Assembly (NCBI GenBank): GCA_002753335.1
Contig: PEAD01000020.1
Coordinates: 1 to 57,501, forward strand
Source: Nitrospirae bacterium MYbin3
GTDB taxonomy: Bacteria; Nitrospirota; Thermodesulfovibrionia; Thermodesulfovibrionales; Dissulfurispiraceae
Direction of reading: 5' to 3'
DNA: 57,501 nt
This document shows positions 1 through 57,501 of the stretch, piece after piece. The position numbers were made by a program, and so were the translations under genes. The notes under the pieces were generated by a model, which saw only the letters and a list, made by a program, of their open reading frames with translations, had not been told where the DNA came from and ran no database searches. Within the stretch, counting starts at the first letter, position 1. The number at the start of each line of letters is the position of its first letter.

Positions 1-395
1 GCCAACGCCTTTGTTAAATTATACTTGGCCATCATTTTATGAAAATCGAAATACTCATTATAAATTCTGGGTTCAACAAGCAGTTTAAAAGGCTCCTTTT
101 CGTAAATGAGCTTACCTTCTTTTACAATCAGGTATTTCAAGTCAGGATTATCTGTCAAATTCAGAACAACAACATCTATGTTATCGCTTTTAAGCAGCCT
201 GCTTATCGCAACAATAGTGTCAATCTTAATTTCGCACATTCGCTCCTTATTCTTAGATCCAAGGTAAATGGCAAAGTCATAATCGCTTAACTTTCCATGA
301 CGATGCTTGAATCTCGACCCAAAAAAGTACACAAGCTTAATATCAGAGAAACTTATAAAAAACAACCTCAACTTATCGATTTCTTTTTTAGTCAT
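1..395 (-). CDS. Minimal nucleotidyltransferase (MNT/MntA-like antitoxin), 3' end runs off the window
   Basis: Not in the ORF track. Manual translation from ATG 395 gives MTKKEIDKLRLFFISFSDIKLVYFFGSRFKHRHGKLSDYDFAIYL...NIDVVVLN...IVKEGKLIYE, with the GS-x10-DxD motif; frame open to position 1. Confidence 0.85.
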   Translation of the reverse strand, partial: MTKKEIDKLRLFFISFSDIKLVYFFGSRFKHRHGKLSDYDFAIYLGSKNKERMCEIKIDTIVAISRLLKSDNIDVVVLNLTDNPDLKYLIVKEGKLIYEKEPFKLLVEPRIYNEYFDFHKMMAKYNLTKAL

Positions 396-410
396 ACAGC
401 ATATTGCCGA

Positions 411-743
411 TCAGTATTGTTGACCATTTTCAACTTCTTGCTTCAATTCCATAATTTCCTGCTGAAGCCTGTCGTATTCCTTCATTTTTGCTTTTAAAAA
501 ATCCCCGCTTATTTTTGCTTTCTGCTTTATGCCCTTAGGCGTCAATAAATATGAGTATTTTCTTTTCTCTTCAGATTCCGAAAAGTTGCACAGTTTTATA
601 TACCCTTTATTGAGCAATGCCTTTATGACATAATTGGCCTTACCGAGGCTAATGCCACTGCTTGCGGCAAAGTGCCTCTGAGATATGGATGGATTTTTCC
701 CTATCTCTATCAACGCCTTTGCTTCTAATTGAATGTCTTTCAT
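411..743 (-). CDS. MarR-family (EPS-associated type) winged-helix transcriptional regulator
   Basis: SQRHFAASSGISLGKANYVIKALLNKGYIK...YSYLLTPKG pattern. Confidence 0.8.
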   Translation of the reverse strand: MKDIQLEAKALIEIGKNPSISQRHFAASSGISLGKANYVIKALLNKGYIKLCNFSESEEKRKYSYLLTPKGIKQKAKISGDFLKAKMKEYDRLQQEIMELKQEVENGQQY

Positions 744-801
744 TGGGAAAAACTTTAGGAATAGATAAACCTTCGGCTGGTCACTTACATATAAAGAAGT
801 G

Positions 802-821
802 CATGTTCATTTCTGAACATG
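802..821. promoter_or_regulatory. Inverted repeat CATGTTCA-N4-TGAACATG, candidate operator of the MarR gene
   Basis: Perfect 8-bp arms about 60 bp upstream of the MarR start. Confidence 0.5.
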
Positions 822-926
822 GTAATTTAACTATTTTTCTACTTAGTAGTCAAATACAGGAGAACTTAGGCTTAGAGCGAAAGCACTTAGAGGTTATTTA
901 GAAAATTAAGATGAAATTCAGGATAA

Positions 927-2144
927 CTACCCAGGGAACCAGTTAGTAGCAGGCTTCGAAAAGAACTTTTCAAGATTTACCCCACTACTGCCCACAATTA
1001 ATGTTTTCCCTTCCGGATACTTTTTCTTAAACTGTTTTAGTCCTGATACTTTGTCGCTTCTGCCGCTTTTTACTTCAACACCATAAAAACAATTTCCAGC
1101 TGCAACCACAAAGTCAACTTCTTGGTTACCGTCGCGCCAATAAGTAAGTTCATATCCTGTACCAACGAAACTATTGCACAAATGGGCTCCCACGGCATTT
1201 TCAACAAGGCGCCCCCACCAGGACGAATCGCTGACTGCATCTTTGAATAATCTTACAGAAAGAGCATTAATAAGGGCATTATTCCATAGGATAAGTTTAG
1301 GACTACTACCGCGTTTTCTAACATGACCACGTGAAAAAAGTTCTAGACCGCTTACTAAAAATGCCGATTCGAGCAACTGAAGATAATGAGCAAGAGTAGT
1401 AGTATTACCAACGTCTTGAAGTTGTCCAAGCATTTTGTTGTATGAAAATATCTGTGAAGGGAAAGTGGCGGAAAGAGCAAACAGGTGTCTTAACAGCGTT
1501 GGTTTAGTTATTTTTTGCATTTGCAATACATCCCGAGCAAGTACTGTCTCGATTAGTGAATCTCTTAAATATTGTTTCCATTGTGTTTCATTGTTGGCAA
1601 AGATGGCTGCGCCGGGATAGCCTCCAAAATAAAGCCATTTGTTAATATCCCATCCGAATGCAGCTGCGCATTCTGGGAAAGACCAATGAGGGCAGTGATT
1701 CAAAAAAAAACGACCGGCAAGGCTTTCTGTAAGTCCCTCCTGAAGGAGTAATGCAGAAGAACCTAGTATTAGCAAGCGAATATCCTGACTTTTGCGTTGG
1801 GCATAATCCCAGTGCATTTTAATGCTTTCGCTCCATCCTTTGATCTTTTGTATTTCATCAAGGATGAGGACTACCGGCTTTTTCGTATTCTGCGCCTCAA
1901 TTTCTGCTAACCTCCACTGCGTTTCAATCCACTCTACTCCAGGTGGTAATGGGTTATCAGCAGTAGCATAAACGGATGGATAAGGCAACCGCTTTTGTAC
2001 CTGTGACGATATTATTGTCTTGCCAACTTGCCTTGGCCCAATAAGCACTTGAAACACAGGAAGTTTTTTCAATAAAGCGCTTGCAATTATTTTGGTAATG
2101 GGTCGCTCAAATTGCATATAAAAATCTAACACAAACACAAACAT
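927..2144 (-). CDS. AAA+ ATPase with C-terminal DUF4143 (PD-(D/E)XK-like) domain
   Basis: Walker A GPRQVGKT, Walker B ILDEIQ, GGYP, C-terminal EVDFV...EVKSG; true start may be the Met at 2117. Confidence 0.85.
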   Translation of the reverse strand: MFVFVLDFYMQFERPITKIIASALLKKLPVFQVLIGPRQVGKTIISSQVQKRLPYPSVYATADNPLPPGVEWIETQWRLAEIEAQNTKKPVVLILDEIQKIKGWSESIKMHWDYAQRKSQDIRLLILGSSALLLQEGLTESLAGRFFLNHCPHWSFPECAAAFGWDINKWLYFGGYPGAAIFANNETQWKQYLRDSLIETVLARDVLQMQKITKPTLLRHLFALSATFPSQIFSYNKMLGQLQDVGNTTTLAHYLQLLESAFLVSGLELFSRGHVRKRGSSPKLILWNNALINALSVRLFKDAVSDSSWWGRLVENAVGAHLCNSFVGTGYELTYWRDGNQEVDFVVAAGNCFYGVEVKSGRSDKVSGLKQFKKKYPEGKTLIVGSSGVNLEKFFSKPATNWFPG

Positions 2145-2150
2145 AAATCA

Positions 2151-2197
2151 ACTTTACTCAATGAGTGATAAATATTTACTCAGTCATTGAGTAAAGT
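2151..2197. promoter_or_regulatory. 47-bp near-perfect palindrome between divergent genes
   Basis: ACTTTACTCAATGAGTGA / TCAGTCATTGAGTAAAGT, 18-bp arms with 1 mismatch and a palindromic AT-rich centre. Confidence 0.6.
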
Positions 2198-2360
2198 CAG
2201 AAGATGCAAGTCAACAGTGCAGTCGAAACCCAGGTCACAACTTAATCTCTATCTGGTGGTTGCTAATGTTATATTTCGAATATCAGTGAGATTGCCGCAA
2301 ACAATGCCCTTTATGAAAAACAAAATTCAACCAGATAAAAATGTTACACTTATTTCAATA

Positions 2361-2948
2361 ATGGAACCGTTAGAGCTCATAGAAAAATACTACCCTAAAG
2401 ATTCAAAAGCATATCACTTTTTAATAAAACACAGCGAGCTTGTAACGCAAAAAGCTTTACAGATTGCGGCCAGAGTTATGGATATGAATCCTGATATTGC
2501 CTTCATCAGAAGCGCATCCATGCTGCATGACATCGGGATATTTTTGACCGATGATCCACGTTTGGGATGTTTTGGTGATAAGCCATATCTTGCCCACGGA
2601 TATTTAGGCAGAGAACTTCTCGAAAAAGAAGGCCTTGAAAAATACGCTCTAGTTTGTGAACGTCATGTCGGAGTGGGAATCAGTTTGGACGATATTGTAA
2701 AAAATAAGTTACCGCTGCCTCAAAGGGATATGCTGCCGATAACACTGGAAGAAAAAATAATATGTTTTGCGGACAAGTTTTATTCAAAAGCAAAACACAG
2801 CCTGTTAAGCGAAAAAACAGTGCCTCAGATTCGTGGAGAGATAGCCCCTTATGGTCCTGAAAAACTAAACCAGTTCGATGAATGGCTTGTTTTATTTAAA
2901 GAACCCTGCTCAGAAGCTTCTGCAAGTGCTTCTGTTGCGGATTCTTGA
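2361..2948 (+). CDS. HD-domain (HDIG) phosphohydrolase
   Basis: H...LHDIG...HG...ERH...ADKFYSK motifs; start placed at MEPLELIEKYY. Confidence 0.8.
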   Translation: MEPLELIEKYYPKDSKAYHFLIKHSELVTQKALQIAARVMDMNPDIAFIRSASMLHDIGIFLTDDPRLGCFGDKPYLAHGYLGRELLEKEGLEKYALVCERHVGVGISLDDIVKNKLPLPQRDMLPITLEEKIICFADKFYSKAKHSLLSEKTVPQIRGEIAPYGPEKLNQFDEWLVLFKEPCSEASASASVADS

Positions 2949-2974
2949 CATTAGTATCAATATATGATACTAAT
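2945..2974 (+). promoter_or_regulatory. hicAB promoter (-35 TTGACA) overlapped by a palindromic operator
   Basis: TTGACA 2945-2950; ATTAGTATCA-N5-TGATACTAAT perfect 10-bp inverted repeat 2950-2974. Confidence 0.65.
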
Positions 2975-2981
2975 AAGCAAG

Positions 2982-3245
2982 GTGAATAAAAAACATCGCA
3001 AAACATTAACAGCGATATTTCATGAGCCGGTTTTGTCGGACATTAATTGGTCGGATATCGAGACTATGCTATTGGCATTGGGCGCGGAAATAAGTGAGGG
3101 TAAAGGTTCACGAATGCGGGCAGCATTAAACGGAGTAAGGGCTGTGTTTCATAGACCTCATCCACAAAAAGAAACAGACAAAGGCGCTGTTAAATCAATG
3201 CGTAGATTTTTAAAGGAGGCTGGAATAAAACATGTTGACTTATAA
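2982..3245 (+). CDS. hicA: HicA-family toxin
   Basis: WSDIETMLLALGAEISEGKGSR...FHRPHPQKE; GTG start at 2982. Confidence 0.9.
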   Translation: MNKKHRKTLTAIFHEPVLSDINWSDIETMLLALGAEISEGKGSRMRAALNGVRAVFHRPHPQKETDKGAVKSMRRFLKEAGIKHVDL

Positions 3246-3561
3246 AGGATATACCGCAAAGGTAGAATTTGATGAAGACGCTATGCTATTTCATGGGGAG
3301 GTGATAGGAATTAAAGATGTGGTTACCTTTCAGGGAAGCTCTGTAAAAGAGATAGAAAAATCATTTAAGCATTCTATTGACGACTACCTTGAGTTTTGCA
3401 AAGAACGTGGGGAAAAGCCTGACAAACCCTTTACGGGCAAATTTGTAGTTCGTCTTACACCTGATCTGCATCGTAAGATTTACATATCTGCTGCAAGATC
3501 CGGAGAAAGTATAAATACATGGCTAAACAAGAATCTGGGCCAAGTTTTAAATGCTCGTTGA
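3232..3561 (+). CDS. hicB: HicB-family antitoxin
   Basis: YKGYTAKVEFD...GKFVVRLTPDLH ribbon-helix-helix C-terminus; overlaps hicA. Confidence 0.9.
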   Translation: MLTYKGYTAKVEFDEDAMLFHGEVIGIKDVVTFQGSSVKEIEKSFKHSIDDYLEFCKERGEKPDKPFTGKFVVRLTPDLHRKIYISAARSGESINTWLNKNLGQVLNAR

Positions 3562-3677
3562 ATACTGAATTGAATTGTAGTTGCCACGACTTGACCTGAC
3601 AGACAATATACGATACGCTCTTGATTAATTGAAATTTGTATGAGAGCAAGACGGTTTTATTTTAATTAGACATCTCA

Positions 3678-3893
3678 TCATACGGCATGGGCAAGTTTAT
3701 ATGGCTTAATAGCTTTTAGTTCCCTGCCTATCTTTTCTTCTGCGGTCTGCATATCATAGTTAGTCTGAAGGTTTATCCAAAACTGAGGTGTCTGGCTGAG
3801 ATACCGTCCAAGCAGAAGCGCTATCTCTCCTGTCACAGGCCTTGTGCAATTATTTTTCGTAATACCCAAAATTAGCCCTTTTAAATTTTGCAT
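3678..3893 (-). pseudogene. higA: Truncated HigA-like antitoxin (C-terminal half only)
   Basis: RPVTGEIALLLGRYLSQTPQFWINLQTNYD matches the HigA C-terminus; HPGE/HTH N-terminus missing. Confidence 0.65.
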
Positions 3894-4009
3894 GTTTCAG
3901 TAGTTTTTCATGGGGCCGTTTCTTTGGCGAATTTTACAACCAGAAGAAATAAATAATCGGACATCGCCTGATATATCAAGTTCTGACTTTTACAATTGAA
4001 TCTTACTCT

Positions 4010-5296
4010 CTATTTTTTATTCAGCGCCCTCTCAACAGTTTTTATAGCGCAGAACTCGCCGCACATACTGCAAACCTCTTTTTCCTGAGGGGGCACCTGC
4101 CCGCGCCATTCCCTTACCCTGTCAGGATCGAAGCTCATGGACGCCTGCCCTTCCCAATCCAAGTTCTTTCTGAACCGCGCCATTTTTTTGTCCTTCTCGA
4201 TTGCTGACGGCAACCCCTTTGCAATATCTGCAGCGTGGGCTGCGATCTTTGAAGCTACAACACCTTCTCGAACATCTTCAATATTAGGCAGCCTGATATG
4301 TTCGGCAGGTGTGACATAGCAGAGAAAATCCGCACCAGCTGCGCCTGCTATTGCCCCGCCTATTGCTGTTGCAATGTGGTCGTATCCCATTGCTATATCT
4401 GTTACCAGAGGACCCAGCACATAGAATGGCGCGCCTTTGCAGATCTCTTTTTCAAGCTTGATGTTAAGCTCAACCTGATTCAGAGGCACATGACCGGGGC
4501 CTTCAATGATTGTCTGAACGCCAGCTTCTTGCGCCCTATCTCTTAGTTCACCGAGTGTAAGATTCACCTCAAGCTGGCTCCTGTCGGTAGCGTCAGCAAG
4601 GCACCCGGGCCTGAAGCCGTCACCTAAGCTCAACGTAAGATCGTATTTTCTTGCCATATCCAAAAGCCTGTCATACTGTTCAAAAAGCGGATTCTCTTTG
4701 TCATTGTATATTATCCATTCAAGAAGAAACGCCCCGCCTCTGCTCACAACATCAAGGATTCTTCTGTCTTCCCTCAGTCTTTCAATCGCCCTTCTTGTTA
4801 CTCCACAATGCACAGTAACAAAATCAACGCCATCCTTCGCATGCCCTTCAATCACATCAAAAAGATCATCGGCCGTCATCTTTGCAATATGCTTATGCTT
4901 TTCTGCAGCGCCAACAACAGCCTCATAAATCGGCACTGTGCCCACAGAGACCGGAGATTTTTTAATAAGGGACTGTCTAAGCTCTCTTATAGCACCGCCT
5001 GTGGATAGATCCATAACGGCATCAGCCCCGTATTTTACAAGCACCTCCAGTTTTTTCATCTCATCTTCGTATGAAATTCTGTCCTTTGAGGTGCCGATAT
5101 TTGCATTTATCTTTGTACGGAGACCCTTGCCGATTCCGAGCGGAACAATATCATGAATATTATTTCTGGAGATAACAGACACTCCCTCAGCAATATCAGA
5201 GGCTAATTTCTCTGCCGATATGCCCTCGGCAGACGCAACAGCCTTCATCTCATCCGTAATTATTCCCTTCCTTGCCTGTTCTATCCTTGTCATCAC
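4010..5296 (-). CDS. thiC: Phosphomethylpyrimidine synthase
   Basis: KINANIGTS, MDLSTGG, EGPGHVP, C-terminal CSMCGEFC; thi context. Confidence 0.95.
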   Translation of the reverse strand: MMTRIEQARKGIITDEMKAVASAEGISAEKLASDIAEGVSVISRNNIHDIVPLGIGKGLRTKINANIGTSKDRISYEDEMKKLEVLVKYGADAVMDLSTGGAIRELRQSLIKKSPVSVGTVPIYEAVVGAAEKHKHIAKMTADDLFDVIEGHAKDGVDFVTVHCGVTRRAIERLREDRRILDVVSRGGAFLLEWIIYNDKENPLFEQYDRLLDMARKYDLTLSLGDGFRPGCLADATDRSQLEVNLTLGELRDRAQEAGVQTIIEGPGHVPLNQVELNIKLEKEICKGAPFYVLGPLVTDIAMGYDHIATAIGGAIAGAAGADFLCYVTPAEHIRLPNIEDVREGVVASKIAAHAADIAKGLPSAIEKDKKMARFRKNLDWEGQASMSFDPDRVREWRGQVPPQEKEVCSMCGEFCAIKTVERALNKK

Positions 5297-5922
5297 GCAG
5301 CTCCTATCGCTTTGATATATTTTTTTGCGGCAGCTCCTGCATCAGCCGCTCCTAATATGCCGCTGATTAAAGCAATGCCTGAGGCTCCGGCACCCATCAC
5401 CTCTAAAACCCTGTCCGCCTTTATACCACCAATTCCGAAGACCGGTATAGAAAGTATTCCTGCAAGCGACTTAAAAAAATCAACTCCCAAAGGCTCTCCA
5501 TATTTCATCTTAGATGGTGTTTTATAAATCGGCCCCAACGTTATAAAATCTGCTCCGCCTTCTTGAGCTTCGAGAGCTTCATCCTTCGAGTGTGCCGAAA
5601 CTCCGATCATCATTTTTTCACCAACAACTCTTTTAGCTGCGCTGACAGGGATCCCGGAATGCCCTAAATGAACACCATCCGCATCAGCACTCATCGCAAC
5701 ATCAAGCCTGTCGTTAACAAAAAGCTTTGCTCCGTATCTTGCGGTTATTTCGCGCATCCTGTAAGCCATATCAAGAAGTCCTCTTACCGGCAGATCCTTT
5801 TCTCTCAGCTGTACAGCCTTTATTCCGGCCTTAAGAGCATCCTCTACTGCATTTAAAAAAAAATTGTTATCAGTAAACAGCTTTCTATCTGTAATCAGAT
5901 AAATTTTGAAATCAACACTCAT
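5293..5922 (-). CDS. thiE: Thiamine-phosphate synthase
   Basis: VQLREKD, NDRLDVA, GVHLG, GPIYKTPSK, IGGI. Confidence 0.95.
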   Translation of the reverse strand: MSVDFKIYLITDRKLFTDNNFFLNAVEDALKAGIKAVQLREKDLPVRGLLDMAYRMREITARYGAKLFVNDRLDVAMSADADGVHLGHSGIPVSAAKRVVGEKMMIGVSAHSKDEALEAQEGGADFITLGPIYKTPSKMKYGEPLGVDFFKSLAGILSIPVFGIGGIKADRVLEVMGAGASGIALISGILGAADAGAAAKKYIKAIGAA

Positions 5923-5930
5923 TACTTACT

Positions 5931-6701
5931 TTAAATCATTCCGTCAAAAGGACTGCTCGCTGTTGCATAGAGTTTCTTGCCCATCCTTCCGGCCTTGAAT
6001 GAAAGCCTTCCGGCTAAGACCGCATACTTCATAGCCTCGGCCATTGCTATCGGGTCTTTAGCATCAGCAATAGCAGTATTAATAAGCACCGCGTCACAGC
6101 CAAGCTCCATCGCTATAGCAGCGTCAGAGGCGGTTCCTACACCAGCATCCACAAGCACCGGAACCTTGGCCGCTTCAATAATGATTTTTATATTGAACGG
6201 GTTTCTAATTCCCAAGCCCGAACCTATCGGAGCGCCCAGAGGCATTACAGCCGCAGCTCCTGCATTTTCAAGCCTCTTAGCCATGATTGGGTCATCGTTT
6301 GTGTATGGAAAAACGATGAATCCTTCTTTTGCAAGCTCTTCTGTGGCCTTGAGCAATCCAATAGTATCAGGGAAGAGAGTCCTCTCATCGCCAATAACTT
6401 CCAGCTTTATCATGTCCGATACGCCCGCCTCCCGAGCAAGCCTCGAATATCTCAATGCGTCCTCGACATTGTAGCAGCCGGCTGTGTTTGGAAGGATTTT
6501 GTATTTTTTAGGATCAATATAATCCAGAAGGTTTTCGGATTTTCTGTCTGTTATATTAACCCTTCTAACAGCAACAGTAACAACATCCGCACCGGAGGCC
6601 TCTACAGCCTTGGCTGTTTCCTCAAAATCCTTGTACTTGCCGGTGCCGACCCAAAGCCTTGATTTAAACTCGATGCCTCTGACTATCAATTTATCTTCCA
6701 T
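5931..6701 (-). CDS. thiG: Thiazole synthase
   Basis: [42 protein letters not shown]; start at MEDKL. Confidence 0.95.
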
Positions 6702-6897
6702 CTCCACCTCCGACAAAATTAACAACTTCTATAACATCGCCTTCATTGATCCGATAGTCTGCCACATCAGCCCTCTTTATAACTTTCAGATTGACTTCAA
6801 CAGCCACCCTCTCAGAACGAACCTTCATCTCCTCAAGCAATCCTGAAAGAGTATGCTGCTCAGTTTCATAAGCTTCACCGTTTACTTTGATTTTCAT
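6691..6897 (-). CDS. thiS: Sulfur carrier protein ThiS with C-terminal extension
   Basis: [21 protein letters not shown] followed by DGR. Confidence 0.9.
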
Positions 6898-6900
6898 ACA

Positions 6901-7818
6901 TCACCTTAAAGTTCCGATAATTTCATTTATGTCAGAAACGCCTTCATCCTGAAGAAACAGCTTCAGCCCTTCAACAACATCAGCAGCGGCCGAAGGATTG
7001 ATAAAGTTAGCTGTGCCGACAGCCACAGCCCTGGCTCCTGCTATCAAAAACTGCAAAGCGTCTTCGGCGTTCATAATACCGCCCATTCCTATAACCGGAA
7101 TCTTCACCGCCCTGCAAACTTCCCAGACCATCCTTACCGCAACAGGCCTTATCGCAGGCCCCGAAAGGCCGCCTGTCTTATTCGCAAGAACAGGCATACG
7201 TTTCCTGACATCAATGACCATACCTGTAATTGTATTTATCGCAGATACAGCATCAGCCCCGGCATTTTCTGCAATCTTTGCCATCTGGCCTATATCCTTC
7301 ACATTAGGAGAAAGCTTGACAATCAAAGGCAGCGCAGTAGATTTTCGAGTCACGCTTATCACTTTGTCCATAGTCATTGGGTCGGTGCCAAAGACTATCC
7401 AACCCTCCTGCTTATTCGGACATGAGATGTTCATCTCCAAAGCATGAACGCCTTCGGCATCGCTTAACATTCTTGCACATTCTGCATATTCCTCTATGCT
7501 GTCGCCGAAAAAGTTGGCGATCACTTTAGTATCAAACTGCCTAAGAAAAGGCAGCTTCTCATCTATAAATGTTCTTACTCCTATATTCTGCAAACCTATG
7601 GCATTGAGCATTCCGGAAGGTGTCTCGACTATGCGGGGCGTAGGATTGCCGGTTCTTGGCGTAATTGACAAGCCTTTGACAACAATAGCTCCGAGGGCAT
7701 TCAAATCAAAATAGTCCGCATATTCCTCGCCGTAGCCAAAAGTGCCTGAAGCTGTCATCACAGGATTTTTAAGTTTCAAGCCCGCTATATCTACAGCAAG
7801 ATTCGGAGCTATCACCAC
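6901..7818 (-). CDS. pyrD: Dihydroorotate dehydrogenase B catalytic subunit
   Basis: NPVMTASGTFG, NISCPN, KLSPNV, GGLSG. Confidence 0.95.
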   Translation of the reverse strand: MVIAPNLAVDIAGLKLKNPVMTASGTFGYGEEYADYFDLNALGAIVVKGLSITPRTGNPTPRIVETPSGMLNAIGLQNIGVRTFIDEKLPFLRQFDTKVIANFFGDSIEEYAECARMLSDAEGVHALEMNISCPNKQEGWIVFGTDPMTMDKVISVTRKSTALPLIVKLSPNVKDIGQMAKIAENAGADAVSAINTITGMVIDVRKRMPVLANKTGGLSGPAIRPVAVRMVWEVCRAVKIPVIGMGGIMNAEDALQFLIAGARAVAVGTANFINPSAAADVVEGLKLFLQDEGVSDINEIIGTLR

Positions 7819-8582
7819 AACACCTCATCAGCATCAAAAACAGGCCCCTCTTTACAAACCCGTTTGTACTCATACTCAACGGCGGATGATTTTGACTTAA
7901 CAACACATCCCAGACAGGCGCCTATTCCGCAAGCCATATGCTCTTCAAGAGATACATAGCATTTAAGATTATTATGTTTTGCAATTTCGGCCACCTTCTT
8001 CAGCATCGGGTGTGGGCCGCATGCATAAACAGGCATTGACCGGCCTTCGTTTTTTATAAATTCTGACAGTTTGTCAGTAACAAGACCTTTCACTCCTGAA
8101 GAACCGTCGTCAGTGGTAGAAAAAGCTTTTGCCGAAAGTTTTGAGGCTTCTTCAAAACAGATAAGCTCTCTGACATTTCTTGCACCATAAAACAGCATCG
8201 CCTTTCCGCGTTTTTTTTCTAAAAGAGAATAGAGAGATGCTATGCCGACCCCACCGGCAACCGCTATGAACGGCCCCTCAGGATCCGGATATGCCTTGCC
8301 GAGAGGTCCGACAACATTTATAAAATCGCCCCTATTAAATCCTGCAATACTCGTAGTGCCCTTCCCCCTGACCCTGTAAAGAAACTGCAGGCATCCGTCA
8401 TTAAGCCTGAATATGCTGAAAGGCCTTTTGAGAAGAGGATCTGTTGAACGGCCTGATTCGAGCATATAGAATTGTCCGGGCAAAGGAACTGAAACTTCTG
8501 AAGCAGGTGACAGTGTTATAAGCTTGAATGACTCTGCTGCAAAGTTGTTGTCTATGACCTTTGCCTTAAAATGCCTACGCAA
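7812..8582 (-). CDS. pyrK: Dihydroorotate dehydrogenase electron transfer subunit
   Basis: RPFSI, GGVG, MACGIGACLGC...VCKEGPVF [2Fe-2S] motif. Confidence 0.95.
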   Translation of the reverse strand: MRRHFKAKVIDNNFAAESFKLITLSPASEVSVPLPGQFYMLESGRSTDPLLKRPFSIFRLNDGCLQFLYRVRGKGTTSIAGFNRGDFINVVGPLGKAYPDPEGPFIAVAGGVGIASLYSLLEKKRGKAMLFYGARNVRELICFEEASKLSAKAFSTTDDGSSGVKGLVTDKLSEFIKNEGRSMPVYACGPHPMLKKVAEIAKHNNLKCYVSLEEHMACGIGACLGCVVKSKSSAVEYEYKRVCKEGPVFDADEVLW

Positions 8583-9048
8583 AGGTTATCTCTGTTATCT
8601 CGTATTCAAAAGTTCTGGCCGGAGCCTTTACCATGGCGGTATCGCCCACTTCCTTGCCTATCAATGCCTTGCCGACAGGAGAGCTTATAGAGATTTTTCC
8701 GCTCTTTACATCAGCCTCGTCAGGCCCTACAAGAATAAATTCAAACTCCTCATCCGCTCCGGTATCGTACACCTTAACCTTTGCTCCAAACGCCACCCTG
8801 GATTGATTGATCTTAGATGTATCTATCACATCAGCCATAGAAATCTTGGCCTGCAACTCCTCTATTCTGCCTTTGATGAACGACTGCCGTTCACGGGCCG
8901 CATGATATTCGGCATTTTCGGAAAGGTCGCCGTGAGCCCTCGCCTCAGCAATATCCTGAATGTTCCTTGGACGATCCACCTTGATGAGCTTGTCAAGCTC
9001 GTCTTTGAGCTTCTTGAATCCATCAGGGGTCATCGGTACACGAGTCAT
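8575..9048 (-). CDS. greA: Transcription elongation factor GreA
   Basis: ARAHGDLSENAEYHAA, SPVGKALIG. Confidence 0.95.
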   Translation of the reverse strand: MTRVPMTPDGFKKLKDELDKLIKVDRPRNIQDIAEARAHGDLSENAEYHAARERQSFIKGRIEELQAKISMADVIDTSKINQSRVAFGAKVKVYDTGADEEFEFILVGPDEADVKSGKISISSPVGKALIGKEVGDTAMVKAPARTFEYEITEITFA

Positions 9049-9157
9049 AATCTGTATTGCTCTCCTTTAAAATCAGGTGATGCTTTTAAGAAATACATTA
9101 CCACTTTTAGCGTATTTTTTCAAAAAACCGTTTGAGAGTTTCAGGTTTGGCTATGTT

Positions 9158-9802
9158 TTATGGATTATGCCGACGTTTATGCTTAACAAACTCGATAATG
9201 CCAGGAAGGATAGAGAGAAAAATTATAACCAGTATGACAATAGTAAAATTCTTTTTAATAAAAGGGATATTGCCGAAAAAATATCCGCCGCCCACAAAAA
9301 ATACTATCCAGAATATACCGCCCACAACATTGTAGATAATGAATCTCCTGTATGACATGCGTCCGATGCCGGCAACAAAAGGTGCGAAGGTCCTGATTAT
9401 AGGCATAAACCGCGCTATGATTATGGTCTTGCCGCCGTGCTTTTCGTAGAACCTGTGCGTCCGTTCAAGATACTCTTTTCTGAAAAAACGAGAGTCCTCG
9501 TAATGAAAAACCTTCGGGCCTAGATAAAAACCTATCCAGTAGTTCAGCGTATCACCGGTTATCGCAGCCACAATCAGCAATACAGAGAGGAAAAAAGGAT
9601 CAAGAGATCCTAGCGCTGCAAAGGTTCCGGCCGCAAAAAGCAAAGAGTCTCCCGGAAGCAGCGGAGCAACCACAAGTCCTGTTTCACAAAATATGATCAA
9701 AAAAAGTATGGCATATGTCCATGCGCCATAGCTTCGTATGATCATGTCAAGATGCTTGTCGAGATGCAATAGTATGTCTATGAAAGCTGTGATTATATCC
9801 AT
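9158..9802 (-). CDS. dedA: DedA family membrane protein
   Basis: FCETGLVVAPLLPGDSLLF, ARFMPIIRTFAPFVAG. Confidence 0.9.
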   Translation of the reverse strand: MDIITAFIDILLHLDKHLDMIIRSYGAWTYAILFLIIFCETGLVVAPLLPGDSLLFAAGTFAALGSLDPFFLSVLLIVAAITGDTLNYWIGFYLGPKVFHYEDSRFFRKEYLERTHRFYEKHGGKTIIIARFMPIIRTFAPFVAGIGRMSYRRFIIYNVVGGIFWIVFFVGGGYFFGNIPFIKKNFTIVILVIIFLSILPGIIEFVKHKRRHNP

Positions 9803-9903
9803 AACCGGAATTCATTATCATAACACAGAGATTCATTTTCCTTGTAAAGCTCACATGTTTGCGATAAAATAAATAACAGCACCTCACATTACCGGATATT
9901 TAC

Positions 9904-11136
9904 ATGGTCGATGAAAAAGACAAACTAAAAAGAATTATAAATATCGGCATCGAACTTGCCGGAGTTAAAGATATAGATGTTCTGCTCGAACGAATCCTAT
10001 CCGAAGCTCGTGAGTTTGCAAACGCAGACGCGGGCTCGATATACATAAAGTATGAGGACAGGCTCAAGTTCAAATACACGCAGAACGACACTCTGCAAAG
10101 CAAACTGCCAAAAGGCAAAAAGCTTATCTACTCAACCTTCACTGTTCCTATAAACAACGCGTCTATTTCGGGCCATGTAGCCCACACTGGAGAAATTACT
10201 AATCTCCCCGACGTCTATTCTTTGGGCAATGTATATCCATTTTCATTCAACCGCAGTTTTGACGAAATGACAGGATACAGGACCAAGTCGGTGCTGACGA
10301 TACCGCTCAAAACAAACAGGGGAGATATTACCGGAGTTCTTCAGCTGATAAACTGCACCGATGCATCCGGAAATGTAATCCCGTTCCCCAAAAATGAAGA
10401 GCCATTGATTGTACATTTTGCGAATTTGGCAGCAATGGCGATAGAGAGGGCACAGATGACGCGCTCTATGATCTTAAGAACAGCCAAGATGGCAGAACTC
10501 AGAGATCCAAAGGAAACCGGCGCCCATGTCAACAGGGTAGCCTCTTACTCTATAGAAATATACGAAAAATGGGCGATTAACAGGGGAATAAGCCAGCAGG
10601 AAATAGAACCCAAAAAAGATGTCCTGCGCATGGCTGCAATGCTGCATGATGTCGGCAAAGTTGGCATTACTGATGCCATACTAAAAAAACCGGCCCGCTT
10701 AACTCCCGAAGAGTACGAAATCATGAAGAAACACACCATTCTCGGAGCCCAAATGTTTGCGGACGTTTATTCAGAATTTGATGAATCATCAGCGATAGTG
10801 GCGCTGAATCACCATGAACGATGGGACGGCAACGGATATCCGGGACATGTAAACCCGTTTACAGGAGCTCCGCTATCCGGATACGAAAATGAATCTGGAA
10901 AGGCGCGGGGAAAGAAAGAGGAAGAAACCCATGTCTTCGGTAGGGTCGTGGCGGTTGCGGACGTTTATGACGCTCTGAGTTCAAAGCGTGTGTATAAAGA
11001 GAAGTGGGAAGAGTCTGAAGTCTTGGAGACATTGAGAAATGAACGAGGTAAGCAGTTCGACCCGGAAATGATAGATGCTTTTTTATCGGTCTTGGATGTG
11101 ATAAAAAGCATATCCGAACGCTATCCTGAACACTAA
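9904..11136 (+). CDS. GAF + HD-GYP cyclic di-nucleotide phosphodiesterase
   Basis: N-terminal GAF; LHDVGK, HHERWDGNGYP, VADVYDAL. Confidence 0.9.
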   Translation: MVDEKDKLKRIINIGIELAGVKDIDVLLERILSEAREFANADAGSIYIKYEDRLKFKYTQNDTLQSKLPKGKKLIYSTFTVPINNASISGHVAHTGEITNLPDVYSLGNVYPFSFNRSFDEMTGYRTKSVLTIPLKTNRGDITGVLQLINCTDASGNVIPFPKNEEPLIVHFANLAAMAIERAQMTRSMILRTAKMAELRDPKETGAHVNRVASYSIEIYEKWAINRGISQQEIEPKKDVLRMAAMLHDVGKVGITDAILKKPARLTPEEYEIMKKHTILGAQMFADVYSEFDESSAIVALNHHERWDGNGYPGHVNPFTGAPLSGYENESGKARGKKEEETHVFGRVVAVADVYDALSSKRVYKEKWEESEVLETLRNERGKQFDPEMIDAFLSVLDVIKSISERYPEH

Positions 11137-11138
11137 AA

Positions 11139-12893
11139 ATGGACACATCAATCTATCACTCGGACAATGAAAACCTGAACAAGCTTCTCGACGGCATCGT
11201 CGCCGAGATGAATGGTTATGCGAAAGCACAGGGAATCACCTCTTCTCTTTCTGACACTGCCGACAATCCACTCACCGATACCCTCAGTGCAATAATCGGA
11301 AAGGTCAAAGATTATGCCGACACTCAACTGTCCCATATCACCAAGCTTAATGAAATAGGCATCGCCCTTTCTTCTGAACAGAATCTGCAAAAACTCCACT
11401 AAAAAATAGTTGATGAAGCGCGGGACTTTTCGACCGCCGATGCAGGAACGCTGTACATACTTAACGAAGAACAGCAATGCCTCGAATTCGCGATTGTTCA
11501 GAACGACACAATGAAAACACGTATGGGTGGCACGGCGGGGCCGATAACATGGCCGCCCGTTCCGCTGTCAAAAGACGGCCAGCCGAACTTCTCGAATGTA
11601 TCATCTTACGTTGCTGTTACCGGCGAGATAGTAAATATCCCTGATGTTTACGAAGCTGAAGGCTTTGACTTCACAGGAACCAAAAAATTTGATGCAGGGA
11701 CAGGCTACCGCTCAAAGTCCATGCTGGTAATCCCGATGAGGAACAAAGAAAACGAAATTATCGGCGTGCTTCAGTTCATAAATGCTATTGATGCTAAAAC
11801 AAAAGAGAGCATCCCGTTTGTGCGTGAAAATGTAGGGCTTATCGCTTCGCTCGCCTCACAAGCCGCAGTAGCAATAACAAATGTAAGGCTTTACCGTGAA
11901 CTGGAACACCTGTTGGATTCATTCATAAAAGCTATCGCTATGGCTATAGACGAAAAATCTCCATACACCGCTGGACACATACGGAGAGTGCAGGAACTTA
12001 CGATGGTGATAGCAAAGAAAATGAGCGAACAAACAGAGGGAGTGTTCAAGGATTTCTCGCTGAATGAGGATGAGCTCAAAGAATTGAGCATAGCAGCATG
12101 GCTGCACGATATAGGCAAGGTCACAACCCCCGAACATGTAGTGGACAAATCAACCAAGCTCGAAAAGATATCAGACCGTGCAGAGCTTGTATCTATGCGC
12201 TACGAGGTCATCAAAAGGGATACTCTTATAGAATATTACAAGAAATTGGTTTCTGATGAATGCGTCATCAACGAAGATAAAACCGCAGAAATCAAGAAAG
12301 AGTTCGAAGAGCGATACAACGCCATCGAAGACGAAAGAAAGTTCATCATGGCATGCAATCAACCGGGCGAGTTCATGGACGATGCAAAAATAGAGAGACT
12401 GAAAAGTATAGCAGAAAGAAATTGGAATGACGGCGAAGAGCCTAAACCTTTCATAACAGAAAACGAATTATACAACCTGTCCATTCGCAAAGGAACGCTG
12501 ACGACAGAGGAAAGAACGATAATAGAAAACCATGCTCTTGTAACTTCAAAAATATTAAAGAGCCTGCCGTTTCCTAAAAAACTTATGAGGGTGCCTGAAT
12601 ACGCTGCTTTGCACCACGAAAAACTGGATGGAACAGGCTATCCCTTTGGTAAAAAAGCTGAAGAACTCACATACCAGTCCAGAATAATAGCTATAGCCGA
12701 CATCTTTGAAGCCCTCACAGCCAGCGACAGGCCTTACAAAAAACCGATGCCTATATCTCAGGCATTAAAAATACTGGGCTTTATGAAAAAAGACAAGCAC
12801 ATTGATGCGGACATCCTCGACTTCTTTATCAATGAGAAGATTTATAAAGAATACGCAGAAAAAGAGATTAAGCCTTCCCAGATAGACTGCTAA
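11139..12893 (+). pseudogene. GAF + HD-GYP phosphodiesterase interrupted by in-frame TAA at 11400-11402
   Basis: ORFs 11139-11402 and 11511-12893 share a frame; the gap reads KLH*KIVDEARDFSTADAGTLYI, matching LLERILSEAREFANADAGSIYI of the upstream paralog. Confidence 0.8.
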
Positions 12894-14576
12894 ATGGTCA
12901 GCTCAAAGTTAAGCGTCAAAGTCATACTTACGTGCTCCCTCATTCTCACTATATCGCTCAGCATATCCTTTATACACATACAATCGCATCAGCAGCAAAT
13001 AATAGCTGGCCAGATAGAGAATGAGGCAAGAGTCTTATTCAAACAGATAGTTATCACAAGGCAATGGATAGCTGACCATGGCGGCATCTATGTGGAAAAA
13101 CTGCCGTGGACAAAACCGTCGCAATACCTTAAAAATCCCGAAATTGAGGATATAGGCGGAAAGCTGTACATAAAGAAAACACCTGCAATGGTTACAAAAG
13201 ATTTGGCCCAGTACACAAAAGACAGAGAGCTTTTCTGGTTTCATATCACAAGCCTTAAACTGATCAATCCTGAAAACGCGCCTGATGCTTTTGAAAAGGA
13301 TGCGCTTATACGTTTTGAAAAAGAAAACCTGAAAGAGATTAATACAGTAGAGATTATTGACGGAGCGAGCTACTTCCGATACATCGCCCCTCTTTATATT
13401 AAAGAGTCCTGCTTGCAGTGTCATGGCACTCAAGGGTATAAAGTGGGAGACGTAAGAGGAGCCATCAGCATAACGCTGCCTATGAGCAAAACCGTGGCGA
13501 TGATAAATGAGAATAAAAATTATATGTTTTTTGCAGGCATAATCACGGTCTTGGCCACTATGACCGCACTTTATTTCATGCTGAAGAAAGTTGTCCTCTC
13601 CCCTCTGAGCAATCTCAAAGAATCTATCAGCGAGTTTTCGAAAGGCCGTTACTCTGTCAACAATAATCTTAGAACAGGAGACGAGTTTGAGGATATATGC
13701 CGTGCGTTTGAGGATATGACCTCAAAGATCAACGAATACCATCACACACTCAATGAAAAGATAAACTCCGCCACCTATGACCTGACCGAAATGAACAAGA
13801 AGCTCAACAACGCAAACATGCTGCTTCAGGAGGCCAACGATAAAAAATCGGATTTTATTGCACGGGCCTCGCATGAGCTCAGAACTCCTCTGACTTCAAT
13901 AAAAGGGGCCATGGACTATATCTCGGCAAAACTCACAATATTTATCGATGAGAGCCCTGACCAGAAATCTATCGAAGACCTCCGCGTATTTTTTGATGTT
14001 ATCAAGAAAAATGCCGAGAGGCTGATACGAATGGTAAATGGCATGCTCGATCTTGAAAGAATAGAGCTCGATGCCTACGACTGGAAATTCGTCCCTGTGA
14101 ACCTCTCTCATCTTATAGCAGAAACACTAACCTACCTGCAGATAAATGCGGACGAAAAAGGCATCTTCTTCAGCGCCATAATACCCGAGCGTCTTCCTGC
14201 CTTGGTAGATGAGGACAGGATAAAGCAGGTGCTTATAAACCTGATATCAAACGCCATAAAGTTCAGCCCAGAGGGGTCAGAGATAATGCTGAAAGCCTAT
14301 ACCGAACACGGTTATATCGTTACAGAAGTCTGTGATGAAGGGGCAGGGATAAAACCTTCTTCAAAGGAACAGATATTCGAGAAGTTCTATAAAGAGGGCA
14401 ACAAAGAAGGCGCAGGGCTAGGACTTTCGATATGCAAAAGCATAATCGAGGCACACAAGGGTATAATAGATGTCAAAACTAACACCGAAAAAATAAGCGG
14501 CAGCTGTTTTTATTTCAAGATTCCTGAACAGGACCAAGACAGCCTTGAATCATCTGCCGCCGAGGAGGGAATGTGA
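12894..14576 (+). CDS. Sensor histidine kinase with periplasmic c-type heme (DUF3365-like) domain and HAMP
   Basis: Two TM helices, CLQCH, SHELRTPL, NLISNAIKF, GAGLGL. Confidence 0.9.
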   Translation: MVSSKLSVKVILTCSLILTISLSISFIHIQSHQQQIIAGQIENEARVLFKQIVITRQWIADHGGIYVEKLPWTKPSQYLKNPEIEDIGGKLYIKKTPAMVTKDLAQYTKDRELFWFHITSLKLINPENAPDAFEKDALIRFEKENLKEINTVEIIDGASYFRYIAPLYIKESCLQCHGTQGYKVGDVRGAISITLPMSKTVAMINENKNYMFFAGIITVLATMTALYFMLKKVVLSPLSNLKESISEFSKGRYSVNNNLRTGDEFEDICRAFEDMTSKINEYHHTLNEKINSATYDLTEMNKKLNNANMLLQEANDKKSDFIARASHELRTPLTSIKGAMDYISAKLTIFIDESPDQKSIEDLRVFFDVIKKNAERLIRMVNGMLDLERIELDAYDWKFVPVNLSHLIAETLTYLQINADEKGIFFSAIIPERLPALVDEDRIKQVLINLISNAIKFSPEGSEIMLKAYTEHGYIVTEVCDEGAGIKPSSKEQIFEKFYKEGNKEGAGLGLSICKSIIEAHKGIIDVKTNTEKISGSCFYFKIPEQDQDSLESSAAEEGM

Positions 14577-15262
14577 ACCCAGCCCAGAATGTACTGGTCA
14601 TTGATGACGACACCGACATACTCACAGTTCTAAAGGCCAATCTCGAAATGCATAGCTATTCCGTAGCTACTGCAAGCTCGTGGAAGGAAGGCAAAAAAGC
14701 CCTGAGCAGCCAAAAGCCCGACCTCATCATACTCGACGTAATGCTGCCTGATGGAAACGGTGTAGAAATCTGCAGGGTAATAAGAGAAAAACATCCCTCC
14801 ATCCCTATAATTATGCTTACAGCAAAAGACAAGATTTCGGACAAGGTGATGGGGCTTGAAAGCGGTGCGGACGACTATATGGTCAAGCCTTTTGAAACGC
14901 TTGAGCTGATAGCCAGAATCAAAGCCTGCCTTAGGCGCACCCAGTCGAACGAAAATATCGAACAAATAACCATCAGAGACTTAAGCATAGACCTTAAAAA
15001 AAGAACATTAAAGATTAAAAACAAAGAAGTAATACTTACGCCTAAAGAATATGCACTTCTTTGTTACCTCGTGAACAACAGGGGCAGCGTAATAACGCGA
15101 GAAGCTATACGTGCAGAACTATGGAAAGACTCCAGCCTTTATTCATGGAGCAGGGTCATCGATGTGCATATACAGCACTTGAGGCAAAAGATAGAAAGCA
15201 ACCCCGCAGAGCCAGAATTCATACTCACCATATCAGGAATAGGCTACCGTTTTATAGAATAG
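14573..15262 (+). CDS. OmpR-family response regulator
   Basis: Receiver (DD, D, K) plus winged helix VIDVHIQHLRQKIE. Confidence 0.9.
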   Translation: MNPAQNVLVIDDDTDILTVLKANLEMHSYSVATASSWKEGKKALSSQKPDLIILDVMLPDGNGVEICRVIREKHPSIPIIMLTAKDKISDKVMGLESGADDYMVKPFETLELIARIKACLRRTQSNENIEQITIRDLSIDLKKRTLKIKNKEVILTPKEYALLCYLVNNRGSVITREAIRAELWKDSSLYSWSRVIDVHIQHLRQKIESNPAEPEFILTISGIGYRFIE

Positions 15263-15268
15263 AAAAAT

Positions 15269-15934
15269 CTACTTCTCTTCAGGCTTGGCCATGTGCCTGA
15301 TAATCTTCCCTTCCACAAGATAGATCACCATTTCGGCTATATTTGTAGCATGGTCGCCGATACGCTCGATATACTGGGCGATAAAACTTATCTTCATAGC
15401 CCTTGAAACAGTAGCAGGGTCACGCACCATATAAGATATCAGCTCTTCAAGTATTCCGAATTTCAGGTCGTCAACCTCATCGTCCCTTGAAATCACGTTG
15501 TTTGCAAGCCTCTTGTCACCATTAACAAGGGCGTCAAGCGCATCCCTTGTCATTCTCTGCACAATCTCCTTCATTCGAGGGATATCTATGTAAGGCTTTA
15601 ATATAGGCTCATCATTAAGCTCCAGCGCCCGCTCTGCAATATTCACAGCCTGATCCGCCATCCTCTCAAGGTCGGTCGTTATCTTCATTGCGGTGGTTAT
15701 GAACCTTAGGTCGGTAGCCTTTGGCTGTCTAAGCGCTATGAGTCTTATAGCGTCCTCATCCACCTCCACATCGAGAGCATTTATTACATGGTCGCGCTCG
15801 ATAACTTTCTTGGCTAGTTTACTATCCCTTTCGGTAAGGGCCGAAACAGAATCCCTTATCGCCTCTTCCACAAGCCCGCCCATTTTCAGTATCTTTTCTT
15901 TAAGCTGTTTCAGCTCTTCATCAAATACGGCCAT
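15269..15934 (-). CDS. phoU: Phosphate signalling protein PhoU
   Basis: QPKATDLR, DLERMADQA, ERIGDHATNIAE. Confidence 0.95.
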   Translation of the reverse strand: MAVFDEELKQLKEKILKMGGLVEEAIRDSVSALTERDSKLAKKVIERDHVINALDVEVDEDAIRLIALRQPKATDLRFITTAMKITTDLERMADQAVNIAERALELNDEPILKPYIDIPRMKEIVQRMTRDALDALVNGDKRLANNVISRDDEVDDLKFGILEELISYMVRDPATVSRAMKISFIAQYIERIGDHATNIAEMVIYLVEGKIIRHMAKPEEK

Positions 15935-16698
15935 TATCCAAACCTCCCCGTAATATAATCTTCCGTAAGTTTTTCGGTGGGTGCAGTAAAAATCTTTTCG
16001 GTCTTGTCAAACTCTATCAACTCACCCAGCATCATGAAGCCGGTCCAGTCGGATATTCGGGCAGCCTGCTGCATATTGTGTGTGACTATAATAATCGTAA
16101 CATTTTTTTTCAGCTCGACGATAAGCTCCTCAATCTTACCGGTGGAAATAGGATCGAGCGCTGAAGTGGGTTCGTCAAACAGTATTATCTCCGGCTCTAC
16201 CGCAAGAGCCCGTGCTATGCACAGCCTCTGCTGCTGTCCGCCCGAAAGCTCATAGGCGCTGACATTTAGCTTGCCGAACACCTCGTCCCATATCGCGGCA
16301 TTCCTGAGCGCCTTTTCAACTCTTTCAGAAAGCTCTCCCCTGCTCTTTATACCCTTCAGCCTGAGTCCGTAAGCTATATTGTCAAATACGCTCATCGGAA
16401 ACGGTGTGGGCTTCTGAAATACCATGCCTATTCTGCTCCTCAGGCTTATAATATCCACGTCCTTGCTGAGGATATTCCTGCCCTCAAATATTACCTCCCC
16501 TTCATACCTGTTCTTAGGATAAAGGTCATGCATCCGGTTGTAGCATCTAAGCAGAGTGGTCTTGCCGCAGCCCGAAGGCCCGATTAAGGCCGTAACCTTT
16601 TTTTTGTAAGCGGCGATGTTCACGTCTTTTATAGCATGCACATTGCCGCTGTAATAAAAGTTGAGGCCCTTCGCCTCTATATCAACAATTTCAGCCAC
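15934..16698 (-). CDS. pstB: Phosphate ABC transporter ATPase
   Basis: [32 protein letters not shown]. Confidence 0.95.
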
Positions 16699-17537
16699 TA
16701 TTTAAGCCTCCAACTGATTAAAATTCTTCCGACTATTGTAATCAAAAGCACAGTTGCGGTTATCACAAAAGAGGCGGCCCACGCCTGTGCATGCCAGTCG
16801 TCATAAGGCCCCATAGCATACTGGAAAATAGTAGCGGTAAGTGATGATATAGGTCCGTTCATGTTTAAAGAGAAATAAGCGTTATTGAAAGATGTGAACA
16901 GCAGTGGAGCCGTCTCTCCTGCCACACGCGCAACAGCCAAAAGTATGCCGGTGAATATTCCGGTTGCAGCCGCCCTGTAAACCACCTGTATTATCACCTT
17001 GTAGTAAGGCGCGCCGAGCGCAAAAGCGGCCTCGCGGAGCGTCCACGGCACAAGCGAAAGCATATCCTCCGTAGTCCTCAATACAACCGGGATCATTATT
17101 ACCGCAAGGGCTGTAGCCCCTGCCCAACCGCTGAAATGGCCCAATGGTTTAACTAGCACAGCATATATAAATGTTCCGATAACAATAGAAGGAACACTCA
17201 CCATAATATCAGAGAGTATGCTTACAACCGCAGCAACTCTCGTGCCTCTTGCATATTCGGCCAAGAAAGTGCCTCCAAGAACTCCAAAAGGAACTCCAAT
17301 GAGCGTAGCAAATAATGTAATAAGCATCTGTCCTGCAAAGGCGTTTCTCAACCCTCCGCCCTCCACTCCCGGTGGCACAGGATCGCTTATAAACAGGCTT
17401 AGCTTTAATGCGCCTATCCCGTGGATCAAAACATCTCCTAATATAAATACGAGCCAGGAGATACCGGAAAAAGCGGCTAAACTGCTCAAAAAAAGCGCGA
17501 TAATATTCTCAGCCTTTCTTCTTCTCTCAATATTCAT
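16698..17537 (-). CDS. pstA: Phosphate ABC transporter permease
   Basis: [23 protein letters not shown]. Confidence 0.93.
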
Positions 17538-18469
17538 CTATTGATTTTCCTTTCAGCCTTAAAGAGAAGAAACTTGGCGGCCGCAAGCACTATAAAGCTC
17601 ATCATAAAAAGCACGAGGGCAAGGTGAAAGAGCGAAGACAGATAAATATCCTTGTCCGCCTCGGTGAACTCATTGGCGAGTGTTACCGTTATGGTTGCTG
17701 CAGCGCTGAAAAGAGAGGATGTTATCTGATGATTGTTTCCCAGAACAAAAGCCACCGCCATAGTCTCACCAAGGGCTCTGCCAAGCGAGAGCACGATACC
17801 GCCGAAAACACCCATCTTCGAATAAGGCAGGACAACGTCCCTAACCACTTCCCATTGTGTGGCGCCAACAGCATAAGCCGATTCCTTAACCACAGCAGGG
17901 GTAAGGTTAAACGCGTCCCTCGAAATGCTGGCGGTAAAAGGGATTATCATAATACTCAAAATAACGCTTGCAGTAAGAAGATCTATGCCCATAGGCGTTC
18001 CTTGAAAAAGCATACCTATCAGAGGCACGAGGCCTAAGCTCTTCTGCAAAGCCGGTTCTATATATTTCGTCATAATAGGCGCCACAGTGAAAAGCCCCCA
18101 CATACCGTAAATTATGCTCGGAATCGCGGCAAGAAGTTCTATCGCAGCGCCAATAGGTCCTTTCAAGAAATCCGTAGCTATCTCCGTAACAAATACCGCA
18201 ATGCCAATAGCAATAGGTATTGCGATTATAAGGGCTATCGCAGTAGTAACCATAGTGCCGTATATGGAAGCTGCCGCTCCGAACAACTCGGTAACCGGAT
18301 TCCATTCATTTGTAACTATAAACTTTATAAAGCCGAATTTCCCTATTGAAAGGGAGGATTCTTTTAGGAGAATAGCGAAGATACCGATGACAAGCAGGAT
18401 CACCATAAACGACGCGCCGGCGGTGATAACCGAAAATAAAAGATCTATAGGATTTTTTTTCTGTATCAC
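17534..18469 (-). CDS. pstC: Phosphate ABC transporter permease
   Basis: ELLAAIPSIIYGMWG, RALGETMAV; start moved to GTG 18469 because ATG 18529 lies inside a hairpin. Confidence 0.9.
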   Translation of the reverse strand: MIQKKNPIDLLFSVITAGASFMVILLVIGIFAILLKESSLSIGKFGFIKFIVTNEWNPVTELFGAAASIYGTMVTTAIALIIAIPIAIGIAVFVTEIATDFLKGPIGAAIELLAAIPSIIYGMWGLFTVAPIMTKYIEPALQKSLGLVPLIGMLFQGTPMGIDLLTASVILSIMIIPFTASISRDAFNLTPAVVKESAYAVGATQWEVVRDVVLPYSKMGVFGGIVLSLGRALGETMAVAFVLGNNHQITSSLFSAAATITVTLANEFTEADKDIYLSSLFHLALVLFMMSFIVLAAAKFLLFKAERKINR

Positions 18470-18503
18470 AAGTGTCTCATAACGTTCCGCAATCAAAAAT
18501 ATC

Positions 18504-18531
18504 GAATGGCAGGGGCATGCCCCTGCCATTC
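18504..18531. other. Perfect 28-bp palindrome between pstS and pstC (mRNA stem-loop)
   Basis: GAATGGCAGGGGCA/TGCCCCTGCCATTC. Confidence 0.75.
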
Positions 18532-18548
18532 ATAATAACAGACCTGCG

Positions 18549-19562
18549 TCACTGTATTCCGTTAGCCTTCCAATAAGCCCGTACTTTATCTTTAAGGGAC
18601 TTGGGCAGCGGAACATATACCAGTTCTTTGGCCTTGGCGTCCCCGTTTTTAAAAACCCACTCGAAAAACCTTACAGTTTTGACATTCGAATCTTTCTTTT
18701 CCTTGGCAAGCAGAATAAATGTGGCCCCTGCTATAGGCCAAGATGTTTTACCGGGTGTGTTATTAAGCCAAGCGTAGAAGTCCTTCTTTGAATCAAAGTC
18801 GCCAGATTCTGCAGCATCCCCAAAAGAATCAAAGTTAGGCTGTACAAAATTTCCTGCCTTGTTCTTAAGCTGTGTATAGGTCAATTTGTTCTGCTTCGCA
18901 TAAGCAAATTCAACATACCCGATAGAATTCGGGCTCTTCTTCACATAGTTGGCGACGCCCTCGTTCCCCTTCCCCCCTATGCCTGCAGGCCATTTGACCG
19001 ACTTGCCCTCACCTACTTTGTTTTTAAAAGAAGTACAAACTCCGGCAAGGTAATTCGTGAATATAGCTGTCGTACCCGAACCATCGGACCTTTGCACCAC
19101 CGTTATGCCTGCATCCGGCAGCTTTAACTTAGGGTTTAAAGAGATAAGCTTAGCATCATTCCATTTTTTTATTTCACCGAGGTAGATGCCGCACAATGTT
19201 TCTGCGTCAAGCTTCAACTCACCGTCTTTAATACCGCTAATATTCACCACAGGGACTACGCCGCCTATGACCGCAGGAAACTGAAACAGATTGTCTTTCT
19301 TAAGAGCCTCAGGCTTTACCGGATCATCTGATGCCCCGAAATCTACGGTCCTGCCTACAATCTGACGCTGTCCGCCTCCTGAACCTATGGATTGATAGTT
19401 GAATTTTATGCCAGTAGCCTTGTGGTAATCATAAGCCCATGAGGAATATACAGGGTACGGAAAAGAAGCGCCTGCTCCGTTAATCATATCAGCCGCTCCA
19501 GCAGAGGAATATGTCAGTGTTAACAAAAACACCATCAAAAAAATACTTAAAACATTCTTCAT
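18549..19562 (-). CDS. pstS: Phosphate-binding protein
   Basis: Signal peptide, GAGASFP, YQSIGSGGG, RSDGSGTT, GKGNEGV. Confidence 0.95.
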   Translation of the reverse strand: MKNVLSIFLMVFLLTLTYSSAGAADMINGAGASFPYPVYSSWAYDYHKATGIKFNYQSIGSGGGQRQIVGRTVDFGASDDPVKPEALKKDNLFQFPAVIGGVVPVVNISGIKDGELKLDAETLCGIYLGEIKKWNDAKLISLNPKLKLPDAGITVVQRSDGSGTTAIFTNYLAGVCTSFKNKVGEGKSVKWPAGIGGKGNEGVANYVKKSPNSIGYVEFAYAKQNKLTYTQLKNKAGNFVQPNFDSFGDAAESGDFDSKKDFYAWLNNTPGKTSWPIAGATFILLAKEKKDSNVKTVRFFEWVFKNGDAKAKELVYVPLPKSLKDKVRAYWKANGIQ

Positions 19563-19593
19563 CTTGTTTTCTCCTCTTAAATCTTATTTTTTT

Positions 19594-19628
19594 ATTATAG
19601 AACCTTGATTGTTACAGGAATATTACAG
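19594..19628 (-). promoter_or_regulatory. Pho box and -10 element of the pstS promoter
   Basis: Minus strand CTGTAAT-attc-CTGTAAC (11-bp period), then 11 nt, then TATAAT; a related copy at 19728-19748. Confidence 0.7.
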
Positions 19629-19759
19629 TTCCGCTAATTTCAGATTACTTTTTTTCATCTTATTAGATTGTACAACCATAAAGGTTTTCCGTAAAGCAAA
19701 GATTGCAAGTCTTAGAACAACTAAAATATTGTTACAGCAGTATTAGAAGAAGATTGAAT

Positions 19760-21478
19760 TCAGATTAAAATTTTGATCTTTGTTCCCTTGCCGTGTATGC
19801 TTTCGATGCACATGTCCCAGCCGTGGGCCCTTACAAGATGTTTGACTATGGCAAGACCGAGTCCTGTGCCACCCATCTTTCTTGACCTCGCAGGATCAAC
19901 CCTGTAAAACCTTTCGCAAAGCCTTGGCAGATGCTTGGCGGGTATGCCTATTCCGGTATCCTGAATAAACAAAAAAGCATTTCCATTTTCGCTGTCAGCC
20001 CCGAATACTAAGCCTCCTGAATCGGTGAATTTTATAGCGTTGTCAACAAGATTGGTAAGTATCTGAATGAGCCTGTTCCTGTCTGCGTTTATTTCGGATA
20101 ATTCAGGCTTTATAGAAACGCTTAGGGAAAGCCCTTTTACCGCAGCCTTGTCCTGAAAAAGCATAATCACGTTTTCGGATACTTCAGCAAGCATTACATC
20201 CGTTTTATCTATTCTGATTACACCAAGTTCAATCTTAGATATAGTCATCAAGTCATCAACAAGACTGTTTATCCTCTCGCTGTTGGACTTTATGGTGCGC
20301 AGAAAATTAAGGGCATTCTCCCTGTCATCGAGCGCACCGTCAAGGAGTGTTTCGGCAAAACCTTTTATAGCGGTAACCGGAGTTTTAATTTCATGAGACA
20401 CATTAGCGACAAAATCCTTTCTCACCTGTTCAAGCCTCACCGCCATAGTAATATCATGAAACACAGCCACATAGCCTGCAAGCTCATCCTCTTTGTAGGA
20501 AAATGGAGAAACACTAACTGATAAATGTCTTTCCTCTGGATAATCAAGTCTGAACTCAACAAATCCGGATGTATTATCTGCACGCACTTTATCTACCAAC
20601 TCAGAAAACTCCCTGTTTCTCACAACCTCGATAAAAGGTCTTCCTGAAATCTCAATATCACCAAAAAACTTCATTGAAGCAGAACTCAAAAGCCGCACCG
20701 TTCCCTTTGAGTCCATTATCAGCAAAGCATCCGGTATGCTCTTAAGAATTACATTGAGACGCTTCTCCTCTTCCGAATGCTGTTCTATCAGCTTTTGTAG
20801 ATTCACCGACATCTCATTCAGATTCTCAGCTATCTCTTCAAATTCCCTTGCATCTTCAAGAAAAAGCCTTTTGGTTATATCTCCCCGAGCCAGAGCGCGC
20901 GACAGATTAGTCACCTGTTTTAAAAGCCGTCTCAAGTGGTCCGTCTGCCATACTACAAAAACTACTGTTATTATGAGGACAAAACTCACCACCCCGATTA
21001 TTTTTATCCTGAGAATATTTACAGAATTATTTATATCCTTCAAAGGCACGCTCAGCCTTATAAAATTCGAGCCTGCTTTAGACGCGAAATAAAGGAAATC
21101 ATACTGTAAAGTCTCGCTGTGCCTGATAGCCGATCCATATCCGGATATAAGCGCCTGTTTTATCTCAGGCCTGTCTAAATGGTTGTCCATCAAAGAAGAG
21201 TCTCTGTCCGAATCACCCAGCACCTTGCCGTTCAGACCTATAACAGTGACTCGCGCATGGGATTTTTCCTTAATAGTTCGGCAGAAACCATCAATCTGTT
21301 TTTGGTTTGAAGGTACAGCTCCGGAAATAAGACTTATTCGAACAGCAATCTCTTTTTTTAGGTCTTCAATATAGCTTTCTCTTACTGCCGAGGTTATATA
21401 AATCTCGACCAGCAGAAGAGACACTATTAACAAAACCGAATATATCAGAAAGATGCGCCTGAATATCCCTTTTTTCAT
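19760..21478 (-). CDS. phoR: Phosphate regulon sensor kinase
   Basis: HAMP-PAS-HisKA; DFVANVSHEIKTP, ERFYRVDPARSR; pst context. Confidence 0.9.
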   Translation of the reverse strand: MKKGIFRRIFLIYSVLLIVSLLLVEIYITSAVRESYIEDLKKEIAVRISLISGAVPSNQKQIDGFCRTIKEKSHARVTVIGLNGKVLGDSDRDSSLMDNHLDRPEIKQALISGYGSAIRHSETLQYDFLYFASKAGSNFIRLSVPLKDINNSVNILRIKIIGVVSFVLIITVVFVVWQTDHLRRLLKQVTNLSRALARGDITKRLFLEDAREFEEIAENLNEMSVNLQKLIEQHSEEEKRLNVILKSIPDALLIMDSKGTVRLLSSASMKFFGDIEISGRPFIEVVRNREFSELVDKVRADNTSGFVEFRLDYPEERHLSVSVSPFSYKEDELAGYVAVFHDITMAVRLEQVRKDFVANVSHEIKTPVTAIKGFAETLLDGALDDRENALNFLRTIKSNSERINSLVDDLMTISKIELGVIRIDKTDVMLAEVSENVIMLFQDKAAVKGLSLSVSIKPELSEINADRNRLIQILTNLVDNAIKFTDSGGLVFGADSENGNAFLFIQDTGIGIPAKHLPRLCERFYRVDPARSRKMGGTGLGLAIVKHLVRAHGWDMCIESIHGKGTKIKILI

Positions 21479-22188
21479 AACTCGGGTTCCACATAATAAC
21501 CGATGCCCCTTCGCGTCTTGATATAAGCAGGATTTGAAGGATCATCCTCAACTTGAGTCCGCAGCCTTCGTATATGAACATCCACTGTCCGGGGCTCCAC
21601 AAAAGCCTCATCCCGCCATATCGCGTCAAGAAGCTGATCCCTGCTGAACACCCTGCCCTTTCTCTCTGCAAGATATAAAAACAGCCTGAACTCCGTTGCA
21701 CTAAGGTTAAGCTTGTCGCCTTTCTTTGTGACCGTATAAGTTTCACGGTCAATCGAAATATTGCCAAGTCTGATGACGCCTTGGGCGGCCGTTTTTGTAT
21801 CAGACTCGACCTTTTCCTGAGTCCTGCGCAGCACCGCCTTGATACGCGCCGCAAGCTCCCTTGGACTGAACGGTTTTGTCATGTAATCGTCAGCCCCAAT
21901 CTCAAGACCCAGCACCCTGTCCAGTTCTTCCACTTTTGCGGTAAGCATTATGATAGGCAGTTTATTTGTCTTTGGATTGTTCCTTATGATCCTGCAAAGT
22001 TCCATCCCCTGAATTCCGGGCAGCATAAGATCGAGGACAAGCAGAGTATAAGTGTTAGCGTTTATTTTTTTGAGAGCTTCTTCACCGTCAAATGCGGCTT
22101 CGACCTCAAACCCATCCTTCTTTAGATTGTAAGAAACGAGCTCCACAATATCGGCCTCATCGTCAACTATAAGTATCTTATTAATCAC
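21475..22188 (-). CDS. phoB: Phosphate regulon response regulator PhoB/PhoP
   Basis: OmpR family, RTVDVHIRRLR; probable GTG start at 22188. Confidence 0.85.
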   Translation of the reverse strand: MINKILIVDDEADIVELVSYNLKKDGFEVEAAFDGEEALKKINANTYTLLVLDLMLPGIQGMELCRIIRNNPKTNKLPIIMLTAKVEELDRVLGLEIGADDYMTKPFSPRELAARIKAVLRRTQEKVESDTKTAAQGVIRLGNISIDRETYTVTKKGDKLNLSATEFRLFLYLAERKGRVFSRDQLLDAIWRDEAFVEPRTVDVHIRRLRTQVEDDPSNPAYIKTRRGIGYYVEPEL

Positions 22189-22284
22189 CGTATAGATATA
22201 CCATTTAGCATTATGAAGCCGCAATATAGCAATTCAGAAAAAGAAAGATAACTTTAATAACAAACCATTAGGGCCAACAATACG

Positions 22285-22491
22285 TCACCATCTGCTTATT
22301 ATCCTGAGAATAATAGCTTCATTAGGACAATTCTCGGCCGCTCTCGTCAACCGCACATCCTCATCCTGAATAGGGTAAGAAACCGAAGATTTCTCGCCCT
22401 TTATCGAAAAAACTTCGGATGCTCTAGAGGTGCAGGCCCCGCATCCCACGCATTTTTTAGTGTCTATTTTTATACTGACTTTACGCGCCAA
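22285..22491 (-). CDS. Small single-cluster ferredoxin
   Basis: CVGCGAC...AENCP motif. Confidence 0.75.
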   Translation of the reverse strand: MARKVSIKIDTKKCVGCGACTSRASEVFSIKGEKSSVSYPIQDEDVRLTRAAENCPNEAIILRIISRW

Positions 22492-22493
22492 AG
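22436..22493. repeat. 58-bp direct repeat, copy 1 (5' end of the ferredoxin gene)
   Basis: 56/58 identical to 23287-23344. Confidence 0.9.
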
Positions 22494-22729
22494 CTGTTTT
22501 AGTTGTCTATATTTGTCGGGCATCCAGTAAAAAACACAAAGACTTATAGATTCCCGCTCAACGCACTAAAAAAAGTATGGACTATAGATGCGGGAATGAC
22601 GTAAGTCGTTATTTTGAGACTGTTAATAATTGTACCACAAAAATCACAGGGCCTTCGGCTGCTGATTCCATAACATTAAAATATTTTATTTTTGCCCTTT
22701 CAGAAAAATCTCTATGCTATAATATTTTT

Positions 22730-22945
22730 ATGAATACTGCCGCTGAACTCGACAGCATCACAGAGATACTTGCTAAAATGCCCGAATCGGTGTTGCAGGA
22801 AGTTAGAGACTTCGCCTTTTATCTTGCAGACCGAGAACGCAGAAGAAATGCGCTTATCAAAAGGGTGCAAGAGGCAGAGGCATCAGCTCCAACACGATAC
22901 GATTCTGTTGATGATGCGGTAAATGCAGTATTTGATGAAGTTTAA
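22730..22945 (+). CDS. Putative antitoxin (small acidic protein)
   Basis: MNTAAELDSITEILAKMPESVLQEVRDFAFYL; overlaps the downstream toxin; TGcTATAAT ends 6 nt before the ATG (possibly leaderless). Confidence 0.7.
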   Translation: MNTAAELDSITEILAKMPESVLQEVRDFAFYLADRERRRNALIKRVQEAEASAPTRYDSVDDAVNAVFDEV

Positions 22946-23204
22946 ATTTGACTACGCACCGGCATATCTTAAAAACGCACGCAAGCTCGCTAAAAAATAT
23001 CCTCAACTAAAAAAGACCTACACAGAAGTTCTGTATAAACTTGCAGAAAATCCCTTTAATCCGCAACTGCACACGCATCCGCTTACAGGAGAACTTAAGG
23101 GTAAATATGCCTGCTCTCTGACTTATGAACTTCGCATTGTTTTCAAGCTGAATGAGGATGTTGTCCACTTGCTTGATATAGGCTCACACGACGAGGTTTA
23201 TTGA
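22935..23204 (+). CDS. YafQ/RelE-superfamily mRNA interferase toxin
   Basis: LHTHPLTGELKG...LRIVF...LLDIGSHDEVY. Confidence 0.85.
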   Translation: MKFKFDYAPAYLKNARKLAKKYPQLKKTYTEVLYKLAENPFNPQLHTHPLTGELKGKYACSLTYELRIVFKLNEDVVHLLDIGSHDEVY

Positions 23205-23282
23205 TACGAGTTACGATTATTCTGTCATACACGAATGCCTTTGTCGGGCATCCGTGTATCTAAAGAGAACCGTGCCCTTTAA

Positions 23283-23344
23283 TTAAGCCCCGCATCCTAC
23301 GCATTTTTTAGTGTCTATTTTTATGCTGACTTTACGCGCCAAAG
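23283..23344 (-). repeat. 58-bp direct repeat, copy 2: truncated ferredoxin 5' end (19 codons then TAA)
   Basis: MARKVSIKIDTKKCVGCGA* preceded by an AGGAGA RBS. Confidence 0.85.
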
Positions 23345-23544
23345 TTGCTCTCCTGCTAAACTTTTTTTCCTTTAGGCTCACAGGGCCTTCGGCTGTTGCC
23401 TACCGACCCCGCTTGCCTTTGTGCTTTTTGCCCTATGAAATACCGTTGCTTTTAATTTCACGGGGGCAGGACAGCGGTCTGGACACATCGCGCACTGACC
23501 GTGCATCCTTAAACGCAGCGGTTCGCGCTTGTTAATGATGTGTG

Positions 23545-23670
23545 CTGGCGAGGCGGAAGCCAAGATTGTTGTTCCTGTTGTCCGGATTGTTGTTGTTGCG
23601 ATTGGCTGAGCGAACATTCCTCGCGTTGTTGTTCCAGCTGCCGCCACGATTCACCCGGTTGGAGCCGCTC
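23545..23670 (-). repeat. DGR template repeat (TR)
   Basis: Ungapped 126-bp match to 25950-26075; 15 AAC/AAT codons in the target frame ([41 protein letters not shown]). Confidence 0.95.
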
Positions 23671-24688
23671 TCCGACCGCTGCCCGTATTAGCAAAAAGCC
23701 TTTTCCTTAAATTCAGTGAATCAGCAAACCCCGCAAACCCTATTATGCTCGCAAGGCTCATGCTGTATTTATCTTCGTCAATAAGTCCTCGCCTGAACTC
23801 ATTTTCCCTCTGCCTGATTTTGGCCTTGAGCCGTTTGATGTTCTCACTTTTGATACGAAGTAGCGACGGAAACACCCTGAAACCAAGAAACGGCAATCCG
23901 TTCAGCCTCGAATTTATCATGGTTGCGGAGTCTTTCAGTTTAAGACACAGACGCTGCTCAAGGAAATTCTCAGACAGTTTCAAAAGTTCTTTTAAACGCT
24001 CTTTGTCGTCAGAGAATATAACGCAGTCGTCCATGTAGCGAAGATACGCTTTGCAGCCAAGTTCGTCTTTTATGTAGTGGTCAAAGGCATCGAGATAAAC
24101 ATTCGCAAAAAACTGGCTTGTCAGATTACCGATAGGCAAGCCCTTGCCCGTCTGCTCTCCCCTGCTCGCGTCATTGTTGGCGACTATTATTTTTATCAGA
24201 TCAAGCAACCTTTTGTCCTTTATCTTTCTTTCAATGAGTCCGATCAGAACACTGTGATCCATGCTCTCGAAGTATTTATTGATATCGAATTTCAGATAAT
24301 AGCGGTTCTTGCGCATGAACTCCTGCGCCCTTCTGACGCATTTGTGCGTGCCCTTTTCCTTTCGAGTGGCGTAGGAATCATAGATAAACACCCTTTCAAA
24401 TATCGGCTCAAGAGCAGCAACTACAGAGTGGTGCACTACCCTGTCCCTGAAAGAAGCTACGCTTATCGTCCTTTCCTTAGGCTCATATACCTGAAAATAA
24501 CGGTACTTGTCTGGCCGGTAGATACCGTTTAACAGCTCACGCTGTAATTCAAAAAGTAGGTGTTCAAGCTCAAACTCAAAGGCGCATGCTTCTTCGGTTT
24601 TACCGCTGCCTCTCATCGCCTTTTTGAAAGCTCGATACAAGCTTTCAAATGTGCAGACCTTTTCAAACAGGTTTCCGGTTCTTTTCAT
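23651..24688 (-). CDS. DGR reverse transcriptase
   Basis: [43 protein letters not shown]; 345 aa with no maturase or endonuclease tail. Confidence 0.95.
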
Positions 24689-25019
24689 GCGCCGATTTCC
24701 TCCATCCGCCCACCATAACTCCGGTTTCGTTCAGTTCCCTGCTGATGAACTCGTACTGACTGGATGAGAGGTATTTTCTGTTGAATGATATTCTGAAAAG
24801 AACTCTCAGTTTTTCTATATATAGGTTCAACTTATCCAATATATACGCCCTGTCTTTGCTATATATAGCCTCAATTATGCCTTCGGTTATGTCCAAAGAA
24901 AGGTTTGCTATCCTGTCCGAGAAGCTGAAACGCACACTTTTGGGGAAGCTGTCTGTCCTGTCGAGTATCCAGTCCTGCACCGAAAGCCATTTGTTGAAAA
25001 CAGGGTAGTCCTTGTTCAT
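24663..25019 (-). CDS. avd: DGR accessory variability determinant (four-helix bundle)
   Basis: FPKSVRFSFSDRI, LRVLFRIS, ETGVMVGGW; overlaps the RT start. Confidence 0.9.
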   Translation of the reverse strand: MNKDYPVFNKWLSVQDWILDRTDSFPKSVRFSFSDRIANLSLDITEGIIEAIYSKDRAYILDKLNLYIEKLRVLFRISFNRKYLSSSQYEFISRELNETGVMVGGWRKSAHEKNRKPV

Positions 25020-25029
25020 TTTCCCTTTT

Positions 25030-25053
25030 TGTCACATTGAGCCTGTCGAAGGG
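25030..25053 (+). repeat. REP-like palindromic repeat, copy A
   Basis: TGTCACATTGAGCCTGTCGAAGGG; contains the GIY-YIG stop codon. Confidence 0.75.
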
Positions 25054-25334
25054 CGTTTTTTCGACAACTCTATCAATCTTTCAAAATCCCCATTTATGAG
25101 AGACTCCTTCTTCCGTCTTGACCAGCCTTTAATCTGTTTCTCCCTAGATATTGCTTCAACAACATCTCCAAACTCCTCAATATACATTAGGTTAACAGGT
25201 CGTTTCTCATGGGTATAACATCCTTTAATAATTCCCTCTTGATGCTCATAGAAACGCCTTTCAACATCATTGGTTACACCTGTATAATAGCTTCCGTCCG
25301 AGCATTGCAATATGTAAATGTAGTAGCTCTTCAT
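25032..25334 (-). CDS. Stand-alone GIY-YIG nuclease
   Basis: YYIYILQCSDGSYYTGVTND..RR..EH, AISREKQIKGWSRRKKE. Confidence 0.9.
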   Translation of the reverse strand: MKSYYIYILQCSDGSYYTGVTNDVERRFYEHQEGIIKGCYTHEKRPVNLMYIEEFGDVVEAISREKQIKGWSRRKKESLINGDFERLIELSKKRPSTGSM

Positions 25335-25350
25335 TTTTTATTTTCTATAT

Positions 25351-25423
25351 CGTCATCCTTCGACAAGCTCAGGATGACATTTTCAGCTGGCTCACCACTG
25401 TCACCCTGAGCTTGTCGAAGGGG
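25351..25423. repeat. Inverted pair of REP-like repeats (copies B and C)
   Basis: CGTCATCCTTCGACAAGCTCAGGATGACA, 19 nt, TGTCACCCTGAGCTTGTCGAAGGG. Confidence 0.85.
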
Positions 25424-25850
25424 CGTAAAAAGTCCTGATCATCTCCGTAACAGCGGCGCCGTATTTTTCGATCTTTTTCTTTCCAAAGCCTCTGATGGCC
25501 TTCAATGCCTCAAGGCTGCGGGGCGTGTTCTTGATAATATCCTTAAGTTCCCTGTTGGTTGCCACTATATATGTCGGCACGCCTTCTTTCTCTGCCTGTT
25601 CCCTGCGCCATTGCTTGAGCCGGTCAAACAGCAGCTTTTCGGCTTCATTCATGCCTTCGTGTTCGCCGCCTTCAGCCTTTTCAAGCACAGTATCGTACTC
25701 GAGAAACACCGTCCAGCTTGGGTTTCCTTCGTGGATAAAAAATTCTGTCCTAAAACTTTTCACCTGCTTGTTAAGGCAGAAATCGTTCAGTATTTCCTCG
25801 CTGAACGATTTGGTTGCAGAATCATAGGGTATGGTCAGTATTTTAAACAT
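25401..25850 (-). CDS. HRDC-domain DGR accessory protein
   Basis: LFDRLKQWRREQAEKEGVPTYIVATNRELKDI...IRGFGKKKIEKYG. Confidence 0.88.
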   Translation of the reverse strand: MFKILTIPYDSATKSFSEEILNDFCLNKQVKSFRTEFFIHEGNPSWTVFLEYDTVLEKAEGGEHEGMNEAEKLLFDRLKQWRREQAEKEGVPTYIVATNRELKDIIKNTPRSLEALKAIRGFGKKKIEKYGAAVTEMIRTFYAPSTSSG

Positions 25851-25867
25851 GGCTTAAAGACAAAGAC

Positions 25868-25887
25868 TGCGGGGCTCTGCCCCTGCA
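25868..25887 (-). other. GC-rich hairpin downstream of the VR (candidate DGR cis-acting stem-loop)
   Basis: Minus strand TGC-A-GGGGC-AGA-GCCCC-GCA, about 52 nt after the target stop. Confidence 0.55.
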
Positions 25888-25939
25888 CCCCGAAAGAATA
25901 TAAAAAACAGCAAAAGGTAAAAAGGTAAGAATCCAAAAA

Positions 25940-26968
25940 CTAAGGAGTCCTGGCGAGGCGGATGCCAAGAAAGCCGTACCTGTAGCCCGGATTGTCGAAG
26001 TTGCGAAGGGCTGACCGAACAAACCCCGCGTTGTCGTCCCAGCTGCCGCCACGATACACCCGGTAGGAGCCGCTCGAAGGCCCCGTAGGATTGTTCCTCG
26101 GACTGTTGCTGTAATAATTATCTGCCTTCCAGTCCTGCACCCATTCCCATACATTGCCGCTCATATCATATATACCGAGTCCGTTCGGCGCTTTTGTTCC
26201 AACCTGATGCGTCTTGCTGCCGGAGTTTGAACTATACCACGCTACACTGTCAACATCATTGCCACCGGAATATTTCTCGCTCTTGCCTCCACTCCTTGCA
26301 GCATATTCCCATTCGGCTTCTGTAGGCAATCTGTATTTGCCGCCGCCTGAACGGCTGTTTAGTCTGCTTATAAATTCCTGAACATCATTCCAACTGACAT
26401 TCTCCACAGGGCAGTTATCGCCGCAGTTCTTGAAGTGCGATGGATTATTTCCCATCACCGCCTGCCATTGCCCTTGTGTCACTTCATACTTGCCTATGTA
26501 ATAATCATCTACACAAACCTCATGCACAGGCTTTTCATCATCGTAACATTCACTCGTCCAGCTTCCGCATCCCATCTGATAACAGCCGCCTTTGACAAAC
26601 ACAAGCTCCATGCCGGTCGCAGAGTCTTTGATGAGCTTGCCGCCTGCAACAACCTCAAAATCGGCGCTTCCTGAATAGCCGCGCGAAAAGTCCTGAAGCA
26701 CATTCCAATATATCTTCTTTTTCTTTCCTGTTTTTGTCTTGCCGTAATCTCCTGTAAGATGCAGCTTTTCTGCGGAATAGTCCCTGCCCTTGACGGTTAT
26801 CGTAACGCTCACCTCGGCATCTTCATTGTATTCGCCCTCAAGGTCGTATTCCATAAGCATGCGGTTGCCCTGCTGCCGGACATCGAGGTTCTTGACCTCT
26901 GCGGCAAAGGATAGACCGCACACTAATATGGACATAATTAAAAATGCGAAGAGTTTTACAGATTTCAC
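25940..26968 (-). CDS. DGR target: secreted protein with C-terminal FGE-sulfatase (C-type lectin fold) domain
   Basis: Signal peptide; YEVTQ, RLPTEAEWEYAAR, NGLGIYDMSGNVWEW, RGGSW; VR at the C-terminus. Confidence 0.93.
   Translation of the reverse strand: MKSVKLFAFLIMSILVCGLSFAAEVKNLDVRQQGNRMLMEYDLEGEYNEDAEVSVTITVKGRDYSAEKLHLTGDYGKTKTGKKKKIYWNVLQDFSRGYSGSADFEVVAGGKLIKDSATGMELVFVKGGCYQMGCGSWTSECYDDEKPVHEVCVDDYYIGKYEVTQGQWQAVMGNNPSHFKNCGDNCPVENVSWNDVQEFISRLNSRSGGGKYRLPTEAEWEYAARSGGKSEKYSGGNDVDSVAWYSSNSGSKTHQVGTKAPNGLGIYDMSGNVWEWVQDWKADNYYSNSPRNNPTGPSSGSYRVYRGGSWDDNAGFVRSALRNFDNPGYRYGFLGIRLARTP
25950..26075 (-). repeat. DGR variable repeat (VR)
   Basis: 105/126 identical to the TR; 19 of 21 differences at TR adenines. 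Confidence 0.95.
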
Positions 26969-27243
26969 TTGTATGCCCCTCCACGATGATCTATTTCATA
27001 AACATAAAGCTCACCGGTATTCCTGTCAATTTTAAAAATGATACGAACATTACCGAGCCTCATTCTCATAAAACCCTTCCATTGTCCTTCGAGAGATTTT
27101 ATCTGGAGCTCTCTGAAAGGGACTATTCCCTGTTCGTCCACAGACAATGCAAGCCTTTTGATTTTAGTTCTGATTCGCTCACGAGTTGCATCATCTGAAC
27201 CTATAATGAACTTCTCGGCCTGTCTGCTGAACTTTAATTTCAC
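26965..27243 (-). CDS. RelE/ParE-family toxin
   Basis: IKSLEGQWKGFMRMRLGNVRIIF...EIDHRGGAYK. Confidence 0.85.
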   Translation of the reverse strand: MKLKFSRQAEKFIIGSDDATRERIRTKIKRLALSVDEQGIVPFRELQIKSLEGQWKGFMRMRLGNVRIIFKIDRNTGELYVYEIDHRGGAYK

Positions 27244-27443
27244 TTCATTACCCAGTCTGTCATGTCTTTAAAATCAGATTTTTTGTATTTGGCCGGAGTG
27301 CCGTAATTACCCTCTATCTCTTGCATCTCTTTCTTTGATACCGGCGGAACCAAAACCTCATATAACCCTAACCGCTCTTCGCGTATTGCATCACGAACAC
27401 TCTCCCTGATTATTTTTCTCAATACCTTTTCAGCAACTACCAT
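27240..27443 (-). CDS. Putative antitoxin
   Basis: Small gene overlapping the toxin start; AGAGGAGG RBS before MVVAEK. Confidence 0.65.
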   Translation of the reverse strand: MVVAEKVLRKIIRESVRDAIREERLGLYEVLVPPVSKKEMQEIEGNYGTPAKYKKSDFKDMTDWVMK

Positions 27444-27540
27444 TTGATTGCCTCCTCTGTAAAATATGCCCTGTTCCGCCTTTGAAAAATCATATTCTTT
27501 TTTCATATCAACTCATTCACCCTTCCAAGCTTCTACCCTT

Positions 27541-29241
27541 TTACTTCTTCAAAGTCACTATTACATCCGAGTCATGGCCGTTAACTACCGGCTCCTGCTC
27601 TCTGTTGTTCAGCCTGCCTGCCATGTACGGCACATGCTCTTTAAGATAGCTCCTGAGTTCGGCAATGGTTATTTTTTTGTCGCTGTTCTTGTCAGCTTCG
27701 CCCTGCAAGGCCTTGAAGAAATAATAGGTGAAAAGCGAATGCTTCATGTCCGGATACCAGTTTGAGACCTGCCCTATGGCCGCGCTGGTTATTATCACCG
27801 CGTTTGACGGCCCCCGATATTCCTTCTTCACCTGAACCATTGCGGGGCTCATGTTCTTAAAGAGCATTCCAACAGGAGAGTTGCCCGAAAAACAGGAGTC
27901 TAAAACTATCGTCATTTTTTTTGCATGCACCTTCGAGAGGTTGTTGTAAAAGGTCTGGAGTTTGTAGCCGTTTGCCTTTATGAATTCGGGATTCGCGTCA
28001 ACAGGCACAAAATAGGCCTCTGTGCTGTCAAGATCCGGCGCGCCGTGGCCGGCGTAATAAATAAACACCTTTGACGCACCGCTCTTTACAAATTTGTAGA
28101 GCCTGCCCTTGGGATCGTTTTCGGTTCCGAAGAGTTCATTGAATTTAGCAACCGTAGCGTCCTCGGCATAAAGTATGTTCATAGGGTCATAGCCGAAGGT
28201 CTTTATAAGATACTCCTTCATGATGCGTGCGTCCCTGTCCGCAAATTCCACATTCGGAAGGCCTGAGGCCGAATAGTTCCTGTTGCCGATTATCACGGCA
28301 ACATCGTACTTGCCCGCCTTTTCGCCTTCGGGTATCTTGGTCTCTACATCTATGCTCAAGCCGCCCGCAGTCTGGATTTCATCTTTTTTACCTGTGTCCT
28401 CCGGCATTACCACAACAGGCCCAGCAATGCTTTTCTGCTGGGCATTCATCACCAGTTTGAGCGGTTCGGATTTGCCGAACTTCGGTCTGGACTCGTTTAT
28501 CTGAACCGTAAGAGGGATCTTCTCTCCAGCCTGAATGCGGGTGTTGGTATAGAACATAAACTTCAGATCTTTGAATTTGCCGGAGCGGATTGCGCCTATG
28601 TCAAAATGGGTGTGTCCGTCTCCTCCCATAAACACATTGTCCCCGGGCTTAATGTCAACCGATACTTCCCGCGCATCTCCGTAGCCCTTGTTCTGTACCC
28701 TGACCGTCAGCTCAACTATTTCCATAGGCTCGACCTTGCCGTTTCCGTTCTGGTCGTTAACCCCTATGTCAGCCACAATCAGCATTGGCGGCTCAAAAGC
28801 CTTTGTGCTGAAGGCTATACCCGGATGTTTTAAATCGAAACCATTAGCCTCTTTAAGAGCGATGCCAAAAACTGCCCTGCCTGAGAGAATTTCTTCGTCC
28901 GCTGCAAGCTCTATCTCCTTGGTAATACTCTGCCCTGCGCCAATCGTGCCTAAGCTTATGTCCCTGTCAAAGCGCAGGCCTTCTATCCGTCTGTCAGGTT
29001 TAATCTCTGCCCTCACATCAAAGGCATCGCCTGATCCGCTGTTTTTTATTTCGAGTATAAGCCTTCCGGTTTCGCCAGCATCAAGAATGTTGTTGCCGGA
29101 TGGCTCATTGAATTTTACGGTCGCAGACAGGTTCGGCGGCGCTGGAAATACATTGACATTCGCAGACCTCTTTTCGGCAAAACCTTCTGCCGCAGAGATC
29201 AGCAATGCCGCACAAACAAAAACAAGCAATTCCCTCTTCAT
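27541..29241 (-). CDS. Secreted caspase-family (peptidase C14) protein with N-terminal beta-sandwich domains
   Basis: Signal peptide MKRELLVFVCAALLISAAEGFA; catalytic dyad IYYAGHG and LDSCFSG; D/N-rich loops (SGNNILDAGE, NGNGKVEPME). Confidence 0.85.
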   Translation of the reverse strand: MKRELLVFVCAALLISAAEGFAEKRSANVNVFPAPPNLSATVKFNEPSGNNILDAGETGRLILEIKNSGSGDAFDVRAEIKPDRRIEGLRFDRDISLGTIGAGQSITKEIELAADEEILSGRAVFGIALKEANGFDLKHPGIAFSTKAFEPPMLIVADIGVNDQNGNGKVEPMEIVELTVRVQNKGYGDAREVSVDIKPGDNVFMGGDGHTHFDIGAIRSGKFKDLKFMFYTNTRIQAGEKIPLTVQINESRPKFGKSEPLKLVMNAQQKSIAGPVVVMPEDTGKKDEIQTAGGLSIDVETKIPEGEKAGKYDVAVIIGNRNYSASGLPNVEFADRDARIMKEYLIKTFGYDPMNILYAEDATVAKFNELFGTENDPKGRLYKFVKSGASKVFIYYAGHGAPDLDSTEAYFVPVDANPEFIKANGYKLQTFYNNLSKVHAKKMTIVLDSCFSGNSPVGMLFKNMSPAMVQVKKEYRGPSNAVIITSAAIGQVSNWYPDMKHSLFTYYFFKALQGEADKNSDKKITIAELRSYLKEHVPYMAGRLNNREQEPVVNGHDSDVIVTLKK

Positions 29242-29436
29242 ATCAATACCTCCCACAGGTAACGGCTTGCAGAATATTAGCATTTTGTTAATGTCATGTA
29301 AAGGTAATTTTCACATTAATTCGGCACATTCGCTTGCTGTACACAAAATATTTTTTAGGGTATAATTATCAAAATATCAAAATCACCTTATAATCACAAA
29401 ATCACCAGCAACCAAAAAAAATCGTAGGAGGAAGCC

Positions 29437-30438
29437 ATGACAGCAAAGCCTAAACTAAGCATGTACTGGGCTGCATCATGCGGAGGGTGTGAGATCGCCC
29501 TTGTAAACATCAACGAAAAGATTCTGGATGTTGATGCGGCGTTTGATTTTATGTTCTGCCCATGTCTGCTCGACACCAAGTACAAGGACATAGAAGCACT
29601 GCCTGATGGAGACATTTTGATTACGCTCTTCAACGGAGCTATCAGGACTACCGAAAACGAGCATATGGCAAAACTGCTGCGCAAAAAATCTAAGCTGCTC
29701 ATCGCATTTGGATCATGCGCATCTGAAGGCTGCATACCGGGACTTGCAAATCTCAGCACAAAGAAAGACGTTTTTAAAACATGCTACCTCGACAACCCAA
29801 GCATAGACAACCCTTCGGGCATAACTCCACAAACGGAAACAAATGTGCCTGAAGGCAAGATAACCATTCCAGCCTTTTACGACTCTGTCAAAACTTTAGC
29901 GCAGACTGTTGATGTGGACTATTTCATACCCGGATGCCCGCCAGAACCTCACCAAATATGGGCAGTTGTAGAGACGGTCTTGAATATTCTTAAATCAGGC
30001 GCTCCACTGCCCCCAAAAGGAACCGTTCTAGGCGGAGGAAAATCCTCGGTTTGCGAAGAGTGTGAGCGCAAAAAAGAGGACAAAAAAATAACAGGCTTCC
30101 GCAGAACCTATGAGTTCATTCCGAACAGAGAGCAATGCCTGCTCGAACAGGGAGTTGTCTGCATGGGCATCGCCACAAGAGACGGATGCGGTGCGCTATG
30201 CCCAAAGGTGAACATGCCCTGCACCGGCTGCTACGGCCCGCCTGAAGGAGTGCTGGATCAGGGCGCAAAAATGGTTGCCGCGCTTGGCTCAATCATTGAT
30301 ATCGGTGACCTGAAAGGCATGAAGGAAGATGATATAGACAAAAAAATCGATGAAATAATAAGCACGATTCCGGATTTCGCAGGCACCTTCTATAAATACA
30401 GCCTGCCGGGATCCATTATGAAAGGGAGGGTTTCATGA
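29437..30438 (+). CDS. mvhG: Group 3 [NiFe]-hydrogenase small subunit (MvhG-like)
   Basis: SCGGC, GSCA, PGCPP, C-terminal Cys cluster CP...PCTGCYGP; no Tat signal. Confidence 0.9.
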   Translation: MTAKPKLSMYWAASCGGCEIALVNINEKILDVDAAFDFMFCPCLLDTKYKDIEALPDGDILITLFNGAIRTTENEHMAKLLRKKSKLLIAFGSCASEGCIPGLANLSTKKDVFKTCYLDNPSIDNPSGITPQTETNVPEGKITIPAFYDSVKTLAQTVDVDYFIPGCPPEPHQIWAVVETVLNILKSGAPLPPKGTVLGGGKSSVCEECERKKEDKKITGFRRTYEFIPNREQCLLEQGVVCMGIATRDGCGALCPKVNMPCTGCYGPPEGVLDQGAKMVAALGSIIDIGDLKGMKEDDIDKKIDEIISTIPDFAGTFYKYSLPGSIMKGRVS

Positions 30439-31931
30439 CCACGCAAGCAAAAAGAATAACCATCGATCCCATCACAAGACTGGAAGGACACGGGAAGATA
30501 GAAATATTCCTGAACGACGAAGGAGACGTTGCCAACACTTATTTTCAGGTTCCAGAACTGCGCGGCTTTGAGCAGTTCTGCGTGGGCAGACAGGCCGAAG
30601 ACCTGCCTGTCATAATGAACCGAATATGCGGTGTCTGACCCGAGGCACACCACATGGCGTCAGTTAAGGCGCTGGACGGAGTCTTCGGAGTAACACCAAC
30701 ATCAGCAGGCTCAAAGGTCAGAGAGCTTGTCTATATGGCCTTCTATGTTACGGACCATGCAACACATTTCTATGCATTGGGAGGCCCTGATTTCATAGTA
30801 GGCCCTGATGCTCCCCCTTCAGAAAGAAATATTCTTGGAGTGGTCAGGAAAGTCGGCCTTGATATAGGCAAGCAGGTTATCGATTGCCGAGCGCGCAACC
30901 ACCATATAATAAAGATGCTTGGCGGCAGAGGCGTTCACCCTGCAGCTGGACAGCCGGGTGGATGGAGCAAGCCGGTATCTGAAGAGGAGCGCAAGGAAAT
31001 AGAAGAGATTGCACGCAAGAACGTTGATTTTGCGCTTTTCTCGCTCAAGGCATTTGACGATATAGTGCTCAAGAACCCGCAGTATCTCGAACTTGTAACA
31101 TCCGACATTTATCTGCACAAAACCTATTACATGGGCACTGTTGATGAAAAAAATAGGCCTAATTTCTTTAACGGCATGATCCGAGTTGTCGATCCTGAAG
31201 GCAAGGAGTTCTTGAAATACCATCCTTCGGAATATACCAAGCATATCGCTGAGCATGTTGAGAGCTGGACATACCTTAAATATCCATATCTCAAAAAAAT
31301 CGGGTGGAAAGGCTTTGTTGACGGAATGGACAGCGGCGTGTATGCGGCAACACCTCTTGCACGCCTGAATGTAGCAGACAGCATGGCCACGCCAAAGGCG
31401 CAGGAGCATTACGAGCGTTTCTTCGAAACCTTCGGCTCTAAAAAAATTAATGGGCGGTATCAGCCGGTGCATCACCGCCTCGCAACACATTGGGCAAGGC
31501 TCATAGAATTATTGTACGCTGCTGAACACATGCTCGAACTGGCAACCGATCCAGAAATAACCTCTCCGGATGTCAGAACGATACCGACTTCCATTAAAGG
31601 CGAAGGCGTCGGCAGTGTTGAAGCTCCGAGAGGCACGCTTACACATCATTACATCACAGACGATAAAGGTGTTATAACAAAAGCAAACCTGATTGTTGCA
31701 ACAACAAACAACTATGCGGTCATGACAATGTCGATCAAGCGGGCGGCTGAAAAGCTCATAACAAAAGGCAAGATAGTTGAAGAGGGAATCCTGAACAGGA
31801 TAGAGATGGCCTTCAGGCTTTACGATCCTTGCCTGTCCTGCGCAACCCATTCACTGCCGGGCAAGATGCCTATGACTGTGAACATTCGTAATAGCAGCGG
31901 CGAAGTGATAAGGTCATTTAAAAGAGGTTGA
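30435..31931 (+). CDS. mvhA: Group 3 hydrogenase large subunit (MvhA-like), 498 aa if TGA 30636-30638 is read through (putative selenocysteine)
   Basis: TRLEGHG, RGFE, RICGV-TGA-PEAHH in frame with the downstream ORF, EAPRG, DPCLSCATH plus C-terminal extension. Confidence 0.9.
30650..30675 (+). promoter_or_regulatory. Candidate bacterial SECIS hairpin
   Basis: Stem GGCGUC/GGCGCU with loop AGUUAA starting 23 nt after the UGA; folded by eye only. Confidence 0.5.
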
Positions 31932-32407
31932 TGAAAACTATCGTAATAGGCCTGGGCAACCCCATACTCACCGACGACAGTGTGGGTATAAAGGTGGCGC
32001 GTGAACTGAAAGCGCGGTTGTCTGACGATTGCGAAGACGCAGAGATTGTTGAAGTTTACGCAGGCGGCATTCGGCTTATAGATGTGCTTAAAGGCTATGA
32101 TAGGGCAATCATCATAGACGCTATGGTTACAGGAGAGCATGAACCCGGAACCATACACCGTTTCTCTTCCTCAAACCTGACCTCTACAAGGAACGCGATG
32201 TCAATGCATGACCTTGATCTTCCGGGCGCACTCGAACTGGGCAGAATGCTCGGAATACCTTTGCCAGAAGATTTCAGGATATGGGGGATAGAAGCCCATG
32301 ATGTAGAGACCTTCAGCGAAGAGCTTACAGAGAGGGTTGCGTGTTCAGTGCATCCTGTTGTTGAAGAAGTTATTGAAGAGTTATCATCGGTCACCCAATA
32401 TATTTAA
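31931..32407 (+). CDS. Hydrogenase maturation protease
   Basis: IGLGNPILTDDSVG, IIIDA, SMHD. Confidence 0.9.
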   Translation: MKTIVIGLGNPILTDDSVGIKVARELKARLSDDCEDAEIVEVYAGGIRLIDVLKGYDRAIIIDAMVTGEHEPGTIHRFSSSNLTSTRNAMSMHDLDLPGALELGRMLGIPLPEDFRIWGIEAHDVETFSEELTERVACSVHPVVEEVIEELSSVTQYI

Positions 32408-32417
32408 GGGGGTTTTT

Positions 32418-34364
32418 ATGAAAATAGGAGTTTATTTTTGCAAATGCGGTACCAATATTTCGGACAAGATAGATTCCGAAAAAGTTAAAGCCGGATTACC
32501 TTCAGGAGACCTTGCTTTTAAGACTATCGATTTCATGTGCTCAGAAGACGGCAAAGAGACTCTCGAAAAGGACATCAAAGAAAACGGCATCGAGAGAGTT
32601 GTTGTTTCTGCCTGCTCGCCGAGAGACCATGAGAACACCTTCATGAGAGTGCTCTCAAAGGCCGGCATCAATCCTTATCTTATGCAGATGGTAAATGTAA
32701 GAGAACAGATTGCATGGGTAACAGAAGACAACGAAAAGGCAACAGAAAAGGCAGGCCGTTATATCAATGCCGCGATATGCCGTGTTGAACTACACGACCC
32801 TCTAGAGAAGAAAGAGATAGACATATGTCCCGATGTTCTGGTAATAGGAGCGGGGCCAGCAGGACTCAAGACCGCATTGAGCATTGCCGAGTCTGGACGG
32901 AAGGTGATAATAGTCGAGAAAACTCCGGTCATGGGCGGCATGCCTGTACGCTATGAAGAACTATTCCCTAACATGGAGTGCGGACCATGCATGCTTGAGC
33001 CTGTGCTAGGCGACATTCTGCATGGTGAGCATGCCGAAAATATCGAACTACTTACAATCGCAGAGGTTGTTGATGTTGTAGGCTCATACGGAAATTTCAC
33101 CGCAACCATAAAACAGAAGCCGCGGTACAGCGACATACACAAATGCATCGGCTGCGGAGAATGCATCGAGCCATGCCCTGTTTCTGCAAAAAACATCTAC
33201 AACTGCAACCTCAGCGAACGCAAAGCAATATCATTCCCCTTTGCGGGCGCATTGCCGAACGCGCCTTTCATAGATGATGCAATCTGCCTGAAAAAGAAGG
33301 GCCAAGATTGCAACCTATGCAAAGATGCCTGTCCGGTTGATGACGCGATTGTTTTTGACGATGCTGAACGCGTCATCGAAAGAAATGTCGGGGCTATTGT
33401 TGTTGCAATAGGTTCGGATACTTATGATTGCACCAGGATTCCAAATCTCGGCTACGGCAAGATTCCTGATGTGCATACAGGCATAGAGTTTGAAAGAATA
33501 TTGGCTTCAAACGGCCCTACCTACGGAGAGATTCAGACATCTCAGGGAACCGCGCCGAAATCGGTAGCCATTATTCATTGCGTTGGGAGTCTGGATAAGA
33601 AACATAAAGAATATTGTTCAGGAATCTGCTGTCAGTATGCCTTCAAGTTTAACCATCTGCTTGAAAGCAAACTGCCGGGAACAAAAATACACCACTTCTA
33701 CAAAGAACTGGTCATCCCCGGCAAAGAGGAGTTCCATCTCTATCAGCATGCAAAAGGAAATCAGAACTCAGCATTTATCCGTTACGAGGATATCGAGTCT
33801 TTGACAATAACAGAAAAAGACGGCAAAAAGATCATCAAAAACTCTGCGGATAAAAAAGAGTTCGAGGCTGATATGGTGATATTATGCCCTGCGGTAGTGC
33901 CAACTTTGGAATCGGGCAAACTCGGCGATATTCTTGAAGCTACGCATGACAAGTTCGGATTCTTCGAGGAACTGCACGGAAGGATGGACTCTGCCCAGAG
34001 CAAAATCAAAGGAGTATATCTCGCAGGAACCTGCCAATCACCGATGGATATACAAAAGACTATGAATCAGGGCATGGCGGTTGCCGGATATATTTTATCA
34101 GGGTTGGTAGCAGGCAGAAAGCTTGAGATAAAACCTATTACAGCGGTAGTAGAAGAAGATCGCTGCTCAGGATGCCGGGTCTGCGTACTGGTATGCCCAT
34201 ACAAGGCTGTTGCCTATGATGCAGAAAAAGGATCATCTGTAGTTAATGAAGTTTTGTGCCAAGGCTGCGGCACATGCGTTTCAGCCTGTCCGGTCGGGGC
34301 GATAAAAGGCAACCACTTTACCAACAATGAAATCTTTGCAGAAATAGAAGGGGTGCTGTCATGA
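32418..34364 (+). CDS. hdrA: Heterodisulfide reductase subunit A-like flavoprotein
   Basis: KIGVYFCKCGTNI, ACSP, GAGPAG, HCVGS...YCSGICC, ferredoxin-like motifs; start at MKIGV. Confidence 0.9.
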   Translation: MKIGVYFCKCGTNISDKIDSEKVKAGLPSGDLAFKTIDFMCSEDGKETLEKDIKENGIERVVVSACSPRDHENTFMRVLSKAGINPYLMQMVNVREQIAWVTEDNEKATEKAGRYINAAICRVELHDPLEKKEIDICPDVLVIGAGPAGLKTALSIAESGRKVIIVEKTPVMGGMPVRYEELFPNMECGPCMLEPVLGDILHGEHAENIELLTIAEVVDVVGSYGNFTATIKQKPRYSDIHKCIGCGECIEPCPVSAKNIYNCNLSERKAISFPFAGALPNAPFIDDAICLKKKGQDCNLCKDACPVDDAIVFDDAERVIERNVGAIVVAIGSDTYDCTRIPNLGYGKIPDVHTGIEFERILASNGPTYGEIQTSQGTAPKSVAIIHCVGSLDKKHKEYCSGICCQYAFKFNHLLESKLPGTKIHHFYKELVIPGKEEFHLYQHAKGNQNSAFIRYEDIESLTITEKDGKKIIKNSADKKEFEADMVILCPAVVPTLESGKLGDILEATHDKFGFFEELHGRMDSAQSKIKGVYLAGTCQSPMDIQKTMNQGMAVAGYILSGLVAGRKLEIKPITAVVEEDRCSGCRVCVLVCPYKAVAYDAEKGSSVVNEVLCQGCGTCVSACPVGAIKGNHFTNNEIFAEIEGVLS

Positions 34365-34801
34365 ACACAGAAAACAAAACATTCGAACCTAAAATAGTCG
34401 GATTCCTCTGCAACTGGTGCTCTTATGCGGGTGCAGACAAGGCAGGAACCGCACAATCCCCCTATCCGCCTAATGTGGATGTAGTCAAGGTAATGTGCAG
34501 CGGAAGGGTTGATCCCCAGTTTGTTATGAAAGCCTTTGAGAAAGGCGCTGATGGTGTTATAATACTCGCGTGCCATCCGGGAGACTGCCACTACAAAGAG
34601 GGTAACTACCGCGCAGCACAGAGGTTCAGAATGCTGTCACGCCTGCTGAAGCAGTTCGGCATAGAAGAGGGTCGCTGCCGCTTTGACTATGTTTCTGCAG
34701 GAGAAGGCGAGAAGTTCGTTACGGTAATTACCGAGATGGTCGAATCAGTAAGGGCGATGGGGCCGCTGCATAAGACAAAGCAAGCTGCGAAGACAGCATA
34801 A
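34361..34801 (+). CDS. mvhD: Hydrogenase iron-sulfur subunit MvhD
   Basis: CNWCSYAGAD, MCSGRVD, CHPGDCHY. Confidence 0.93.
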   Translation: MNTENKTFEPKIVGFLCNWCSYAGADKAGTAQSPYPPNVDVVKVMCSGRVDPQFVMKAFEKGADGVIILACHPGDCHYKEGNYRAAQRFRMLSRLLKQFGIEEGRCRFDYVSAGEGEKFVTVITEMVESVRAMGPLHKTKQAAKTA

Positions 34802-34839
34802 CAAAATAATAATTTTCATACTCAAGGAGGAGAAACAAA

Positions 34840-35061
34840 ATGGCAGTTCAGGTACTTGATGCAAGGGGGCTTAAATGCCCGCAGCCAACGCTTAAAATCA
34901 CCGCAATGGCGGTAAAAATGAAACCCGGAGATGTTCTCGAAGCTATGGCAGACTGCGCCACTTTCGATAAGGATGTAAGAGACTGGTGTACCCGCTCCAA
35001 AAAAATCCTTCTTTGGATGAGGGATGAGGGCGGAGCAAAAAAGTGCCAGATACAGTTTTAG
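34840..35061 (+). CDS. tusA: TusA-family sulfur carrier
   Basis: LDARGLKCPQP; AGGAGG RBS. Confidence 0.88.
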   Translation: MAVQVLDARGLKCPQPTLKITAMAVKMKPGDVLEAMADCATFDKDVRDWCTRSKKILLWMRDEGGAKKCQIQF

Positions 35062-35070
35062 AATAAGAAT

Positions 35071-35108
35071 AAAAAAAGGCATCGGGGAATCCTCGATGCC
35101 TTTTTTTT
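35071..35108. terminator. Bidirectional intrinsic terminator
   Basis: A7-GGCATCGGGG-AAT-CCTCGATGCC-T8 between convergent operons. Confidence 0.85.
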
Positions 35109-35260
35109 CATCATTCATCATCAAGCATTCTATATTTAGGTTTTTCTGTTTTCTCTTTCTCATTCGGGGATCTCTTAGGATTAAAATAATAGAAAATAAT
35201 TACGGCCAAGATTATAACTAGCATAAGCGTAAAGCCAAAATATAGCCATCTGTCCATCTT

Positions 35261-35719
35261 TTATTCCTCCTTCTCAGCAAATATACGATTATCAAAAACT
35301 ATGTTTCTATCGTCTTTTAATACCTGAAGCTGAATATCCCAATACCCATAAAGAGGAAAGCTTATTTCGGACTTGTATCTGCCTGAATAAGAATCAACCG
35401 CTTTTGCAGAATATGTTTTATCGAATGCGTTGGTTGCAGGCCTGCTGATTTTAAGGGATATTGAAGCTCCGTTAATCGGTTTTCCTGCAGCATCAAATAC
35501 CGAAATCAAAATCGACTTGTCCGAGACTTTAAATTTATTGTTTTTAAATTCTACGCTCCAACCGCTCGCCAATTTATCTTTCTGCAGCTTATCCCAATCA
35601 AGACCCTTTTCGTAATACTTATCCGTCACCACGCCATCAAAGCTCGCACTGCCGATTATGATCGGCACAACCGCCGCCGCCACAGCAACCACACAAACAA
35701 TAATCATAAATACCTTCAT
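35261..35719 (-). CDS. FixH/YtkA-like protein
   Basis: N-terminal TM, DKYYEKGLDWD, C-terminal Ig-like G.WDI; cco context. Confidence 0.75.
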   Translation of the reverse strand: MKVFMIIVCVVAVAAAVVPIIIGSASFDGVVTDKYYEKGLDWDKLQKDKLASGWSVEFKNNKFKVSDKSILISVFDAAGKPINGASISLKISRPATNAFDKTYSAKAVDSYSGRYKSEISFPLYGYWDIQLQVLKDDRNIVFDNRIFAEKEE

Positions 35720-36921
35720 AATTTATCAGGCCTTCGGATATAAGCGCTCTTTTCTATAGTCCTGCCAGATTTCTTAGACACAACCGCAATCCTGAGCTGC
35801 ATTTGTTCCTTAATAATCATATCCGGCTTAATGATAACAAAAACCTGAACCTTCCGGTGCTCACCCGATGCAAGCTCAATATGGTCCGGTTTTATTTCAA
35901 CATCTATGCCTGATATAGCCGCCTTTAAAGTAAACTCAACCGGAGCCCTTTCCCTATTCTCGACCGCGATCAAGTATGAATTCATTAAATCGCCCTTTCT
36001 AGCAATACGTGGTTTGAAGTCATTGTTCGGCATTACCACCAAATCGAACGGCATTCTGAATAGCAGCAGATAAGCGGCAAAAATAAAAAAACAAAAAGTA
36101 AACACGCCAAGCAGAACAACTTTAGTCCTTAGGATTCCAACATTATAGTTTTCTTGGCCGAATGAATACCTGACAAGTCCTGTCCTATTTTTTTTCTTAA
36201 GCATCTCTGCGCATTTATCAACACATTCGGCGCAAGCTATGCATGCCTGATTCAGGCCTTTTTTAATGTCTATATTCACAGGACAAACCCTGACGCAGGC
36301 ATCACAATGCATGCATTCCTCGCTCCTGTTCTCATCAAAAGCTATGACCAAAGTTTTATCATCGAACAACACACCTTGCAGCTTTGAGTACGGGCATACG
36401 GTGGCGCAAAATTTATGTCTGAGAAAAACGAAGTTTAAAAAGAGAATCAATGACAGGACTATCCAGAAACCCCATATCGTCTCACCAAGTCGATTGCTAA
36501 ATAAAAGTTCGAAAAAATCGTAGGGAGACACAAAATACCAGATTAAATTTGCCCCCATAATTACACTCACAATGAAGACAGCAGTAAAAGCCCCTGCTTT
36601 ATACAAATAACTTTTTTTGAATGCAGCTTCTATAAAATAGGTAAAATCAACGATGACCGTTTGTGGACAAAGCCAGCCGCACCAGACACGACCAAATAAA
36701 ACGGTCATAAATATTATCAGGAACGAAAAAAATATCAGGCAGATGAGAACAATAAAGAATTCATCCATCCATAGGCTTATGCCGAAAAAATGGAGTCGGA
36801 GAGTTGGGATATCGAATCGTAGCGCACTCTCGCCTTTAATGACGAGAAAGGGCAGACCGATTATGATAATGGCCTGAATAGTCTCTGCAAGCCTTCTCCA
36901 AGGCCGGATTGATAAGGACAA
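35716..36921 (-). CDS. ccoG: CcoG/FixG polyferredoxin membrane protein
   Basis: GRVWCGWLCPQT, FCATVCPY, CMHCDACVRVCP, CIACAECVDKC. Confidence 0.9.
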   Translation of the reverse strand: MSLSIRPWRRLAETIQAIIIIGLPFLVIKGESALRFDIPTLRLHFFGISLWMDEFFIVLICLIFFSFLIIFMTVLFGRVWCGWLCPQTVIVDFTYFIEAAFKKSYLYKAGAFTAVFIVSVIMGANLIWYFVSPYDFFELLFSNRLGETIWGFWIVLSLILFLNFVFLRHKFCATVCPYSKLQGVLFDDKTLVIAFDENRSEECMHCDACVRVCPVNIDIKKGLNQACIACAECVDKCAEMLKKKNRTGLVRYSFGQENYNVGILRTKVVLLGVFTFCFFIFAAYLLLFRMPFDLVVMPNNDFKPRIARKGDLMNSYLIAVENRERAPVEFTLKAAISGIDVEIKPDHIELASGEHRKVQVFVIIKPDMIIKEQMQLRIAVVSKKSGRTIEKSAYIRRPDKL

Positions 36922-36930
36922 GATGTTCTT

Positions 36931-37029
36931 CTACTTTTTGCTTTTGTTTCCGGTTACAAATACCAAAACAAATATGCCGGCAACCGCTATTGCAGTGAAC
37001 CCTATTGTAGCCACGATTGATGCATCCAT
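36931..37029 (-). CDS. 32-aa single-TM small protein (possible CcoQ/CcoS-like accessory)
   Basis: MDASIVATIGFTAIAVAGIFVLVFVTGNKSKK with AAGGAGG RBS; below the ORF-track length cutoff. Confidence 0.65.
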   Translation of the reverse strand: MDASIVATIGFTAIAVAGIFVLVFVTGNKSKK

Positions 37030-37071
37030 CAGATTCCTCCTTGCCTTATATCTTTTAAAAATAAAGGGGGT

Positions 37072-37108
37072 GTGGGTGGAGAAAGGGGAGAGAAGATTCT
37101 CCACCCAC
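37072..37108. other. Intra-operon stem-loop
   Basis: GTGGGTGGAGAA...TTCTCCACCCAC, 12-bp perfect arms. Confidence 0.6.
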
Positions 37109-37122
37109 GGGGAGAGACGCCT

Positions 37123-37308
37123 TTATTTCTTTATAGACTCCTGATATTGACCTTCCTGACTCCATCCACCGAGAGACGGGGTGTAGGTGTAAAGATAATA
37201 TGCACCCCAAATAATCAAGCCCCAAAAAAGCATAAGCCAGCCAACGGGCAGTTTATGTGCGGTCTCTTTGGATTCAAACTCTTCTATCTTATCTATATCT
37301 TCGGCCAT
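37123..37308 (-). CDS. Small protein resembling the CcoP N-terminal membrane segment, no heme
   Basis: KLPVGWLMLFWGLIIWGAYYLY; no CxxCH. Confidence 0.65.
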   Translation of the reverse strand: MAEDIDKIEEFESKETAHKLPVGWLMLFWGLIIWGAYYLYTYTPSLGGWSQEGQYQESIKK

Positions 37309-37317
37309 ATATTCCTC

Positions 37318-37917
37318 CTATTCAGTTTGCGCAGCCGGTTTTTTTACGGCTGTGCCTATGACCTGCATGTAAGCGACCAGCGCATCAAGCTCACTCTTGC
37401 CGTTAAGCGCGGTTATCTCATCAGGCTTGTAAGGGAAACCTAAAGCCTTCATATGCGCCTCAACATCAGACGGATTCAGTTTGTTATTTTTTAGCCAGCC
37501 ATATTTAGGCATATTTGATTCGGCAAAAAATGACTGGGGATCTTCAAAATGCATTTGGTGCCACGCATCAGGATATTTGCCCCCGATTCTAGCAAGGTCT
37601 GGGCCGGTTCTCTTAGAACCCCACAAAAACGGCTGGTCGTAAGCAAACTCTCCCGCCTTGGAATACTCGCCATAACGCAAGACTTCTGCCTTCAAGGGCC
37701 TTACAGTCTGCGTATGGCATCCTATACATCCTTCCTGCTGATAAACATCCTTGCCCGCAAGCTCCAGCGGCGTATATGGCTTAAGGCCTTCAAGTTTAGG
37801 GTGCATCTCTGCGGTCATCATTGGATAAAAAAGAGTGACCACAGTGCCTATAAGCACAACAACTGTGACAACAACCGCAAAGAGTATTGGATTTTTATAT
37901 AGCACTGAATTTGCCAT
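37318..37917 (-). CDS. ccoO: cbb3-type cytochrome c oxidase subunit II
   Basis: YTPLELAGKDVY, CIGCHTQ, WGSKRTGPDLAR. Confidence 0.93.
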   Translation of the reverse strand: MANSVLYKNPILFAVVVTVVVLIGTVVTLFYPMMTAEMHPKLEGLKPYTPLELAGKDVYQQEGCIGCHTQTVRPLKAEVLRYGEYSKAGEFAYDQPFLWGSKRTGPDLARIGGKYPDAWHQMHFEDPQSFFAESNMPKYGWLKNNKLNPSDVEAHMKALGFPYKPDEITALNGKSELDALVAYMQVIGTAVKKPAAQTE

Positions 37918-37927
37918 GTCCGCCCCC

Positions 37928-39325
37928 CTATGCCTTTGCCGCCACAAGGGCCTTGCCCTTGCGGATCGTCATATGAATGTTATAAATAAAGAAAAGCATT
38001 CCGACAGTAAATATTAAACCTGCCACAGTACGCAGTTGCCAGTACGGATAGTTCTTGGACAAAACTTCCATAAAGGTATATTTGAGTGTGCCGTCAGGAT
38101 TTACAGCCTTCCACATAGCGCCCTGCTGTATTCCTGTAATCCACATGGTGATAGAAAACATAAGCTGTCCGATTAGCACAAGCCAAAAATGTATGTTTGC
38201 AACTTTTTCGCTGTATATCTCTGTGTTGTAGATTTTAGGGATTATGTAGTAAATGCAGGCAGCAACCGTCATGGTAACCCATCCCATTGTTCCCATATGC
38301 ACATGGCCCGGCACCCAGTCTGTGTAGTGAATCAGTTGGCTCACCACCCTGAGAGCCTGCGTTGGCCCCTGTACTGTCTGAAGCCCATAGAAAGCTATGC
38401 CCCAGATAAAAAACTTTGTAAGATAATTGGTCCGCATCTTAGACCAATCCGCACCTACCGTATAAAAGCCGTTCACTACAGATCCCCATGACGGGGCTAT
38501 CAAGAAGATTGTGAAAACTATTGCAAGGGTCTGGATCCAGTCGGGCAGAGGCGTATAAACCAAGTGATGAGCGCCTGTCCAGAGGTAGCCAAAAGTCAGA
38601 GACCAAAAAGCGATTATAGAAAGCCTGTGGCTGTAAATCGGCATGCCGGTTGATTTGGGCAGAAAGTAATAAAACATCGCAAGGATAGGCGTCGTAAAGA
38701 TAAAGCCCACCGCATTATGGCCATACCACCACTCGACATTTGCGCTGTTGACACCTGCAAAAAGATGGTATGACTTGAAAAGTCCGGCAGGTATTGAAAG
38801 GTTGTTCACGATATAAAGCACAGCAACCGCAACAACAGTCGCAATTATATACCATAAAGAAATATACATCTGCTCCTCTTTTCTCTTTATGATAGTGCCA
38901 AACACATTCACCGCAAATATTACCCACAAGATAACGACGCCGATATCAAGAGGCCACTCAAGCTCGGCATATTCAAGCGACTGGTTCATCCCTGCAAAAA
39001 GACTGACAGCAGCAAGGGCGATAGCCACATTGAAAAGATGAAGATGAAACCTAGCCAGTTTGGGAAAAAGTAGAGGTCTCTTTGTTAACCTCATCAAAAT
39101 ATAATAGGAGATGCCAAAAATAGCACCAATACCCAACCCAAACGCAAGCCCGTTGGTGTGAACTACTCTCAATCTTCCAAAGGTGAAAAATGGCGGGAAG
39201 TTATGCGACGGACTCCACATCTGAATCGACAGCAAAAGTCCGACCACAATTCCCACGACACCCCAGAAAATAGAGGAGAGTATAAATCCCTTGACCGTTT
39301 GATTATCATACTGATAATCGCTCAT
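37928..39325 (-). CDS. ccoN: cbb3-type cytochrome c oxidase subunit I
   Basis: FGRLRVVHTN, WWYGHNAVGF, GAHHL, GHVHMG. Confidence 0.95.
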   Translation of the reverse strand: MSDYQYDNQTVKGFILSSIFWGVVGIVVGLLLSIQMWSPSHNFPPFFTFGRLRVVHTNGLAFGLGIGAIFGISYYILMRLTKRPLLFPKLARFHLHLFNVAIALAAVSLFAGMNQSLEYAELEWPLDIGVVILWVIFAVNVFGTIIKRKEEQMYISLWYIIATVVAVAVLYIVNNLSIPAGLFKSYHLFAGVNSANVEWWYGHNAVGFIFTTPILAMFYYFLPKSTGMPIYSHRLSIIAFWSLTFGYLWTGAHHLVYTPLPDWIQTLAIVFTIFLIAPSWGSVVNGFYTVGADWSKMRTNYLTKFFIWGIAFYGLQTVQGPTQALRVVSQLIHYTDWVPGHVHMGTMGWVTMTVAACIYYIIPKIYNTEIYSEKVANIHFWLVLIGQLMFSITMWITGIQQGAMWKAVNPDGTLKYTFMEVLSKNYPYWQLRTVAGLIFTVGMLFFIYNIHMTIRKGKALVAAKA

Positions 39326-39409
39326 TCTGCCCTCCTTAAAAAATATTGCTTTCAGCCCTCTTATGAAGACTCTATAAACAAATACTTCTCAACAAACTTT
39401 TAAGCTTTA

Positions 39410-39823
39410 TCACACAGCCTTTTTATCGATAGCAACAAGCTTCTTAAAATTATATCCCGAAATCTTCTTTATTACACTATCGGTAATGCTTCTCCATATC
39501 GGATGCACCGAACAGAAACCGCTGCGCGAGCATATCTTTTTATCCACCACACATTTGCTCATGAAAATGGGGCCTTGAACAGCAACAATAACTTCAAGCA
39601 AAGTAGTTTCACCGGGATTCTTCAAAAGCATGAAGCCGCCCTTCACCCCTCTGAAAGATTTTACAATGCTGGCTTTAGTCAGCTTCTGTAGTATTTTAGC
39701 GAGAAAGCTCTTTGGGATATACATCTCTCTCGAAACCTCATCCATCATAACCACCCTGTCTTCGTTCTTGCACAGGTAGAGCAAACAGCGTATCGCGTAA
39801 TCGGTTTCTCTTGTGATTTCCAT
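39410..39823 (-). CDS. Rrf2-family regulator with three Cys (possible Fe-S cluster)
   Basis: TDYAIR, SFRGVKGGF, C-x6-C-x5-C. Confidence 0.9.
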   Translation of the reverse strand: MEITRETDYAIRCLLYLCKNEDRVVMMDEVSREMYIPKSFLAKILQKLTKASIVKSFRGVKGGFMLLKNPGETTLLEVIVAVQGPIFMSKCVVDKKICSRSGFCSVHPIWRSITDSVIKKISGYNFKKLVAIDKKAV

Positions 39824-39828
39824 AATCT

Positions 39829-39864
39829 GGATTAATATTATCCTGTTTAAAACTATTTTGTCAA
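39829..39864 (-). promoter_or_regulatory. Putative rrf2 promoter with overlapping dyad
   Basis: TTGACA-N16-GATAAT; GGATAATATTAATCC near-palindrome over the -10. Confidence 0.45.
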
Positions 39865-40503
39865 GAGGCCTAAAGAATTGAGCTCTACGATGCTGTCGAT
39901 GATAAAGTCAGCATCCTGCAAATAGTCTATAGACCTGAAGCCATAAGTTACCCCGACTGTTCCCATTCCGGCATCCTTGCCCGCATCAATATCGTAATTG
40001 CTGTCTCCCACAATAACCGCCTCGTCAGGCAAAATACGCAATTTTGAAAGCACATAATTTAAAGGCTCGGGAGAAGGTTTCTTTGATGAAACAGTATCGC
40101 CGCCTACTATAACTTCGAAGAAGCGGCTGAGATTGAGTTCATTCATAATCCGCAGGGTAAAAGATTCCCTCTTGTTTGAAACCACGGCCTTGCGAAAACC
40201 GCTCAAAGACTCGAGAGTTTCGACAGCTCCAGCATATGGTACAGAAAAGTCGATAAGATGGGCTGAGTAATATTCAGAGAACCTTTCAACAAGCTCTACG
40301 CAGGAAGAGTTCTTATTTTTCTGCAGAAGAAGCTTCTCAAATAATTTTGTTATGCCTTCACCCACAAGAAACTTTGTTTCTTCAATACTGACAGGCTGAA
40401 CATTCAAAGGTTCTACGGCATAATTGATAGCATTGCATATATCAACGCTTGTGTCCACAAGGGTCCCGTCAAGATCGAAGATGATAAGTTTAGTTTTCAA
40501 CAT
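39853..40503 (-). CDS. gph: HAD-family phosphatase (phosphoglycolate phosphatase-like)
   Basis: FDLDGTLVDT, SNK, KKPSP, VGDSNYD; start at MLKTKL. Confidence 0.8.
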   Translation of the reverse strand: MLKTKLIIFDLDGTLVDTSVDICNAINYAVEPLNVQPVSIEETKFLVGEGITKLFEKLLLQKNKNSSCVELVERFSEYYSAHLIDFSVPYAGAVETLESLSGFRKAVVSNKRESFTLRIMNELNLSRFFEVIVGGDTVSSKKPSPEPLNYVLSKLRILPDEAVIVGDSNYDIDAGKDAGMGTVGVTYGFRSIDYLQDADFIIDSIVELNSLGLLTK

Positions 40504-40516
40504 AGCTTTCCTGATA

Positions 40517-42433
40517 TCAGAAAGAGTTGTCATCATCCGCCTCAGTACGATATGATTTGAGCACTTCTGCCACTTCATGAACATACCTTGACCGCAATTT
40601 ATTCTGCGAGTTCCCATAAACCATTCTGAACCTGCTTGAGGTAAGGTAGAGTTCATCCTTTGCCCGTGTAACCGAAACATAAAACAATCGGCGCTCCTCC
40701 TCTATCCGGGAAGGGTCGTCCAGTGCCTTGGCAGCAGGGAAAACCCCTTCTTCAAGACCTACAACGAACACCACCGGAAATTCAAGACCCTTGGAGCTAT
40801 GCACCGTAAGCAGACGCACGACATTGCTGTCATCAATGTTGTCCTGTGCAGAAGCAAGAAGATTGTCTTCCATGAACTCAGAAAAAAGCTGCCCTTCACT
40901 TTCGACCTTCCTTAATACATTCAGCAGTTCGGACATATTTCCGATTCTGTCTTCAAAATCAGAATCGTAATACTCTTTTAAATAATTCTCGTATCCTATC
41001 TTCTCTATTATAGAGGCTAGCACCGTGTATGGCGAGGTATCAGCGATTTGCGTGCCGGCATACTCATTGATAACTTTTATGAAATTCTGCATATATATTC
41101 TCTGCTTGGGCCTGAAGCTGAAACTCTCGATGGTTTTTATCCAATCATTATCAAAACTGTTCTTTATTGCAGCAAGAGTTTTGGCTCCGATAAAGCGCGC
41201 AGGGGTATTGATTATCCTGTCGAACGCTGCCGAGTCCTTTGGGTTGATTACAAATCTGAGATATGCAAGCAAGTCCTTTATCTCTGCACGTTCATAAAAT
41301 GTGATGCTCCCCACAAGCTGATAAGGAATGCCTGATTTAAGAAACGCCATTTCAAATTCTCTGGACAAAAAGGTCATCCTCATGAGAACAGCTATGTCTT
41401 CATATCTGCAGCCGTTCTCTACTAATTCGCGTATCTTGCGCGCTATAAACTGCGTTTCTCCATAGGCGTCCTCACTCTCTCTAAAATGCACAACCCCGTC
41501 ATTTGTCTTGTCAGTGCGCAGTTTTACAAGCTTGCCGGCCCATTTGTTGTCGGTCTTGGCGAGTACTGCATTGGCTATCTCGAGTATCTTCTGGGTGGAG
41601 CGATAGTTAGTGTCTAGCTTTACGATCTTGGCCTTAAAATCATCCACAAAGTGAAGTATATTCTCTGGATACGCTCCCCGAAAGCCGTAAATGCTCTGCT
41701 GCGGATCGCCCACAACCGTCACCATACTTTTATCTTCGGCAAGGAGCGCAAACAGAGTATTCTGTATGGGATTAGTATCTTGGTATTCGTCTATCAGCAG
41801 AGCATCAAAATGAGATTTCCATTTAGCAAGGATTTTCCCGTCCCTATTCAGAATTTGGGTTGTTATGTAAATGATATCGTCGTAATCCAAGGCATTACTG
41901 CTGTTTAGAACACCTTGGTATTCCTTATAAACATTCGCTATGAGCCTGTCCGGAAAAGGCATACTGTTGATATAATCGTATATACTTTCTCTAAGGGTCT
42001 GCTTGGCAAGTGATATAACCCTTCTGACATGAGCAGCTTTGGTATCTTTCATACTGAATTTCTTTATCGCATCCTTGATGATTTTTGAAGTGTCGCTTTC
42101 GTCGTAAATAACAAAATTTTTGGTGTATCCCTGCCCTAGATGCTCAATTTCCTGGCGAAGTATCTTCACACAGAAAGAATGAAAGGTCGATATCCAGCGC
42201 GGACGCATATGCAGCATTTGCGAAACCCTCGAGAGCATCTCCTCGGCCGCTTTTTTAGTAAATGTTATGGCCAATATCCTGTTGGGATTTGTTTTGTGTT
42301 CCTGAACAAGATGTGCAATTTTATGGGTTATAACTTTTGTTTTTCCTGATCCGGCGCCTGCTATAACGAGCAATGGACCATCGTTGTGCAAAACAGCCTC
42401 TTTCTGATGAAGGTTGAGTGAATCAAGAATCAA
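40517..42433 (-). CDS. pcrA: UvrD/PcrA/Rep SF1 helicase
   Basis: AGAGSGKT, DEYQDTN, VGDPQQSIYGFRGA, NYRS, TVHSSKGLEF, EERRLFYV. Confidence 0.9.
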   Translation of the reverse strand: MILDSLNLHQKEAVLHNDGPLLVIAGAGSGKTKVITHKIAHLVQEHKTNPNRILAITFTKKAAEEMLSRVSQMLHMRPRWISTFHSFCVKILRQEIEHLGQGYTKNFVIYDESDTSKIIKDAIKKFSMKDTKAAHVRRVISLAKQTLRESIYDYINSMPFPDRLIANVYKEYQGVLNSSNALDYDDIIYITTQILNRDGKILAKWKSHFDALLIDEYQDTNPIQNTLFALLAEDKSMVTVVGDPQQSIYGFRGAYPENILHFVDDFKAKIVKLDTNYRSTQKILEIANAVLAKTDNKWAGKLVKLRTDKTNDGVVHFRESEDAYGETQFIARKIRELVENGCRYEDIAVLMRMTFLSREFEMAFLKSGIPYQLVGSITFYERAEIKDLLAYLRFVINPKDSAAFDRIINTPARFIGAKTLAAIKNSFDNDWIKTIESFSFRPKQRIYMQNFIKVINEYAGTQIADTSPYTVLASIIEKIGYENYLKEYYDSDFEDRIGNMSELLNVLRKVESEGQLFSEFMEDNLLASAQDNIDDSNVVRLLTVHSSKGLEFPVVFVVGLEEGVFPAAKALDDPSRIEEERRLFYVSVTRAKDELYLTSSRFRMVYGNSQNKLRSRYVHEVAEVLKSYRTEADDDNSF

Positions 42434-42482
42434 TGGGAACTATCCTCTCTCTCTAGATTTGCCTAAGAAATTCCACAGAAGC

Positions 42483-42890
42483 TTATTTTATTTTATCGCA
42501 TATGGTAGCAAACTGCTCAAGGTCAATAACCTTAGATCCGGCAAACTGCGCATCCAGTATTTCCGGAGATTCGCCGGCAGATTTGAGAAAGCCAACCAGC
42601 ATCTGACCGCGTCTTGGACTTTCCTCAATCTTGACTATATGCCGAAATCCACCACGCTGTTTTGCAAGATCTCGCAGGCTGCACACTATGAAAAAAGATG
42701 AGCCTACTGATGAGCCGATGGATTTTATCTTTATATCAAGAACAGAGGTTCTCTGACGCCGATCAATTTCGGTTATGACAATATCCATCTTTGAGTTGCC
42801 AAAGCGTTTGGAATCGGACCGAAAATTATCTGCAACACAAGGAGACGAAAATATAAATAAGAGCAGAATAAACCAACCAAAAATCTTCAT
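42483..42890 (-). CDS. Hypothetical exported protein
   Basis: Signal-peptide-like MKIFGWFILLLFIFSSPCVA; GGAGA RBS. Confidence 0.6.
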   Translation of the reverse strand: MKIFGWFILLLFIFSSPCVADNFRSDSKRFGNSKMDIVITEIDRRQRTSVLDIKIKSIGSSVGSSFFIVCSLRDLAKQRGGFRHIVKIEESPRRGQMLVGFLKSAGESPEILDAQFAGSKVIDLEQFATICDKIK

Positions 42891-42996
42891 TGCTGTCTCT
42901 CCAGTATGCAACATTATTCTATTGTCTGAGAAACTTTTTAAGACGCTTTGCAGAAAGCTGAAGACCACATAGGCAAAATCTGAATAGGAACATTTC

Positions 42997-43410
42997 CTAT
43001 TCGTAATAGTTATCCATCTTGTCTTTCAAAAAAGAGCCCAACGCCTTGTCTGTATTGGCAACATGCCTAACAAGCCAGTGGGAAATTACCCCGGTAATCT
43101 CATATATAAGCGTAGACATGTCTCCCTTTTCGAAATGTTCCCTTAACGCCCCCAAGTTTTCTATAAATTCCTTATGCTCGCTCATGTGGGAGTCGTAATC
43201 TGGATACTTTAGCACCCGCATATACTTCTCTTCGAGAGAAAAATGCTTCCGCACATAATCATCTAGAAAAGCCAGGGCTTTGCTCACACGCTCCTGACCC
43301 TTGTATTCCTGAATGTCCATTGATATACCTTCGAACAGCATGAAAAGTTCTTGATGCTGAAGATCAATAACATCAACACCTACAGACAATGACGGAGTCC
43401 ATTTAAACAT
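42997..43410 (-). CDS. Bacteriohemerythrin
   Basis: W...SVGVDVIDLQH, HFSLEE, HMSEH, HVANTD. Confidence 0.9.
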   Translation of the reverse strand: MFKWTPSLSVGVDVIDLQHQELFMLFEGISMDIQEYKGQERVSKALAFLDDYVRKHFSLEEKYMRVLKYPDYDSHMSEHKEFIENLGALREHFEKGDMSTLIYEITGVISHWLVRHVANTDKALGSFLKDKMDNYYE

Positions 43411-43486
43411 ACACTGTACATCCTTTCCTGTACCATACATTTTTTGAACGCATGTTACAAAGTAATATAATATCAAAGATTACTGG

Positions 43487-44263
43487 TTAAATTTTATCGT
43501 AATAACCAGGATACAGTTTTTTTGCACACTCAGGGCATATTCCGTGAGAAAATTCAGCCTCAGAATGGTCATGAATATATGTCTCCAGTTGATTCCAGTA
43601 GCCCTTGTCATCGCGTATTTTTTTACAGGTGCAGCATATTGGAATAAAACCGCTTAAAAGCTTTACTTTATCTAAAGCTGTTTTTAGTTCCCCAATAAGC
43701 TTTTCACGTTCCTCTTGAGCATTTTTTAGTTCACTTATGTCGGATATGACAAATCTTATAACACTCTTTCCATTCTCAGGATCTTCAATTGCCAAGCTTT
43801 CTATCAATGCATAGAAAAATACTCCGGTGCTTCTTCTCAGTTTAATTTCGTCACTGACACGTTTAGAGGATTCTAAAACTTTGCGCATATGAAAATAAAA
43901 CAGGTCCTGTGCATCAGGTGCTACAAAATGTGAAAATGGCTGGCCAATAATCTGTGAGCGGTCAAGTTCGAACTGACGGCATCCGGTGAGATTCGCCTCA
44001 CGTATTTTTGTGTTTTTATCCATAGTAAAATATCCAACCGGCGCTAACTCGAAAAGAGCACTATACTTATTGCGTGATTTTTCGAGCTCAATCTGCGTTT
44101 GTCTTAGCTCCTCATTTTGGAGTTCCAGCTCTATCTGGTGAACCGTTAGATCATGCATAACCTTCTCTGCATCAGCAGAATAAAAAGAAGGCATGGTTAG
44201 ACGTTTCTGCTCAAGAATCTGCTCCGCCTTTTTTCTAAGTTCGTTATACTTTTTATCTTTCAT
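43487..44263 (-). CDS. Coiled-coil + PAS protein with C-terminal Cys motif
   Basis: [33 protein letters not shown]...SHGICPEC. Confidence 0.8.
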   Translation of the reverse strand: MKDKKYNELRKKAEQILEQKRLTMPSFYSADAEKVMHDLTVHQIELELQNEELRQTQIELEKSRNKYSALFELAPVGYFTMDKNTKIREANLTGCRQFELDRSQIIGQPFSHFVAPDAQDLFYFHMRKVLESSKRVSDEIKLRRSTGVFFYALIESLAIEDPENGKSVIRFVISDISELKNAQEEREKLIGELKTALDKVKLLSGFIPICCTCKKIRDDKGYWNQLETYIHDHSEAEFSHGICPECAKKLYPGYYDKI

Positions 44264-44267
44264 TAAA

Positions 44268-46016
44268 TTACCGCTTCAACTGTTCCTTTGTGTGAATGTC
44301 AATAATCCTCATAAGTTCTTTTGCGGATATCGGTTTGGGCAGATAGTCATTCATTCCTGCTTCAAGACAGAGTTCCTTGTCACCTTTCATAGCTTGTGCT
44401 GTAAGGCCTATGATTCTGGCCATTGGATTCAGAATCTCTCCATTTGAGCGCCTTATCATCCTTGTTGTATCATAGCCATTCATACCCGGCATCTGAACGT
44501 CCATAAAAATAATATCGAAGTTGTCTTTTTTAAGAATCTTAATGGACTCTTCTCCACTCCAGGCCGATACTACTTTATGCCCTTGCCTCCGTAAAAGACT
44601 GACAATAACCGTCTGGTTAAGTTCATTGTCTTCGACCACAAGTATTTTAAGGCTCCTTCCTCCAGAGTTTTTTTTCAAGCTCTCGGTATTTACTGAACCA
44701 TCGTAAGCGGACTCGCTTATTGGTTGGCTCTCAAGAGGGAGTTCTACATTAAAAGTGCTTCCTGTTCCTATCGAACTCTCAACCCATATTTTGCCGCCCA
44801 TGAGTGAAACAAGTTTCTTTGAAATAGTTAGTCCTAATCCCGTGCCACCATATTTGCGAGTTATTGAACTGTCAGCTTGTGTGAACCTGTCAAATATAAT
44901 TTCATGATCAGAACTGTCTATCCCTATTCCTGTATCTTTTACAGAAAAAATAACATTGCATCCATGCTCAGTATCATTAGCTCTTGCACCACAGTTTACA
45001 CTGACTAAAATGCTCCCTTTGTGAGTGAACTTTATTGCATTTCCTATGAGATTGCCAATGACTTGTCTGATGCGCGCTGAGTCTCCAGAAAAAAAACGAG
45101 GCAGTTTCTCACTGAAGGTACTGCTAAGAGTTATGTTTTTTTTGAGCGCTTGTGGCATAAAAAGGTCTACTAATCCCTGAACAAGGCTGTGTAGGTCAAA
45201 CGAAACATTATATGTCAACACTCTCCCTGCCTCTATTCTCGAAAGATCAAGCACATCATTAATAATAGTCAGCAAAGATTCTGAAGCCTGTTTTACCATT
45301 TCGATATTCTCGCGCTGTTTTTTGTCTAATTGCGTATCAAGAGTAAGGTCAATCATTCCTAATATAGCGTTCATCGGAGTTCTAATCTCATGACTCATAT
45401 TGGCAAGAAAACCGCTTTTAGCCCTGTTGGCACTCTCTGCAGCATCTTTGGCCTTTTTTAGATCTTCTTCCATCTTCTTTCTTTCTGTAATATCTACCAA
45501 GATAAGTCTTAATGTATCTTTCTCTCCATTTTTTCCTTCGACAAATATGCTTTCAACCAATCCATTAAAATGCTCCCCCTTGTCATTCTTTATATTAAGC
45601 TCGCAGGTCTCTTTTAATTTTGAACCTATAACTTTGCGGCAATGGAAATAAAATGCATCCTGAGATTCAGGAGATATATAGTGAGTAAAGGAATGCCCTA
45701 TCAACTTTGAGCGTTCGGCAGCCAACAGTATGCATCCGGTAAGATTTACTTGAACTATTTTCCCATCAACATCAAGCGTAAAGTAGCCGACCGGAGCAAG
45801 TTCGTACAGATGGCTGTATTTGTTCTTCGATTCCTCAAGTTCTGCCTGAATCCTTCTCAACTCTTCGTTCTGCAGTTCAAGCTCTATCTGATGAACTGTA
45901 AGCTCATGAATTATTTTTTCGATATCTTTGCATTCAGGAATTTTGATTTTCTTATGCCCATGATTGATTAAATCCAATGCCTTTTGCCTGATTTCTCGGG
46001 TTTTAGAGTCGTCCAT
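44268..46016 (-). CDS. PAS hybrid histidine kinase (kinase + receiver)
   Basis: [22 protein letters not shown]-terminal receiver. Confidence 0.9.
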
Positions 46017-46020
46017 TGTT

Positions 46021-49000
46021 CTACCTAACAGTCCTCCGAATCTTCCTTTTTTTAGGCTGTGTCATATCTGACGCGGTTATCATCATTTTTTCTGTACTGT
46101 CTATCGTAAACACACATCCCTGAAACTCATTTTCGGAACCAAATACAGGGTAACCGCTTACAAGCAACTTCAGTTTGGATTTCCCTGATATCTCGGAATA
46201 CCTATAGTCAAAAAATGGTTTCCTATTCAGGCTCATATGCTTGTATGGAATTGTATTGTCATTAAGAAGGTTTCCCCTATTGTCAGTGATCCTCCATCCC
46301 GGAGCACTGAGGCCAAATTGGGCAAGAATCTCCTCATCCTTAGCAATAATATTTTCTGCGCTATTGTTCGCAAATACCAATGTACCGAAAGCATCAAGAA
46401 TTATCTTGCCCGTAGGACTTTTTTCGCATATAAGGCCTTTACTGCATACATTGCTCAAAAGGTTGTGTTTGACCTTAAGACGCTCCTCAAACCCTTTCCT
46501 CTCGGTTATATCTATGAAGGTTATAACAATCCCCGCTATCGCATTGTCTACCGTGCGATAAGGGTCTATCTTCATAAGAAAGTATTTATTGTTCCAGCTT
46601 TCTACCTCGGTCTCTTTAGATATAAGCGTTTTTGTTACACTTTCAATATCAGAAAAAAAATTGGGGTAGTGAATGTTGTGAGAAAAGTGCTGGATGGGTC
46701 TGCCCAGATCGCGATCCATAATGTTTACAATATCACTGATTGCCGGAGTAAACTTTCTTATGTTCATCTGCAAGTCAAGAAATAGCGTGCCTATATTGGT
46801 GTTTTTATACAAATTAATGATGTCATTATTCAGGTCTGTAAGCTCTTCAATTTTTTTCTGATATTCAGAGTTTACGGTGTACAGTTCCTCGTTTACAGAC
46901 TGCAGCTCTTCATTTGTTGATTGCAGTTCCTCGTTGGAAGCAATAAGCTCTTCATTTGTAGATTGCAGCTCTTCGTTGGAAGTCTCCATCTCTTCTATTG
47001 AGGCCTGCAGATTTTCTTTAGTGTACTGCAGAGCCTGCTCAAGATCGGCTATTCGCTGATCTCTTATCTCATCAACACCTATTCCGTCAGCTTCCTCACG
47101 TGATATGGATCGGGAAATATTTTCTTCAAACGTGAGAATAATAAAAAGTCTTTTGCTTTTTTCATCAATAACCGGATGGACTGTTATATTCACAAGATAT
47201 GTGCCGTCTTCATCTTTTATCTTCAGATCTTTATAAATGACATCACCTTTTTTCTTCAAAGCCTTATGAATCGCGGTATTAAGAGGCATAGCAAGCTCTT
47301 TTCGCACCATTTTAACGATGTTCAGGCTTGCCTTGCCTGTAGGAATCTTTATGTATCTGGCCAAATCTCCAAAGACATGCAAAAGTTCATGATTTTCGTC
47401 AATAATTACGCTAGGAGGTGCAAACCTTGCAACAAGAGACTGGTATGCAATATCAAGTGGGTCATCTATCTTGAGCATTCTGACAGGATATCCGGCATCA
47501 ATTTTATTAATTGCTCCGGAACCTTTCTTTACTGTTGGCATCACGAAATCATTCATAAGAGGAAGCTTCGAACCTATTTTGTCGCGGTAAACCTTCCACT
47601 TGCTGTCAACCACCGCAAAACTATTGTTCAGGTCCCCTAATGACTCACTGCTTCCTAGAAAAAGATAGCCGTTTCTGTTAAGTGCATAATGCAAAGAGTG
47701 GAGAACTTTTTTCTGCATTACAGGTTGAAAATAGATAAGCATATTTCTACAGCATGTCAGATCTATTTTTGAGAAGGGTGGGTCAGTAAGGATATTCTGC
47801 ACCGCAAAAATAACCATTCGTCTAATATTCTCATTAATCTGATATCCTCCATCTTTTTTAGTGAAATGGAGTTGAAGCCTCTCGTGGGATATATCGGATA
47901 TTATGCTCTCAGGGTATATTCCTGTGCCAGCATATTCCACTGCATCCTTGTCAAGATCTGTAGCAAATACCTTTACATCAAATCTTTTGTTTGAAGCATC
48001 CATATACTCTTTTAGCATTATTGCCAGAGAGTATGCCTCCTCCCCTGTGGAGCAGCCTACACTCCACACTCTGATAGGAGAGTTGCTGTTGCGACCTTCA
48101 AAAATATTTGGGATCACCTTTTGCGCTATGATTTGAAAAGCATCCTCATCTCTGAAAAACTTTGTGACGCCTATAAGCAAATCTTTATAAAGTATTCTAG
48201 CTTCGCTAGGAGACTGCGCAAGATGCACAACATAGTCTTCTATTCTGTTTATCTGATTTATACTTATTCGACGTTCGATTCTTCGCACAATGGTATTAGG
48301 CTTATAGAATGTAAAATCCACTCCTGTACGTTCACGCAATATGCCCAGAATCTTTGACAGATTATCTTCATCCTTGAGGATGAGTTCTTCGACTTTGTCA
48401 CCCTTATGAATGAACGGATGCTTGACATATTTAAGCAATTCATCAGACATTTTGTCCGGCGGCAAAACATAATCAAGCAGGCCGGTTGCCGCAGCACTCA
48501 TAGGCATTCCATCAAATTTGGCAGAATCAGCGTCCTGAGCCATAACCATACCACCAGCACCTTTTATAGCCCTGATTCCCAAAGTTCCATCGCTACCAGT
48601 ACCGGACAAAATTATACCGATAGCCCTGTCGCCCTGGTCTTCAGCAAGGGAACGGAAAAATATGTCTATGGGCAGATTAAGAAAGTGACCTTGCCCAGAT
48701 GGATTATTAAGATCCGTCAGATACAGTTTGCCATGAAAGATAGTGAGGTTTTTTTTGGGAGGGATAAGGTATGTGGTGTTAGCCTCAACCGGCATGCCGT
48801 CTTCGGCCCGGTAAACATTCATGGCTGTGTGCTTTGACAGCAACTCCACCATTAGGCTCTTGTAGTTCGGGGAGAGATGCTGAACTACCACGAATGCAAG
48901 GCCGCTGTCAGAAGGCATATTCCTAAAAAAACGTTCAAGCGCATCAAGCCCTCCAGCAGAAGCTCCTATTCCCACAATTGCTATAGGGACATCCCATGTG

Positions 49001-49074
49001 GCCTTGGTCTTAGTCTGTTTTTTGCCTCGCGTCTTAACAGGCTCCGAAATAATCTTCGTTTTTTTCTTAGCCAT
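46021..49074 (-). CDS. CheB methylesterase-CheR methyltransferase fusion with coiled coil and PAS
   Basis: [43 protein letters not shown] heptads. Confidence 0.9.
46837..46980. repeat. 144-bp direct repeat, copy 1
   Basis: 143/144 identical to 51558-51701. Confidence 0.9.
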
Positions 49075-49164
49075 CTCATCCTCCCCCAACAGTTAGAAAT
49101 AATGCAATAAGGCGCGACCTATTTTATGTTTAATTAATATTAACGTTTAGGAAACTTACTGTAT

Positions 49165-49181
49165 ATAAGTAGATATACTTA
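49165..49181. promoter_or_regulatory. Dyad TAAGTA-N4-TACTTA, copy 1
   Basis: ATAAGTAGATATACTTA is repeated exactly at 56306-56322. Confidence 0.6.
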
Positions 49182-49227
49182 GAGGGTTTGACGCTTTGAA
49201 GCAGGCATTCGCATTGCTTACATCGAG

Positions 49228-49887
49228 TCACTGCTTCAGAGATACTATTCCTTTTTGTATAGCGAACATGACAAGCTCTGTTTTGCTATGAATGGATAGT
49301 TTGCGCATCATATTGGAGCGGTGTACTTCAACTGTACGTGTGCTGATGGAAAGCATCTTTGCTATTTTCGAACTGCTGAACCCTCGAGCAGCCATATGAA
49401 GAACTTCGCGTTCTCTTGCCGTCAAACTCGCAAATGGGTCGTTTGCCGATGAATCAACAGCTCTATTCATGTATAAGTTAAGCATCTCGGTTGTTAGTGG
49501 AGGCCCCAGATATTGATGCCCGGCAAGCACCTCATGAACAGCCTGAACCAATATACTTCCTGATGATCCCTTGAGAACATAGCCATTTGCCCCTTTTTTG
49601 AAAGCCTCAACTACGTAGGCTTCATTTTCATACATTGACAGGATTATGATCCGGATAGACTTAGAAAATTCTCTAACCCGTCGGGTTACCTCAATTCCGT
49701 TTATGTCTGGCATCTCTATATCCAAGACCAGAATGTCCGGACAGAGCTTCCTGGCCTCATCAACTGCCTGAAGTCCATTCTCGGCCTCACCTACAATTAC
49801 AAAGCCAGGTTCTCTTTCAAGAAGCGCCCTGACGCCCTGTCTTACGATGGAATGATCCTCAACAAGCACTATCGAAATTTTTTTCAT
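49228..49887 (-). CDS. NarL/LuxR-family response regulator
   Basis: Receiver plus LTAREREVL...ISTRTVEVHRSNMMRKL. Confidence 0.92.
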   Translation of the reverse strand: MKKISIVLVEDHSIVRQGVRALLEREPGFVIVGEAENGLQAVDEARKLCPDILVLDIEMPDINGIEVTRRVREFSKSIRIIILSMYENEAYVVEAFKKGANGYVLKGSSGSILVQAVHEVLAGHQYLGPPLTTEMLNLYMNRAVDSSANDPFASLTAREREVLHMAARGFSSSKIAKMLSISTRTVEVHRSNMMRKLSIHSKTELVMFAIQKGIVSLKQ

Positions 49888-49889
49888 TA

Positions 49890-52800
49890 TTATGTTTTGG
49901 CCATATCCGATGTGATATTCTTGGGTATCTCTATCGAAATCCTTGTACCGGTTTCTGCAGAGCTTATTATGGTCATGCTACCGCCGAGCATAGTAAGTCT
50001 CTCACGCATGCCAGGAAGACCAAGTGTATTTCCGTTTGCAAGCACATTTTTACTATCAAAGCCCTTGCCTTTGTCTTCTATGGTAATAAAAAGCTTTTCT
50101 TTGTTTTCTGTAAGCACAACTTCCGCTTCCTCTGTTGAAGCATGGCGTGCAATATTAGTAATAGCTTCCTGTACGATACGGTATGCTGCTGTTTCTACTT
50201 CCGGATTAAAACGATTGCTTGTTGTGGAATGCCTGAACATTATCTTAATTTTAGTATTGTTTGTGAACCTATTGAACTGCCACTGAAGAGCATGCACCAG
50301 TCCTAAATCGTCAAGCATGGAAGGCCGAAGATTAAGAGACAAATCTCTGACTTTACCCAAGAGCTGTCCAACTGATTCTTGTATTTCGTCCAGTATTTTG
50401 TGCATCTCTCCGGAGGATGTTCTTGAAGCCGCTGTTTCGAGCGATAGATTGATTACAGTAAGCATCTGCCCTATTTCGTCATGCAGTTCCCGTGCTATAG
50501 AGCGGCGCTCGGTTTCCTGAACCTTGAACAGAAATCTGGAGAGGTTTTGAACCTGTCCTGTATATTGCTGGAGCGCCTGTTCTGCCCTGTTGCGATCTTC
50601 CAGAGATCGTGCAAGCCATATATTGTTAAAACTCAGTTTTGATAGCATAGCGGCAAACTTTATGTAAAAATTCATAGCAGTATCAACAGTTTCTTTTGAC
50701 CAGCGTGGCACTCTTTCGAGGGCTTCAAGATACTTCTTTTCATTGAACCCGTATTTTCGGGCTTGTGAACGAAATACTTTGTAGTTAATCGTCTCGTCAG
50801 AATAAAGAAACTGTCCAAGAAAGAGATTTCCTACTTTTTTGTCTCCAATCATAATTGGGGTTGAGATGTCCCACATATTGTTCTTGCATTTGTAAAGCTT
50901 GAATTCACCAGGAGCAACGCCATTTGAGAGTATCAAGTCACTCTGAATGCAGTTCTTGCAGGACTCAGAATTTACACGATGATAATTAACACATACGTCC
51001 TGCCATCCGGTACCGACAAGGACCTTACCCGCAAGATCAATGATGCCAATGCCTATATTCGTGAGCTTGTAAAAATCATCCATAAGAGACTGAACATCCG
51101 ATGTATTGATTATATCGCCCAACTCCAGATTACCAATATTCCCTTCGGGGTTTAGTATGCTTTCAAGCTTAAGCCTTACAGCCTGCTCGCTTTCCCTTAG
51201 TCTTTCCTCCATTTTTTTGCGCTCTGTGATATCAACAAAAGTTATGACTATGCCGAGTGCTTCATTGTCAATAGTACGGTAAGGTGATATATGCATTAAG
51301 AACCATAAGTTGTCTATAGTATGTATTTCGGCTTCTTTCGCTATCAACGTTGCCATAACTTCTTTGATCTCATCAATAAAGCCGGGATAGTTAAATCTTG
51401 TAGAAATATGGTTTATAGGTCTCCCTATATCCGATTCCATTAAGTTTATAGTGGCTGTAACTGCAGGTGTATAGCGGTTAATGATAAGCTTTTTGTCCAG
51501 AAAGATTGTGCCTATATCTGTGCTTCTTATAAGGTTAATTATGTCATTGTTAAGCTGTGTAAGCTCTTCAATTTTTTTCTGATATTCAGAATTTACGGTG
51601 TACAGTTCCTCGTTTACAGACTGCAGCTCTTCATTTGTTGATTGCAGTTCCTCGTTGGAAGCAATAAGCTCTTCATTTGTAGATTGCAGCTCTTCGTTGG
51701 AGGTACCAAGCTCTTCTATCGAGGCCTGCAAATTCTCACGGGTGTAGAGAACTTCCTGTTCAAGATCTGAGATTCTCTGCTGATTTAACCCTTGCAGGTC
51801 TTCTGTCTGTATGTCTTGCTCTAAAGGCTCTTTGCATTTAAAACTTTCGAAGCTGATTAAAAGAAGTTCTTTTTGGGTAAATTCATCTGTTATAGGCTTA
51901 ACCTTGACCGTAACCACGTCAGCACGGTCATCCTCATTCAGCTTGTACCCCTTATACAAGATCTCCTGTTTGTCTTTCAACGCTTTATAGAAAGCGGTAT
52001 TCAGTACCAAAGAAAAATCCTTTGACACCATTTTAAGCAGGTTCAGACTCATCCTGCCATGAGGTAGTTTTATATATTTATTTACATCCCCGAATATGTG
52101 AAGCACATCAAAGTTTTCATCAACAACCACAGCTGGCGGTGCATACTCGTTTATAAGGCTTTGATATACCGATTGCAGAGATTCGTCAATAGCTGGAGGT
52201 TTATGCGAAGACGACATTACAGTCTTAAAAGGGAGTCTCGAACTTATGGATGTCAAGTTAGCCTGCGTGATTGGTTTGAATGTGTCGGTATTGCGGTATA
52301 TTTTCCATTTTTTATCAACAACACTGTACCGGCTTTCAAGTTCGCCTATAGACTCGCTATTTCCAAGAAAAAGATACCCGTCACAATTAAGAGAAAAAGA
52401 CAGGGATGAAAGAACCTTTTTCTGAATTTCTGGCTTGAAATATATAAGAAGATTCCTGCAGCTAACAAACTCGATTTTTGAAAAAGGGGGATCACTCGTA
52501 ATATTATGCGCTGCAAAAACAACCATCCGCCTTATTTTTTCATTCACTCGCCAGCCAATGTCAGCTTGAACAAAAAAACGTTTAAGCCTGTCTGCTGATA
52601 TATCTGCAACTATGCTTTCAGGATATATGCCAACCCCGGCATACTCAATAGCATCCTTGTCCACATCTGTAGCAAATATTTTAATGTCAAGTTTCTTTTG
52701 GATGCTATCAAGGTGCTCGCTAAATAGGATTGCCAAAGAATATGCCTCTTCTCCAGTAGAGCAACCCACACACCAGACTCTCAGAGTCTCGTTTTGTTTG

Positions 52801-53777
52801 GTTTTTTCACATATCGCAGGGATCACTATATTTTTTACTGTGTCATAAGCTTCAGTGTCACGGAAAAATCTTGTGACCCCTATCAGCAATTCTTTTGCGA
52901 GGGTCAAAGATTCATTGAACGATTTTGCAACAAAATTGACGTAATCTTCGATGCTGCTAATATGGTTTATACTGATGCGTCTTTCAATTCTTCTTACTAC
53001 GGTTGTGGGTCTGTAGGACGAGAAATCTATACCGGTGCGGTCTCGTATTACTGCCAGAATCTTTGAGAGGCTGTCGCCCTCTTTAAGAAGCATTTCATCT
53101 ATTTTGTCAGACTTATGAATGTAGGGATGCTTAATATACTTTACAAGCTCCTCAGGCATTTTTTCGGGCGTAAGGATATAGTCAACAAGGCCTGTGTTGA
53201 TAGCGCTTCTTGGCATTCCATCAAATTTTGCGGACTTCATATCCTGAGCCATAACCATTCCGCCTGCGCCCTTTATGGCCCTGATGCCGAGGGTTCCGTC
53301 GCTGCCTGTGCCTGACATAACTATGCCGATAGCCCTGTCCCCCTTATCTTCAGCAAGGGAACGGAAGAATATATCTATTGGCAGATTCAGACCATGACTG
53401 TGTTCCTGATCCATAAGATAAAGTTTTGAGTTGAATATCGTTATATTTTTTTTTGGAGGGATTACATAAAGTGTTCCGCCTTCTACTTTCATCCCGTCTT
53501 CGGCCCTGAGCACCTGCATTCCGGTCTGCTTCGAAAGAAGTTCTGCCATCAGGCTTTTATAGTCAGGAGAAAGATGTTGAACTACCACAAAAGCAAGATC
53601 ATTGCTTGGAGGCAAATTGCTGAAAAAGAGTTCAAGCGCTTCCAAACCTCCAGCAGAGGCACCGATTCCTACAACCGTCAAGCTGTCTTTTGATAGCGGC
53701 AGGGAATCGGACGACAATTGTTTTTTTGTCTTAGCCTTTCGTGCTTTTGGCGGTATTTTTTTTCCTGCTTTGTTCAT
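49890..53777 (-). CDS. CheB-CheR-coiled coil-PAS-PocR-like-HisKA_3 histidine kinase fusion
   Basis: CheB and CheR motifs; [11 protein letters not shown]...[31 protein letters not shown]. Confidence 0.88.
51558..51701. repeat. 144-bp direct repeat, copy 2
   Basis: 143/144 identical to 46837-46980. Confidence 0.9.
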
Positions 53778-53882
53778 ATTCTTCCCCCAATACCCGAATA
53801 AGAATAATTCATATATTTGTATATTTTAACAAGGGAAGCATAAATGAACAATACAGTTCATCTTTTGACCAATATAGAAACG

Positions 53883-56246
53883 CTACACGTGTTGTTTATT
53901 CAAAACAGTTCGAATTTTTCTCAAAAGCGCATCCAGATTAACAGGTTTTGATACAAAATCCAATTTCTCCTTATGGATCCCTTTTATTGCTACCATTTCA
54001 TCTGTATAACCACTTGTAAATATAACTTTTACGTTATCAGAAAGTTTTTTTATGGCCTCATAAGCATCTTTGCCGTTTTTTTTGGGCATTATTATATCGA
54101 AAAGCAGCAACGAAATTTTGTTGCAATGTTCTTTATATGCTCTTACAGCCTCTTCGCCGTCTTGAACCTCTATTGTGTTGTATCCATGCTCCTGAAGGTA
54201 CATGCCGATAATTTTTCTGACAGTTGCATCATCCTCTGCTAATAATATAGTTTCACCGCATCCTATTGGCACCATTTCAAAAGCCTCAGAACTTATTTCT
54301 TCTGCTTTCTGTATTAAAGGCAGATATATCCTAAAGGTTGTGCCGTTGCCTGGTTCGCTATACACATTGATATTACCGTCGTGCTGTTTGATTATTCCAT
54401 AGGCCATTGCCAACCCAAGACCTGTGCCTTTACCGACCTCTTTGGTTGTGAAAAAGGGTTCAAATATATTTTTCTTTGTTTTTAGATCCATGCCAATACC
54501 AGTATCAGATACTGTCAACACTGCATACATTCCAAAATTTTCAAAGCTATAAGCTTCAGAATATTTACTGTTTATTTCCGCAACACCTGTCTTTATTATC
54601 AAAGATCCTCCGTCAGGCATGGCATCACGGGCATTGGTAACAAGGTTAAGCAAAACCTGATCTATTTGCGACGCATCAATATTTACCATTATATCTTTGC
54701 TGTCCAAGATAGTTCTCAATTCTATGTCTTCTCTTAAAATTCTTCGAATCATCTTTTCTATATTGCATACTATAGTGTTTAGATTTTGTATTTTAGGCAT
54801 TATTACTTGCTTTCGGCTATACGCCAGCAAAGCCCGGGTCAGTTCAGCAGCTCTGTTTGCTCCATTAAGAATTTCTACTACAAATTCTTTTGTTAGCGGA
54901 TCATTATTAAGTCTTTCTTTAGCCATGCTTCCATATCCAATAACGGCTTGAAGTATGTTGTTAAAATCATGAGCTACGCCTCCTGCGAGCAATCCTATGG
55001 ACTCCATCTTCTGGGCTTGGCGAAGCTGTTCTTCGATTTTTAGATTTTCAGTAATGTCCTGAATCATACAGAGGTGACGGGGATGTGTTTTATCTTCAAC
55101 TGTAACAGGTGCAATAGTCATATTTATCCAAACTACATTGCTATCAGGGCGAATATAGCGTTTTCTCATCTGAAACCCTGGTATCTTACCAGCATTCAAA
55201 AGAGCCATATTGTCCGAATCTTCTTTTATATCATCAGGGTGTGTGATGCTCATCCAGTCTATATTTCCCATTTCTTCCATGGTTCTACCTGCAATTTTGG
55301 CAAACATTGGATTTGCTGCATATATATGCCCCGTTAGAGAATCTATCAGAGCAATGCCCAAAGGCGCCTCATTGAATATAGTTTCAAAACGCTCTTTAGT
55401 TAACCGCAATTCATTTTCGGTTCGCTTGCGTTCTGTAATATCAGTTTCGGATCCTGCCATGCGTATTACTTTACCTGTTTTATCCCGCAGGGCCAATCCT
55501 CGATCATTTATCCAGAGCCACGTGCCATTTTTGCATTTAACTCTGTAGTCCTCGTTAAACCATTGGGTTTTACCGTCAAAGTGTGCTGTAATGCTTGCCA
55601 AGACTCGCTGGATATCTTCAGGATGAATACTTTTTTTCCACTCTTCTTCACTGTCGCTTATCTCATCGTCAGAAAAGCCGCGCATAGCTTTCCATCTGGG
55701 GGAGTATAATACACGCTTGTTAGGAACGTCCCAATCCCAAATACCATCTTTTGCTCCAGCCACTATAAGATTAAATCGTTGAATCTGTTCATCCAGTTTT
55801 CTTTCTAAACGCTTTCTATCTGAAATATCACGCTCAATACTAAGAATAAACTGTTTGCCATCGATACTTATTAGACGAACCTGGGCTTCTGCATCAATTA
55901 TTGTTCCGTCATTTTTTCTATGTTGCACCTCAAATACAACCAGCTCTCCGCTCTGAATAGCATTAATTCTTGCCTTGGCAGTTTCTGGTGTAATATTGGG
56001 ATCAATAAAAGATATGGGTTTGTTAATCAACTGCTCACGCGTGTACCCGTGAATACGCAGGGCAGTATCATTCATGTCTCGAATAATTGGAATATCTCCT
56101 GAAACAATTTCAAGAAGCAGAATATAATCTCCTGCCTGATCAAAGACTTCCTTATAATTAATTGTGCTGCTAAGAAAATCAGAAGATTTTTCTTTTGGGT
56201 TTGAGCTGGTTTGCGAAATAGTAGATTCTGACTCTATATCATTCAT
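53883..56246 (-). CDS. Multi-PAS hybrid histidine kinase
   Basis: Three PAS domains, [24 protein letters not shown], receiver. Confidence 0.9.
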
Positions 56247-56292
56247 TAGTTTTACCTTGCTTAATAATATTGTCTATTAATATTCATGTAAA

Positions 56293-56322
56293 TACGTAGA
56301 TATACATAAGTAGATATACTTA
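56293..56322. promoter_or_regulatory. Tandem dyad TA(A/C)GTA-GATA-TAC(T/A)TA, copy 2 region
   Basis: TACGTAGATATACATA overlapping TAAGTAGATATACTTA. Confidence 0.6.
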
Positions 56323-56390
56323 TTGCACTTCTCTGTTAAGACGAAAAGGGATTCTTATAGAAAGCTATACAGACCGCTCATTTCGCAATA

Positions 56391-57501
56391 TCAAGAAACT
56401 ATCCGATCGTATTGGCTTAGTAGTTCCACCTGAGTCTGTTTTCTAATCTCGTAAAGATGATCGAAATTCCTGATACAAAGTTGAACCAGTTCCGTATCCA
56501 AAGAACTGCCTGACAACGAAGTCAACACCCCTTTTATTGCATCAGCATCCATTCCGCTGCGGTGGGGCCTGTCCTCTGATATGGCGGTAAAAACATCAGC
56601 GATTGACATAATCCTGGCGCCTATCGGCAGATTATATTTGCTGTGATGAAAAGGATATCCTGTCCCATCAATACGTTCATGATGGAAGGCGCACCACTCT
56701 GATATGGTCTGAAAATCATCTATCGAATTCAAAATACGGTATGTGTAATACGTATGGTATTTCATTTTATTCAGTTCGTTCTGGTCCAGCTTTGCAGGCT
56801 TCTCGAGAATTTCTTTGGATATTGCAAGCTTGCCGAGGTCATGAAGGTATCCGGCGATTTTCATGTAGTGGCTCTCATGCTCAGAAAATCCCGCAAGCTT
56901 TGACAAAGCCTCTGCAACAGATGCCACCGCAGCAGAATGGGTTGCGGTGAAAGCGCTTCTGAAGTCAATAAGCTTTGAGAAAAGCAGCGCCAAATCTTCG
57001 AGCTGCTTTAAATCGAGGCTCAGAGAATGGCCCTTTTGCGTCTGCCTCAGGATTGAGGAAATAGATGGGGAGCATATTTCTATCCAGAAATATTCCTTAT
57101 CCACTAATTTCATGAAGGCCTCAACAACTTCGGGGTGAAACATTTTGCCAGATTCAGCGCTTATTTTTCTTGCGATGTCCTGTGTCTGCTCAAGTATCTC
57201 TCTATTGGGGTCCATGCTTACGGAAACCCTATCTGCAAGATGAAGAATATAGCTTTCTATCGGAATTGCATGGTCTTTATAGATATCGCCTCTCTCTTTT
57301 TTAAAATATACATGATGGTATCGGACTATCGGCAGCAGCTTTACAAAAGGCGGGAAAGTGGCCAAAAGCCTTTCTCCAAGTTCGGCATGAAGATTGCTTT
57401 TATCCTGAAAATCAAATCTCAGAGTATTCATCCTTTCGGATAAAGAGAGCGCACCGATATCATGCAAAGCGCCCGCAAGAATCAGATTCGTCTGCTGCGA
57501 T
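56391..57501 (-). CDS. Tandem HD / HD-GYP protein, 5' end outside the window
   Basis: Frame open to the window edge (QQTNLILAGALHDIG); second domain LHDLGK, HHERIDGTGYP. Confidence 0.85.
   Translation of the reverse strand, partial: SQQTNLILAGALHDIGALSLSERMNTLRFDFQDKSNLHAELGERLLATFPPFVKLLPIVRYHHVYFKKERGDIYKDHAIPIESYILHLADRVSVSMDPNREILEQTQDIARKISAESGKMFHPEVVEAFMKLVDKEYFWIEICSPSISSILRQTQKGHSLSLDLKQLEDLALLFSKLIDFRSAFTATHSAAVASVAEALSKLAGFSEHESHYMKIAGYLHDLGKLAISKEILEKPAKLDQNELNKMKYHTYYTYRILNSIDDFQTISEWCAFHHERIDGTGYPFHHSKYNLPIGARIMSIADVFTAISEDRPHRSGMDADAIKGVLTSLSGSSLDTELVQLCIRNFDHLYEIRKQTQVELLSQYDRIVS

Follow-up and report, generated by a model that had tools for sequence, protein, structure and literature searches.

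A DGR target gene that overlaps a toxin gene, a short distance downstream of a gene for a predicted exported caspase-like protease, raises the question of which of these neighbours work together. We addressed it for a locus within a 57,501-nt stretch of DNA from Nitrospirae bacterium MYbin3, here called the window. The original prediction was an extracytoplasmic module of hypervariable receptor and protease, expressed with or stabilised by toxin-antitoxin (TA) systems. The features of the locus are as follows.

22730..23204, plus strand: second TA pair, a DUF2281-like antitoxin (22730-22945), then a YafQ/RelE-type toxin to 23204
23287..23347, minus strand: 61-nt duplicate of the ferredoxin 5' end (95% identity to its other copy at 22436-22496)
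23542..23670, minus strand: template repeat (TR), with a 20-nt overlap at the RT stop
23651..24688, minus strand: DGR reverse transcriptase (RT), an open frame (Pfam RVT_1, YMDD at 218)
24663..25019, minus strand: Avd (NCBIfam DivGenRetAVD, 95.2 bits, cut-off 80)
25021..25423, minus strand: Ssn-like GIY-YIG insertion, gene at 25032-25334 (Pfam GIY-YIG) with palindromes on both sides
25401..25850, minus strand: HRDC accessory gene (Pfam HRDC, E=1e-19)
25866..25889, minus strand: GC-rich hairpin 3' of the VR (DNA fold), at the usual place of DGR target-recognition hairpins
25940..26968, minus strand: DGR target (Pfam FGE-sulfatase, E=1e-49)
25947..26075, minus strand: variable repeat (VR), target codons 299-340
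26965..27243, minus strand: RelE/ParE-superfamily toxin, predicted, 92 aa (Pfam ParE_toxin, 26.4 bits, cut-off 23)
27240..27443, minus strand: likely antitoxin, 67 aa, preceding the toxin with a GTGA overlap; ATG with a strong RBS
27456..27506, minus strand: relic start of another antitoxin gene, in the reading frame of the antitoxin
27541..29241, minus strand: predicted exported caspase-like (C14) protease (Pfam Peptidase_C14, E=2e-14; CARDB, E=7e-6)

The minus-strand order was as predicted, with the caspase followed by the antitoxin, the RelE-type toxin and the target (25940-29241). Both 4-bp GTGA overlaps, antitoxin/toxin and toxin/target, were present in the sequence, and the target RBS (GGAGGGG) was located inside the toxin gene a few bases 5' of the target GTG, where its bases are the Gly-Gly codons at the toxin C-terminus; in locus L046 the RBS at the equivalent site is weaker. 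The caspase-antitoxin junction has no overlap, and the 97 nt from the caspase stop to the antitoxin ATG contain the relic antitoxin start. This spacing suggests co-transcription and translational coupling of the run, which are likely for the RelE pair because it was inserted in line. Promoter and terminator scans gave counts near chance (11 vs 11.3; 6 vs 7.0), Rfam gave no match, and a TTGACA within the toxin gene was dropped as an internal promoter, not being conserved in genome G019. The locus is flanked by pho/pst genes and hydrogenase-like genes with no viral context, and a phage-borne DGR was rejected; of 596 candidate stretches from viral contigs, none could be confirmed to carry a caspase relative. 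In a search for the empty site, genome G001 of the same genus had the phoB-like flank and the hydrogenase flank on separate contigs with other neighbours, so the island boundary could not be fixed.

The caspase-like protein has a predicted signal peptide, two Ig-like beta-sandwiches (the second being the CARDB match), a low-confidence linker and a caspase fold (AF2 model, pLDDT 82.6). The top Foldseek match of the model was the MALT1 caspase domain (PDB 3v4o, E=1e-9); the two proteins share the combination of a caspase domain with Ig-like domains, but are only 16% identical. The His-Gly and Asp-Ser-Cys motifs proposed for it are intact (H399-G400 and D448-S-C450), and H399 and C450 were invariant in 6/6 and, in a larger alignment, 38/38 aligned orthologues. 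By fold model and His-Cys dyad the protein belongs with the C14 peptidases, and proteolysis is predicted. Two Asp are also invariant in the orthologues; we take these to be the positions of the S1 pocket, so cleavage after Arg or Lys is likely. The signal peptides proposed for caspase and target are supported, both N-termini showing the basic-hydrophobic-small-residue pattern with 11-residue hydropathy peaks of 3.36 and 3.01. No PADLOC 2.0 family matched the caspase, target, DUF4384 protein or either TA pair.

The DGR is intact, with an adenine-specific TR/VR pair, RT, avd and HRDC genes, and a C-terminal lectin fold bearing the VR. It has rewritten the lectin tip of the target by adenine mutagenesis: TR and VR differ at 22 of 129 nt; 19 of these differences fall on the 38 TR adenines and the remaining 3 among the 91 other positions (Fisher p=1e-9). 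The VR could encode ~10^21 amino-acid variants over 21 codons, and the target VR was the sole VR-like copy in the assembly, with no remote copies. A GC-rich inverted repeat downstream of the IMH is known in DGRs (PMC5758913), and the hairpin at 25866..25889 may act as the target-recognition hairpin. The target consists of a signal peptide (1-22), a beta-sandwich N-terminal domain that has no family name (ND; 23-110, ~26636-26902) and an FGE-type C-type-lectin domain (121-340), and its AF2 model (pLDDT 89.9) had TvpA (2y3c, E=1e-21) as the top Foldseek match. Formylglycine-generating enzymes carry a catalytic cysteine pair after an RGGSW motif; codons 299-340, which are the VR, hold no Cys, and an enzymatic reading was rejected.

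Adenine-specific TR/VR pairs were also found in six ND-lectin genes adjoining a caspase and in one at a contig edge; short TR/VR-like matches in L053, L079 and L018 lay outside targets and were dropped. Across 29 targets, entropy was 3.0 bits at TR-adenine codons vs ~1.0 at the remaining VR columns. In quick trees of the RTs, the 13 caspase-linked RTs were rejected as a single clade by the AU test (p-AU 1e-43, long-branch row L043 excluded), which makes repeated recruitment of DGR cassettes likely.

The original prediction would fail if homologous DGRs never lay beside the caspase, but some do lie there. Close caspase orthologues were found at 46 loci, which form 36 clusters, with RT or avd in 14, ND in 25 and a DUF4384 gene in 22; where at least 2.5 kb was available on either side (16 clusters), the counts were 7, 14 and 14, respectively. 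Seen from the ND side, 8/9 other strong-ND genomes encode a caspase homologue at the ND locus (the Ig half only in G241, a split caspase in G385), and G027 has a strong ND match with the caspase homologue on another contig. Among 390 genomes, ND occurred in 9 of the 11 with the caspase (~0.3 expected without our own genome, an excess inflated by kinship); the other two gave no ND match, which counts against a module. Caspase and DUF4384 orthologues share the same 4/61 genomes. DUF4384, a third conserved partner, was invisible to the original prediction, its gene being on a different contig from caspase and target in this genome.

ND is a ~90-residue domain with more than 1,000 relatives, no Pfam match in the target and no usable match in the ESM Atlas. 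It stands nearly always directly after the signal peptide, and the C-terminal domains are interchangeable (lectin, Lcl_C, PDZ, TPR, WD40, CBM96, MORN/BON, FKBP, LPP20, OmpH and multiheme domains). A word-index search for ND among proteins of 600-2000 aa found nothing; an exhaustive profile search recovered ND proteins that it had missed. A C14 domain was present in 4/94 ND proteins scanned. Protein P0290 joins ND to an Ig-Ig-caspase of this family (35% identity over 541 aa), P0319 is a caspase-coil-ND-lectin protein with 44% identity to the target, and ND is also fused to an S41 protease. Several observations count against a module: the P0319 caspase is only distantly related; ND occurs without a neighbouring caspase in G008, G158 and G161, and in G042 beside an Ig-only homologue; it forms tandem repeats within giant proteins; it sits on cargo unlike a sensor (cytochrome c7, FKBP, OmpH, a beta-barrel); and none of the 120 closest caspases among the matches listed has a lectin domain. 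Complex prediction for mature caspase and mature target scored 0.00 against a mark of 0.32, with controls not folded, and weighs on neither side.

Gene neighbourhood, co-occurrence across genomes and fusion proteins together support a receptor-plus-protease module. Since the target gene travels with the caspase across genomes, a sensor-protease unit outside the cytoplasm is likely. With modest confidence we favour the view that caspase and target belong to an exported three-gene, ligand-triggered protease module, with the TA pairs as passengers of an insertion hotspot. It would comprise a DUF4384 protein, the Ig-Ig-caspase and an ND-tagged binding protein, all predicted to be exported and presumably by Sec, with ND as the adaptor by which the binding domain docks on the protease complex. 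MALT1-type paracaspases are activated by induced dimerisation or clustering; in the same way, ligand binding may cluster the complex and activate the caspase fold, which would then cleave either the bound ligand or a substrate in the envelope, with the specificity suggested above. Likely ligands would be rapidly changing structures on the surface of phages, of epibionts or of adjacent cells. Module carriers include many anaerobic bacteria.

To our knowledge, neither a partner nor an output is known for the majority of cellular DGR targets, and no trigger or substrate has been described for exported caspases of bacteria. The module would offer both the receptor and the protease side, together with a third partner linked by ND, and this three-protein system would be a direct test bed for events after DGR receptor binding.

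A rather less probable view treats the caspase as an enzyme for processing or anchoring and ND as a sorting tag: with DUF4384, this clan-CD enzyme would mature ND-tagged cargo or attach it to the cell surface, and the DGR would diversify a displayed adhesin. PorU plays such a part for T9SS cargo, and Gpi8 for GPI anchors. The place of ND right after the signal peptide on many cargo types fits this view, as do the five tandem ND genes with differing cargo in G161, a Peptidase_C13 match of the caspase above cut-off (26.6 vs 22.8) and the reading of most cellular DGR targets as adhesion proteins (10.1101/2020.04.01.020958). However, no caspase was found in the stretch retrieved around the G161 array, and the ND fusions to caspases and to the S41 protease better fit an adaptor shared by sensors and effectors.

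The proposed link to TA systems held as an enrichment and failed as a fixed partnership. TA genes were found within 700 bp at 17/57 caspase junctions and at 2/110 control junctions (odds ratio 23); 16 of the 17 were co-oriented, and they came from 7 families. Up to 1.5 kb from the module their density was 2.27 per 10 kb, compared with 0.38-0.55 further out, and the four main toxin families have just 15 matches in the whole 2.93-Mb own genome. Counts from a crude palindrome detector were no more than slightly raised close to the module (1.25-1.72 vs 0.41-0.77 per 10 kb), and it was not used. The same pair as here recurred in only 2/36 clusters and 5/16 well-flanked clusters had no TA genes, and with 7 families involved the pair was rejected as a fixed subunit. 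As the TA genes between caspase and target vary by genome, they are likely passengers; the relic antitoxin start, the GIY-YIG insertion missing in a close relative and tight junctions with non-TA upstream genes point the same way. A hotspot can thus be enough to couple a TA pair tightly to its neighbours; the junction enrichment is large all the same, and with this pair also kept in G019 it exceeds what neutral passengers need.

Two readings give the TA slot a role. We think it distinctly unlikely that the locus represents an envelope immune system, so far undescribed, that anaerobic Nitrospirota and Desulfobacterota use. In it, ND would be an exported adaptor of the effector-associated type and would plug swappable DGR-diversified receptors into an extracytoplasmic DUF4384/paracaspase-like complex as an antibody-plus-protease cascade, and the TA slot would be selected as a stasis arm. 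Slightly more doubtful is a functional, exchangeable stasis or death arm in which one transcript joins the envelope sensor-protease to a cytoplasmic toxin that cuts mRNA, growth being halted on sensing or when the locus is lost. The junction enrichment, co-orientation, local density and genome-wide scarcity of toxins argue for such an arm, as do toxin-target overlaps with two different ParE/RelE types and the minus-strand pair kept in G019 (70-76% identity) and L046. Against it, a cytoplasmic antitoxin would be out of reach of an exported protease, 5 of the 16 well-flanked clusters had no TA genes, TA placement varies (upstream, between or downstream), GIY-YIG, DUF559 and Y1_Tnp genes occupy the same junctions, and contig C39 carries six tandem caspase paralogues with no TA between them.

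That caspase and target merely share a mobile accessory island and are functionally unlinked is the least probable reading. In its favour, the genome has at least 12 further caspase-domain matches and 3 further FGE-domain genes, the block is at a distance from DUF4384 and from the isc-valS site, its place in G019, and DGRs with related RTs lack a close caspase in the 10 comparison loci. Against it, co-occurrence persists with the genes on separate contigs (G000, G027), almost every locus has its own flanks, gene order is shuffled, and ND-caspase fusions exist.

The minus-strand pair has a type II RelE/ParE layout, with the toxin 3' of an overlapping small gene, and toxicity is predicted. Its antitoxin matched no Pfam or NCBIfam family and is 76% identical in G019 and 67% in L046. 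The relic, found in G019 and missing from L046, matches the start of a 66-aa gene adjoining BrnT in L021 (92% identity over 51 nt) and is likely the remnant of an earlier BrnT-type TA insertion. The second TA pair (Pfam YafQ_toxin at 40 bits, DUF2281 weak; TIGR02385 over cut-off) does lie at the other end of the island as predicted; it was rejected as a member of the same operon, being a separate mobile cassette on the opposite strand. It sits between the two 61-nt ferredoxin copies, convergent with the DGR, and 22689-23235 was found on a 697-nt contig with neither end matching the window.

Among known systems, a close DGR is that of Treponema denticola with target TvpA (HRDC-containing Architecture C, Wu et al., PMC5758913; PDB 2y3c). 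It shares chromosomal HRDC, avd, RT and TR and an FGE-type lectin-fold target with a C-terminal VR. The target here differs in having ND, a cleavable-type signal peptide and conserved caspase and DUF4384 partners; the words 'caspase', 'peptidase' and 'toxin' have 0 occurrences in the main text of PMC5758913. The same pairing of caspase and lectin folds is known from cyanobacterial DGR targets, where orthocaspase domains are present in variable proteins (PMC7517822), and from metacaspases, of which 33/671 carry FGE (PMC3501461). Both are single-chain proteins, with most of the cyanobacterial targets predicted to be cytosolic, whereas the present locus encodes separate proteins, each predicted to be exported, that would be joined via ND and DUF4384.

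DGR conflict systems of multicellular bacteria (PMC10907252; PMC7159879; PMC8195603) resemble the locus in pairing a hypervariable lectin sensor with an adjacent caspase-like effector. By its fusion pattern ND may also resemble the EADs of conflict systems, small non-enzymatic adaptors fused to sensors and effectors. Unlike those systems, whose targets are mostly cytoplasmic or membrane-bound with one secreted, the locus has no MoxR, vWA or STAND NTPase among its 11 genes, and none was a recurring neighbour in related loci (Pfam on small ORFs and selected large ones). No TA link is reported there ('toxin' has 0 occurrences in PMC10907252). Caspase-lectin fusions and caspases adjoining DGRs are thus already published (PMC7517822, PMC3501461, PMC10907252); for the split DUF4384/caspase/ND module we found no description in the literature.

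The GIY-YIG gene between HRDC and avd was absent from the original prediction. A related contig, one of the assembled contigs of a sequencing run holding relatives, lacks the insertion, with 25020 joined directly to 25424; the insertion is recent and a passenger. Its layout, a stand-alone 100-aa gene between hairpin repeats, is IS-like and resembles that of the Ssn nucleases (PMC11893778); the likeness lies in this layout, and nuclease activity is predicted. The hairpin at 25350-25428 has a folding energy of -26.3 kcal/mol, and in L065 the same repeats surround an 84%-identical GIY-YIG gene at a different position.

The caspase-like gene was called as follows:

27541-29241, minus strand, C14 peptidase, 566 aa

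Gene calls and Pfam/NCBIfam matches confirmed the previously noted minus-strand run of caspase, small gene, RelE-type toxin and DGR target. The full order was C14 peptidase, 67-aa gene, RelE/ParE-type toxin, 342-aa target, HRDC, GIY-YIG, avd, RT and TR. The two GTGA overlaps and the target RBS within the toxin gene were present as had been described, and the junction of the caspase and antitoxin was a 97-nt gap with no overlap. The second toxin-antitoxin (TA) pair, which had been placed at the other end of the same island, was present on the plus strand, separate from the minus-strand run, with a 61-nt copy of the ferredoxin start on each side of it. Repeats of three lengths (61, 21 and 14 nt) bracketed this pair at 22436-23398, an arrangement that looks like a duplication-associated insertion at the ferredoxin start. 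A repeat at ~22601 resembled the NTS motif in the Ssn-type GIY-YIG study used for comparison (PMC11893778). The window also held a third TA pair, a HicA toxin and a downstream HicB-like gene (2964-3561).

To describe the caspase neighbourhood, we scanned metagenomes with the caspase alignment, which confirmed 73 loci among 522 candidates. Together with 5 genome loci these gave a neighbourhood set of 46 loci with at least 50% identity and the Ig part, which formed 36 clusters at 90% by single linkage (with some loci chained). The 32 excluded loci were partial or distant, and the N-terminal beta domain of the target (ND) was found in 4 of these. Many of the 36 clusters are on short contigs. Counting same-strand genes up to 6 kb away, 25 clusters had ND, 22 had DUF4384 and 14 had RT/avd. 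Where both flanks extended at least 2.5 kb (16 clusters), the counts were ND 14, DUF4384 14 and RT/avd 7, and the proposed co-occurrence of RT and target homologues with the C14 peptidase was borne out. In the set of 61 relatives, the caspase and DUF4384 had orthologues in the same 4 genomes; ND was present in those 4 and, as weaker matches, in 2 more. Across 390 genomes of the class, the caspase was present in 11, ND in 14 and both in 9, where ~0.3 genomes would be expected excluding the source genome, in a test that kinship inflates. For the 9 other genomes with strong ND matches, a caspase homologue was in the locus in 8 (as the Ig half alone in one and split in another) and on another contig in the ninth. 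The link between the caspase and target genes is conserved, and the receptor-protease part of the original prediction is supported.

An orphan DUF4384 gene was found on another contig of the source genome (C8:24265-25122), with a 68% match to its counterpart in comparison genome G019 and in isc-valS context. Because the isc-valS context of G019 holds the whole DUF4384-caspase-TA-target-avd block, the module is likely split in the source genome, with DUF4384 on C8 and the remainder on C63, the window's contig. Two other layouts were observed: an ND-lectin gene followed by an Ig-only caspase homologue with no protease domain (L036 of G042, 8450-10383), and two copies of the target-caspase module accompanied by HRDC and recurring HigBA-type pairs, where RT was absent (L053, 805-11692).

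In the caspase model, a low-confidence linker joined two Ig-like sandwiches to a caspase fold, whose best match was MALT1. H399, C450, D337 and D448 were invariant in 38 aligned orthologues, and we take D337 and D448 to be at the positions of the S1-pocket residues. The target model combined the all-beta ND with a lectin fold, with TvpA as the best match; the stretch that corresponds to the catalytic Cys pair of FGE enzymes had no cysteine. Every ND gene whose start was inspected had a signal-peptide-like start, judged by eye. The source genome carried at least 12 caspase-domain matches besides the caspase of the window, and on another contig six tandem caspase-domain genes, predicted to be exported and with differing N-termini (C39:12138-22393). 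At C20:4666-8364, genes that by eye resemble a kinase, a phosphatase and vWA proteins preceded a non-exported-looking FGE-domain gene, an arrangement resembling a separate conflict-type locus.

The ND profile search returned 1,031 representatives (E up to 0.001). ND started at about residue 20-40 in most of the best 150 and was repeated in some giant proteins. The domain scan covered 94 of these 150, with most of the short and giant proteins omitted, and showed mainly FGE-type lectin and Lcl_C as cargo, then PDZ, TPR and WD40, with others as single cases; a C14 domain was present in 4 of the 94. One representative (P0290) joined ND, PDZ-S41 and an Ig-Ig-caspase of this family in one chain (35% over 541 aa), and in another (P0319, 44% to the target) a distantly related caspase was linked through a coiled region to ND and lectin. 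A lectin domain was absent from all 120 closest caspases among the matches listed. ND was combined with a PDZ-S41 protease in P0290, P0349 and P0358; in two of them a caspase followed at the C-terminus, which would place two proteases in one exported chain. A separate array of five tandem ND genes (L144, G161:C444, 7113-11537) carried MORN, MORN-BON, a beta-propeller and two unknown cargoes, with no caspase in the fetched stretch. In G008 and G158, as in this G161 array, ND lay in fetched sequence that had no caspase.

TR and VR differed at 22 of 129 positions, 19 of them among the 38 TR adenines (p = 1e-9). A GC-rich hairpin lay downstream of VR, and no second VR was found in the whole assembly. 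A dedicated adenine-specific TR/VR pair was present for six ND-lectin genes adjoining a caspase; one more pair was cut by the contig end. In 29 aligned targets, entropy was 3.0 bits at TR-adenine codons versus 1.0 at other VR columns. In the RT tree, caspase-linked RTs were interleaved with RTs of loci without a close caspase, and well-supported branches forced at least 4 changes; a single clade for caspase-linked RTs was rejected (AU test, p 1e-43; 13 versus 10 rows, quick tree). Of the 11 genomes of the class that have a close RT, only 3 also had the caspase. In G019, the caspase, TA pair and target stand in the same run, and next to it come an avd of another type and the remnant of an RT. 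The DGR is exchangeable within the module and was likely recruited repeatedly. The RT of one genome of the same order is nearly identical to one assigned to Nitrospirae bacterium YQR-1, which makes a host within Nitrospirota likely. In four relatives (L008, L009, L149 and L150), DGRs with their own RT clade adjoined phage-like tail genes, by eye.

Across 55 loci, small-ORF calling gave 582 candidates; a composition filter and clustering reduced these to 258, which were Pfam-scanned with 21 others. TA labels were spread among loci by tblastn, and two were assigned by judgement (an L021 ParE-like gene with no Pfam match and a weak PBECR2 match in L044). Of 57 caspase junctions, 17 had a TA gene no more than 700 bp away, co-oriented in 16 cases; the same was true of 2 of 110 control junctions, which belonged to long ORFs at a distance of over 5 kb and were mostly housekeeping. 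The families were ParE/RelE (8), HEPN (3), HicA (2), and DUF4258/BrnT-type, PIN, HigB and MazF (1 each). Because of these counts, and of only 15 matches for the four main toxin families in the 2.93-Mb source genome, the enrichment is real relative to mostly housekeeping controls, and the module junctions are a TA hotspot. The predicted TA association held as enrichment but was weaker than proposed: the window's own pair is not fixed and recurred in G019 and L046 alone.

The same junction places were also taken by GIY-YIG, DUF559 and Y1_Tnp genes. DUF4384 and one unrelated gene likewise overlapped the ND gene, and the caspase was separated from it by gaps of <10 nt. Turnover of inserted genes is visible in the window, because a relic antitoxin start is shared with G019 and absent in L046, a palindrome-flanked GIY-YIG insertion (25021-25423) is missing from a close relative's contig, and the second TA pair is also found between different flanking sequences on a contig of 697 nt. 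L021 (G001:C6, 249-6277) has two ND-lectin paralogues that differ in their tips, each lying behind a different TA-type pair; the stretch had no RT, and remote targeting by the RTs elsewhere in G001 is possible.

Beside the hypermutated tip, conserved trio, ND fusions, repeated DGR recruitment and TA hotspot, we lean slightly towards an ND-adaptor, ligand-activated exported protease module. The module proteins would be exported, ND would act as an adaptor, ligand-driven clustering would activate the caspase-fold protease in the manner of MALT1, and the protease would cut the ligand or an envelope substrate. The caspase could also sort or anchor cargo that carries ND as a tag, in the manner of PorU or Gpi8, a reading that the varied ND cargo would suit and the caspase-ND single chains less so, and which we consider rather unlikely. 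That the TA pair is a functional arm of the module is improbable: the junction enrichment speaks for it, and no TA was seen in 5 of the 16 well-flanked clusters. An absence of any functional link between caspase and target is the least probable beside the conserved gene link. For the protease module, a defence role may be suggested by analogy; no PADLOC model matched it, and the caspase was on no viral contig searched.

HRDC-type DGRs, caspase-lectin fusions and caspases beside DGRs are already known from published work (PMC5758913, PMC7517822, PMC3501461, PMC10907252), and further DGR and conflict-system literature was compared (PMC8195603, PMC7159879, 10.1101/2020.04.01.020958). The titles and abstract openings of the openly available papers listed by the literature searches described no split, exported DUF4384/caspase/ND module or its TA enrichment. 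Further along the window, at 46021-53777, a pair of large paralogues that look CheB/CheR-like by eye lie ~4.7 kb apart and contain 21-nt periodic repeats.

Follow-up and report, generated by a model that had tools for sequence, protein, structure and literature searches.

The window, by which we mean the whole stretch of 57,501 nt analysed here (GCA_002753335.1, Nitrospirae bacterium MYbin3, contig PEAD01000020.1, positions 1-57,501, forward strand), contains a DGR cassette surrounded by housekeeping genes (Table 1). The template repeat (TR), which shares 20 bp with the end of the RT gene, aligns without gaps to the variable repeat (VR) over 126 bp with 21 mismatches, 19 of them at TR adenines, exactly as the initial annotation had reported. 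The changes are A>T (11), A>G (7), A>C (1), C>G (1) and T>A (1); 19 of the 37 TR adenines differ, versus 2 of the 89 other bases (Fisher p=1.6e-10). The changed adenines occupy codon positions 1 (13) and 2 (6) exclusively. The C>G difference, at TR position 23610, is silent (Arg318), and the T>A difference, at 23558, converts Phe to Ile336. Recounting the AAY codons again gave 12 of 15 changed, seven to Tyr or Phe (4 Tyr, 3 Phe), and the figure of about 4e17 variants given earlier is right as a ceiling (15^15=4.4e17).

Table 1. Features of the cassette and of the genes upstream of its target (positions in the window).
Feature	Position	Strand	Remarks
IMH*/spacer stem-loop	23481..23545	-	after TR
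Template repeat (TR)	23545..23670	-	37 adenines, 15 AAY codons
DGR reverse transcriptase (RT), 345 aa	23651..24688	-	RT tree, PDB match, motifs
Avd, 118 aa, pI 9.5	24663..25019	-	NCBIfam NF033474
GIY-YIG nuclease	25032..25334	-	between hrdc and avd
REP-like palindrome, 23-bp arms	25357..25421		partial copy at 25030-25053
HRDC accessory gene, pI 6.8	25401..25850	-	PF00570
GC hairpin, 3-nt loop	25871..25883	-	about 65 nt past VR
IMH-like end	25940..25966	-	GC-rich stretch common to TR, then sequence unlike TR end
Variable repeat (VR)	25950..26075	-	codons 298-340 of target
DGR target, 342 aa	25940..26968	-	GTG start at 26968; signal peptide 1-22; Ig/FnIII-like domain 22-111; FGE-sulfatase/CLec about 112-342
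RelE/ParE-type toxin	26965..27243	-	stop overlaps the target's GTG start
Probable antitoxin	27240..27506	-	no family match; 67/88 residues identical to same-place gene in G019
Secreted caspase-like protease	27541..29241	-	signal peptide, two Ig/CARDB-like domains, Peptidase_C14

The GNLTSQ and YMDD motifs are both present in the RT. In a tree of 41 RTs, it fell inside a 98/99 clade holding all 10 RTs from HRDC-flagged loci, and a 100/99 branch split this clade of HRDC-bearing DGR RTs from 9 group II-like and other RTs; the RT thus groups with DGR RTs and not with group II introns, a placement on which the initial annotation had made its assignment depend. The best PDB match is 8ub7 (E 5.8e-54, versus 8.5e-32 for a group II RT), an entry titled 'Reverse transcriptase' which we take to be the Bordetella DGR RT. 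Avd scored 95.2 bits against NF033474 (cut-off 80) and the product of hrdc, a gene kept in 10 related loci, matched PF00570, so that both accessory genes are present as first described. The GIY-YIG gene, found in the nearest cassette (L028) and absent from a closer relative in sequencing run X1, appears to be a dispensable passenger; the full REP-like palindrome and its partial copy stand on opposite sides of it.

The VR-specific tail of the IMH-like end is the same in L028, and the IMH*/spacer stem-loop has the same predicted fold there (z about -2.1 each). The GC hairpin (z -2.6, computed on 39 nt selected to surround it) has a 6-bp counterpart in L028 with a different loop base. The putative IMH thus differs from IMH*, and a predicted hairpin follows the VR, as in other DGRs. 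Within the window, Rfam gave 0 matches and a promoter/terminator scan gave no excess over shuffles (10 versus 7.8; 6 versus 5.6). As far as can be read from the sequence, all reading frames and cis elements of the cassette are intact, and RT, Avd and HRDC look intact as well. Given the TR/VR pair, the RT tree and PDB match, and an Avd above cut-off, the locus is almost certainly a genuine DGR, and its assignment to the host and not to a phage also holds: none of the 47 window proteins scanned matched phage head, tail or packaging families. It is a chromosomal HRDC-type DGR of a known, Treponema-like kind with an FGE/CLec1 target, in a Thermodesulfovibrionia bacterium.

The lectin (CLec/FGE) fold proposed for the target was borne out by a PF03781 match (residues 121-340) and by structural comparison, in which TvpA was the best match (Z 18.4, rmsd 3.5 over 201 residues) and the VR aligned gaplessly to the TvpA C-terminus. 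The N-terminal Ig-like domain had been missed. The target had also been called secreted; a Sec-type signal peptide, judged from sequence and requiring the GTG start, supports export, but not beyond the periplasm, which is the default location since only this type of signal was found. Cys17 is preceded by ILV and lies outside the conserved columns, so that by eye there is no lipobox, and A22-A23-E24 is kept in at least 90% of homologues. Across 73 homologues, column variability is highest at the 15 AAY positions (3.09 versus 0.73 bits), and 15 homologues from Syntrophales that match one another everywhere else have 11 distinct VRs between them. The predicted structure has pLDDT <50 over residues 271-333 and is unreliable there; consequently, the placing of the variable residues on one exposed face is inferred from homology to TvpA. 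No VR besides this one was found by an ungapped scan (at most 35 non-A mismatches) and blastn over the 66 contigs of the genome (93.7% complete). FGE paralogues on contigs C64, C37 and C20, considered as remote targets, had no match to the TR. A representative search, which gave chiefly multi-domain FGE repeats, contributed nothing further.

As a retroelement the locus is ordinary: cellular DGRs that have HRDC and an FGE target with a signal peptide are already described in Treponema. The more interesting part lies upstream of the target, beyond the region initially annotated, where a secreted caspase-like protease is encoded 0.6 kb away. It has a catalytic His-Cys dyad (GHG, DSC); an alternative start exists at 29283, and homologues favour 29241. 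A toxin-antitoxin pair stands between the two genes. About a dozen other C14 matches occur in the genome, indicating that caspases are common in it. No STAND or MoxR NTPase was present among the ORFs scanned around the cassette.

Linkage was counted in 301 genomes of the class within 5 kb, a neighbour being a secreted Ig-Ig-caspase or its Ig part. Such a neighbour lay within 5 kb of 11 of 16 Ig-domain genes (10 of 13 genomes) and of none of 10 lectin-fold (CLec-only) genes lacking an Ig domain. On a strict count, 9 of the 16 genes (8 of 13 genomes) qualify, since two of the 11 (G144 and G030) fell below threshold and came from reading the loci. The G030 neighbour is an Ig pair without C14. The five genes not adjoining a caspase are in G192, which has both genes apart, G008 (twice), G120 and G001:C54, which stops at a contig break. 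The caspase is upstream in G000, G019 and G201 and downstream in G119, G001, G093, G099, G041 and G144, and the spacing genes vary. The Ig domain retains its caspase neighbour when the C-terminal domain is swapped to Lcl_C, FKBP or CBM96. In G119, a complete DGR of another RT lineage (21/21 mismatches at A) lies between target and caspase; different DGR lineages have been attached to the pair. In L028 the diversified protein is a C14-CLec fusion with a signal peptide, encoded behind a DUF4384 gene whose orthologue in G000 is on a separate contig, C8; direct C14-CLec fusions also occur in L109 and L110. In relatives the target gene usually adjoins an exported caspase gene, which hints at the pairing of a variable sensor with a cutting enzyme.

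We consider it probable that the HRDC-type DGR diversifies the binding face of a two-domain exported receptor in a sensor-protease module, and equally probable that target and caspase act in one pathway. In the Bordetella mechanism, RT-Avd copies the TR RNA with errors at adenines, and the resulting cDNA takes the place of the VR, starting at the IMH end (PMC5758913). The target would leave the cytoplasm by the Sec route and, as it lacks a membrane anchor, would stay periplasmic or be released. Its Ig-like domain would couple the receptor to the co-encoded secreted Ig-Ig-caspase, with the DUF4384 protein as a putative third partner, and a foreign protein bound by the variable CLec face would cluster or activate the protease. 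The most likely ligands would be fast-changing foreign envelope-level proteins of a phage, predator or epibiont. Direct Ig-Ig docking of target and caspase is possible but doubtful, and a role in defence is put forward just as tentatively. Somewhat unlikely, taken as a whole, is a wider scheme of extracytoplasmic antibody-like surveillance, in which a receptor docked through its Ig domain on the Ig-Ig-caspase (with DUF4384) would carry interchangeable tips (FGE-CLec, Lcl_C, CBM96, FKBP), unrelated DGRs would have been repeatedly recruited to randomise the tip, and envelope recognition would lead to proteolysis outside the cytoplasm.

The pairing might instead be incidental: the target of an ordinary cellular DGR could act on its own as an adhesin or substrate-binding protein, and the caspase would merely be co-inherited in a mobile block of secreted-protein genes. 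The caspase-toxin-antitoxin-target block does occupy a different chromosomal site in G019, small nucleases and toxin-antitoxin genes are frequent within related loci, and the five Ig-domain genes without a caspase neighbour fit this account; the linkage may reflect shared inheritance, given the relatedness of the genomes and a block that moves whole. The toxin-antitoxin pair between caspase and target, the many other C14 matches and the separate contig of the DUF4384 orthologue in G000 also weigh against a joint module. Moreover, cellular DGR targets are mostly interpreted as binders of extracellular substrates, for TvpA and in bioRxiv 2020.04.01.020958. However, the pair persists while gene order and spacing genes vary, it is kept across exchanges of both the C-terminal domain and the DGR, and direct C14-CLec fusions exist. 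We hold mere co-inheritance to be a minority reading. A prophage remnant, another retroelement (group II intron or retron) or a true formylglycine-generating enzyme as target is largely refuted and extremely improbable. The top NCBIfam model for the RT is indeed a group II RT/maturase (153.9 bits, under its cut-off of 300), and FGE enzymes are among the target's structural matches; against this stand the evidence for DGR identity given above, the hypervariable rather than conserved C-terminal region of the target, and the absence of its Ig domain from 50,697 phage records. Six candidate RT relatives in viral contigs yielded none that was confirmed.

A complete but silent cassette, whose VR merely preserves the outcome of retrohoming that has since ceased, is a rather unlikely alternative; the cassette is quite probably still competent. 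Silence would account for the two non-adenine differences, one of which alters a Phe that 68 of the 73 homologues retain, and decay is common among kin: the L028 RT lacks 52 residues and G019 retains only RT and TR remnants. The sole other record of the target protein, probably from the same assembly, has an identical VR. Yet everything in the cassette reads as intact, and 23% of DGRs show non-A differences (PMC5758913). Furthermore, a relative with a 95% identical RT has 39 differences in a 266-bp target piece versus about 7% elsewhere; no TR differences were among the rows listed for it, which included no VR rows. Fragment search did not retrieve the target portion of the X1 contig, and an exact 28-base TR pattern had 0 matches in metagenome contigs. 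One DNA sequencing run contained the locus (share 0.07) and no RNA run among those listed did, which has no bearing on expression.

What cellular DGR targets do is still unsettled in the field, and we know of no ligand or output for TvpA and its kin. Under the sensor-protease reading, the conserved, catalytically intact-looking exported protease beside the target offers a candidate output accessible to assays of binding, activation or cleavage, and the concept of DGR targets as sensors for an effector would extend from the cytoplasm to the cell envelope. We found no description of a split exported sensor and caspase module in the literature listings searched; published DGR catalogues may nonetheless include the locus.

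The T. denticola DGR with TvpA (PDB 2Y3C), of architecture C and target category b (CLec1, FGE-sulfatase) of Wu et al. (PMC5758913), is likewise chromosomal, with an HRDC gene, a C-terminal VR in an FGE/CLec domain, an export signal and no known ligand. Unlike it, the present locus has both avd and hrdc, a signal resembling SPI and not a lipobox, an extra N-terminal Ig-like domain, a single target where T. denticola has remote ones, and a linked secreted caspase. The Bordetella BPP-1 DGR shares TR/VR, RT, Avd, IMH/IMH* and the downstream hairpin, but diversifies a phage tail target and is without HRDC. C14 and FGE domains are fused in 33 of 671 metacaspases, many metacaspases having a likely signal peptide (PMC3501461); these fusions were interpreted as an enzyme pair with no DGR link, whereas the present locus encodes each domain in a gene of its own, the two genes being neighbours. 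In the DGR 'antigen sensors' of multicellular bacteria (PMC10907252) and the cyanobacterial orthocaspase-CLec targets (PMC7517822), a variable CLec is joined to caspase-type or trypsin effectors, fused or neighbouring, and adaptor domains are proposed as the sensor-effector link. Like the former, in which an effector peptidase is joined to the target or encoded beside it, the present locus has a C14 protein with His-Cys and conserved adjacency. Most targets in those systems are cytoplasmic and accompanied by STAND or MoxR NTPases; in the Nitrospirota host studied here, both partners have signal peptides, the locus has no NTPase and the candidate adaptors are Ig-like.

Just as the initial annotation had described, the template repeat (TR) and the variable repeat (VR), both on the minus strand, form a gapless 126-bp alignment. 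TR adenines account for 19 of its 21 mismatches (11 A>T, 7 A>G and 1 A>C). Of the 37 TR adenines 19 differ, and of the 89 remaining bases 2 (p=1.6e-10). The claims that 12 of the 15 AAY codons are altered and that seven gain Tyr or Phe were reproduced, and the proposed 4e17 or so variants were computed as 4.4e17, a ceiling from AAY codons alone that becomes about 2.5e20 when other adenine codons inside the repeat are added (codon 298, mostly outside, is left out). Two differences lie at non-A positions, one silent and the other Phe336Ile; the available text of PMC5758913 reports such differences in 23% of diversity-generating retroelements (DGRs). No second VR was found in the assembly of this genome (G000).

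Gene order on the minus strand is secreted caspase-like, antitoxin-like, RelE/ParE toxin, target, hrdc, GIY-YIG, avd, RT, TR. A GC-rich stretch closes the VR; beyond it come a tail differing from that of the TR and then a GC hairpin whose loop has 3 nt. A stem-loop lies 3' of the TR. All these elements are retained in the nearest cassette (L028, DNA about 80% identical). When the assignment of the RT was checked in a 41-row tree, it grouped with all 10 HRDC-flagged loci (support 98/99), and a long 100/99 branch lay between it and the 9 RTs that are group II-like or of other types. The cassette and its mutational signature are both present; the DGR called earlier is real and of a known kind. 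Around it lie genes for phosphate transport, thiamine, hydrogenase and cbb3 oxidase, and the named members of the cluster containing this oxidase's CcoN are Thermodesulfovibrionia/Nitrospirota, where the host is accordingly placed. The remark that no phage genes are nearby also stands, none of 47 proteins matching a phage structural family.

Features of the DGR locus and of other loci mentioned in the text
Feature	Location	Strand	Remarks
TR	window 23545-23670	-	
VR	window 25950-26075	-	
Target	window 25940-26968	-	signal peptide, Ig-like, FGE/CLec
Caspase	window 27541-29241	-	
GIY-YIG gene with REP-like palindromes	window 25021-25423		
Second toxin-antitoxin (TA) pair	window 22436-23347		right after the TR spacer
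DUF2281-like gene	window 22730-22945		in second TA pair
YafQ/RelE gene	window 22935-23204		in second TA pair
Second RT of G000	C35:842-1639		group II intron-like (YADD)
Tandem C14 genes of G000	C39:12138-22393		six matches
FGE/CLec paralogue locus (L022)	G000 C20:4666-8364		zinc ribbon
Trypsin-CLec DGR (L106)	G199:C78:1314-4865		24/25 mismatches at A

The second TA pair is flanked by two 61-bp direct repeats (95% identical) that have no further copy in the genome, and looks like a duplication-flanked insertion. The GIY-YIG gene is present in L028 and cleanly absent from the closer X1 contig (see below); three other loci (L096, L101 and L095) carry DUF559 nucleases or 23S-IVP four-helix genes at similar positions.

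The target is a 342-aa protein whose GTG start overlaps the stop of the toxin. An alternative database record begins at Met12, but homologues have the full signal and retain A22-A23-E24. Since no strongly hydrophobic stretch lies outside the signal region, the mature protein is probably soluble and, by default, periplasmic. Of its earlier description as a secreted lectin-fold protein, the fold holds, as does export as far as a signal peptide; the protein may stay in the periplasm or be released. For residues 22-111 the model gives an Ig/FnIII-like sandwich that many FnIII domains match at Z 6-7 (a likeness at fold level only), and the best match of residues 112-342 is TvpA (Z 18.4; sequence E 5e-43). 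Because the structure model fails over the VR, display of the variable residues on one face is inferred from TvpA (available text of PMC4891356). In a homologue, P0011, the VR continues into sequence matching the region 3' of the TR, as if VR/TR recombination had deleted the cassette between them or the assembly had collapsed.

Across 73 homologues, mean variability is 3.09 bits at the 15 AAY positions versus 0.73 for the remaining domain. A Syntrophales cluster is identical outside the VR yet carries 11 VRs (15 of its 18 members listed), and all 18 variable columns fall in 302-333; four other clusters have one or two VRs each. The family thus undergoes diversification in some populations, whereas others have it in a fixed form. 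Between L030 and L031, two loci of the same RT clade, the TRs are identical and the VR holds 30 of 32 differences over 4.65 kb. For the present lineage, one sequencing run was found, in which a relative is represented by contigs. Its 2,398-bp X1 contig encodes an RT 95% identical, with Avd and HRDC and without GIY-YIG; it differs at 119 of 1,614 positions in the RT/avd piece, 32 of 472 in the hrdc piece and 39 of 266 in the target piece, with none of the listed differences between 23534 and 23690. It is possible that the cassette is silent: the L028 RT lacks 52 residues, and the cassette of another relative (G019) is reduced to remnants.

In DGRs, RT-Avd copies TR RNA with adenine errors and the cDNA replaces the VR. 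Here, the variable face of the exported target would bind a fast-changing foreign ligand, its constant Ig domain would engage the exported caspase, and caspase activation would be the output. The target appears to make up half of such an exported sensor-protease module. The main rival, separate from silence of the cassette, is that the target is an adhesin or binder and the caspase a co-inherited neighbour. Encoded upstream of the target, the caspase combines a signal peptide with a pair of Ig/CARDB-like domains and a C14 domain whose His and Cys are conserved in the orthologues aligned. A search of 301 genomes from the class gave 16 matches to the target's Ig domain, in 13 genomes, and 12 to the caspase orthologue, in 11 (E<=1e-80). 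For eleven of the 16 (10 of the 13 genomes, G000 included), the caspase or its Ig part is no more than 5 kb away; as this count takes in a shorter caspase (G144) and an Ig pair without C14 (G030), both from reading loci, strict adjacency applies to 9 of the 16 matches, from 8 of the 13 genomes. These counts come from kin that are not independent and are therefore given without a p-value. The five non-adjacent matches are in G192 (genes apart), G008 (twice), G120 and G001:C54 (contig end). None of 10 CLec-only matches in caspase-bearing genomes adjoins the caspase, although in two of them the CLec is part of a fusion with a different C14.

The target-caspase pair occurs in five families, at several chromosomal sites and in either order, and persists where CLec is replaced by Lcl_C, FKBP or CBM96. 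The attached DGR varies: HRDC clade in G000, a complete non-HRDC DGR in G119 (RT 47% identical, 21 of 21 mismatches at A) and a remnant in G019 (Avd 35% identical). In L028 the diversified target is a signal peptide-C14-CLec fusion. In G019, G041, G119, G192 and L028 these loci also include a DUF4384 gene. The G019 order is iscU-DUF4384-caspase-same TA pair-target-avd-dead RT-response regulator-valS. In G000 the window carries the caspase-TA-target block, and DUF4384 is found on contig C8, directly beside the response regulator; the block therefore moved in one of the two lineages.

About 12 further C14 matches in G000 (C39, C27, C61, C52, C1 and C5), mostly with signal-peptide or lipoprotein-like N-termini, would represent an expansion of exported caspase-like proteins. 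Behind vWA-, PP2C-like phosphatase- and kinase-looking genes, which we take to be a TerY-P triad, lies the L022 paralogue; of this locus only the FGE gene was scanned. An HRDC-clade DGR of the same order, L106, has a signal peptide-trypsin-CLec fusion as target, a further exported protease linked with a variable CLec. L018 (G006:C9), in the same family, is a prophage-like DGR with a tail-type target, and two non-HRDC DGRs that have different targets (L016, L017) occur in G001, of the same genus.

Both the DGR type and caspase links are already known. In the available texts, C14-FGE fusions are described (PMC3501461), caspase links occur in conflict-system DGRs (PMC10907252), and those of cyanobacterial DGR targets are mostly cytosolic fusions (PMC7517822). 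Literature searches turned up no description of the split, fully exported target/caspase form with Ig domains. In the available text of PMC5758913, HRDC occurs in 14 of 372 DGRs, about half of those with avd, and FGE targets in 71 of 372; the G000 retroelement corresponds to its architecture C and target category b, and resembles the Treponema DGR.

Follow-up and report, generated by a model that had tools for sequence, protein, structure and literature searches.

In the window, by which we mean the whole 57,501-nucleotide stretch of Nitrospirae bacterium MYbin3 DNA analysed here, an mvhA-type [NiFe]-hydrogenase large subunit gene (30435..31931, + strand; 498 aa with the TGA read through) has a TGA at the codon for the second cysteine of its N-terminal metal-binding motif. 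We conclude that this TGA is very probably read as selenocysteine (Sec68), with selenium predicted to bridge Ni and Fe in an intact MvhA-type subunit. The first-pass annotation had left the choice between a bridging Sec and a UGA read as Cys; the former is now the best-supported reading, given the presence of selABCD, the sharing of the TGA by orthologs, purifying selection downstream of it and the failure to find the tRNA on which the latter depends, either in the genome of the window (G000) or in that of its congener (G001).

The large subunit gene and its operon

The TGA at 30636..30638 (+) is the only internal stop in the frame 30435-31931, and translation of 30435-31928 with TGA as U gives a single frame of 498 residues with one U, at residue 68, just as expected from the earlier description of one large-subunit frame broken by a TGA at this very cysteine. 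Under standard table 11 only the downstream 425-aa ORF (30654-31931) appears for mvhA. The N-terminal motif for binding Ni, R-I-C-G-V-U-P (C65 and U68; CGA ATA TGC GGT GTC TGA CCC), occupies 30621..30641 (+); the motif itself had been correctly recognized, with a start placed at 30622, one base too late. The C-terminal Ni-binding motif had also been read correctly as DPCLSC, and lies at residues 464-469 (31824..31841, +), followed by a histidine and a cleavable extension. Its cysteines are all encoded by TGC, and the canonical C-terminal UxxC of [NiFeSe] hydrogenases is absent. The protein thus has RLEGH at 15, RICGVUP at 63, EAPRG at 396 and DPCLSCATH at 464, which we take to represent the two Ni motifs, the proton-relay Glu, the canopy Arg and the approach to a cleaved C-terminal tail. 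A Shine-Dalgarno-like GGGAGG lies just 5' of mvhA, whose start overlaps the mvhG stop. Since residues 5-126 align with 16-137 of E. coli Hyd-1 (3UQY_L), U68 is the equivalent of Hyd-1 C79, and structures of [NiFe] hydrogenases have established that the residue at this position bridges Ni and Fe.

Sequence, fold and gene cluster all identify the window protein as the large subunit of an MvhA-type (Hdr-linked, group 3) [NiFe]-hydrogenase. The nearest solved chains by sequence, 7T2R_D (380.3 bits) and 5ODC_F (378.8), are tied, and the best NCBIfam model is VhuA, at 399 bits and under its cut-off of 800. An AlphaFold model made with 30 homologs has a pLDDT of 86 and a pTM of 0.89, with lower values near both metal motifs, and its best fold match is the MvhA chain 5ODC_F (TM 0.85/0.94, 41% identity). 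A search of plasmids returned distant HoxH-type relatives only.

The gene is preceded by an mvhG-type small subunit gene (29437..30438, +; 333 aa; VhuG model 215.7 bits, under the cut-off of 450) and followed by genes for a hydrogenase maturation protease (31928..32407, +; TIGR00072 above cut-off), an hdrA-like flavoprotein of about 648 aa (32418..34364, +; HdrA models 456-585 bits, under cut-offs) and an mvhD-like [2Fe-2S] subunit (34361..34801, +; 146 aa; VhuD model 118.6 bits, under the cut-off of 215). All four neighbors are open frames, in agreement with the first-pass annotation's view that the rest of the operon is intact, and the order mvhG-mvhA-protease-hdrA-mvhD is identical in G001. 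In the 28 metagenome loci of at least 4.5 kb with the TGA, MvhG is found in 28, HdrA in 25, MvhD in 24 and the protease in 19. We did not find hdrB or hdrC in the window operon or in that of G001; at G000:C44:73735-76549 there are hdrC-like, hdrB-like and, at the contig end, truncated hdrA-like genes, a possible partner of the window's Mvh-HdrA module. The G000 assembly has hypD; a search of it for an MvhA paralog of the Cys type found none. Promoter and terminator scans gave no excess over shuffled sequence.

Other elements of the window may be noted here. Genes of a cbb3-type oxidase (ccoN, ccoO and FixG-/FixH-like genes, 35261-39325, -) adjoin the hydrogenase operon on the opposite strand, and a FixH/FixG-like pair adjoins it in G001 as well, hinting at a micro-oxic lifestyle. 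A diversity-generating retroelement (23542-26968, -) has a reverse transcriptase (23651-24688), a bAvd (24663-25019) and a target gene with an FGE-sulfatase-like domain (25940-26968), with GIY-YIG and HRDC genes in between; when its template (23542-23670) is compared with the variable repeat (25947-26075), 22 of the 129 bases are mismatched, and 19 of these mismatches fall at template adenines. Two small toxin-antitoxin-like pairs of the YafQ/ParE type (22577-23204, +, and 26965-27506, -) flank the retroelement.

Decoding of the TGA

A predicted bacterial SECIS element extends from 30638 to 30691 (+), and consists of a lower stem, internal loops, a 7-bp upper stem (30655-61/30668-74) and the loop AGUUAA (30662-30667), which begins 23 nt past the UGA. 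The hairpin with a G-U in its loop at this distance, pointed out previously, is therefore present, with G as the second loop base and U after it. Its folding z-scores against 200 shuffles are -2.6 (30636-30700), -3.1 (30640-30690) and -1.0 for the 38-nt core alone; no Rfam match was found in the window. A comparable hairpin rule, which missed selD's own SECIS and is no substitute for bSECISearch, is passed by 3,847 of the 103,625 TGA triplets genome-wide (3.7%), so the hairpin by itself is modest evidence, and it is the comparison of homologs that makes the recoding signal strong. When the stem and loop were held at fixed positions (at least six stem pairs, G at loop position 2), 93 of 100 distinct TGA stretches passed and 4 of 90 Cys stretches did, a difference whose significance is overstated, since the genes share descent, the Cys set leans toward relatives of the window gene, and both registers used were picked after inspection of the TGA genes. 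Free minimum-energy folding separates the two kinds less cleanly, with a loop G in 96 of 111 TGA genes and 33 of 90 Cys genes.

The predicted SECIS overlaps a conserved coding helix, and the codon choice of the TGA genes is constrained there: the Lys codon is AAG in 100 of 100 (background 0.69) and the Ser codon TCG in 90 of 96 (background 0.23). One register, GCC-TCG-x-AAG-GCC, is used by 89 TGA genes. The window gene, G001, L160 and L259 have a register shifted by one base, GCG-TCN-GTN-AAG-GCG, and so does G190. The Cys genes that pass the hairpin test (L009, L012, L043 and L100) all do so in the window register, and three of them are close relatives; from these sequences, it appears that the hairpin either preceded Sec or persisted after reversion to Cys. 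Between the window gene and G001 a single base differs in the 17 codons past the TGA (pS 0.08 there vs 0.52 gene-wide).

If the TGA were instead a real stop, the subunit would be made in two pieces, of 67 aa and of 425 aa from ATG 30654, in the manner of the methanococcal VhuA/VhuU split. There is indeed an in-frame ATG 16 nt past the TGA, and split large subunits exist (VhuU model), but the division would remove a metal ligand and residues 68-73. Moreover, the five codons that separate the TGA from the ATG still encode the conserved P-E-A-H-H, the ATG borders the hairpin and is not preceded by any Shine-Dalgarno-like run, and in many TGA homologs that Met is replaced by Leu, Val or Phe. We regard this arrangement as very improbable.

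A nonsense mutation or an assembly error, which would make the gene a pseudogene, is equally hard to credit. Close relatives do have TGC or TGT at this codon; however, four orthologs whose sequences were assembled separately share the TGA at 77-96% identity, dN/dS is 0.019 past the TGA (window vs G001, 430 codons, dS 0.96), synonymous sites past it are conserved, and not one of 116 metagenome MvhA genes with the TGA is interrupted by a second stop ahead of the C-terminal motif or the end of its locus. The first-pass annotation would have accepted a simple nonsense mutation had no homolog shared the TGA; since orthologs and metagenome genes alike share it, the pseudogene reading is already largely refuted.

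The machinery for reading the TGA as Sec is present, for selA, selB, selC and selD, which the first-pass annotation proposed to look for, are all found in G000: selA, selB and selD score above cut-off, there is one tRNA-Sec (selC) with a G discriminator, and selD itself has a TGA. As selA occurs in 272 of the 301 genomes of the order, its co-occurrence with the gene does not discriminate. Other probable selenoprotein genes of G000 are those for FdhA (RIUH; C8:40991, -), a DsbA-like protein (QUPHC; C8:36843, -), a rhodanese-like protein (CRGYGU; C57:53063, +) and SelD (CAGU; C46:39188, +). The UGAs of the FdhA, DsbA-like, rhodanese-like and group 1 hydrogenase (below) genes of G000 have G-loop hairpins 19-23 nt downstream. 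A genome-wide reassignment of UGA was also considered and is rejected, as TGA ends ordinary genes, mvhA among them.

The same SECIS-controlled readthrough could insert Cys, always or when selenium is short, by way of tRNA-ReC (SelC*) or of misacylation, and the site would then be bridged by sulfur. Takano et al. point out the limit of Sec calls made from sequence only (available text of PMC13582414), and SelC* has been reported in Nitrospirae (available text of PMC5389517). In the order of the window organism, a long tRNA-Cys(GCA) with a U discriminator has matches in 76 of 301 genomes, the anticodon is GCA in 30 of the 30 best tRNA-ReC-like loci, and a covariance model built from 29 loci matches 37 of 68 genomes of the family at E<=1e-12, the weakest seven (62-64 bits) of which may be selC. 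Against insertion of Cys, the best match of that model in G000 and in G001 is selC itself (of about 600 candidates in each genome, 150 were scored), searches of G000 with BLAST, with nhmmer and with a motif across the whole genome return only selC and ordinary tRNA-Cys, and G000 has only one SelB above cut-off. A selC* with a long variable arm, GCA or UCA anticodon and U73 was found neither in draft G000 (93.7% complete) nor in draft G001 (99%), and the draft state of both means that this explanation is lowered in standing rather than removed; we consider it improbable, and less so than either of the two preceding ones.

On the preferred reading, that of Sec at residue 68, SelB would bind the hairpin 23 nt downstream and deliver Sec-tRNA-Sec, as in the established bacterial Sec pathway, and in the absence of selenium the product would end at 67 residues. 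By analogy with established [NiFe] structures, the protease encoded next to mvhA would remove the C-terminal tail once the cofactor had been loaded in a Hyp-dependent manner, Ni would be held by C65, U68, C466 and C469, and U68 and C469 would bridge to Fe(CO)(CN)2. Electrons would pass from H2 through MvhA, MvhG and MvhD to the HdrA flavin, if the module works like MvhAGD-HdrABC, and the hdrC/hdrB genes on contig C44 are candidate partners only. The likeliest effect of selenium on catalysis would be a fine-tuned H2 affinity or redox behavior.

Distribution and history of N-terminal selenocysteine codons

Homologs with TGA at this codon, which the first-pass annotation had hoped to see, are found both in genomes and in metagenomes. 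They include G001 (same genus, 96% amino acid identity), L160 (a metagenome contig, 87%) and G190 (L412, 77%). Among the close orthologs, of which the named ones are Nitrospirota / Thermodesulfovibrionales records at 80-83% identity, Cys is the usual residue: TGC or TGT is present in 8 of the 10 genome matches of at least 78% identity, and Cys in all 78 motif-covering loci of a set of 80 from relatives. Since most close orthologs have Cys, Sec is, by this comparison, dispensable for the MvhA-type enzyme. A pattern scan of metagenomes (31 of 64 parts of the collection) gave 119 loci, three of them chance matches and the other 116 MvhA genes with the TGA, of which 58 are intact to DPCxxC and a stop and 58 are open to the end of the locus. 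Clustering at 90% identity divides the 60 distinct full-length CxxU proteins into 42 groups, with identities ranging down to 48%. The pattern of MvhA CxxU was seen in 2 of 141 genomes of the class to which a Dehalococcoidia record belongs and in none of 216 from the phylum of a Geobacter record; one contig of the former class (G436:C27; L418 and L419) has two MvhA CxxU genes 5 kb apart. One looser sequence pattern, which matched 299 of 301 genomes, was set aside as too loose.

On a tree of 34 rows the four TGA genes (window, G001, L160 and G190) form one clade (100/96) within Cys genes, with one change of state, and the other MvhA CxxU genes, about 50-64% identical, branch elsewhere. A single origin of all MvhA CxxU genes was rejected by an AU test (p 7e-6, or 8e-61 with Cys row L020) that used 49 selected rows, a quick tree and groups named after the first tree had been viewed. 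Because the clade sits within Cys genes and has the shifted hairpin register, its Sec was probably gained separately from that of the other MvhA CxxU lineages, a direction of change that depends on how the tree is rooted and on a sampling that is biased. Some Cys relatives already have the hairpin, and it was probably on such a hairpin that the Sec lineage of the window arose; for the deeper MvhA CxxU groups, an ancient gain followed by losses could be the explanation.

N-terminal Sec seems to be common in the order Thermodesulfovibrionales, since a group 1 UxxU pattern is found in 103 of its 301 genomes (control, 1; inspection of 30 loci showed 28 to be genes of this kind) and a CxxU pattern in 83 of 301 (25 of 30 loci examined are hydrogenases). 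G000 itself has a group 1 hydrogenase large-subunit gene at C62:54666-56216 (-; loci L037/L123) with TGA at both N-terminal Cys codons (R-I-U-G-V-U), of the Tat-exported, cytochrome-b-linked uptake type, and with one hairpin past the second TGA. On a tree of 48 rows, the CxxU and CxxC forms of group 1 are intermingled.

Several further observations were made in these genomes. The group 1 small subunit at L123:10345-11415 (-) has C-A-G-D-S-E-S, with Asp in place of the usual second proximal-cluster Cys. L021, L022 and L377 (in G033, G023 and G286) are a divergent paralog that resembles MvhA at 49% identity and has the motifs T-I-C-G-V-U-R and D-L-C-F-A-C; it has a Cys sister in G013, and its pattern is seen in about 10 genomes of family f10. 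A large-subunit type about 25% identical to MvhA (L413, L414 and L415, in G293, G199 and G090) has R-I-C-G-V-U-P-T, and CxxU is therefore found in the order in no fewer than one additional subgroup of hydrogenases. Long selC*/tRNA-ReC-like tRNA-Cys genes (GCA, U73) are common in the order (L325, G033:C1:139337-139429; L331, G009:C1:1469859-1469987; L343-L372), and in several of them the variable arm is greatly extended, for a total of about 125-135 nt, the G009 copy being missed by ARAGORN.

Relation to known hydrogenases and implications

Hydrogenases of the N-terminal CxxU kind are already known in silico. Takano et al. (2026) described 47 sequences of group 4 in which Sec is N-terminal, 27 of the CXXU type, 4 of the UXXC type and 16 of the UXXU type, and give the second position of CXXU as the Ni-Fe bridging ligand; their survey excluded groups 1-3, and the available text does not mention Nitrospir* (PMC13582414). 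The same available text cites Baltazar et al. (2011) for CXXU in two group 1 sequences and one group 3 sequence, whose review is also the source given in PMC8020662 for a substitution of a bridging 'C579'; the two citations thus disagree on the position. Like the members of this in-silico class, the window gene has UGA at the second N-terminal Cys with Sec predicted to bridge Ni and Fe, a SECIS-like hairpin with a loop G at 1 or 2, selABCD in the genome, Cys-type sisters with SECIS-like folds, and a gene context that is unchanged. Unlike Takano's group 4 enzymes, it is an MvhA, of a type far more numerous than the one cited group 3 sequence and with origins in more than one lineage.

In the MvhAGD-HdrABC complex of Methanothermococcus thermolithotrophicus (PDB 5ODC) are homologs of MvhG, MvhA, MvhD and HdrA, which the window has in one operon; that complex has an all-Cys active site, and the window operon differs from it also in being without hdrB and hdrC. 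The characterised [NiFeSe] hydrogenases (Desulfovibrio/Desulfomicrobium HysL and the methanococcal Vhu/VhuU and Fru, of which Vhu belongs with the window MvhA to one enzyme type of group 3) resemble the window protein in having one Sec among four active-site ligands. Their Sec, however, is first in the C-terminal motif and is a terminal Ni ligand beside the proton-relay Glu, whereas that of the window is N-terminal and predicted to bridge. In the literature surveyed, as far as its available text goes, the Sec of natural characterised [NiFeSe] hydrogenases is always a terminal Ni ligand.

An artificial counterpart does exist. The engineered E. coli Hyd-1 variant C79U of Evans et al. (2021), with Sec at the position equivalent to U68, is active; according to the available text it had 13% of native activity, the highest of four Sec variants, with a lower apparent KM for H2 and O2 tolerance no better than native (PMC8020662). 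Unlike the window enzyme it was built on an O2-tolerant group 1d scaffold that is not adapted to selenium. A 2026 review of selenoproteomes gives MvhA/VhuA only with UxxC in its available text (PMC13188914), and the available texts of PMC11291895 and PMC11212049 have nothing that bears on an N-terminal bridging Sec site. Within the text that it covered, our literature search turned up neither a natural bridging-Sec enzyme that has been characterised nor any mention of this lineage; the 2011 review of Baltazar et al. and the supplements to PMC13582414 and to PMC8020662 could include such sequences. What is new here is the breadth of MvhA CxxU, its probable independent gain in the window's lineage under a SECIS register that is shifted, and a genus that has such genes and no detected tRNA-ReC.

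Many MvhA genes are split at the TGA codon by gene callers, and surveys will therefore miscount or miss them. L007 and L009, Sec and Cys orthologs that are 86% identical and have the same operon type, provide a clean test pair, in a genus for which searches turned up no rival tRNA of the Cys-recoding kind. Taking the comparisons together, we put forward tentatively, at somewhat less than an even chance, the idea that selenium-bridged Ni-Fe sites are recurrent rather than rare. MvhA-type enzymes would have gained a bridging Sec several times, the codons of the same helix (A-S-x-K-A) being turned into a SECIS each time, in two registers, and a genus with no detected Cys-recoding tRNA would make both one-selenium MvhA sites and two-selenium group 1 N-terminal sites, which may be catalytically distinct from those of the known [NiFe] and [NiFeSe] hydrogenases.
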